Origin: Harriotta raleighana
Lineage: Eukaryota
Direction of reading: 5' to 3'
Length of the DNA: 64,000 nucleotides
Assembly (NCBI GenBank): GCA_050575255.1
Contig: JBNZDD010013567.1
Coordinates: 1,503,163-1,567,162, forward strand
Made by a program: the position numbers and the translations under genes. The notes beneath the pieces are model-generated. The model did no database searches. It saw only the letters and a list, made by a program, of their open reading frames with translations, and was not told the DNA's origin. Numbering within the stretch: the first letter of the stretch is position 1; every line of letters begins with the position of its first letter. Shown piece after piece: positions 1 through 64,000 of this stretch.

Positions 1-1423
1 TCTATGAATCTATGAATCTATGAAACAAATGTGGTGAGAAACAAGCCGATGAGAGCTGACATATTCACAGTCCTACACATGAACTGGAGAAGGGAATAGC
101 TCAGTATGGGAAGGAGACAGAGTCTAGGCTCAAATGTAACTATCTACAATAACAACAAGAACAACAACTTTGATTTATATAGAGTCCTTCACAGCGTCTC
201 AGAGCTTTTACCTACACAGATGAATTGGGAGCCTGTTTAGGTGTCATACATTCTATGTAAGTCTATCCAATTGACTTGATTTATAGAGCTGTGTGCTTAA
301 ATTATTACAGTATTATCATTATTATGATCATTATTATTAATGAAACTCATTGACTGAACAGACAAATGGCTGCAAAAGAATTTCTCCATCACAAGCCTAT
401 CTTCAAACCAGCTGCAAAGCTTTATCACTTCAAAGTCCTTTACAATGTGTTTTGTTTATTGCTCCCCGACTGAGAACTTTGATGACGTCAATGGGAAACC
501 GAGTGGGAAGATACCAACCCGGCCGCGAATGCGAGAGACGTGAATCAGCAGGAGTGTTGATGCAATAATGAATGCAAGCTCTTTCAATAGATCTGTCATC
601 TAAACTCTGGAAGATTGATTCTGCACATTATGGTTCTATTATAGATACTATCTCCTCCCCACCCATTCAGCTACGTTTCCTATGATAGTATCTATCAATA
701 CTCACTGTTTAAGCAATCAACAGAACTCCAGGCTTGTGCAAAAGAGAATGTTAAATTATTCATAGTCCTTTGTAATATTGTATTTCAATGGAGGAAACGT
801 TTGATTGCCATGTTCTGAGTCTTCTGGATTATATACTTACCCGACAATAACTTGCGCTTATTCGCGTAACATCTCAAATACTTTACCGAGACAATGCTAA
901 GCAATAGGGGGGTAAACTGGAGTCATGGATATAGTCGAAGAGGTAGGTTAGGCTGTTATCAGGCTAGCACAATGTGTTCGTCCACTTTCTTTCATTCACT
1001 ACTCATCTTGTCTTATTTCAGCGCGATGCTGATGCAGTTTGAGTTTCCCTATATAATGAGCTGAAAGAAATGTTTTATTTATTATTTTAAGACCACAGTG
1101 AGTAATTGTATATAGTTTCTCCTTTGTGGACAATAACACCATGATTTAGAATATTTCTTGCAGACTATCCTTTGATTTCAAAGCAGATGGAATTCTTTGG
1201 AATACATTAAAATCAGATTTTTGCATGAATAGATTTAAGAATTTATAGACTTGCTGATCTTATTCTCGAACGATGCAACAATTAAAATTCATGAAGAGTT
1301 GAAACGGACCACTGCCCCACATCAATCTCAATTTTGAATAAACATTCTGCAATCCTTTCGCTAGTGTTTTGTGAAATGTTAAATCTCCCTGTGCTGATCA
1401 CAGAATAGGATAGAAATATATAG

Positions 1424-1710
1424 TAATAATCCTTGCATTTGATTTAGAGTTTTTCACATCTTCTAGATGTCTCAAAGCGCTTCACAGAATATACTGTAAA
1501 ATGAATTGAACTGTATGCTTTGTGGGAGAAATATGACAGCCAACTGCAGTGTCCTACAAACAGTCATCGATTGAAGTGACCAATTTATTATTGGGTTTTT
1601 TTCTTGAGGAATTATTATCAGGTGTGTGGACTATGGAAACTTACCTCGGGTTTTGCCCTGCTGGGAAAGAACCCAGATCTTTTGCTTGTGAGGCGAGTGC
1701 TACAGGACTT
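1424..1710 (-). mobile_element. tRNA-derived Deu-domain SINE
   Basis: Family seen more than 20 times in the window: tRNA-like head TGTAGCTCAGTGGTTAGAGC, core TGTGGGACACTGCTGTGCGCAATTGGCTGCC, L2-like tail ending (TTA)n. Confidence 0.8.
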
Positions 1711-2489
1711 CGCATTTGTACTGTATACTCAATATTCCTCAATTCTGTACAGTTAATTAAAGGATCACATTAGTTTGAACTGTGGCAGGTGCTCAAGATA
1801 AGTCAGTTAGTTGGCTTATTACACTGAAAATTAAACTCTGTCTCTTGTTCATTACAAAGTGGAATAACAGAAAAGTACAGTATGATGGTGCAATTCACAA
1901 GATTACCTAAAATGTTTATTTTATTTATTATGCATTTGTTGAAGTTTCCCTTCTTGTGTCTAATGTGCTAATGCTTGTTTATCAAAGCAACATTCAGAAC
2001 CATAACATGTCCATCACCAATATTTACCGTCCAAATAATCTTTTTGTAACACATTTTGGCTGGCAAATTCATTATGACTCTTAATATTTTCCCCATCAAA
2101 GCTGTTATTTTTATCTTGCCTAGCTAGTGTGGGATCTACTACTTAAAAGCGCAATGCTCTGAAATAGTTTAGTCAGAGACATAAATTAGGACACATTTTA
2201 TTGTTGTATTCACGTGCCTTATTGTTGTATAAATATTGCACATCCCTGTGGGAAACCAGTGAGAGGCAGTGATGTAAATGCTACAGCTCAGCTCAAACGA
2301 ACATGAGAGTTTCCAGATGTCTCGTATAATGGCTTTGACAGATTTCCATATCGGTCATGCCTCTCTCTTGCAGCTCAGTGTAGTCAAAAGATAGGCAGGT
2401 TATCTCCACTTGACATCCTATCTTACTTTAGTATTCAGGATCAAACAGTTCTCCGCACTTGGTCACACCGAGAGTACAAGCATCAGACC

Positions 2490-2763
2490 TGTGTTTGAAT
2501 CCAGGCAGGTCAGGGCGAAACCTTGGACATGTGATGTTTCCTTATTCCATACACCTAATAACAATAATCTCTCAAAAAAAAATTGTCATTTCAATCCACG
2601 ATTGTTTAGTGGGGACGCTGCTGCGCGCAATTGCCTGTCGCATTCCGCCCAAAAAGTATACAGTCAATTCACTTTACAGTATATTCTGTGAAGCGCTTTG
2701 AGACTTTTAGAAGACGTGAAAAGAGCTATATCGAATGCAAGGATTAGTAGTAGTATTATTATT
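2490..2763 (+). mobile_element. Deu-domain SINE
   Basis: Same family, 5'-truncated. Confidence 0.8.
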
Positions 2764-2884
2764 ACAAATCGTACAAAGCCATTATGAGAAAGGATCCTTT
2801 CCATTGCTTCCAGAAGGAAAGGCACAAACATATAATAATATTAATAACAACTCCTTTCCCTCCCTTTTCACTTTGAATTAGTGT

Positions 2885-3090
2885 CATCATGGGATCTTTA
2901 ACGTCCACCTGAACAGGCCGAAGAGACATCAGTATAAACTCTCACAGAAGGGCGGGACCTTCTGACAATGCAATGTGCCCCCAGCACTACATTGGAGTGT
3001 CAGCTTGGACCATGTGATTCCAAGTCCAGACACAGGGTTTGAACCCATAACCTTCTGACTCAGAGGTGAGAGCACAGAGCCAGGCTGACA
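2885..3090 (-). mobile_element. Older DeuSINE (SacSINE1/AmnSINE-like) fragment
   Basis: GGGATCTTTAACGTCCACCTGAACAGG core and GGGTTTGAACCC B-box; related copy at 62495-62660. Confidence 0.6.
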
Positions 3091-4221
3091 CACAAAATGT
3101 TTGAATGATCTACCTTTTGGCATTGGGAAGATTATCCCAGGAAAATGTACATCCAGTTACAGAGCCAAGCAGAACACAGTGACATGTTGAATTGCATCTC
3201 CCCCCCCCGTCCCGTCCCCGTCCGTCCCCCCCGTCCCCCAACAACTTGGTCTAAAAGCTATGACAGTCAGGTCAAAATAATATTTTGATGCACCATAGCA
3301 ACTAAAACCATTTAAAATCTTGAGTGCATGAACTGCCCACATCTGTAAATCTATAAATTTTATTCTAGAGGGTTTTGTGTCACTATTTATTTTCTCCAGC
3401 GTTTTGGGCACAAAAATACACAGTCACTCCACTTTACAGTCTATTCTGTGAAGCGCTTTGATACATCTCAATGACATGATATTAAATGCAAGGGTTATTA
3501 TTATTATTATTCTAATGTCAAAGATTCATGTGAGTCTAATTTTTGTACCACATTTGGAGATGTATCGCAGCTTGGGACATCCTCCCGATATGAAAGGTGC
3601 TCTACCAATGTAATTTTGTGATCGTTGTTAATGTATACTCACGCAACATATGCATGGAAACTCCGTGCTTTTGTGTACTGTGACCTCGGATGACAAATGA
3701 TCCATATTAACTTTTCATAGTCTTCATGTCTCAAAACCAATTTGTCCTATTTCATAGGGATACATAATGACAATACGCCTGGTTTACAAATAGCACAGAC
3801 TTTGCAATGCACCTGAAGTGATTTTGCCTGATGTGACTCACGTAAAATGTCACTCTAGATGCAGGCATGTGTTATGTTATTCGAGGATTATAATTCTAAA
3901 TACAGTATGTTGGGTTTCGCTCATTGCNGGATGACAAATGATTCATATTAACTTTTCATAGTCTTCATGTCTCAAAACCAATTTGTCCTATTTCATAGGG
4001 ATACATAATGACAATACGCCTGGTTTACAAATAGCACAGACTTTGCAATGCACCTGAAGTGATTTTGCCTGATGTGACTCACGTAAAATGTCACTCTAGA
4101 TGCAGGCATGTGTTATGTTATTCGAGGATTATAATTCTAAATACAGTATGTTGGGTTTCGCTCATTGCTCTGGAATACTCATGTGAACTGTCTACGAGAT
4201 GGTATTTCTGACTTTACGCAT

Positions 4222-4945
4222 GCAACAACAACAGCAAAATTACACTTGTATAGCGCCTTTCATGTCGGGAAGACATCCCAAAGCGCTGAACAGTCAGGTC
4301 AGGACCCAAGCAGGGAGGGAAGGTCGGGGGTAGGGTGAGGGGGAAGGAGAGTGGGAGAGGGAGAAGAGTCAGGGTGGGAGCCGAAGAGGAAGGTCTTGAG
4401 ACCGGCCTTGAAGGAGGAAAGGGAGGAAGCAAGGCAGAGGGACTGCGGGATGGAGTTCCAAAGTGTGGGGGCAGAGAGGCTGAAAGCCTTGCCACCGATT
4501 AGGGCGGTGGACGCGGAGCAGGCCTGAGTCTGCTGAACAGAGGATGCGGGCAGGCTGGTAGGGAGACAGCAAGTCAGAGAGATAGGTGGGGGCAAGGCCA
4601 TGAGTGGCCTTGAAAGTGAGGACGAGGATCTTGAATTCGATCCTCTGGGGGCTGGGGAGCCAGTGGAGATGGGTGAGGGTGGGAGTGATGTGGTCACGAA
4701 GCCTGGTGCTAGAGAGTACACGAGCTGCAGAAGTCTGAATGATCTGCAGCCTGTGAAGGGAGGAGTTGGGAAAGCCGAGGAGGAGAGAGTTCCTATAATC
4801 AAGCCTGGAGTTGATAAAGGCGTGAATGAGAGTTTCGGCAGCATGGGGGGTGAGGCAGTGGCAGAGTCTGGCAATATTGCGGAGGTGGTGGAAGGCGATT
4901 CCAGTCAGGGAGCGGATATGACGGAGGAAGGAGCAGCAGTTAGGC
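4222..4945 (-). mobile_element. L2-clade LINE 3' fragment
   Basis: ORF2 C-terminus HLRNIARL..LT..AAETLIHAFINSRLDY..HITP.L..LHWLP...RIEFKIL; (TTG)n tail. Confidence 0.9.
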
Positions 4946-7900
4946 AAGCAACAACAAAATTACATTTATTATAATGCCTTTCACATCGGGAAAACATCCC
5001 AAGGCGCTGGGACTTTCATTCCACATCAAAATGGTTTCAAAATTTGAAACAGAAAACACATTGAGCAGTTCAGAAATCCCGATAATGTTTCTTGGCTACA
5101 ACTCATCGTTCAGCCTGAGAGGTTTTATTACTTCAGAAATTTGTTCATTGCTGATTGCGTTATGTTACGATTGTCTTAAAAACAGGCAATTCACTTTACA
5201 GTATATTCTGCAGAATGCTTTGAGACGTCTCGAAGACATGATAAGGCACCATATGAAATACAAGGACTATCATTATCTTCTCTACTACAGCTTTCACTAC
5301 AGTCTTCTCTATGTCTTTGAAGTCCAGTTTAAAGCTTGTTTCAGTTTCCTGAGATTGGCCAACACGCAAGCAAATCAAACCAAGTGTAGATAACTATAAA
5401 CACCAATCGAAACAAACTAATGCAATTTCAAATTTTGAAACAACTAGGATGAAGAACAAATGTAGCAGATTCATAAAAAGCAGTGGCTGTACCAAACCAT
5501 CTGTACCAGAAGCACTAATCATAATTTATGAGGTTGACCCCCAAAGGTCCCTTCCCCTATGTGTCACTGTGCTTATTGTAATGCAGATGCTTCAGCATTC
5601 AACCTGTGAAAAATCCTAAACGCCATACTGAATTAGAGGTATCTCAGCCACAGCACATTCCAGTTCAACTCCTTTGCACCTGTCAGTAAGAGCACATTAA
5701 AAGGACTATTGAATCACATTGTAATCTACTAAACGGATCTTCCAAGCGTAAGTATGCATCAACTCCTGATGTTTATTGAGACTCCTGCATCCTAGGTGAA
5801 GGAGACTACCTACCTAAGAAATATCTCATATTTTTGGTCTTACCATTATATAATAATAATAATCCTTAGATTTATATAGTGCTTTCCACATCTTATCGAC
5901 GTCCCAAAGCGCTTTACAGAGTATGACAACGTCCCAAAGTAGGGACCAGAGTGGGGGAGGGAGGAGGGGTCGGGGTAGGGAGAAAAAAGAGGGAAGAAAG
6001 AGGGGAAAAGGGTAGCGGGCAGAGCGGGGGGGAGGGGTTGTGGTAGTGGGAAGGAGTAGGAAAATTGACTGTATATTTGTGGGCGAAACGCGGCAGCCAA
6101 ATTGCGCACAGCAGTGTCCCACAAATATTCATGGAAGTGAGCAGGTCAGGGATGAAAAGGGGAAAGAGGGTAAGGGGAGGGGTCGGGGTAGGGGGAAGAG
6201 AGCAGGAAAACCAGGTGTATATTTGGGGGCGAAATTACATTACACTGAAATCAAACGATTTGTAGGTTCCATGGTCAATGATGCCCATCAGAGCAACTTC
6301 CTGCTTGTTAGTACGTAAGTGGGAAATTGGAATGATTTAAAGCCAATTCTAGCGCTATTTATATATTCTTGTAGTTATGTCCATTCAAGTGGCCATCTAT
6401 TATCAGCTGTGCTGTAGCTCAGGAAAAGGCCTGCCATATATTTACTTTCATCAACGCTCATGGGCTGAGGTGATGTCCTTTACTGACTGGACGCCCGAAG
6501 AATTAATGTGAAAACCACAAGAATGTAGAGATAGCACCTACATTACTTTCAACTCAAACTGCCAGACAGAACTAGCGCAGTTGAAAAATTGTAACATCAA
6601 ATTTCTATCCAGAGTCGAGTGCAATATGTGTTTGAGGACGCGAAGATTGGATTCAATAGAGATATTATTGCCTCCCCAATAGCTAAGATAAAGACAGAAA
6701 TAGTCCTTCCGGCTGTTGAGATGAATTAACGTTCACTGAGCTGAACAGACAAAATCAAATTGCAATACCAATTTAGGGGGCTGAGTTGGAAGGAAGGATA
6801 GTGGAAGGAATGGCCAAAAGAGATTGAAAAAAGTTTTAAAAAACTCACAGTGTACATGTAGAAATAGACTCAGCAGAAATGAGCTTGCGAGGAACAGTTG
6901 CTGACAGATGGAAACTTGCTTAGTGTGTGTGTTTGCCTTATTGGAAAGTTTTGAGAGCAGTAACATTCTGGACAATACAAAGCTGTGCCAGAATGAATCG
7001 ACAAATGTTGCATCAGTTTGTGAAACATAAGACCATAAGAAATGCTAGGCAATAAAGACCAAAGGCCATCTAGTTCATCTTCCACTTTCCTGGCAGTTGC
7101 CAGCACAAATTTCCCATAACAGTTCATTCTTTTCATTGCATCATCAAGTAATGACTGTAAACAGCTTTCGAGCAAAGCTTTCTTTGCATTGTCCTGCCTG
7201 CCAGTGAATTTTAAGCTTTCCAATAAGCCAAACACATTAAACAAACTCCATCTGTCAAGAAACTATCCGAGCTGCTCCTCACAATCTGTCTCATTCGTTC
7301 TGTGACTATTTCAGGATGTACACTCCGAGTTTTTGCTTTGATGCATTTCAAAAGGAATTCAAAATTTCAAAAAAAACATGAATTAACGTTGGGTGATTGC
7401 GTGCAGATAAGATCCCAGCACCCACCCCCACAATTTTTTCTAATTGCTTTTGAAAATGCAATTTTAAACAGAACTAAAGGATGTCTCTTTGTTGAGTTAT
7501 TAGATCGTTTCATCTTCATTTATTGAAGCAAAAGCACTCTTAAAAGCACACAGTCTCTTACAAAGTACTTAACACTGAACAAATTGAAGTTCAAAGCTAT
7601 TGATAGGCAGACATATTGCTCAACATAACTAAGAAAAAAATTAATAATAATCCTTGCATTTCATATAGCTCCTTCCACATCAGGAGGAAATCTCATAGCG
7701 TTTCACATGATTTAAAGTAAAATGTAATGACTGTGAATTTTGCATTTAAACCTACATAGTTTCGTCCGTAGATATTATTATACATATTTGATCATACGGT
7801 ATTTGAATATTCTTGACTGTGGAATATCAGATTTATAATTGTTAGATTAAAGCAATTCATGTAAAGCCACCCCATGCACATTACTTTGTAATAAACCATC

Positions 7901-8094
7901 ACTTCAGTAAATTCATATAAAACCATTAATTTTCTGAGCAAAAAATCTTATCATTTTAATCATTGTTATATTGAAACTACCTTTGCTGCATCACACCAAA
8001 TGTTTATTCCTTCCATTAGAAAGGAAAATCCATCCATTCCAAGACTGCTTCTTAGATCAAACAGAATCCCTTGCTGCATTCAGATTTATAAAGT

Positions 8095-8365
8095 TAATAG
8101 TGCTTTTCACATCTTTTAGATGTCTCAAAGCACTTCACAGAATATAATGGAAAGTGAATTGACCCTATATTTGTGGGTGAATTGCAGCAGCCAATTACGC
8201 ACAGCAGTCGTGGATTGAAAATGATCGATTTACTGTATTATTGTTTTTTTTAGGGATTATTATTAGGCATATGGAGTTAAGAAACTTTCCCAAGATTTTG
8301 ACCCTGCCTTGAATTGAACCCAGATTTCTCGCTCGTAAGGCAAGTGCTCTAACCACTGAGTTACA
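8095..8365 (-). mobile_element. Deu-domain SINE
   Basis: Head, core and tail recognisable. Confidence 0.75.
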
Positions 8366-9384
8366 ATACTGCACAGTATAATACCTGAGTGTGTTAGATG
8401 AGGACAGGATGAGATTGAGCTGTGATACTGGGTTCCAAAATAAGAAAGACAGTCGAGGAAGAAGACAAAGTGAAAGAGAGGAATTAGGTGTGGGAGAGAG
8501 AACATTTCTTCCTCTAAGACTGCTTAGATCAACTGAAACACTATTTATTTTTGAAAAAGCCATTTCAAAGAAAAGCATGACTAATAGCTCGCCTTCAGTG
8601 GAAACTGAAATGACATTTGTTCTTAAGAAATTTCAAGGTCAACATCTGGGTGATTTTATTATTATAATTATGATAGTCCTCAGGTCCGTGAGTCAAAAGG
8701 ATCAGGGTATTTATTGTAATCATGTACACAAAAATGAGGTGGAATATTGTCTGCCTATTGTCTTCCTCAACAGATATTTTTAGAAAACAAAGCTTTGTTG
8801 TTGTGCTAATGGAAACCTTACCAACAGCTCAGACAAGATAGTCCAGATGGTTTGCAGGCAGTTTTGACCTTAAGTTCTTGTTAATCGGAATTTTAAAGGT
8901 TACGTAAAATGATTTGCAACATGTGCAGCAACGTTGAAAGTTTTAGGTCAAGATTACTTCAGCAGCAAAAGCATGGTCAAGGCTGACGAGAGGAAGAGAG
9001 AGAGAGAGAGAGAGAAAGACAAAAAACATGGCAGTAAAATGGATGATAATAATAATAATCCTCGCATTTGATATGGTAGTGGCTTATCACATCCTGGAGC
9101 TGTCTCAAAGCGCTTCACATAATATACTCTAAACAGTTTTGCACACAAAATATACAGTCAATTCACTTTACACTTTACTGATAAGGGGCTATGTCAAATG
9201 GAAGGATTATTATTAGTATTATTATTATTAATTGACTAATTGATATCGTCCATTTTTTTGTTTCCCTTCGAGTTTTGGTCACATGGCCTAAAATATTCAG
9301 AATTATTGCTAAGAATTATATTTTTGCACCAGATGTTATATGTCGCATTTTGAGCACTAGAAAAAAAAATTGGGATACTTTTTA

Positions 9385-9525
9385 CACGAAAGGAAGTAAG
9401 GGATATGGGGATAGGGCTAGTAAATGGAATTAGGATATAAGATTAGCCATGTTCTTATTAAATGGCGGAGCAGAATCGAGGGGCCGAATGGCCTACTCCT
9501 GCTCCTAATTCTTAAATTCCTATAT
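9385..9525 (+). mobile_element. CR1 LINE 3' end
   Basis: GGCGGAGCAG..TCGAGGGGCCGAATGGCCTACTCCTGCTCCTAATTCTT 3' UTR; matches the end of the CR1 at about 47850-47950. Confidence 0.7.
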
Positions 9526-12227
9526 GTCCAGGTAAAATAAAAAGGTTAAAGCTACAATGTATGCAAAAGACCTTACAGTATCTCTTAAAAGAGATCAAAC
9601 CATCTGTGATCATTCTCCTTTGGCAAGCTTTGGTTTCTACAGGTGGGAAAAATATGTTTTCATCTCTCTGGCTTCCATGGAACAGCTCAGATGATTAAGA
9701 AATCTGTCGCAGGCTACATATATCGGAATATAAAACAGATAGAAAATTCAGATAGAAAATAACAGATAGAGATGGGGCTAGGATGAAAGGTGTATGTAGT
9801 GAGTAGGCATCTAAAATATTAAGGTGGCACAGAGAGTTGGGAATGCACACAAGTCTGAGTTGATCAAGTAAAAGAGCTTTTGTTTTCAACTGATTTGTTT
9901 ACAAGTTAGATTTAAACTGCACCTTTCATGTCGGGAGGTCATTAGGAGATGGTTATTTGCTTGCTGGTTATATAAAATATATCCCCAAACTTCCAGTTGT
10001 GCCATAGTGGTGGTGTTTGCAATCCTAATTTTAATTTTAACGATTTATGTAAATAGTTCCTTAAATCCTTGTGTCACCACCCCCACCCAATTATCTATAG
10101 GCAGAAAAATATTGAGTGGTTACATTTCAAATAGCGTATAATTTTGCTGATAGTGGCCAGCCCAGCTTTACGTCCTTTTATCCTGAGAAAAAGCGTTTCA
10201 CGGTCAAGTCCGGTGTTATAAGGGAAGCAGGCCTGAAGGCACGGAGTACAGAGCAGACACACTATCCGCTGAGCTGAAATTATTCATTGGATTAATGGGA
10301 AGCCTGTAAAGTGGAACTGTCTGTAACAGTTCACTTAAAAGATTAGCCTGTTTCAAAATGGATCCCAAGCCCCAGAGGGAAGCTTCAGAAGTTTGAACTT
10401 CAATGGATGCGGGGCTGTAGTTGTTCACAGAGATGAACAATGTAATTGGGATGTTAATATTCTGGAAGTTATAGGTTCGCTTCTACTTTGTGTCATCCGA
10501 AGTTCCCTGCAATGGTGCTGTAGAGTGGGGTTGGCCTCGGGACAAGGAAAACAGGAACCTTTAGTACTCACTGGTGTGAACTTGGACTTTGTGGCAAATA
10601 AATATAATAATAATAATCCTTGCATTTGATATAGCGCTTTTTACGTCTTCTAGACGCCACAAAGCACTTCACAGAATATACTCCAAGTGAATTTACTGTC
10701 TAGGTCAAACACAGCAGTCATTTGCACACACTATATACTGGACTGTACCGCAAATAATTGTGAACTATGATATGATAATCCTTTTCAAACCCTAAAGACC
10801 ACAATCAGGTTTTCCATACACAATTTCATGATTGGATAGTACAGTACTTTGTAAAAGTTTAGTCATGCAGAAATTTCAGTCTTCATAATCGAACTCCCCT
10901 CCAACTAAAATAGGACATTAAATTCCTGTCCTCTATAGGTATAAGGTATACTCTATACCTTAATTAAAATTACTCATACCACAGACCGAATGCACTTTCC
11001 AAACAATAGCCAGCAATAGTAATTTACAAAGGACACAAGCTTGTAAAATTACAAAGCACTTAACTGAAGAATTTGAATTTTCTAACAGCAGTTCAGACTT
11101 TCATAGTCTATCAGTAAGTAATGTCCTCCCATGGATCTCTTCCAGTCTCAAGGGTCAGAGATCTCAGCTGTTTCAGTAGCTACAGTCAGCTCACTTCCTG
11201 CCAGGATGATCAGGGGTTACAGCTGCTTCCCTCCTGCAGCATTTCACATAGTGAGAGCTTTTTTTTAAGTGGCATTTGAGGCTTGATAAGCTTCAGGATC
11301 AGCTGAACACAACATCAGCAGTCAAAACACCAGCGCAAATCGTGGCCATGGAATTGGGCATCAAGTAAATTGGATGTCTCAGGGCTTGATTTTGTGCCAG
11401 TCTCAAACCAACACTTGTAATAATAATAATCATAGCATAATCAAAATGTTTATATTTGATGTCGCACCTTATCATGTCTTCGAGACGTCTCAAAGCGCTT
11501 TACAGAGTATACGATAAAGTGAGCTGACTGTAGATTTGTCACAATAACTTATTGCTCATTTTCTTAGCCAAATGGAATCATTTCCTGCCAAATAGAAATC
11601 GTTCTTTGAATCTTTTCTAAGTGCCATTGAACTACTTGTGGGCAATCCCCTCAGGTTCCTCCCAATTGAATGTATAATCAACACATGTCCAGAAACTTTG
11701 AGGCAATGCTTAGCACAAGCTGCTTTTTTTAAACCCAAAGGTTTCAAAAGAAATCCCAGAAATGGTCCTGTGGAAAACAGTGAGGCTGTATCTGGAGAAA
11801 TGGAAACATACTCTTTGGTAAACTGCATGATGCATAGTTTATACCTTCGCTTGATATATCAATGTTGCAGCAAGGCTAATAAGAACATAAAAAGGTATTG
11901 TGAAATTCACTTTATTAATAATAATAATCCTTGCATTTGTTAGAACACTTTTCACGGCTTCTAGACGTCTCAAAGTGCTTCACAGAATATACTGTAAAGT
12001 AAATTAACTGTATATTTTGAGGGGCGAAACGCGGCAGCCTATTGCGCACAGCAGGGTCCCCACAAACACGTCACTTTTTCAAGCTTCCGACTCCACAGGG
12101 GGATGCGGCAGAATGTGATATTGTAGTCTTCCCATGAACTCCAAGGTCTCTCTGTTCATCTCACTTGGAAAATGAAAAGCATTGTACGCAGGGTTGTGTA
12201 GTGATCCTGACACAGCTCAAACTCTCC

Positions 12228-12363
12228 TCAACACACAGTGATGTGATCTGTTCTCCCCGATGCGCTAACTTGAATGTGTTTCGTTACTGGAGCTATCAGT
12301 GGGGCTCCTCCTACTTTGTGATCCGCACCCACTGCTTCTCCAACACTGGAAAATCCCTGTTCC
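12228..12363 (-). CDS. DHODH: DHODH exon 9 coding part, with a C-terminal extension as assembled
   Basis: TTTGAAG|[16 protein letters not shown] followed by 28 extra aa to TGA; candidate polyA signal on minus at 11911-11916. Confidence 0.88.
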
Positions 12364-15300
12364 CTTCAAACAAAAAAAACAGTGCATTTAGCGCCAGGCG
12401 TTCAATTAATAATATGAGATTCTGACAACAGAAATCGGAGCAAAAATTCGACCCTCCTCCCTCCACCACCCACTTATTCTGTCACAAAATTCTGTCACGG
12501 GTATTGAGAAAAAGGAACAATTCCAACGATAAGCAAACACAAGACATCTGACTGAACCTAATGTCGTTTACTTGAATCGCCCAGCCTTGCTCAACAATTG
12601 TCTTGCAGTGACAAGATGAGATACCTAACCTGGTATCTAAAGGTTAGGTTAAAGCCACCTCTCCCCCCTCCATGAGGGAGAAAGGGAAGGAGTTTGAAAG
12701 CACAGTTGAAAAGATAGGCAATTAAGACAGGTTTTAAAGGCAGGGAGGAGATAGAGAGTGAGCAGGAGAGACACAGGTGAGTTTGAAGCTTAGTCAAGGC
12801 AGAAAGAACTACAGGCTTCTCTTTCAGCCTCTCTGCTCCCACATTCTGGAACTCCATCCCACAGTCCCTTCGCCTCGCTCATGACAAAGCGTGGGAGGGC
12901 TCCAGTCCAACAAGCAAATCTCTACCGACTGTTAAGAGGACGCTCACTAACCCTCCTTTTCCTAAATGGAACCGAACACCTGGATTGGTAGCTGACAGAC
13001 TCCGCCACTCACTTTAGAAGCTGCTCCAGCTCCCGCTTGATTTTGTTCACCACGGGGGGCCCCTGGTAGGTGAGGGCCGTGTAGAACTGGATTAACGTGG
13101 CTCCAGCTCGGATCTTCTCGAGAGCATCTGCTCCACTGCCAATCCCGCCCACTCCAACAATAGGAATCCTCCCTGGAGAGGGGAACACAACAGCCTCTTA
13201 CTCGATTACACGATTACAGGCAGAAGATGAGATGTCACAAATCTACATTCCATCAGTACAACTGAGCAGGTTGGGGGAGAGGGTTTCCAAAAAAAATAAT
13301 CACATGAAATATTCAACTTCACACAGTTATGGATAAGAGTGCATTCACTCAAATAGCTGCACCTAGCAGTATAAATTCAGCACAAAGCTATCTGCGTTGG
13401 TTAGATTTTCTAACCCACGGAGATCAATCACGGCATTCTATTTCTGTGGTTGTGGATTCCTGTAGCTCAGTGGTTAGAGCACTCGCCTTACGAGTGTTCG
13501 AATCCAGGCAGATCAGGGTGAAACCTTGGGCATGTTTCCTTACTCCACGCATCTAATAATAATTAGATACAGTCACTCCACTTTACAGTATATTCTGTGA
13601 AGCGATTTGAGACATCTAGATGTGAAAAGCACTATATCAAAATGCAAGGATTATTATTATTGTGAATGGCTCCTCGAATATCCCAAGACAGCACGCTTCA
13701 AGTTTAGATTTCTTTTGTATTCATAATAATCAATAAATATGATGATTGTATTTGATGTAGCACCCTTTCATGTCGTCGAGACTTCTCAAACAACTTCACA
13801 GGACATACTGTAAAATGGAGTGACTGTGTGTTTGGGAGAGGCGTTAAAATAATAATAATCCTTGCATTTCACATCTTCTAGACAGCTCAAAGCGCTTCAC
13901 AGAATATACTGTAAAAGTGAATTGACAGTATGTTTGTGGGTGAAATGCGGCAGCCAATTGTGCACAGTAGGGTCCCACAAACAGTTGTGGATTGAAATGA
14001 CCAATTTATTATAGGTTTCGTTTGGAGGTGTTAGTTTTATTATCATTAAAAGTTAGTTTGCAAACTGTTTAAAATCCACAGTTGCTGCTGGTTTTAACCC
14101 ACAGCGACATTCTCTGCTAATCCCACCGTCTCTGCTAATCGTTTGCAAGTTTGCATGTAGCTGCAGGAAATACCTTTGGTGAGGAGGTACATCTCTCGTA
14201 CAGCCTGTGTAGACATCTCCCTCAGGGGAGCTCCGCTCAACCCACCCAACTCAGTCCGCAGCGGGTCCTGGAGTGACGCTGGCCGGCTGATTGTAGTGTT
14301 TGTTACAATAAGTCCATCTACTCCCAGCTGCAAACAGCAAAAAAAAAAAGACGTCAGCTGGACACCAGATCATAGCTGAAGAGCTTCCCACGGTCACCTC
14401 CTCCCTCTCTCTGGTGAGGCATCAAGCTCTGCAGGCTCTGGCCTGCTCCATGTCCGCCAACCCACCCGCCCCACCATTGGCGGGCGAGCCTTTAGCCACT
14501 CTACCCCCCCAACCTCTGAATCTCCATCCCACAGTCTCTCTGCCTCAACCCTTCCCTGGCCTCCTTCAAGTCTCCCCTCAAAACTCTCCTCTTCGATGGA
14601 CCCATCGGCAACCCCTAACCCGCCACTTCCCTCCCCACCATGTCCTCAGCTCAGGTCTGAAGCAGTGACGTGAAAGGCACTATACAAGTATAATTTTGCT
14701 GTTGTTGTTGTTTAGCTCTCCGAGACTCTACCCTGTGTGAAGGTCGCTAAACAGATAGATGTAAATTGCTGATGACATCGTCAACAAGGTACATTTGAGG
14801 TTATTCTTGACATCAAGAGTTCCTCACCTCAGTCACAACCACAGCAATGTCCTCTTTATCCTGAGCTGTCAGATCTGGAGCAATTTTTACAAGCACAGCT
14901 GGTTTCTGATCTTCTTTCAGATTATCTCGTTCCCTCAGCACCTGGAGAACAATATAATAATAATAATCCTTGCGTTCGGTCCAGCGCTTTTCATGTCTTC
15001 TAGACGTCTCAAAGCGCTTCACAGAATATACCGTAAAGTGAATCGACTGTACATTTGTGGGCAGAATGCGGCAGCCAATTGCACACAGCAGTGTCCCACA
15101 AACAGTCATGGATTGAAATGACCAATTTCATTGTGTTTTTTTGGAGAGATTATTATTAGGCGTGTAGAGAAAGGAAACTTGCCCAAGGTTTCGCCCTGAC
15201 CTGCCTGGATTCGAACACAGGCCTCACGCTCGTAAGGCGAGTGCTCTAACCACTGAGCTACAGGATGTTTCAAAGAGCAGGCAAGACAAACGATGGGACG

Positions 15301-18300
15301 AATGGCCTCCTTGTGTACTGCAGGATTCTATAATTCACGCCGGCTGAATCAAGAATGAAACAAAAGACAATAACTAACCTTGCCTAGCAAGTAGCGCAGT
15401 TCCTCCTTCCCCTGAAGAGTTCTCAAGCCTGGAGTGTTGGGGCTGGAGACATTCACCACCAGGTAATCAGCCAGTGGTCCCAGCCTCCTCATTCCCTCTA
15501 CATAGTCAGCGGCAGCGTCTGCTGATAGCTTGTTCTTCCCGAGATTTATTCCCAAGGGTCTTCCATCTTTCGAAATAAAAACTTTTTTTTAAAACCTAAT
15601 TCTAAATGCACAGTATCTCCATAGATACATTCACTGCTTCACTTTTGTTGTTGTTGTTGTTGTTGTTGAGAATGCATAACTGGACTATATGACCCAATTG
15701 GTCTATTTTACAGCCAGCCGAAGCGTTTGTTTACAAGAAGCAGAAACACAATTCATTTAAAAGGTTTCAAGTATCAGTCAACTCTGAGCTGAAAGGACAA
15801 GACATAATAATAATAATCCTTGCCTTTGATATAGTATCTTATCATACCTTTGAGACAACAGCAACAACTTGCATTTATATCGCACCTTTTACATGCGGCA
15901 GCAGAGACATCTCAAAGATCTTCACGGAATATACAGTAAAGTGAATTAACTGCATATTTGCAAGGCGAAATATCTTATGACCTGTAACCAGGAGTTAATG
16001 GAATTTGAAGGGATGTCCTGTAAAGAGTGGACTAACATACTACTGTTAGTGATAGTAAAATCAACAAAGTGTAAAACAAAACTGCCTGGCAGTAAAAACA
16101 TGTCACCTAATGGAGTACATTAATGTGCAATTCCTTTTTAAAAAAAAATAGAGGAATGTCTTTCAGCAGCTGCATTTCAAAGTAGGTCATGCACAAACTG
16201 CGTCGATCACACGAGTGGCTGAGACAGACAGTGATCACAGACTGCCCCATCTCACATTCGCATCGCATCAGATCCACTTTCACATCGTTCTTTGGTGTTG
16301 GAAGAACGTGGAGCCTTCTTTGTGAAAGCAAACAAAACAATCGCAGCTTCGCTCTTTCATTCAATCTTCAGTTGTTCCAATTTTGAATGCAATCGTAAAA
16401 CTCAATTCATTTTCATTGCCTGTGTTTTTGGATTCCCATCTTAAAAGCCTCCCCCACTTTCCCGTCTCCTCCCAGCTCCCCATAAATTCAGGAAACCCAC
16501 TGCAAGCAGGTTGGTACTGTACCACAAAACAATAGAAATTTACAGCGCAGAAGATCATTCAGCCCATCGTGCTTGTGCTTTAGATATTTATCTACAACAG
16601 TAACTTGTAGTGACTTTCACTCAGAGTAGCTTCTCAGAACACTTAACAATGCTTCCTTTTAGAAAAAATGTGGTTTCTGCCTCAACCCTCAAGGGTAATC
16701 CACACCCTAACTACTCTGTACTAAGAAAATAGTTCTCCTGATCTCCCCATTTGCTCACAGCCTTTATTTGTGGCCCACTAGTTCACTGACAAATGTTCAA
16801 TGCCACCTTCAGGAATGTTGCCGTCTTTCCACAGGACATCGGATGTCCGCAGACAAGCATGTTAACATCACACGAATGGGTCCAATTGAAGGAGAATGAC
16901 TCCAATTCATTGACGGATGGCAAAAGACCAAACCACTCCACCTTAATCCGGGTGTAATGTTTCTGTAACAAGTAACCAGATGCCTGGATACTCTTTCCAC
17001 TATGTGTGTGCTCATAAATAAAGGTTCAGTTCTGTCACAAATAGTTACAAAAGGTCGCAACACAGCAACACAAGTGACTCATCTTAATGCTGGCATTATC
17101 TGACATTAAATGAGAGGCAAGAGGGCTAATGGGCTTAAAGTTAAGAGTTCAGCCTGCCCTCCCTTAGGCAAGGCGGTGGCAACTAAACGTGGCTTTGTTT
17201 CAAACTGTTCAACACTAAAATAACTTGTATCAAAAGACAGTCCAGTGTTATCTGAACAAAAGACGCCTTTTGCTGGCTGCACCTTTAGCAAAAATGTAAT
17301 TCTACCTTTGCAATCATACATCAGGGTGTTTGTTGTGGGACACAGCGCAACACTGGGTCACAGCTGGATGAGTCGAGCAATTGTTACAAAAGTACCTGAA
17401 TGTGAACAGACATTTCCAAATGGATCTTCCATTCAGCCTGCATGCAGTTATAATAATAATAATCCTTGCATTTGATAGAGCACCTAATCACATTGTCGAG
17501 AAGTCTCAAAGCGCTTCACAGAATATACTGTGAAGTGAATAGACTGTAGGTTCTCTTGTAGTTTGAAGACACAAGAAAGAGCGCGCGTTAAAAGCATTTC
17601 TGTTACGAGGGGATGAAAGTGACGCTGGAAATTGTGGGTACCAATGTAGTTTGGGAGCAACTACTTACGCAAACCACCAAGCTCACAATGCTGGGGAAAA
17701 AAAAGCCTTCAATGTTACCCTGAGGTACAAGCTGGCAACGACCCCATCTTATTTCAGAATCCCGGTAATACAGAACTCCTGAATACTAGTGCCATCATGT
17801 GGCAAAACGAAATGCGCAGAATTCACAGTGCTCAGAAAATACTGAGCTCTCAGCCGGCCCCAGCATCGCAGTGTTCGACATGCTGACGCTGCAACAATCA
17901 GCTGCACTTATACAACTCCTTTCCAGAGAGGAGGACATCTTAAAACGCTTGACAAATGTAGTGGTGCTAATTGGCCAGACTGCAAGCTGAGAGAATGTTA
18001 ACCAAAGCAACAGTTGAAGAGTTGAACAGTCGAATGTCTCAAAGCTCCACGTAGGATATATGTAAAGTAAATTGACTGGATTTGGGGAGGTTTCTCGAAG
18101 GCAGCAACAGACATAGCCGCCTCCCAACCCCCACCCCCACACAAACACACTCCCGGAATCAATCAAATTAATTCATTGTAAATCAATGTTCAGTTTCCTG
18201 AGTAAAGACCGTGATAAATCGATAATAATAATCCTTGCATTTGATATAGTGCTTTTCACGTCTTCTAGCACTTCACAGAATATGCTGTAAAGTTAATTGA

Positions 18301-21300
18301 CTGTATATTTGTGGGCGAAACGAGGCAGCCAATTGCGTACAGCAGTGTCCCACAAACAGTCTTGGATTCAAATGACCAATTTATTATTTTTTTGGAGGGA
18401 TTATTATCAGGCTTGTGTAGTAAGGAAATTTCCCCAAGGTTTCGCCCTGCCTGGAATTGAACCCAGGTCTCTCGCTTGTAAGGCGAGTGCTCTAACCACT
18501 GAGCTACAGGACCCCACAAAATGTCTTGTTTTGAGAAGTCATGACTGACACATCACATTTGTTTACGGACTGACTGCGGGGTTCAAATGAACTTACTGAG
18601 ACTGTTTGCTTTTGCTCCCGATGGTGTGTTCAGTCCGTTTTGCCCGGTCATTGGGTTTTGAAACTGAAAATCGTTACAACAGCAGCAACAACTTCCATTT
18701 ATACAGGGTCCCACATGCAGGGCGGGGTCTCAGAACTGCCCGATGTAACCCCGGCCTCTCTCAGTCTCACCTTTTGTTAGCTTCTGCTGTGTTTCCCACC
18801 GTCCTTCAAGTCGTTGCTGTACAGCTAAATGCCCGTGACTGTTAAAGCCGTACCTGGTTCGAAAGCAAACACAAGTTGCTTTGGGTTTTTGGGGGATTCA
18901 TAAGGACATTGCGGTGAGAGACATTGAACTCTGGCAACCGGCTGCTCAAACCAATGGAGCGGAAACTCCAGAACCAAGTTACTCGGGGACACTCGTCGAA
19001 GCCTATGATTCTCATGTATTTTAGAATCTGTTCGGCGCCTTGGGACGTGCTCCCGACGTCCCAATAAATTACACACGTAATTCTGTTGTTGCATTATGTA
19101 ACAAAACCAATTGAACAAAAATACTCGCACGGAGAAAACTAACCAGAACTTTTGTTCCTATTGTGCTAGAGATATTTATTATCTTGTATCCCCAAGGTGC
19201 TAACCATTAAAAACCATCTAGTAAATCAAGTAAATCAATTGTAACCACAGATCGCAGAAAAGCACAGCGATTCCGCCGTACCTGTTAATGATAGCCTGAT
19301 CTGACTGCAGCCTGAAAACCCTGGGCTTGGGGTTTCCTTCCTGAGGTTGGGGTGTGACGCTTCCTACCTCTACAAATCCGAACCCCATCTTGTAAAGCCC
19401 ATCGATCGCCTCGCCGTGTTTGTCGAAGCCAGCTGCAATCCCAACAGGGTTCTTGAACTTTTGACCAAACACTTTTACCGCCTGAAATTGGTGGAAAGCT
19501 GTTAAAAAAAATTTTTTTCCCTCCCACACAATATCAGGAAGGTCAAAACTCCACCTGTATTTCAACATGGAACACGTGTGTGTTTGTGTGTGTGTGTGTG
19601 TAAAATGCAACAACCCACAGCAGATAATAATAATAATCCTCCCATTTGATATAGCGCTTTTCACATCTTATCGAAGTCCCAAAGCGCTTCACAGAATATA
19701 CTGTAAAGTGACCTGACTGTATATTTGTGGGCGAAAGATCTTACCGGGTGGAAAAATAGCTACACTTAAAGAGATGGAATTTCATCCTGGATCCTTAATG
19801 TTACGTGGCACTCCAGTGATGATACGGGACAAAACCGAGCAAAGAATTTGAAAGTGATACAGCAGTGAAGAAGAAGAATAATACTACTGTTATACAATGA
19901 CTAGGAGGAGAGCATCACAACCACAAGATCAGGAGAGAGCTTCCATTCCTTCTGAACTACTTCTTGCACAATATCCACCCTGTCAGCATTCCCATCACAA
20001 CCTTGAGATGTCCCAAAATAATAAATAGGAATCCTTGCGTTCGTTTCATATAGTGCCTTGTCGTGATGTCGAGATGTCTCAAAGTGCTTCACCCAGTACG
20101 CTGTAAAATGTGAATCGACCTCATGTTTGAATCACATGGTTCGCCCACAAATATACAGTCAATTTTTCTTACTCCTTTCCCTGAGCCACCACCCCACTTG
20201 GCTGTACAGCGCTTTGGGACGTCCTCCCGACGTGAAAGGCGCTATATAATTTTTTTCTAAAATTTTGATTGAAGTGTCAATGTCCTGGCCTCTACTTCTT
20301 ATTCGCTTCCAAATTGTAATGAATCACTTTCAGGGCCCCACCATTCATGACCTTGCCCCCTGCTACATCTGCTGACCCCCTATCAACCTGTCCACTGCCT
20401 CCTATCTGAATGTTATGTTCGACTTTAACTTTCTCAATCCCATTTCACAGTTGAAAACCTGTAATAATAATAATAGTAATAATCCTTGCATTTGATATAG
20501 CGCTTTGCACGTCTTCTAGACTTCTCAAAGTGCTTCACAGAATATACTGTAAAATGAAATGACTGTATATTTTGTGGGCAAAACGTGGCAGACTGTTCAC
20601 ATCCACCCAGTTGACATCTGGAAAGGATGCAGCCACTTGTTAGATGAGCTCAATCATGCGCCTACCAGGATGGGGGAATCCTTGTGTCTCGATCGTGGGA
20701 TTAATCCCCGTGAAATAAACCACACAGAGAGCTTGTGGGCCGTTTCCGGGTCCACAAACCTCTGCAAGGTGGGCATCAGGTGTCGGGCGTAAAACTTCTC
20801 ATCCCCTGCAGCGATGCAGTAAGCTAAACACAGGAGAGAGCCACCCCCTAGCACTCGAGCAGCCTCTGCCAGGCGTTTCTGGGGAAGAAAGAAAGACATT
20901 AGAAGAGGTTGCATTACCCATGGAAGCATTATTACAGGTGGTGGGGGTGGGGAGGGTCGGGAATGAACTGATGGCGATCACATAAAACATGCAGTGGGAA
21001 TGTGGAACGGGTTTGTGGATAAGTACAAGCAAAACAAAGAGGAACTACTGTAAAATTAATCTGCGAGCTGGACAAACCTGTATCACTTACTGAATGCACC
21101 GCAGAACTCTGGCCTGAACCAAAGTTGTTGCAACATGTTAGCATTCCCAGTTAGTCCCAACAAAGACATATATTAGACGCTGCTGAAACAACAGTATTGG
21201 CTGATCTTTGGAGGAACCTTTGTGAAGCCAAAGAAACACTGCCTTCGGGACAGGCGATTGTAACAATTTATAATTAACCCCTTACACATCAAGAGGATAA

Positions 21301-22330
21301 TAACTGCAATAATATTATAATAATAATCCTTGAGTTTGATATAGCACTTTGCACATATAACAATATATAATAATAACATATCACATAGGATATCACAAAG
21401 CTGGCTTCACAGTGAGGACCTTGGTTAAACCCCTACTTGGGCTTGTTGTTTCTCTGCCATTTCAGTTCAGGAGTTATAGCGAGCTGTGTAATTCAACAAC
21501 AACATAACATTTGTATAGCACCTTTCACGTCAGGAGGATGTCCCAAGGCGTTGGACAGTTCTTGTTTCAGACCCGAGCTGGAGACGGGGACGGTGGAGGG
21601 AAAGGGGGGGTGGGATTTGGGATGACAGATGAGACCGTCGAACAGGAGGGTCTTGAGGCTGAACTTGAAGGAGGGCAGGGAGGGGGGGCGAGGAGGAGGG
21701 ACTACGCGCGATCACAGCTGAAACAAGCGATTTGATCAAGTGAATCAAATCGCATCAGAAGAGAGTTTGCGGGGAAACACTGCAGCGACTCGGAGACAGT
21801 GCCATTGTGGCTATGAGTGTAATTGGTGGCAATATTACTGTGAGGGCGGTTGGGTTTCTTTTAGATCACGTTAGGTCATGTTTGAGGACCTAAAAGTCAA
21901 ATCACTGTGTGTGCTTAACAAATAACTCTTAGGGTAGTTGGTTACAGCGTTGCTGTGTGTAGCTGGTTACAGTGTTGTTTGTGGGATGCTTCTGTGCGCA
22001 ATAGACTGCCGCGTTTCGCCCACAAATGTGCAGTCGATTCACTTTACAGTATATTCTGTGAAGCGCTTTGAGACGTCTAAAAGACGTGAAAAGTGCTATA
22101 TCAAATGCAAGGATTATTATTATTATTGTTGTGTGCAGTTGGTTAGTGTTACTGTGTGTAGTTAGTGTTGTGCAGTTAGTGTTGCTGTGTGTAGTTGGTT
22201 AGTGTTGCTGTGTAGTTAGTTAGTGTTGTGTGTAGTTAGTTAGTGTTGTGTGCAGTTAGTTACACTGTTACTGTGTATAGTTGGTTACAGTGTTGCACAT
22301 CTCCCTCACCTTGAAGCCCTGGTTGAGCAT
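12228..22330 (-). CDS. DHODH: Dihydroorotate dehydrogenase (quinone), mitochondrial; 9 coding exons, about 422 aa
   Basis: Exons 22310-22330, 20666-20878, 19282-19481, 18771-18853, 15379-15566, 14828-14941, 14174-14327, 13013-13172, 12228-12363. All introns are GT-AG, phases are consistent, total 1269 nt. Class-2 DHODH motifs: [46 protein letters not shown]. Confidence 0.97.
13013..13172 (-). CDS. DHODH: DHODH exon 8
   Basis: CTCTCCAG|[39 protein letters not shown]...ELEQLL|GTGAGT; 160 nt. Confidence 0.95.
13458..13660 (+). mobile_element. Deu-domain SINE with internal deletion
   Basis: tRNA head and L2 tail present; core missing. Confidence 0.75.
14174..14327 (-). CDS. DHODH: DHODH exon 7
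   Basis: TTTGCAG|[12 protein letters not shown]...GGLSGAPLR...LTK|GTATTT; 154 nt. Confidence 0.96.
14828..14941 (-). CDS. DHODH: DHODH exon 6
   Basis: TCTCCAG|VLRERD...[10 protein letters not shown]...VVTE|GTGAGG; 114 nt. Confidence 0.96.
14955..15265 (-). mobile_element. Full-length Deu-domain SINE abutting the DHODH exon 6 acceptor
   Basis: Complete head, core and tail; tail ends about 13 nt from the exon. Confidence 0.88.
15379..15566 (-). CDS. DHODH: DHODH exon 5 (catalytic NVSSPNT loop)
   Basis: [12 protein letters not shown]...[11 protein letters not shown]...LLGK|GTTAGT; 188 nt. Confidence 0.97.
18222..18512 (-). mobile_element. Deu-domain SINE
   Basis: Near full length. Confidence 0.85.
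18771..18853 (-). CDS. DHODH: DHODH exon 4
   Basis: AACCAG|[27 protein letters not shown]|GTGAGA; 83 nt. Confidence 0.95.
19282..19481 (-). CDS. DHODH: DHODH exon 3
   Basis: TTTCAG|[24 protein letters not shown]...QAIINR|GTACGG; 200 nt. Confidence 0.97.
20666..20878 (-). CDS. DHODH: DHODH exon 2 (transmembrane anchor and quinone tunnel helices)
   Basis: TTCCCCAG|[13 protein letters not shown]...DPETAH...DSPIL|GTAGG; 213 nt. Confidence 0.95.
22310..22330 (-). CDS. DHODH: DHODH exon 1 coding part (MLNQGFK)
   Basis: ATGCTCAACCAGGGCTTCAAG|GTGAGG; 21 nt, phase 0, same size as the recalled human MAWRHLK exon; joins KRLAEA in frame. Confidence 0.7.
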
Positions 22331-22339
22331 TTCCACAAT

Positions 22340-22618
22340 CACAGACAGAGTCACAGACACAGACACACAGACTGTCACAGACACAGTTACAGCCACAGAC
22401 ACACAGCCACAGAAACACAGACTATCACAGACACACAGTTACAGCCACAGACACACAGACACACAGACTGTCACAGACACACAGCCACAGACACACAGTT
22501 ACAGCCACAGACACACAGACTGTCACAGACACACAGCCACAGACATACAGTTACAGCCACAGACACACAGCCACAGCTCCTCAGACACAACTACAGACAC
22601 AGACACACAGCCACAGTC
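22340..22618. repeat. Compound CA-rich minisatellite (ACAGCCACAGACACAC-like)
   Basis: Visible tandem units immediately 5' of the DHODH ATG. Confidence 0.9.
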
Positions 22619-23221
22619 TCTTCCTCCCTGTAACCCCCTCTCTGCAGTTTCCTGCTGCTCTCTATAAACTGCTAGTTACGGTGAGTCGCAGAGTCCAGAA
22701 GCTCAGTCTGTAGGAGGGACTGGCTTCATATTACAAGCTTTGATGCAAGTCTCTCGCCTCCACTGATTTAGTCAGAATATTCCCCAGAGAGAGAGAGAGA
22801 GATAATACTGTTAACATCACCCCTTACTCCTATTAAATTTCACCCCCACCTCCCCTCCACACACACACACACCCACATACACACAACTCCCTACACACAT
22901 ACAAAGAAGCACACATCCCCCCCCACACACACACACACCAATAAAGCAGTGTCACAAATGGGGGCTGGTAATACTCTGGTAAAACTCAAGCACGATGGGT
23001 TACAATTGTGGCCTCAAAGATTGCTGTGAAAAGTTATCCAGTAATGGATAGTTAATACTGTAACCGGCATCCTGCAGCTCAGTGGGTTAGAACCACTCGC
23101 CTTACAAACGCGAAAGAGACCCCTGGGTTTGCCCCCGTCCGCGGAAGTATTTTTGTTCAATTGGTTCTGTTACCGAACAACAACAAAATGACATGTGTAG
23201 AGCGCCTTTCATGCAAACCGT

Positions 23222-24005
23222 TTCTAAAATGGGAATCATAGGCTTCGCCGAGTGTCCCCGAGTAACTTGGTTCTGGAGTTTCCGCTCCATTGGTTTGAGC
23301 AGCCGGTTGCCAGAGTTCAATGTCTCTCACTGCAATGTTCTTATGAATTCCTCCCCCAAAAAAACCCAAAGCAACTTGTGTTTGCTTTCGAACCAGGTAC
23401 GGCTTTAACAGTCACGGGCATTTAGCTGTACAGCAACGACTTGAAGGGCGGTGGGAAAAGCAGCAGCAGCTAACAAAAGGTGAGACTGAGAGGGTTACAT
23501 CGGGCAGTTCTGAGACCCTGCCCTGCATGTGGGAACCTGTATAAATGGAAGTTGTTGCTGCTGTTGTAACGATTTTCAGTTTCAAAACCCAGTGACCGGG
23601 CAAAATGGACTGAATACACCATCGGGAGCAAAAGCAAACAGTCTCAGTAAGTTCATTTGAACCCCGCAGTCAGTCCGTAAACAAATGTGATGTGTCAGTC
23701 ATGACGTCTCAAAACAAGACATTTTGTGGGGTCCTGTAGCTCAGTAGTTAGAGCACTCGCCTTACATGAGAGAGACCTGGGTTCAATTCCACGCAGGGCG
23801 AAACCTTGGGCACATTTCCTTATTCCACATGCTTGATAATAATCCCTCAAAAAAAAATGAACTGATCATTTTAATGCACAACTGTTTGTGGGACACTGCT
23901 GTGCACAATTGGCTGCCATGTTTCACCCACAAATACAGTTAATTCACTTTACAGTGTATTCGGTGAAGCGCTTCGAGACGTCTAGAAGACGTGAAAAACA
24001 CTAAA
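23222..24005 (+). repeat. Inverted segmental duplication of about 18230-19026
   Basis: Near-identical reverse complement over the unique part (23222-23730 vs 18510-19026); identity is lower within the terminal SINE. Confidence 0.92.
23397..23479 (+). pseudogene. Inverted duplicate of DHODH exon 4
   Basis: AACCAG|GTACGGCTTTAAC...CTAACAAAAG|GTGAGA; 4 substitutions against 18771-18853; frame and splice sites intact; no partner exons found on the plus strand. Confidence 0.9.
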
Positions 24006-24025
24006 TAAATGTAATTTTGTTGTTA
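23733..24025 (+). mobile_element. Deu-domain SINE
   Basis: Full head, core and tail. Confidence 0.85.
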
Positions 24026-36294: not shown

Positions 36295-36587
36295 AATAAT
36301 AATTATCCTTGCTTTTGATGTAGCGCTTTTCAGATCTTATCAAAGAATATACTGTAAAGTGAATTGACTATATTTGTGGGAAAAACGCGGCAGCCAATTG
36401 CACCCAGCATATCCCACAAACAGTCATGGATTGAAATGACCAGTTTTTATTATTGTTTTTTTTGGAGGGATTATTATTAGGCATGTGGAGTAAGGAAACT
36501 TGCCCAAGGTTTTGCCCTGACCTGCCTGGATTCGAACACAGGTCTCACACTTCTAAGGCGAGTGCTCTAACCACTGAGCTACAGGAC
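36295..36587 (-). mobile_element. Deu-domain SINE
   Basis: Head, core and tail; 18-bp head duplication at 36569-36609. Confidence 0.85.
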
Positions 36588-38724
36588 TCACAACCACTGA
36601 GCTACAGGATTTCTACTGTGATCTCGACAAAAAAAATCACATTTGTAAATCCAGCAAAACTTAGTTTACTCAGAACTTTTTACTTATGCAGCATAAATGT
36701 AATTTTGTTGTTGCTGTTGACCCCCCATAACTAGGCAATAAAGAAATTCTGATTTGAATCTGAAGTCTACTCTCATTTATCCACCAAGCATTCAGCATTG
36801 TTTGACCTTGAATCATGTAGGCGTTTCTCTTCTTGCAGTAGTAAAATTCTACTCAAAAGAATCAATAAAACCTGTGTGTTCAAAGTTATCCCCCTTTGGC
36901 TCCGATTCAAAATGGTTCCACAGTAATTCAAATATTGCACCACTCTCATCAGAAGATCTTTCATATTGCGGCTCCTATTACAAGGCTGCGTCTCAAGTGT
37001 AACAAGTGAGGTGCAGAGATTTCCCAGTGGCGAAATGTATACTGTTGACATGTCTGCTGCTTCAAGCAGTTTGTTTGTTAACTCCCCAGATCAATAAATC
37101 TGCAAAAGAAAATGAGTTCATAATCTACATTAACATGCTGGTGTAGTTCTGGGGTGCACAACATTGTTGGAGGTTTAGCCAAAATCTTGGCAACAGTTGA
37201 AATGGGTGTAAGAGATCCGATCCTTCTCGAAAAGTGCGGGTTTGTCCAAATGTTCTGGTCAGCAATCTGCCAGATTTTTTTAAATGGTCATTCAAGGCTA
37301 ATTATAGGAATTTCGACATGCAAAATGGTTACCACATTCAACGACAAAATACACAGTAACTGCATCTCACAATTTTGATGACTGATGAAGAGATATATCA
37401 AATGTAAGGATTATTGTAATATCTGATAATAAACCTGCAGAAGCACATTATTTTTAATTTGTAATTTATATTTACAGGCATCAAGTCATTCCAAATATTG
37501 ATTGTCTGCATTGGTTGGTCTGGATGTTGTTACTGAGCGGATGTAATGCATAACTGATGAGAAATCAGTCTTGTATCTTAATATCCATGAGGTCATTCAT
37601 AATGGAGTATCAAAAATACCAATCAATGGACAAGAAGATTACTGGAAACAGATTACTGTCTATGATTAACACAATTTATCCTGTTATAATTATATTTAAA
37701 TGTTGGAGGGAACTGGAATCAGAGGAGGCAGCATAGGATTCGAGCAAGCTGGACTGGGTACACACAGAGCTGACGACTGACAAATGAAGTTCTACACAAT
37801 TAAAAGGAAGATACCTCACATAGAATAGGAGGCACATGTACTGGTCACAAGATAGGACTTGTTGGAAGGGAGCTGGCCTTGTTAAGTGACTCACCACCAT
37901 AAAACAGTGTGAGGCCGCAATAAACAGACAAATGGCACGTGCGACTGCAATGCCAAATCGATTGAGTGCAGCTGCATGGAAGTCATAGTCGTTAAGAATT
38001 CATCATATCTTTGAACAATCTCAAAATGCTTCCAGGATATATTGTAAAGTGGGTTTGATGTCAATTGTGCACATCAGTGTCTCATACACAGTTATGGATG
38101 CAGTGAGCAAACTTGAGTGAACTATATTGTGTTTGGGTCATGTCTTACCTAGAGTACTGAGGTGCTAAATAATCGTTCACAGTCTCAACAGTGTGAAAAA
38201 ACATATCAAATGCAAGGATTATTACTCTATAAGATCCTTGTAACTATGACATAAGCAGTCTCTCCTGGGCCTGCAATACAGAGTACAGCAATGAGGATGT
38301 CTCATTGTTAAGAGCAATCGTTGGTCAACTTAAGGCTCTTCAGTCTCGTAAGAAGACCATTCAGACACATGTAAGATTATAAATGGGATTGAGAATGTGA
38401 ATACATTTAGATTCACCAGAAAAGCAGAGCAAAAGGACCCCGGTTTAGGATTGCTAAGGGCAATTTTAGGGCAAATACTAATAAATAAATTGATGTGTTT
38501 TGTTACCCAATAAATAATTAATGACTGGAATGGGTTGAGAGATTGGGTGCTTGAAGCAAGAACACATTTCTTTTTTAAAAAAAAGCTGTAATAGGAATAC
38601 ACTAGGGTAGGTGTTCTGAAAGCTGAGATCAAATGTGCCAAAAAACCTTCCTCATCCTGATCTCAAATATTGGTAACCCGTGCACTTGACATAGCACGTT
38701 TCCTGTCAGGATGATATCTCAAAA

Positions 38725-39160
38725 CACAATGACAACAACAACTGCCTCCACACCAGATGGCGTATCAGAGCGCTTCACAATAACGGATTCCAGGGCCGAG
38801 GCAGGGGAAGGGGGAAAAAGGTGACCAAAAGCGCGGTCGAAAAGAAAAATCTTTGGGCGTGACCTAGAAATAGGAAAGGAGGGGGCGAGGCGAAGGGAGT
38901 GAGGAAGGGAATTCCAGAGCCTAGGGGCGTAGTGGCTGAAGGCATGGCTGCTGATAGTGGAAAGGAGGATTTGGGGGACAAGGAGGAGGCCAGACCCGGT
39001 AGAGCGAATGCAACGGGTACTGTTATGAGGAGAGAGAAGTAGGGGGTGCAGAGGAGTGGAGGGATTTGAAAACAAGAGAGAGGATCTTGAAATTGATCCG
39101 CTCCGAGATAGGGAGCCAGTGAAGTCTGGCAAGGACTGGGGTAATCAGGGAGCTTCACAG
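38725..39160 (-). mobile_element. L2 LINE 3' fragment
   Basis: ..AFSHYAPRLWNSLP.SLR.. motif and L2 tail. Confidence 0.8.
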
Positions 39161-41204
39161 GACTTACTGAAACTTCTGTGTTATTTGTTGGCGATCATGG
39201 CAAATGATCTTATAAATAGTCTAATCTGCCTTCATTCTTATGCTGTAAATTAGGTCAACCCCCCACCTCCACCAATGGAATTTCTTCAAATGCCTTGGGA
39301 GAAAAATCTTATTATCCAAATATTCTGACATAAGGCACACAGTAATAAGCTAGGAGTTGAAGGAAATGGGTCTACACGGAGATGGGTGTAGATGTGAACA
39401 TATATATCTATATATATATATATATATAAATTCAAGATATTAATAAATGTCAAATGTTAGTATAACTGGGATATAGATGACATTTTAATATGTATGGTTA
39501 AAGTTGCAAGTGCCTTAGGATAGTGTATTATTATTATTAATAATTTAAGGTTGTTACACAACACATATTCCCATGACCTTAACTTGTGACTACAGTATTT
39601 GTAAGCACTCCAGGGAATTCCTCTTTCTTTCCCCACACAGAATTGGCACTTATGACACTATCAGATTCCAGGTTGCACATCGAAATAAATCTATTTACAA
39701 ACGACATTGGCTGATAAAAAAAACCTGCTACTCACCTTCAGCTCGAGAGAATGGGCAGTACACAAATTTGTAGGTCACCCTGTTATTTGTTGATTATTAT
39801 TATTACTATAATTATTGATTATTCCCTATCAAGGTGACATTGTTTCACCCACAAATACAGTCAATTCACTTTACAGTATATTCTGTGAAGTGCTTTGAGA
39901 CGTCTAGAAGACGTGAAAAGCATTTTTAGCAAATGCAAGGATTGTATGGTTCACCTTGTTCTGTTCGGAAATCGCAAGGCTTGAAACAGATCCAGGCATC
40001 TCTGGAAGTCATGTCAATTACTGTACTCAAGCGAGAAAATGTTTTTTTTCAAATCGTAATATAAAATCAAACACATAATGTATATATTTTTTTTAAAAAC
40101 ACAAAATTCATGTTTTGATAGCAGACACTGTCAAGATTTTTCCTGATGGCCTTGGGTATTGTGAGGGTTAATGCGCAATTGTAATGCGAGGAACTTGACC
40201 GAGTTTTTTTTCCTAATAAAAAATAAATGAACCGGATGAATTATGCAGATACCAACAGGGAACCCGTTCCCAGCAGCTATTATGTATGATCTTGCTGACT
40301 CAACAGCAGCCTCCATTAACTAGAGCAAATAAAATGCAGCTGGAGGATGGAAGGGAATAAGGTTTCGATTTTACCCCAATAAATAAATAAACAAACAAAA
40401 GACCTTTAACAGGTTGGTGGGGGGGGGGGGGGAGGAGGAATAATGCATCCAACAGCGACTCAANTAAACAAACAAAAGACCTTTAACAGGTTGGTGGGGG
40501 GGGGGGGGAGGAGGAATAATGCATCCAACAGCGACTCAAACAAATGAACCCTTTATATAATAAGAATTATTATTATTAATGATTATTATGTAAATTCCTA
40601 TTTCGTGCAGAAGATAGATGGATGGGGGGGTGGGAGGGGAGGTGGATTAGGTGTGACTGTCAATTTATACCCAGTGACAAAGAGAGAATTGGGGAAGGGA
40701 AGAGAGACAGAGAAGAAATGCGTCTTCAGGTGGACTGGGATAATATGTTCATGTTGAGTTGCAGCCCAGCCAACGTTGCTTTGCGTCACTCACGCAGTTG
40801 AGAGCAATTGAAGTCTATTGATAGAGCAGCAACAGTGGGGGGGGCTGGAGCTGGAGAGGAGGAGGCTTTACTGCAGGGATGTGAATGAACTCTCCCCCCC
40901 CCCCCCACCTACCTCTCTCCAGTGTCAATCTCTCCAGCTGCTGTTGGAACCCAGAGGTCTACAAAGGCTGGAAAGTCCTCTGTCACATGTTTTAATCACA
41001 TCACTGGGTGAGGGAGATGACATACACATACACACATACACAGTGAGTGAGTGAGAGTGTGTGGGTGTTTGGGGGAGAAGGAAAGGGCTTCTTCCAATCA
41101 ATCACACAGCAAAAAAGCTTTGCCCGGAAGGAAGTTCTCATCTAGGGGAGGAAGAAGACGAGAGAGAAAGAGGAAGAAAGACAGACTGTGTGACAGAAAG
41201 AGAT

Positions 41205-41545
41205 AGAGATAGAGAGAGAACAGACTGGGTGAGAGATAGAGAGAGAACAGACTGGGTGAGAGATAGAGAGAGAACAGACTGGGTGAGAGATAGAGAGAGA
41301 ACAGACTGGGTGAGAGATAGGGAGAGAACAGACTGGGTGAGAGATAGAGAGAGAACAGACTGGGTGAGAGATAGGGAGAGAACAGACTGGGTGAGAGATA
41401 GAGAGAGAACAGACTGGGTGAGAGATAGAGAGAGAACAGACTGGGTGAGAGATAGAGAGAGAACAGACTGGGTGAGAGATAGGGAGAGAACAGACTGGGT
41501 GAGAGATAGAGAGAGAACAGACTGGGTGAGAGATAGGGAGAGATA
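41205..41545. repeat. 27-bp minisatellite (GAGAGAACAGACTGGGTGAGAGATAGA), about 12 copies
   Basis: Near-perfect tandem array upstream of SLC10A3. Confidence 0.95.
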
Positions 41546-42587
41546 GATTGTGTAAGAGAAAGAGAGTCAAGACTGTGGTGGGAGATAGAGACGGACAGAG
41601 ACCAGACTGTGGGAGAGATAGAGAGAGGCAGACTATGTAATAGAAAGAGAGGCAAGCCTGTGTGAGAGACTGTGTGAGAGACAGAGAGAGACAGACTGTG
41701 TGAGAGACAGAGAGAGAAACAGACTGTGTGAGAGACAGACTGTGTGTGTGTGTGAGAGAGAGAGAGAAATGGACACACTGCGAGAGAGAGAAGGGAGAGC
41801 CTGAGAGGGAGAGAGACGAGACTGTGCGGGAGAGACAGACTGTGCGGGAGAGACAGACTGTGCGGGAGAGAAGAGGAGGAGAGACTGAGCTGGAAGAGAG
41901 CGAGAAAGAGTGGAACTAGCAGATGAGCCAGTTACAGACGAAGAGAAACATGGTCGATGTGGAGGTGGTGGGGGGCTGTGGACTACCTGAGATGGTCTGT
42001 AACCCAGCAGATACACAGGGACGCCGCAATCTCTACAGTTCAGTGCAACAAGTTGTGCTGGGAGCTGTGTGAGGCTGAAATCAGGTCCCTCCAGCCAGGG
42101 TACAGAGGCTTGGAATACCCTTTTTCTATCAAGTTTATTTCTCTCCTTCCCCCCCACCCCCCCTGTGTGTGTGGATGAGAGAGAGATAGATTGAGATTGT
42201 GTGTGTGTGTAGAAGGGAAGGAAACCCAATCCAGCTGCAAGCAAAGCAATGAGGGTTGTGTGATTTTTTTTTTNTTTCCCCCACACCCCTCCCTTTCCCT
42301 CCTTCCCCCCCACCCCCCCTGTGTGTGTGGATGAGAGAGAGATAGATTGAGATTGTGTGTGTGTGTAGAAGGGAAGGAAACCCAATCCAGCTGCAAGCAA
42401 AGCAATGAGGGTTGTGTGATTTTTTTTTTGTCTGCGTCTGCATTTGTGTGTGTGTGTGTGCATTTGTGTGTGTGTGTGTCTGTAATTGTGTCTGTCTGTC
42501 TCTGTGTGTGTTCTCTGGTTGGCAANTTGTGTGTGTGAGTGTCTGTAATTGTGTCTGTCTGTCTCTGTGTGTGTTCTCTGGTTGGCA

Positions 42588-44036
42588 ATGCCTGACTTGC
42601 CTCAGTGGATGGGCAAGGCCAACAACATGCGGAAGGCGCTGGTGTTCTGGGGGTTGATCAGTGGCGTCTGCTGCGTTTTGGACTCTTCCACCACCTCCTC
42701 CTCCTCCACCCCCTCTTCATCCAACAACAACAGCAGCAGCAGCATCCCCGACCTGACCCGTTACTACATTAACATCGGAGACGGTTCTTCCGAGGAATTC
42801 AATTTCCCCGAAAACACCCGGGGGATCATCGTAATCTCGAGCCGTTACGGGATAGGCGAGAGGGAGCGGGGGAGGGGCTCCACCTGTAAGCTGACAGTGG
42901 AGTCACTGGATCCCGATGTGCTCCAGGTACTGAACATCAGCAAGGCCCAGACTGTCGGGTTGGAGAAGAGTTACATCGTCAGCATAAAGTCTGGCATGGC
43001 TGGCTCTGCGGCTCTCCTGATCAGGCTTCTGGCAACTACCGGCGCGCAGCCCGCTGTGGTGGAGGAACGCAGCGATTACACCATCAAAGTGTCGCCCAAC
43101 GACGAGGCCATTGGCTACGCCGCCCTGGCCCATTTCTCCCAAAACCCTGTGCTCTACGCCCTCCTGCCTTTGATCTTCATCAACAAATGTGCTTTCGGGT
43201 GCAAAGTGGAGGTTGGGGTGCTGCGAGGGCTTCTCAAACAGCCGCACCCAGTCATCCTCGGCATGATCGGCCAGTTTGTCCTGATGCCTCTGTACGGCTA
43301 CGCCTTATCGCAGATGTTCGCGCTGCCCAAGGCCCTGTCGCTCGGGCTGATCATTACTTGCTCCACCCCGGGGGGAGGCGGGGGTTACCTCTACAGCCTC
43401 CTCCTCGGAGGGGATGTGACCCTCGCCATCTCCATGACCTTGCTTTCGACAGTGGTGGCCACTGGCATGATGCCTCTCTCATCCAGTCTGTACAGCCACA
43501 TTCTCAACGTCCACGAAACCCTGCACGTGCCCTTCTCTAAGATCCTGATCACGTTGCTGTTCATTGCCATCCCCATTTCCACAGGAATGTTCATCAAGTA
43601 CAAGTTCCCCAAGCTCAGCAAGATCTTGCTGCTGCTCATCCGACCGCTCAGTTTCATACTGATCGTTGGAGGACTCTTCATGGCTTACCAGATGGGAGCG
43701 GACATACTATCCAACGTTCGGAAAGAAATCATTCTGGCCGGGATCGCTGTCCCCGTGTTCGGATTGCTCATTGGATATCTCATGGCGTACTGCTTGAGTT
43801 TACCCGTTCCTCTGTGCAAAACTGTCAGCATCGAGATCGGAGTTCAAAATAGTCTGCTGGCACTTGCTGTGCTCCAGTTGTCCTTCCGCCGTTTCGAAGC
43901 AGACTTTGCCTCACAAGCCCCTTTCATAGTGGCTCTCAGCTCGACATCAGAGATGCTGATTCTCGTGGTCGTTTATCTCATCTACAAAAAATTCAGGCCC
44001 AGCCCTGACTCTGAGAATGGCGACTTCAAGCCGTAA
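42588..44036 (+). CDS. SLC10A3: Sodium/bile acid cotransporter family member P3 protein, single coding exon
   Basis: Matches recalled SLC10A3 motifs: IGDGSSEEFNFPE..GIIVISSRY, AHFSQNP.LY.LLPLIF.NKC.FGCKVE, GLIITCS.PGGGG.YL, TVSIE.GVQNSLLALA, QAPFIVALS.TSEM. Alternative in-frame ATGs at 42609 and 42627. Confidence 0.93.
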   Translation: MPDLPQWMGKANNMRKALVFWGLISGVCCVLDSSTTSSSSTPSSSNNNSSSSIPDLTRYYINIGDGSSEEFNFPENTRGIIVISSRYGIGERERGRGSTCKLTVESLDPDVLQVLNISKAQTVGLEKSYIVSIKSGMAGSAALLIRLLATTGAQPAVVEERSDYTIKVSPNDEAIGYAALAHFSQNPVLYALLPLIFINKCAFGCKVEVGVLRGLLKQPHPVILGMIGQFVLMPLYGYALSQMFALPKALSLGLIITCSTPGGGGGYLYSLLLGGDVTLAISMTLLSTVVATGMMPLSSSLYSHILNVHETLHVPFSKILITLLFIAIPISTGMFIKYKFPKLSKILLLLIRPLSFILIVGGLFMAYQMGADILSNVRKEIILAGIAVPVFGLLIGYLMAYCLSLPVPLCKTVSIEIGVQNSLLALAVLQLSFRRFEADFASQAPFIVALSSTSEMLILVVVYLIYKKFRPSPDSENGDFKP

Positions 44037-46436
44037 ATCCTTTGCGTTTGTTCAAACCAAATCCAAAGGCAAATTTCATGCACTGCGAAAATTTAAATAT
44101 TTTTGTACTGTCATGTTTTTTAAAACAAAAACTCTATAGTAATTAATTTGAATATGTTTACAGTCTTCTAAAATGAGCCAATTCTGTATGGTTTTTTGCT
44201 TAAAACAAAAGGAGGAATGCAGCTTAAAACAAAAAATATGCACTGTAAATTCATGAACTGAAAATCTGAATACATTAAATCAATTCTTGTCTGTTATGTT
44301 CAGTATCAGATGCTTAATTGGATGTGTTAAATTTAATCCAGTATTTGGGATTGGAAAAATCTCTTCATTTCTGCAAACAATTTATTTTGTTCGATCATTT
44401 TGTCCCATTGCAGTGAGTGTTGCTGCCTCCTGTGTGTTTTTTTTTAAAAAGTGTGCAATAATGTTTAAAAAGAGAGAGCCTGCATTGTTACATAATCCTG
44501 TAAAGATTACAATAAGAACTGTCGATGCATTTATCTAGTTTGATCCTCTTTACAGAGTATTGCATTGTGCTTTAAACAATGGTCAAAGAATAATTACCTG
44601 GTGAATAGAGTTGTTGTACAGATGTAACTGTTGTGTAGTATTGTTAAATTCTGTTCCAAAGGTGATGTACAACAAAATACAACAACAAAATTACATTTAT
44701 AGAGTGCCATTCATGTCGGGAGAACATAAGGGAGAATGGTGGTTTGGTAGCCCTATTCCCCCATTTCTTTTGTGTTGGAGCAGTACTTCTATATATTTTT
44801 TAAAAAACAGTATATTCCTAGACTTCCTCCCATCCCCCCACCCACAAAGCAGCATTTTAAAGCACGAAACAAGTGGTTACAGAGGTTCTGATAATATACA
44901 GAGGTGCCATGAGTATTTAGCATAAAGAAATTGTGCAATACAAACTCTTTTCTTGTGTAAATGTAGAATTTGTGGCGTGTAAGACAGCAAGAAAAAAAAC
45001 TACAGACGAATCCAAATTGTATCTTGTGCACCACACCTTGAATCAGTTTCGGTTTTTTTTCAATCTTAAAAATTGGACTGAAGCCTAGGATCCAAAGGAG
45101 AAATGACTCTGAACAAGGTCACATGAAGGGAGGGTGTTGCTGTATCTATCTTCCACTATATTAACAGCTGTGAAATTGACCAAGGAGAATATAATGCAGG
45201 TGTTAGTAGCAAAAAGGTTTCCTTTCTTGTTGAATGGGTCCATTGTCTTGTATATTAAATTTTCCCCAAAACAGTACACATTTTTGGCACATAAACCCAT
45301 TGAAAGCAGTTAAGAATGTGTTAATAGAATTAAGTTTTTTTTTTAAGAAACCTGTAACAGTTTCTAGTTCCAGTTCAGATACCACCGCCTAATGAGATTT
45401 ATTGTGTAACATGAATATATAGCATGGCAGTCTTACTTTATTATTATTTTTTCGCCCGTCTTAAAACCATGTGCTTCAATTTGAACGTTGTGTTATGGAG
45501 AGCAAACACCCAGACCCATTAAGTCATGGTAAGCAATAGCTTTTCTGCTCTGTGAAGTTTTGTCTCTCCCTCCTCAGTAAGGCTGCAGATGGTATTGAAG
45601 ACATGAACTACAAGGTAGCAGTTGTTGCACTGTAAATATCAGATGGAAATAATCACCTCTACGCTTAAATATTAAACTTAAAAGTGAACAAAGCATTCAG
45701 GCATCAAACCAGTTTCTTCCTCCTCCACAGAGGCACAAAACCTCCCACGGATTAGCCCAGTTGGTTGGTTTTATGATTGCCCGTGAGATTAAGCAGTCTG
45801 CCTATATCTGAGTTTTCAGTACATTTGCAGATTACTTACTGTTTGTCAGATTCATTTGCTTGAAGTCGTTTAAGTATGATCAGACTACAAAGGAAAGTAA
45901 ACTTCAGGCGACCGTGTCGTAATAAGATGATGGAGATCTCTACTTAATCATTTCTGATTGAAGTGTAATAACTATATTGTTACTCCAGCAATGGCTGTGT
46001 GAACTGGCTGATGTGTGACCAGTTTTTCACAAACTGACTGATATTTCAGCCAATGTGTTTTTTAGGAAACCACATGCATTGAAATTCCATTTTGAAGTTA
46101 TACCGTGTACTCTGCTGTTTTCCCTTGGTTATACAGCATTTGCTAAATAAATACCAGTACTTTTGTTGAGCAACAGAAGCAAATTGTTTCATTAACTTGT
46201 GTCTATTTTGTTTTGTTTTTAATAATTATCTGGCCGTGACTGGCTAAAGCAGTAAATATCCATCTTAGTATTCATTCAAAGCTACAAAACAATTCACAAT
46301 AAACCGACTCTTTTGCACTGTGGATGAAATACATTAATAGTCTGTAGTTATTCAAACCAGATGTGTTTCTGACTGGTGCTGACTTAACTGGTGAGGGACG
46401 GGATTGGGTTTGTTGCAGAGGTGTCCAATGGGTTGA

Positions 46437-46455
46437 TCGCCCCGAGGTGGCGCTC
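46437..46455 (+). promoter_or_regulatory. Candidate CTCF site
   Basis: TCGCCCCGAGGTGGCGCTC resembles the CTCF core and retains CpGs in a CpG-poor context. Confidence 0.45.
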
Positions 46456-47374
46456 TTGTGCATGATCAAAAGGCCGAGAGGAGGGTGAAAAAACTGCTGA
46501 GCTATTTACACCAATTGGAAAATAAAGCCAGGTATACAAGATATTTCATGCACCTGGAAACAAAACGGGAAGCTGATCAGATAAATCCGATCCACTGTTT
46601 CAACATTCGTTTGTTTTGCTCACAGATGTTACAGTCTATTCACTTTACAGTATATTCTGTGAAGCTCTTTGAGAAATCTTAATTGGGGATAATAATAATA
46701 ATAATCCTTGCATTTGATACAGCGCTTTTCACATCTTATTGACGTCTCAAAGCACTTCACTGAATATACTGTAACGTGAATTGACTACCTTTGTGGGAGA
46801 AACGCGGCAGCCAATTGCGCACAGCAGAGTCCCACAAACAGTCGTGCATTGAAATGACCAATTTTTAAATTATTAGTAAGGATGATGAGGAGCTACATCA
46901 AATGCAAGTATAGTATTATTATTTTGAGAATTCCCTATGGTTCCCGTGGACCACTTGTGACATTGTTCATGAGATTAATTTTTAATTCCTGGAGAGTCCA
47001 ATGTCAAGCCTAGTGACTGGATTCAGCTGCAGCATATTTATGCACAGCAACGTCCCACAAACAAAACTAACAATTTGAATGATTGTGTGAACAGGGAGGG
47101 AAAAAAACATACCTAACTTTTAAAATATGTTTGACCTTTGCCAGGTTTGGTGGAATTTCCAATTTAAACCACAAGTTCAAATCACTGGCTGCTTTCAAAT
47201 TACTGTCACAAATTCTGAATTCTTCACTATTGCGATGAGGAACACTTTAGGGAAAAATAAACCTTGCAAAACTTTTGCTAATGTCTCAATTTATCACCCA
47301 GACTTGAAAGGATTGTAATTAACTAACATTTTTTGTCTTTTTTTCAAATTATTTGGTTAAAAATTATAACCTTA

Positions 47375-47950
47375 TACCTTTTGCTGCAATTGTTTAGGGC
47401 CTTGGTGAGACCACACCTAGGATATTGTGTGCAGTTTTGGTCTCCTTATTTAAGAAAAGACATACTCACCTTAGATGGGGTGCAGCATAGATTCACTGGG
47501 TTGGTTCCTGGGGGTTGACCTGTGAGGATAGGTTGAGTGAACTAGGCCTATATTCCAGAATATAGAAAAATTGAATGCGATTTTATAGATTCTTAAGGGG
47601 CAGACAGAGTAGACTATGAGACTGTTTCCCCTGGTTGGAGAATCTAAGACGAGGGGTCATAGTCACAAGATTAAGGGTCAGCTTTTTGAATAGAGTTGAG
47701 GAAATATTTCTTCACTCAGAGGGTAGTGAATTTATGGAATTCTCTATCCCAGGAGGTTGTGGATGCTCAGTCCCTGAATTTATTCAAGACTGAAATTGAT
47801 AGATTTCGAAAGGCTACAGGGATTAAATGCTATGGGGATAGGGTGGGTAAATGGAATTAGGTGAGAAGATCAGCCATGATCTTATTAAATGGTGGGGCAG
47901 GCTCAAGGGGTTGAATGGCCTACACCTGCTCCTAATTTCTTATGTTCTTA
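47375..47950 (+). mobile_element. CR1 LINE 3' fragment
   Basis: ALVRPHLGYCVQFWSPYLRKDI..L..VQ.RFT; TTCTTCACTCAGAGGGTAGTGAAT; CR1 3' UTR. Confidence 0.9.
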
Positions 47951-48122
47951 CCTCCTTCATAGGACTAGGATTGAGTTCTTTAGTTCATTCTCAGATGCAC
48001 AGAATTGGAAACACTTGTCCAGAATCTTCACTTGTTGGCTTCCATACAATCATGGAATATTTTTGCTGTCCAGCTTCGGAATCTGCATGAGCAGAGTCAT
48101 TCGTATACATAGAAAAGTATTA

Positions 48123-48506
48123 CAGTAAAACACTGTTTAACCAGTATATTCAACCAACCGGTATCTCCCAATACAATTCACCATTCCAGCAACTGGACCT
48201 CATACTATAGTCATCCCTGATACTCGCTCACTTTGCGCATGTGTGGCACATGCGCACCGATTAAACTTACCGAACGCTGGAATGCTTTTTTACCGATCAT
48301 TTTACCGAGTGTGCTGGAATGCTTTATTGGTAAGTATCCATACAATATTTTGGTATTATGCAGTCTATAATTAATATGATATGTTTTAAAATAAGTTCAT
48401 TTTTTTGTTGATGGATTTTCGGCAATTTGCCACTTGAATATCCGGCACATTTGATTAATCGGGGCCGGGCAGGTCCTGAGAGTGCTGGATAACAAAGATT
48501 TGACTG
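48123..48506. mobile_element. Tigger-like MITE
   Basis: TA|CAGTAAAACACTGTTTAACCAG ... CTGGATAACAAAGATTTGACTG|TA. Confidence 0.75.
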
Positions 48507-48739
48507 TATATTGAGCAGAGACTCCAAGAGAAAAAAGGGTGTTCACTGTAACAAATGGCACTTAGTTCTGAGCCACAATATGATACAATACAATTTTACA
48601 TTTATTTTCATAACGGGAGGGTGTCCCAAGGTGTTCAACTGTAGTGACTTAGGATCCAAGCTGCCGGTGGGAGTCAGTGGGAGTTTGGAGGGGGAAATGA
48701 ACAAAAGCAGAGTCAAGCAGGTAGGTCTTGTCCCCTCCT

Positions 48740-49410
48740 ATCTCTGATCACCTATCAACCTGCTTGCTCTCTCCATCCAGCAGGCTCCGACCTGCTCCAT
48801 GTCTCCCGCCCGACCTGCCCTACCATTGGTGACCAGGCTTTCAGCCTCTCTGTCCCTGCACTTTGGAACTCTATTCCACAATCCCTTTGCCTTATTCCCT
48901 CCATTGCCTCCTTCAAGACTGGTCTCAAGACCCTCCTTTTCGACTGTGCCTTCAGCCACACCATAATAATAATTCTGCCCTCCCTCTCCCAGCCCCCGCC
49001 CCACCACCACTCATATCACCATATCATATCACTCATATCACCATACTCAGGTGCCGACCCCTAATTGTTCAGTGCTTTGGTGAAAGGTGCTCTACAAATG
49101 TAATTTTGTTGTTGTTGTTGTTTTGAGACAGACCTTGAAAGAGGTTAGGGAGGAAAGCGAGACAGAGACTCCAAGAGGGAGTTCCTGAAATGGGCAGAAG
49201 GTCCAACTGCTGATAATGGGGAGGGTAGGGTGGGGGATATGGAGTAGGCCAGCACTTGCTGAGCAAAGTTAGTGGCTGGGTTGGTTGGATTTGAGGAAAT
49301 GGCAGACATAAAGATGGGGTGAGACCATAGAGGAATTTAAAGGTGGGAACGAGGTCATTGTGAATCAGATGCCCTGGGAGATAGTCAAGGAAGTGAGTAT
49401 GTCCAGCCAA
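48740..49410. mobile_element. Tail-to-tail L2 fragments
   Basis: Plus-strand L2 3' end to (TTG)n at about 49120, followed by a minus-strand L2 remnant. Confidence 0.65.
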
Positions 49411-50667
49411 TGTAGCAATATTGCATGCTTGGGCGGACAGTGTGTTTACATATTACAGTAATGTGCCTCAAGGGTCAGATTTAAAGCAACATCAAAAGTA
49501 GTGGATTTGAATTTGAATCCTATCACCTGCTGCACAAAAACAATTTGAAGATCAGGCAGCTCTCAACACAGTGGAAACAATCTTTGAACTGCAGTATTCC
49601 AACTTTTGTTAAAACTCAGTTTATGCAGTACTGTATGGTGTGTGAATGTGGCTAGAAGAGTGAAGGGAGAATAAAGCCCATTCCCAGTACCTGTAGTGAT
49701 TTAAAAACTAGAACAAATGTTGCTTCATCAATCTTGGGTGTTGCTAAAATGATTTTCATGATAAATAATTGATATGTTTTAAAAAGAAGATAAATAATGT
49801 ACTTGGGAAATAGGGAAATGAAGGATATGGGGAAAGGGCAAATATGATGGATTAAAAGGCCTAATTAATAAAATGATGCATCAGGCTTGATGAGCTGAAT
49901 AGCCTACTACTGTTCTACATAACTGAATTGTTTTAATTTAAATGTAAGAAACCAGCTCATTTCAGCCGCTCATACAGATTAGACAATCTTTCATGAATTT
50001 TGTAACTTTGTCAAGACTTTCAAGCGATGTGTCAAAGTCCCCAGCTCAGCTCTGACATTGACAACAAAAACCTCAACTGTTTTTATTTTGCAATTACAAG
50101 TGCACAATACACAAGTTGTAAGTTTTACAAAGACATATCAAGTAAGATATCCAGTTTTCCCACACCATATTAAACATGGATTTAGCATTGTAACATTCTA
50201 GATTTAAACTGTGACTAATGATTGTGTGGAGGAAGGAGTGTAGCAAAGATCAATGAAACAAGAGCCTTCAGTTATGTTCCTACAGTCTGCAATTAAATTC
50301 TAGGAAATACTGTTTTGAAAGGCTGCAGAATGCTAGATACAGTAGATAACACCCAGTCTAAATGTTGATTTTCACTTCCCACTCCAATATTAATATTAAC
50401 GTTAACGTTTAAATTCTCAGCAGTAGAAATTAGTTCAAAGCTTGCATGGTTCATGGAGCTTGGTACGGGTGAGCACATAAATTTCAGAGTTGTGAATAAT
50501 CTGCAGTTTTTGGAGGGATGAGTCGGGAAGATCATCAAGAAGGGAGACAGCGTAGTAAGAATTTAGCTTTAAGTCAACCAGTATGTTCTAGGTTACTCAA
50601 CAAAGCCAGCAAAAGACCATTACCATCATGAAGTTGATTTGATGGCCTGTCTACAACAAAAATGTAG

Positions 50668-50972
50668 TTAATAATAATCCTTGCATTTGATACAGCACCT
50701 TGCACATCTTCTAGACGTCTCAAAACCCTTCACAGAATGTACCCTAAAGTGAATTGACTGCATAATAGTAGGTGAAATGCGGCAGTCAATCACACACAGC
50801 AATGTCCCACAAACAGCGTTGGAATGAAATGACCAATTTATTATTGTTTTTTTGGCGGGATTATTATTAGGCGTGTGGAGTAAGGAAATTTACCCAAGGT
50901 TTCACCCTTCCTGGGATTGAACCCAGATCTCTTGCTTGCAAGGTGACTGCTCTAACCACTAAGCTACAGGAC
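50668..50972 (-). mobile_element. Full-length Deu-domain SINE
   Basis: Head, core and tail. Confidence 0.85.
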
Positions 50973-53791
50973 TCCACAAGCTTTGCTCTACAAAATATCA
51001 GAAGGCCTCAAATTCCACTTAATCTTGGCATATAAAAATAAAATTGCATAAAACCGTGGAAAAATTCTAAAAATACAGGTTTAATATGTTAGTTATTAAA
51101 TTATTATTGACCATAGAAAAGGTGGAATTTTGCTCCTCTTGTGAAGAGTTATCAAAAACATTACCACTTTTGTCTATATTAGTGCAGTATCACAACTGTC
51201 AATTATACCCAACAAGCATTCAAACAGTCCCATTAAAATTACATCTTAATGCAGCATTTTATCTAACTTGATCAACCTTACCTTGCTTAGGCATATACTC
51301 TGTAAAGCTGCAATTGTTTAGAATATGATAAAGCTGTTCCTGATGGTGTTAACAAGCTCAGGCTCTAGTTCTCTACAATATCTAATTTCACTCTCCATTT
51401 GTGTGTAAAACTCAAACTGCAATGAAAGGAGATTCATTGCTCTTGATAACTCTAATCAATGAGACTAAAAAGCTATTGTCATTCCCTGCTCTTCTTCATC
51501 AACCCCTTTCTTTCCACACTTCTTCCTCGGTGTCCCAAATAAGCAGCAAATCCATTACCGACAAAGGACAATGTGAAGGTAATTTCAGACAAAGTCAACC
51601 AATAAAACAGAAATCTTGTCTGAAATGAGCACACAGCAATATTTCTGTCTCTGTACCATTCTGTTATTAGTTATTATTCACACTAATTGACCTGGAATGA
51701 CTGATTCTACAGTGATGTGTTCTGTGTGGCTAATTGTGAGCTTTCAAGCACCTCCTCATTTATGGGAGCCAAAAATAGCTTGGGTTTGTTTTTTCCTTTT
51801 GCAAATGTAACCATGAATTGTCAAAACCTTCGAGGACCTGTGAGGCCACCTACTTTCCTTTGAACTGTTGATACAAGTTTCATTTGGCAGTGAGTTGTTA
51901 GGCAAACAACACAGGAATCGGGCATTGCTGTTGGATAATATTGTACTTTCAGAAGGACCTCAAAGCCTTTAACATTCTGATTCTGCCGATTTTCTATAAT
52001 TGCTGACCGACCAGTTATTCAGGGCGTCTGATAAATACAATGTGATTACTGCACTTTTACATCCGAACAACTTTTTCCATTGTTGCTGCAATCTAAATGC
52101 ATTTCATAAGGATGTAGCAGCTAACATGGTTGGCAATCAAACAACTCGTTTATAATGATCCTTGAGAGAACAAACAAAAGACTTATCTGCAGCAAGTGAG
52201 TAACAAGCAACGTTGGTTCAGAACTGGCAAGGCAACCAATCTCTCCTCGTTTGTGCTCCCTGTGGTTTGCCCATCCTATTGAATTGAATGGGAAAACCGC
52301 AAGAGTTGAAAAAAAAATGGAACTGTTCTGTTGGATGGAGATTTGGGCTTTTAACCATACAGTTTAAATGGTCTTTGACTTGAAAAGAAAAGAGGAGATT
52401 TGGTGCCTGTAGAAATCATCTCTTGTGATGGTGATCAGAGCATATGATAAAGACCAGTAGTCAATTTGCCAGAGACAATTTGCCAGGGAGCAAGAGAGAT
52501 CCCCCACAGTGAAATATTGAGACAACCTGATGATAAGCTAAATCTCATTGTAAAATATTACTTAAAACATTCTACATTAACCAATTCTAATTTGAAATTA
52601 AGAAAGAAAAGACTTGAGCAGCTACCCCCTTGCTTGCCACTTCAATGGAATTTTCATATTATCTTATAGATCAAACTTATACATTAATCAGTTCTTTCCT
52701 CTAGATTTTTTCTCCATCAAAATGGATTCTGTGACTACCAATAAGACACAAATCTCGGACAACCTATTCCTTTCGAGTCACTTCAAGCAGGGTACAGGGT
52801 GGTTTGTAATCTGGATCAACCAAAATATACAACAACCTACACACAACCGGAATTGGGAAGTGTTTCGTTTCACAAATGGAAACATAAAGTGGCTTGCAGT
52901 GTTGAGGAGAATAACAAGGCTGATGCTCATGGTGAGAGGGATGTTCAACGAGGAGCAATTAGATAAAGGATGGGACTCTGCTAGTGGTCGATAAGACGCT
53001 TCAACAACTAAGATGACACTGAATCAGGAAGTACAGAAAGTAAACTTGAAGCAATAGTTTTAAATACGCAAAGGCAGCAGCACAAGAGGGTACAGGGTAA
53101 ACCAATGGATAATAAAGGGGGGAAATTTCCTTCACCATAGTAAGCACAAAATGTTACTAAAAACATAAATTAAAAAATATTTTCCTATGTACAATACTCT
53201 TGATTTCAATTCAACAAGAAAGATGTTAGTCTTCCCTTTATTTATCCCAGAGTCCCTCCACCCTATCCTGTGACTGGTCCCGGGCACTTGGCAGATGTTG
53301 GGGGTACATCGCAGAGGGCTCCGGTCTATTGCGGGGCTACATATGGCACGACACAGTCCTCCACAGACCTCAGCTATGCATATGACCAACCTCGGATGAC
53401 CAGTCACAGTGCCTCCTTGTAGCCCAGGAGGTCCTGTTACCTAACTAGTCACTCTGGATAACTAGTTCCTGCACCCATTTACCCCTGGGAGTGACAAGCT
53501 ATCAGGAATTTACTGAATACTTATTGGATACAAGATGGATGATACCTTGGAATGTGAATCATCTTCAATGATTGCAAACTATCTGATACATCGACACAAA
53601 AGTTAATGTGTGAATGCAATACTTGGGGGTGGGGGGGGGGGGGAAGCTGTGATGTATCTAACCAAGGAATTCAGAATCTCTCTGGACCTTTGAAGGCAAT
53701 TCACAAAATTTTTTTTTTTCACGAAACAGTAGTTGACAATAAAATTAAACCAAATCTTAAATCTTGGGATTGTCCAGATCATGGCCTCGTT

Positions 53792-54982
53792 TTAATCTGA
53801 AATCTCATCAGCACTCAACCAACTAAACTTGTATTTCTTCCTGGGTAAAACAAGGTCCAAGGCTAAAAGTTTTTGTTCATGTTCCGATTCAACTAATCGG
53901 TAGCCAAATACATTCATGGCCCCTCTACATGCATCTTGTACTTTTAAAACTTTTGCAAATGGCATCACAGTCCTCCATGCCTGAGACAGGTTTCTGGCAT
54001 TTCTGGGTGTTGTTTTGAACGCTGATCCAGTGCCTTCTCCGTGGGTGATGTTATATATCCAAGACCGAAGCTTTGATGTCAAGTTCAACTCGGCAAATTT
54101 ATACAATTCAGAAATCTCACTGAGCGGATCTTTCACAAGGTCTTCGTACCGTATCATCATGTAACGTTTCTTCAGAAAGTCCGGAGCTTTTTTTGTTGCC
54201 GATTCGTAGATCTGTATGTTGCTTCTGCAAATTTCCATCATTGCTTGATAGTTTGACAATTCAGCATTTTTGCGATCTATAGCCTTGCCTTTAGTATCCA
54301 AAATAATTGCATTGTCCCTCAAAAGTGCCACCGCTGATTTGTCACGAGATTTAACGACAGCCCGAGGATCCCTGACAAGGTGGATGATTTTAAGGTTCAA
54401 GGAAGGGTCAGTGAGCAGAGGATACAGAGCCGATAGGTCAAAGAATCGGACTTCTTTGAGTACTATGTGACTGTAGGTTTTGCACGAGTCTTCCACTTTA
54501 TAGAAACTGGACAAGTTGCAATGTTTCTTGCACATCGCATAGTTGGTAAGATCTGTTCTTTGGTAATGGTCACAAGCAGGTGGTGAGCACAGTGCTCTGC
54601 TAACCTCCCACTGGAACAAGTCCGAGATTAATTTGCGCTCGGGCATGTAGACATTAAACACCGACATATCACACAGGAATATGGATCGCACGAGGTCCCG
54701 AACAGCCATCTGCAAAATCTTAGCATTGTTTTGGTACATCTTCACCCACACATGCCAGGCAGGTTCCATTAGGTAGAAGACATCAGGATGCTGACTGAAT
54801 ACCTGTCCTACAAAGGAGGATCCTGACCTCCAAGATGAAAGGATGAGGATATGAACTTTGTTTTCCTGCTCTTCGGTTTGCGTGAGCTCCACATTCTGTT
54901 TGTTATAGATGATGATTAAAGCAAAAGTCTGAATCGCTATAAATGTAGCAACGCTGGCAGTTAAAACATTTAATCTCACCAT
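53792..54982 (-). CDS. GlcNAc-6-O-sulfotransferase of the CHST4/CHST5/CHST6 subfamily, 396 aa, single coding exon
   Basis: Type II membrane N-terminus; 5'-PSB SSWRSGSSFVG; EPAWHVW; 3'-PB HLVRDPRAV.KSR; RYEDL. Acceptor CTTTACAG at 55020-55027; candidate upstream donor CAG|GTGAGC at 55251. Confidence 0.95.
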   Translation of the reverse strand: MVRLNVLTASVATFIAIQTFALIIIYNKQNVELTQTEEQENKVHILILSSWRSGSSFVGQVFSQHPDVFYLMEPAWHVWVKMYQNNAKILQMAVRDLVRSIFLCDMSVFNVYMPERKLISDLFQWEVSRALCSPPACDHYQRTDLTNYAMCKKHCNLSSFYKVEDSCKTYSHIVLKEVRFFDLSALYPLLTDPSLNLKIIHLVRDPRAVVKSRDKSAVALLRDNAIILDTKGKAIDRKNAELSNYQAMMEICRSNIQIYESATKKAPDFLKKRYMMIRYEDLVKDPLSEISELYKFAELNLTSKLRSWIYNITHGEGTGSAFKTTPRNARNLSQAWRTVMPFAKVLKVQDACRGAMNVFGYRLVESEHEQKLLALDLVLPRKKYKFSWLSADEISD

Positions 54983-55824
54983 TGTGACGGCTGACCAGGA
55001 TTAAATGTTGATCCACACCCTGTAAAGAGAGTTAAACAGACACAGATATTACAAGTTGTTTCAAAGCTGCTTTGCTCACTATCCCAACTAATATTTGGTC
55101 AGTTTTTGGTAAATATTGGCGAGTGATTTAAAAACAAAAGGTTACATTGCAAAGCTCTCTTCTCTCAGTTTAATTACCATGCTGTACATCATGTTTTTAA
55201 AAGATTTATTCTTGATCACGAAATGTGCCTTGACGTACACAGAAGCTCACCTGCTTAAGACTTTGCAAATCCAACTGAGAACTCCAGTTAAATTGCTTTT
55301 CAACACAATAGCAATAGGAGCAAGCCTATTAAATTATATTCTCCTCGACATAAATTAAATGAAACAGCCAAACTGATGGAATGGAAGTGGAGGAATTACA
55401 AATTTATGCAGTATTAGTACCGTAATACCTAAATCTCAATTATCACAGGCACTACGAGACTCGTGTTTTTATTCAATTTAAGTTATTTTAAAATGGACTG
55501 AAATTTTTTTGTATTGATCTTCAATTTCAAGAATTTGGGCTCAAACTCAATTCAAATCCGAGAGGTTGTAGGTCTTTCCGTGGCCAGAATTAATGACCTT
55601 ACATGAAGTCAATTTTTCCTACTCCTTTCCCTGAGCCCTCCCCCACTACTTGACTGTACAGCGCCTTGGGACGTCTTTCCAATCCAATTGTTAGTACAGT
55701 ATACCAAGAAGCTTTATTTATCACTGTAGTTTCCACTTGTTGATACTGTTGCCAGTTTTCATATCATTATGCCGGAGGATTTGACATATAGCTGGAATAA
55801 TATTTTGTAAACTGACAGCTTTGC

Positions 55825-56085
55825 AAAAGCAAGAGACTTGGGTTCAATTCCCGGCAGAGCAAAATGTTGGGCAGATTTCCTTACTCCACACGCCTGATAA
55901 TAATCCCTCAAAAAAAATTGGTCACTTCAATCTATGACTTTGTGGGACACTGCTGTGTGAGTTGGCTGCCGCGCTTCACGCACAAAATATGCAGTCAATT
56001 TACTTCACAGTATCTTCTGTGAAACGCTTCGAGATGTCTAGAAGATGTGAAAAGTGCCATATCAAATGCAAGGATTATTACTACA
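55825..56085 (+). mobile_element. Deu-domain SINE
   Basis: B-box, core and tail. Confidence 0.8.
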
Positions 56086-56577
56086 GTATTATTTATTAGA
56101 ATATTGTTGTAGTTGGGGGACGGTGCATTATATAATGTGTAATTAAACCAAGGGCAGTTACCAATTTATACTGTGCTATTGTGGAAAATTGCTCTGGGAA
56201 GAACAATGGGTACAGGAAAAGTGTGAAAAATACAATTCTGTAGTTATGAAATGAATTTAACAGGAAATCAATCAATTGTCCGACTAGTTGAATAGATGTG
56301 GGTTGCCATGCACTGGGTTCAATGTTCAGATTGGAAAAATGTACCTGCCTTTGCCAAAATAAATTCAAACAGTTGACAGTTGCCTAATTTTTTTCAAAGG
56401 TTTATTCTTGTGGCTTTTAAGGAGTGTTAACAATTAGGAACTGTACACAGGTACATTGGGCAAACAAAAATGTCTTCAGTGGTGAATGGCTGTTTTACAA
56501 ATAAACTGGGATTGATGTGGATGGTTTCACTTTATTGTACCACTTACACAATAGTAAAAGGGTATTTGTATTTACAG

Positions 56578-56664
56578 GTGTATAATATGCAAGGCTGAAC
56601 TTTTTGAAGCATTCAAAGAGCTACTTGTGTGTATTGCTGAAGAAGACTATCCAATAATCCTCAG
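56578..56664 (+). CDS. ADAT1: ADAT1 (tRNA-specific adenosine deaminase 1) penultimate exon
   Basis: TTTACAG|CIICKAELFEAFKELLVCIAEEDYPIILR|GTGGGT; 87 nt; aligns with recalled human SQISKVELFRSFQKLLSRIARDKWPHSLR. Confidence 0.8.
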
Positions 56665-58712
56665 GTGGGTCTTAACTTTAGTTAAAAAAGCACAGAAATA
56701 ATTACAACATTGAATTACAAGTGGCTGATGTCTGTTATTTTCATACCACAAAAACTACAATCCATTTACCCATATCAAAGTATTGTTCTGGGTTTACTTT
56801 CGTTAACTCTTAGCATCTTTTGGTCATTTTTCGCCTTCCATTTCTGACTCTTCCCCTCCCCCCCCCCCCGGCTTTTGCTGAGACCTCTCCTGCCTAGATG
56901 AACATAAAAGTAAATTTGGCTCCCACTCGCAGCTTGAGTGTCCATCCAGCATTCGGAATGAACTTTGGGATGTTCTCCCGACATGAAAGACACTGAAATA
57001 GATGTACTGTAAATTGTATTATTCAGCACCTCTATAAATTTATTTTTATCTATTTTTTCAATCCCAGTTTGTATTTGACTCAAAATTGGCATAAAATTGA
57101 GTACATATCCATACAGAGCATAAAACCCTAGATAAACCACAGTGTAACTTATGTTTGTGCAAATATTGGTTAACTGAATCTAATGTCTCTTTGATGAGAG
57201 CAGGATGTAGAAAATTCCTTCAATCTTTCACAGGATTCTTTCTATTGCCTGAGGCAGCAAAATACTTTTTCATGGCCTTTTAAGAGGAAATGAACAAATC
57301 CTAAAGAAAAGCTGGATATTAAACTTTTATTAGACACAGATTTGAAACGGTTATATCTTTTCTAGTTGAATCAGGATGGGTACCATACATACCTTTCAAT
57401 TGAAATAATTTTGCAATTTATAAATGTTTAATTTTCCTTATGTAAGCCTTTGTTGGTTCCTTGTCCAGTAATTTGCTTCAGTTTTTAGCTCTTATAAATA
57501 GCAGCTTCATAGTAAACAAAAAATTTCAGTGAACGGTTAGTAATCACATCAACATCCTTCCCCTCCTCCAGTTATGTACAAAGACACTCCTTCACTTTGC
57601 ACATGTATTCACTATTTAATATGCATAGCCTAGCAATATTCTGTATAAAATCCCATCTGCTGCTTGTCAGTTTGAAAACCTAATGGCCTAGACTTTCTGG
57701 GAATCACTTATTTTCCTTTATATTATTCATCATTATATACATTACTTAGTACAGGCTAACCAGGTTTCTCCAAGCAATTATTAAATTGCGTGATCAACAG
57801 AATGCAAATTTGGATTATTTGCACTGAGAAAAAAAAGGAAAGAGTCCTTTGGCTTTTTCTGAGACCTCTCCTGCCTAGATGAACATAAAAGTAATGTTTT
57901 ATTAAAATGAATGCTTTAATGTGAGTGGTATGCGAACCATCATCTTGATCTGATTTGTGCCGAATTTAAGGGCTCTGAAAAGCTACCCTGCCTGTAGGGT
58001 GCTGTATAGATGCAAGTTGTTATTCATCCCATTTTGCAAACATGATTGTGTACTGTGATTTGCCTGTATGTTCTGTAAATATCATTATCTATTTTCATAG
58101 ACTTGTTTCCACTTGAAGTATAAGCTTGTGACTGTGTGTGAGGGAGAAAGAATTGGTCTTATAGGTAGAATTTGGTGCACCAAGTCTTTGAATTTATGAC
58201 ACAGACCTGCGGGTTGCACTTTATTCTAAAGCAATTCTGTCACAGGATAAAATCTATAATTTTAGATGCAGTAGAATAGTAGAGTTTATAAATTATCTTT
58301 CAGAATAACTTTTAGTTTTCTTTCCTGGTGACTTTACTCTTTTTCTTTCAAAAATTGAAAAGTTTGTTCATGGGCAGAGATTACTCTGATTAGTGAAAAT
58401 GCCAGAGAAGAACTGTTGAATTTGAGTTCTGTTGTAATTTTTAAACCTCAAAATATATCATTGACTTGTTCATGTAAAAGTAGATTTATCTATGTTTGTG
58501 GTAATTCAGCATTCGACTTTACTTTGCCCAGCAGTAAATGGAATTCTTAGCTACAAAATATGATTTCCCACAGTAAGTGTAAGACACAATACTGAAACTG
58601 GAAAATACAAAGCAATCTCCTGTGTTAACTCACTTTTCACGATTCCTGATAGTGTCAAATCAAGTAACTACAGCACACAAAAAAACCTCTTAACTTTTTT
58701 CTGTTTTAACAG

Positions 58713-58845
58713 AAAGAATATGCCAAAAACGTATTGGGATTTCAAGGAGGCCGCAGCAAATTATCAAAAAGCCTGGACTGAGATACAGAGGCAAGCATTC
58801 AACACCTGGATTAGAACCCCAAGAGAATATCTTCAATTTGAATAA
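58713..58845 (+). CDS. ADAT1: ADAT1 last coding exon
   Basis: TTTTAACAG|KNMPKTYWDFKEAAANYQKAWTEIQRQAFNTWIRTPREYLQFE*; colinear with recalled human TYQEYKEAASSYQEAW..RKQVFGSWIRNPPDYHQFK*; phase matches the previous exon; AATAAA overlaps the stop. Confidence 0.88.
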
Positions 58846-59024
58846 AAAACAATCAAATGGTATTAATAACCTAATTTAAACCAGCCTTGGATGGACAAAT
58901 ATATCAGATCCAAAATTTAAATCTATATCCTTATGTTTAGAAAGCTTGTAGACAATAGTAATTTGTAGGAGATTTGAAGCGATCAATAGGTATTAAGTTA
59001 TTTATCTACAAAAGTTACAACCTG

Positions 59025-59700
59025 TACAACAACAACAACTTCAATTTATATAGCATCCTCCATGCCAGACGGCGTCTCAGAGCGCTTCACAATAATGGAT
59101 CTCGGGCCCGAGCCAGGGGGAGGGGGAAAAAGGCGACCAAAAGCACTGTCGAAAAGAAAGGTCTTCAGCTGAGACTTGAAACTAGGAAGAGGAGGCGAAG
59201 GGAGGAAGGGAGTTCCAGAGCTTCATGGTGTAGTGGCTGAAGGCACGGCCGCCAATGGTGGAGCAGAGAATTTGAGGGACGAGGAGGAGACCAGTACCGG
59301 AGGAGTGAAGGCAACGGGTTCTGTTCAGAATGAGCTGAATTTTATGGATTGTGGTGGAGGGGAGACCAGCGAGGAGTGCATTTGTGTAGTTCAGCAGAGA
59401 AGGGGACGAAGGCATGGACCGGAGTTTCAGCGGCTTTTGGGGCAAGGTATTGCCGGACACGGGCAATATGTCGCAGGTGGACAAAAGCAGCGCTGATGAG
59501 AGACCGGATGTGGGGGAGGAAGGACAGTTGGGGGTCGAACTTGATGCCGAGGTTGCATACCGGTTCGGAGAGTTTCGCGGGGCAGATCGGGTAGGTGGAG
59601 TAGGTGAGAGCCGAATGACTGAAGACGATGACGAGAGCCAAAGAGTATGGCTTCCGTCTTGTCAACATTCAGCTGCAGGACATTTGTGCTCATCCAAGTT
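59025..59700 (-). mobile_element. L2 LINE 3' fragment
   Basis: LQLNVDKTEAILFG, NLGIKFDPQLSFLPHI, HLRHIARVR, GGRAFSH, LWNSLP. Confidence 0.88.
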
Positions 59701-59939
59701 GTTGCTTACCTTATAAATATAGAATAGGTAAACAACAAAGATCAGACTATAATGGTACAGTATAAAGCTGGCCGTTCTTTTAGTATTGGGCATGCTGAGA
59801 GAACAAGAACTACATTGACAGAATGCAACTACTGTTTTGTTCAACAAAGTATTGACAAATAACTGCAGTTTTCTAAGTACTTAATTACATTCAGTTTCTG
59901 TTTCATTTGGGTATTGGATATTGTATGATAATCTACTCG

Positions 59940-60220
59940 TGTAGTTCAGTGGTTGGAGCACACGCCTCACAAGTGAGAGACCTGAGTTTAATTCCAGGCA
60001 GGGCGAAACCTTGGGCAAATTTCCTTATTCCACGAGTGATAATAATCCCTAAAAAAAAAACTAACAATCCACGACTGTTTGTGGGACACTGCTTGTGCAC
60101 TTGGCTGCCGCATTTCGTCCGCAAATCTGTAGTCAATACACTTTACAGTATGGTATGTTCTGTGAAGCGCTTGGAAGATATGAAAAGTGTTATATCAAAT
60201 GTAATAATTATTATTATTTA
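59940..60220 (+). mobile_element. Deu-domain SINE
   Basis: Head, core and tail. Confidence 0.8.
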
Positions 60221-62494
60221 TTATATATTGTAATTATTACATCTCTATAATGTACTAGCGCACACTATCAGAAGATGGGACAACATCATAATTGTTTTCT
60301 TTATAACTTTTATTTGCAATCTGCTTTTGTTTAATTTGGATTTAAATTAGTTTCAATGAAACCAGCCTTCAGATTGAAATCAAAGGGTATCAACAACAAA
60401 CAACAAGTTTTATTTGTTTCATCAAGAGTTTATTGAAAGTCTACCCAACTCTTTACCATGCCTTGGTAAATTTATATTGATTGATTCCGGCCTCAAAAAA
60501 CATGTTTAGAATAATATTATACTATTTCGCGACCGTAACCTTTATATGGTAAGTTTTCCCAAAATGAAACATTTTGTTAAATGGCTTGTATGTACTGCTT
60601 TATGGTTTTATTTCATTATATCAGTTAAATACAATGCTCGCCATGTATCAGGTGTACGTTTAAGTACAAGACGGTGGGAATTCAAGTGTTGCATAATTTA
60701 CAGAAAAACTGCAGATATTCCATAAACTACAGATAATCCAGAACTCTACAGTCTGCATTGTGTCCTCCACAAGGCCATCACCCATCCTCGCTGGATTCAC
60801 TCTCCGTTAATCAATCAATTTTAAAATCAGCATCCTTGCCGTGAAATGTCTCCATGAACTTGTTTGACCTCTTAGATCTCCTCTGATCCTACTCCAACTC
60901 AGATGGGTATCCAGTGGATCATCCCAATTATTGAACTAATATATAAGGAGATTGCTTTTTTGCTCCCCTCAAGGCAGGGTGTCAAGCTGTACTTTTTACA
61001 TTGTTCCGCATAAATCGATTAAATTATGACAATAACAACTGCCTTGGTTCAATAATTATTGAGTGGTAACCTTGCTGTTTCAACACTTAACTGTCGGTTT
61101 TCTCTTAATAATTTTCTGGAGTTGTTATTGTAAATATTCTTTGACGGCTGTCAGTTTTGACAGCACGTGGCGAATGTCATTGTCACTTTTTTCTCAATGA
61201 TCTTGATAAATCATTTTCAAAGATGGTTGCATGTTAAATTGAACTCCCAGTTCATTCTCAGTTGATAAGCAGTTGAAAGTCGTGCTTGAAGGAATTTTAT
61301 TGAAACAATGCTTTACTTGCTGGCAACAAAGCATGTATCTCATATTTTCTGTTTGTGGGAGGATTCCTCTCCAAAATAATGAAGGTTATGTTAAAAAAAA
61401 GCATTTATGTAACAATATCACCGCTGAAGAAAAGTTCTTGCGTAACAGATACCTGGATTTCTATAGTGTTTTGTAAATGAATCTTTTGTCCGTAGGTATA
61501 GTACTGAAATCCACCTGAAACCAGAGAATGAATCATCATTTCTGAACAAGGATATCAATACAGTAAATGTATTGTCCTTTGCACTTCTATCTAGTTACTG
61601 CATTAATACTGATACCGTAGGAATTTGAATAAAACTTTTGGAAACTAAAGTTGGAAGTAGCCCAATGCAAGACAGTAGAATTTTTGCAACCACTGCACAT
61701 GCGTTTTATATTTCTAAATAGATCTCTAAGTGCTGTATAAAATACCCTTGGTGAGGGGAATATTGGTAGTCCAGTTCCTGAGCTGGGGAGGTTATCAGCA
61801 GTTTTCCAGGACATTCCTCTTGAGAAGGCAGTCTGACTTATCTCAGGACTTGTTACCTGGAGCAAGGATTCTTTCCACCTAGTTCCTATTAATTCAGCAA
61901 GATATAGCGGTAACAGTTAGGGTGGTCCTAACTGAGCAAGCAATAGAAACTTGCTATGGCGCTTTCAATGTTTTAACTGATTAAACTCCACAAGTTCACA
62001 ACCTGGATTCAGCATTCAAGCCACTATTGCAGATTTGTTTTTCTGTGTAAACTTCAATTCTGTTCCCCCAGTGGAATTGTTTTTTATTTTTTCGAAGGAA
62101 TTCATCGACACAGTATCCAATGTTAATTAAACCCTTCAATTTGTCATGTTATAAAAATGCTTCTAATCTTTAGTCTTGCTTGCTATTTAATTTTAAACTG
62201 ATTCCTTTCAGTACTTTTCTCACGGTCTAATTTAAGCAGCCTATTTATATATTATCTATGCCTCTCAACAATTTAAAGGCCTGTATCACATATCTTCATT
62301 CATTTACTCTATTGAGAACAAGTACAGTTCTGCGAGTCTAAAAACATTAAGCCCGAAGACTCGTAACGTTAAACCTCATGTTTCATAATTATCCTTTCTT
62401 CTCTTTGAATTCTCTGTATCAATATTACACTCTATATAGGTTGGCTTGCTTAATTGTTGGTTCGTTCTCCTCTGAATCAAAATTTTGTAGAGTT

Positions 62495-62660
62495 TAAGCC
62501 CCACATCAGGACTTTGAGTTCATCGACAAAGCTGAAGCTCCAATGCGGTGTGGAAGGAGCACTGTGTAGTTAGAAATGCTGTCCTTTGATGGTCAAACCG
62601 AGTAAACTGTTTACCTGTTCAGGTGGACGTTAAAAAATCCCATGGCACTGTTTGAAAAGA
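62495..62660 (+). mobile_element. Older DeuSINE fragment
   Basis: CCTGTTCAGGTGGACGTTAAAAAATCCCATGGCACT core. Confidence 0.55.
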
Positions 62661-63029
62661 GAATTCAATCAATGGTAATAGCAGAGTTGAGCAAAGATTC
62701 TTATTACCAGGGCGAGGAGATTGTTTCCTCCTCACAAGAATTAGTGAGGATGAAACAATGGGGAAAGACATGGAAACCGATGGCATAACCTAAGAACTCT
62801 TGAATCCCAATATATCAGTGAGACCTTATAGACTGAGATAAAGAAAGTAGAACTCAAAACAATATTTTCCGGATACGTCAAGGCTTAAGGACAGGAGAGC
62901 ACAAGGGGATGGGAAACATTGTAACTATAATATGTTATTACTGTATAGAGAATAATCAACAGTGAAATTAGTTATGAGGAAGGTCAGTTTGACATTGTAA
63001 TTGTAAGATTTTAGTGTACTGCCTTTTAT

Positions 63030-63275
63030 TTCAGCCACTCTGCACCCACCATGTGGAACTCCATCCTGTAGTCTCTCCGTCTCGCCCCATCCCTCGCCTC
63101 CTTCAAGACCCACCTCAAGGCCCTCTTCTTCGTCCATACTTTTGATCAACCTCCTTCCCCCAATGCCTTTCACCCTCCCCGATCTCTACCTTCAGCTCGG
63201 GTTCAAAATATTGTATGCCCAGTGCTTTGGGACACCCTCCCGACATGGAAAGCTCTATACAAATGTAATTTTCTT
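63030..63275 (+). mobile_element. L2 3' fragment
   Basis: TGGAACTCCATCC..TCCTTCAAGACCCACCTCAAG and L2 tail. Confidence 0.7.
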
Positions 63276-63569
63276 GGTGCACTCTGGAAGTATTAAATTA
63301 AATAGGCCAAAGAGATTTCTTTCACAGAACTTTTCTTTAGATCCTTAGATCCTTCCATCTTGATCTAAACGATCCTATTGAGCACCTGGATTTTTTCTAT
63401 AGTCCACTTGACATGTTATCTATCTACTGTCAGTTTAGATTACTGCAGGCCACAGCTATTGTGATTTACATGTCTCCCACAAAAACAGTCAATCCAGTTT
63501 ACAATGCATTATGTGAAGTGGCTTGAGACATCTCAACGATCTAATAAGGTGCTATATTTGCGGAGTATT

Positions 63570-63850
63570 ATAGCTCAGTAGTTGGAGCACTTGCCCGTGT
63601 TTTGAATCCAGGCAGATCAGGGCGAAACCTTGAGCAAGTTTCCTTACTCCAAATGCCCTAATAATCCTCAAAAAAAATTAAAAGTTGGTCATTTCAATCC
63701 ACGACTGTTTGTGGGGACACTGCTGTGCGCAATTGGCTGTTATATTTCGCCCACAAATATGCAGTCAATTCACTTTACAATATTCTGTGAAGTGCTTTGA
63801 GACGTCTAGAAGATGTGAAAAGCGCTATATCAAATGCAAGGATTATTATA
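63570..63850 (+). mobile_element. Deu-domain SINE
   Basis: Head, core and tail. Confidence 0.85.
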
Positions 63851-64000
63851 TGATAGTTAATTTGTGCTCACCTGGAACATTACACTTAATATCTGATACC
63901 CTCTCTTTCGCCACGAGAGTGTGTGTTCGGCAATAAGATCTGTTTTAACCTTCAACAGTAATGTTTTAAGTCCAAACAATGCTTATAAATATTTAACAAG

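Follow-up and report, generated by a model that had tools for sequence, protein, structure and literature searches.

What is a second copy of a coding exon doing, inverted and with its splice sites intact, upstream of the very gene to which the exon belongs? This question is raised by the DHODH locus of Harriotta raleighana, contained in a window of 64,000 nucleotides (positions 1,503,163 to 1,567,162 of contig JBNZDD010013567.1, in the 1.10-Gb assembly GCA_050575255.1). DHODH is an essential gene of pyrimidine synthesis. In the window it occupies the minus strand and is closest to its counterparts in cartilaginous fishes, each exon having its best relative in protein P0007 of the chimaera C. 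milii. Among its exons on this strand are exon 2 (20666..20878, 213 nt), exon 3 (19282..19481, 200 nt) and exon 4 (18771..18853, 83 nt, bordered by AG and GT). The probable coding exon 1 (22310..22330) encodes MLNQGFK and ends at a GT donor; 5 of its 7 residues are those of C. milii P0007. Exons 5-9 were located by tblastn at approximately 12255..15576. A genome-wide protein search gave nine DHODH matches, all nine at this locus, corresponding to exons 2-9 and to the extra exon 4.

IST1, also on the minus strand, lies upstream of DHODH. Its last coding exon and presumed 3′ UTR occupy 24116..25857, with the stop at 25633. Candidate poly(A) signals are AATAAA at 24116, 24413 and 24972 and ATTAAA at 25218 and 23870; the one at 24116 is the nearest to the exon-4 copy, about 100 nt away. 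The two genes are direct neighbours on the same strand, with about 3.3 kb from the IST1 stop to the DHODH start; in human they are, we assume, separated by PKD1L3. The CpG profile of the window contains no clear CpG island that would mark the DHODH promoter.

Self-comparison of the window by BLAST gave, as its strongest non-self match, an inverted pair formed by 18235-19133 and 23138-24014, 87.0% identical over 916 columns; repeat finding in the window recovered sub-arms of the same pair at 95-96% identity. The original arm (18235..19133, minus strand) comprises the end of DHODH intron 3, exon 4 and the first part of intron 4, in which a tRNA-derived SINE is situated. The preliminary description of this DNA had reported an inverted duplication at 18230-19026 and 23222-24005. 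It is indeed there, and the true pair reaches about 100 nt further at its inner end. The arms are about 4 kb apart and, as had been proposed, bracket DHODH exons 1-3, as the exon coordinates establish; exons 5-9 lie outside the segment bounded by the repeats. The location of the copy between DHODH exon 1 and IST1 holds as well, and the IST1 poly(A) site once given as its border is now to be read as a set of candidate signals.

Searches of the animal's own genome indicate how local this pair is. Among the 36 matches scored with 18520-19030 as DNA query, the two arms are the only full-length ones, and the other 34, of 45-68 nt, all belong to one dispersed repeat remnant. With 23040-23250 as query, the segment 23138-23175 matches only the DHODH intron-3 site among the 40 matches scored of 241 candidates. 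Control DNA of 600 kb, taken from five contigs that include the window's own, yielded one more local inverted duplication of non-repeat sequence, at L053:4249-4723 and 5407-5884 (G000:C13660). Its arms, 89.6% identical over 482 columns, are separated by 684 nt, and the vicinity contains no N. Since one other example occurs in these 600 kb, local inverted duplications are probably numerous in this genome, and the one at DHODH probably just happens to take in an exon.

Before any biological meaning is given to the copy, it must be asked whether it exists in the animal. A second haplotype of the exon-4 region might have been placed inverted in the assembly. This assembly does contain duplicates at gap edges, such as the 240-nt direct copies on either side of a single N at 3928, and of 17 local duplicates in direct orientation detected in 664 kb, 13 show 97.5-100% identity. 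Furthermore, one contig assembled from short-read run X1 joins the copy-type core to DHODH's own flank. However, the assembly's own artefacts are direct, abutting, nearly identical and situated at N gaps, whereas the DHODH arms are inverted and 4 kb apart, and not one N is found between 3929 and 26346. Moreover, the edges of the arms are only 84-87% identical and show paralogue-specific deletions, whereas X1 and the window differ at only 14 of 1786 letters in the seven other pieces listed. The bin of the original exon also shows normal read depth even though copy-type sequence exists too. X1 contigs carry copy-type 23331-23749 with 1 difference in 419 nt, together with pieces of both unique flanks (22949-23120 and 24167-24386); among the pieces listed, none spans either junction of the copy itself, and the run is possibly not independent of the assembly. 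Overall, an assembly artefact appears very unlikely.

The direct duplicates deserve a remark of their own. Four of them, 136-240 nt long and 93-99.6% identical, flank single Ns in the window, at 3688-4168, 34320-34603, 35037-35338 and 42138-42429 (Ns at 3928, 34464, 35184 and 42274). They are probably scaffolding overlaps rather than true tandem repeats. The last N lies just upstream of a long single open reading frame on the plus strand, opposite to that of IST1 (42549-44036), with NTCP5_P3_N and SBF domains of the SLC10A3/P3-like bile-acid symporter family. Nearby, at 41112-41624, about 14 overlapping in-register copies of a 27-nt unit form a tandem array, open on the plus strand as RERTDWVRD repeats, which is probably a minisatellite. 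A further single open reading frame, of 402 amino acids on the minus strand (53792-55000), has a sulfotransferase domain and is presumably CHST5/6-like.

The history of the duplication may be read from the distribution of differences between its arms, which is stepped. A core of 575 nt is 97.0% identical and the edges are 83-87% identical. In the copy, all on the plus strand, the core occupies 23236..23810 (552 of 569 positions identical, 17 substitutions, 3 indels; longest identical runs of 82, 88 and 90 nt) and would correspond to a conversion tract. The diverged inner edge (23138..23235) has 79 of 94 identical positions (84.0%), 6 gaps and private changes in both arms. On the outer side, the body and tail of a SINE (23811..24014) have 165 of 193 identical positions (83-87%). 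The step is marked by Fisher tests (p=7e-10 for the core against both edges, p=5e-6 against the inner edge alone), although these values are optimistic because the boundaries were picked after viewing the data. The control pair at L053 shows a gentle slope from 97 to 88% and no step. At the inner edge, both arms contain a short stretch of unique sequence and the remnant of a small repeat tail. Comparison with 14 copies of this tail from elsewhere indicates that each arm has lost a different part of it, so that decay of the edge has not been confined to the copy. For the same reason, it may be inferred that the duplication is older than the 3% divergence of its core suggests, and that the core was converted afterwards. 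A core of 575 nt fits the size of mammalian conversion tracts, which range from a few hundred bases to 1 kb according to the part of the literature considered here (PMC3961182).

SINEs are found at both breakpoints. Intron 4 of DHODH contains a full-length tRNA-Val-like SINE (18222..18512, minus strand), which may have provided donor homology. On the other side, a truncated SINE head of the same family and orientation as the SINE of the copy (23069..23130, plus strand) abuts the inner breakpoint and could be the 5′ part of the element that received the copy. When the SINE of the copy was compared with the intron-4 SINE and with 53 unrelated near-full-length SINEs, the intron-4 element ranked first of 54 for the head but only seventh of 54 for the tail. 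Over 179 columns, the tails of the copy and of the intron-4 SINE have 4 derived states in common; 54 other pairs have 1.85 on average and 4 at most. Thus, the SINE tail of the copy is not detectably a sister of the intron-4 SINE. Because this outer tail is no closer than unrelated SINEs, and because a truncated head lies at the inner breakpoint, the copy was probably inserted into a single older SINE, homology with the intron-4 SINE guiding one of the junctions; the body and tail at 23811..24014 would then have been present at the insertion site beforehand. As an alternative, the tail may be an old duplicated one that escaped conversion, since 4 shared states equal the maximum among the other pairs. 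A search for a target-site duplication around the split SINE gave a candidate of 8/10, no better than chance (8/53 in each of two shuffled comparisons), and junction microhomology at the copy was looked for with unconvincing results. Folding of the SINE head of the copy was unremarkable (z=0.27). Identity figures for the head remnant were set aside, their maximum of 100% being probably an end-gap artefact. Four tRNA-Val/Leu genes reported by ARAGORN, at 15196-15267, 18443-18512, 23730-23801 and 36517-36588, were rejected as genes: all are SINE heads, and thus a source of false annotation in this genome.

Insertion into an older SINE followed by conversion can be cast as a sequence of events. 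Repair would have started with a break in the acceptor SINE. The broken element, led by homology, would have invaded the inverted SINE of intron 4, from which about 700 nt would have been synthesised through exon 4 into intron 3 by template switching. Non-homologous rejoining would have closed the inner junction. Later, gene conversion would have re-homogenised the core of about 575 nt. Origin and age are read here from the two arms in the same genome. On balance, it is rather likely that we are dealing with a real, SINE-anchored inverted pseudo-exon, probably inert, that carries a probable old conversion tract.

The inertness of the copy is mainly an argument about its exon. The pseudo-exon (23397..23479, plus strand) has 83 nt, and the alignment bears out that it retains AG and GT borders and an open frame with 4 substitutions relative to exon 4, as first described (WEKQQQL instead of WETQQKL). 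This integrity is no sign of selection, because in 48% of 20,000 simulations at the core's divergence of about 3%, an exon of this size kept both its splice sites and its open frame. Moreover, the copied exon has not diverged less than the remainder of the core, with 4 differences in 83 positions against 13 in 486 (p=0.29, a comparison of low power); at that power, exon and splice sites do not stand out from their flanks as a functional conserved element. A mutually exclusive alternative exon is ruled out, since the copy precedes exon 1 and has plus-strand orientation. Indeed, it cannot be spliced into DHODH, because it lies on the opposite strand and outside the coding span. Judged from these features, the exon-4 copy is likely to be without function. 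The functional exon 4 carries a derived Q>K change, the seven other cartilaginous fishes in the alignment all having Q; in the copy, K stands in place of a T that C. milii shares with the functional exon. Hence, both versions of the exon would have changed since the conversion.

RNA made from the copy might nevertheless act on DHODH. The preliminary description held that a plus-strand transcript of the copy would be antisense to exon 4. The polarity is the reverse: plus-strand RNA would be sense, 79 of 83 positions being identical, and only minus-strand RNA of the copy, produced by IST1 read-through or by a far-upstream DHODH start, would be complementary to exon 4. That a minus-strand RNA spanning both arms would form a long duplex is upheld by folding, with a predicted energy of -1097 kcal/mol against -263 for a non-complementary control. 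In such a model, minus-strand RNA of the copy would pair with the DHODH pre-mRNA over the 575 nt of complementarity around exon 4, leading to exon skipping, editing or small RNAs. Transient IST1 read-through into the copy is plausible, as general knowledge of transcription termination suggests, since the nearest candidate poly(A) signal is about 100 nt away. However, the copy is upstream of the start codon, so that a normal pre-mRNA need not include it, and no constraint is seen on it. In addition, skipping of an 83-nt exon would cause a frameshift in the sole DHODH gene, and a large skipping effect should be selected against. A precedent for skipping is offered by human CHM, where an inverted copy of exon 12 within the same pre-mRNA goes with skipping of the exon, according to the part of the report considered (PMC8756506). 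Altogether, a regulatory role of this kind is improbable. The stretch from DHODH exon 1 to the copy contains a consensus donor on the plus strand (ACG/GTGAGT at 22681). If the promoter also gave a divergent transcript, this could be spliced from the donor to the acceptor at 23397, and the result would be a non-coding RNA sense to exon 4.

Could the arms act on the DNA rather than on the RNA? The geometry is as first proposed: by crossing over between the arms, exons 1-3 would be turned round to face the copy. The proposal that inversion would make a knock-out or a switch has to be divided. The inverted state would be a null allele and not a switch, because no exons 5-9 follow the copy and because this is the only DHODH in the genome; read-through past the copied exon after inversion would meet a stop at codon 49. 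Geometry permitting, and with an X1 junction equal to that of an inverted allele, the arms could still be imagined as an invertible on/off device for exons 1-3. But the flipped state would have no coding exons downstream to be joined to, the longest perfect run of the arms is 90 nt, which is short for efficient homologous recombination, and neither a recombinase nor a crossover site dedicated to such a purpose is known to us for a vertebrate locus of this type. Although many human inversions between inverted repeats arise recurrently, as stated in the portion of the source consulted (PMC3961182), an invertible switch at DHODH seems extremely improbable. The arm pair, a weak substrate, is rather predicted to allow exon 4 to be converted occasionally and, rarely, to produce inverted null alleles, which selection would eliminate.

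A less drastic exchange would be conversion that still segregates, the functional exon 4 of some individuals having been overwritten by the copy, so that WEKQQQL is donated to a working DHODH. This idea arises from the X1 contig already mentioned (record 1, 606 nt), in which DHODH intron 3 (19100 to 18914, minus strand, 2 differences) continues into copy-type 23331-23749, so that exon 4 and the adjoining part of intron 4 are of copy type while intron 3 is that of the gene. In X16, moreover, depth on the bin of the original exon is 0.25 for a background of 2.25. However, the switch point in the contig coincides with 23249-23330, 82 nt over which the arms do not differ. This exceeds the length of a typical assembly word, and of the sampled words only 42% are present in X1; a chimera of the assembly graph is an easy explanation. 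For these two reasons a chimera accounts for the contig just as well, and conversion, inversion and graph chimera fit it equally well. When X16-X18, which come from one sample, are summed, the depth of the original bin is normal (3.89 against a background of 4.19, taken from 9 of 30 bins hand-picked as free of high-copy repeats). The depth of 16.28 in the copy bin coincides with a dispersed repeat remnant (23507-23570), which would inflate it. As this remnant is mostly outside the bin of the original, the roughly 4-fold excess of the copy bin (16.28 against 4.19) was rejected as a test of copy number. The tables of difference, joint and loose-end reads, dominated by SINE reads, contained nothing specific to the locus. 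Segregating conversion is therefore unlikely on the evidence of the contig and the depths. As for a broader proposal, in which the pseudo-exon overwrites exon 4 in living populations, with WETQQKL and WEKQQQL segregating, and IST1 read-through antisense also couples IST1 termination to exon-4 splicing, we give it very little credence.

What the locus is worth depends on which of these readings is correct. If the copy is inert, the import is small: a compact natural case, next to a housekeeping gene, of an inverted duplication that is anchored in SINEs and probably contains a conversion tract. It would also be a reason for caution, because the two copies of exon 4 may be confused when this fish is genotyped at DHODH or assembled from short reads. 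If conversion were polymorphic, the locus would offer a small testable model of exchange from pseudogene to gene. If IST1 read-through altered exon-4 splicing, it would offer a testable model of the coupling of neighbouring genes through double-stranded RNA. In a search from which most subscription journals were absent, no publication was found on an inverted duplication of DHODH exon 4 or on DHODH of chimaeras or Callorhinchus.

The layout itself is already known from human disease genes, and the DHODH locus is a further instance of it. In the pairs IDS-IDSP1 and SBDS-SBDSP1, as far as the portion of the source used describes them, part of the gene has an inverted paralogue outside its borders, with an identity of about 97% in the case of SBDS; the two can undergo conversion, or an inversion that breaks the gene (PMC4057820). 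The DHODH arms resemble these pairs in being inverted in cis, one inside the gene and one outside, with high identity and probable conversion. They differ in their size of about 0.9 kb (575-nt core), in their spacing of 4 kb and in their content of one exon, and the one hint of a converted or inverted allele at DHODH is the hybrid X1 contig, for which a graph collapse would account equally well. In F8, the almost identical copies int1h-1 and int1h-2 are about 126 kb apart, and a crossover between them detaches the 5′ exons to give a null allele, according to the part of the report consulted (PMC7507428). DHODH likewise has one repeat inside the gene and one outside, and its inversion would give a null; unlike those of F8, its arms lie next to each other, contain an exon and have a core of 97% identity. 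In CHM, a single exon with its flanks has been duplicated locally in inverted orientation; this duplication, of exon 12, has been attributed to replication template switching (FoSTeS/MMBIR) in the sections considered of the corresponding study (PMC8756506). In this DHODH is similar; but, unlike the CHM copy, that of DHODH is upstream of the ATG, and pairing would need read-through or a far-upstream start. Finally, sex-chromosome palindromes, as far as the accounts consulted describe them, have inverted arms of more than 10 kb kept more than 99% alike by conversion, whereas at DHODH conversion looks episodic and partial.
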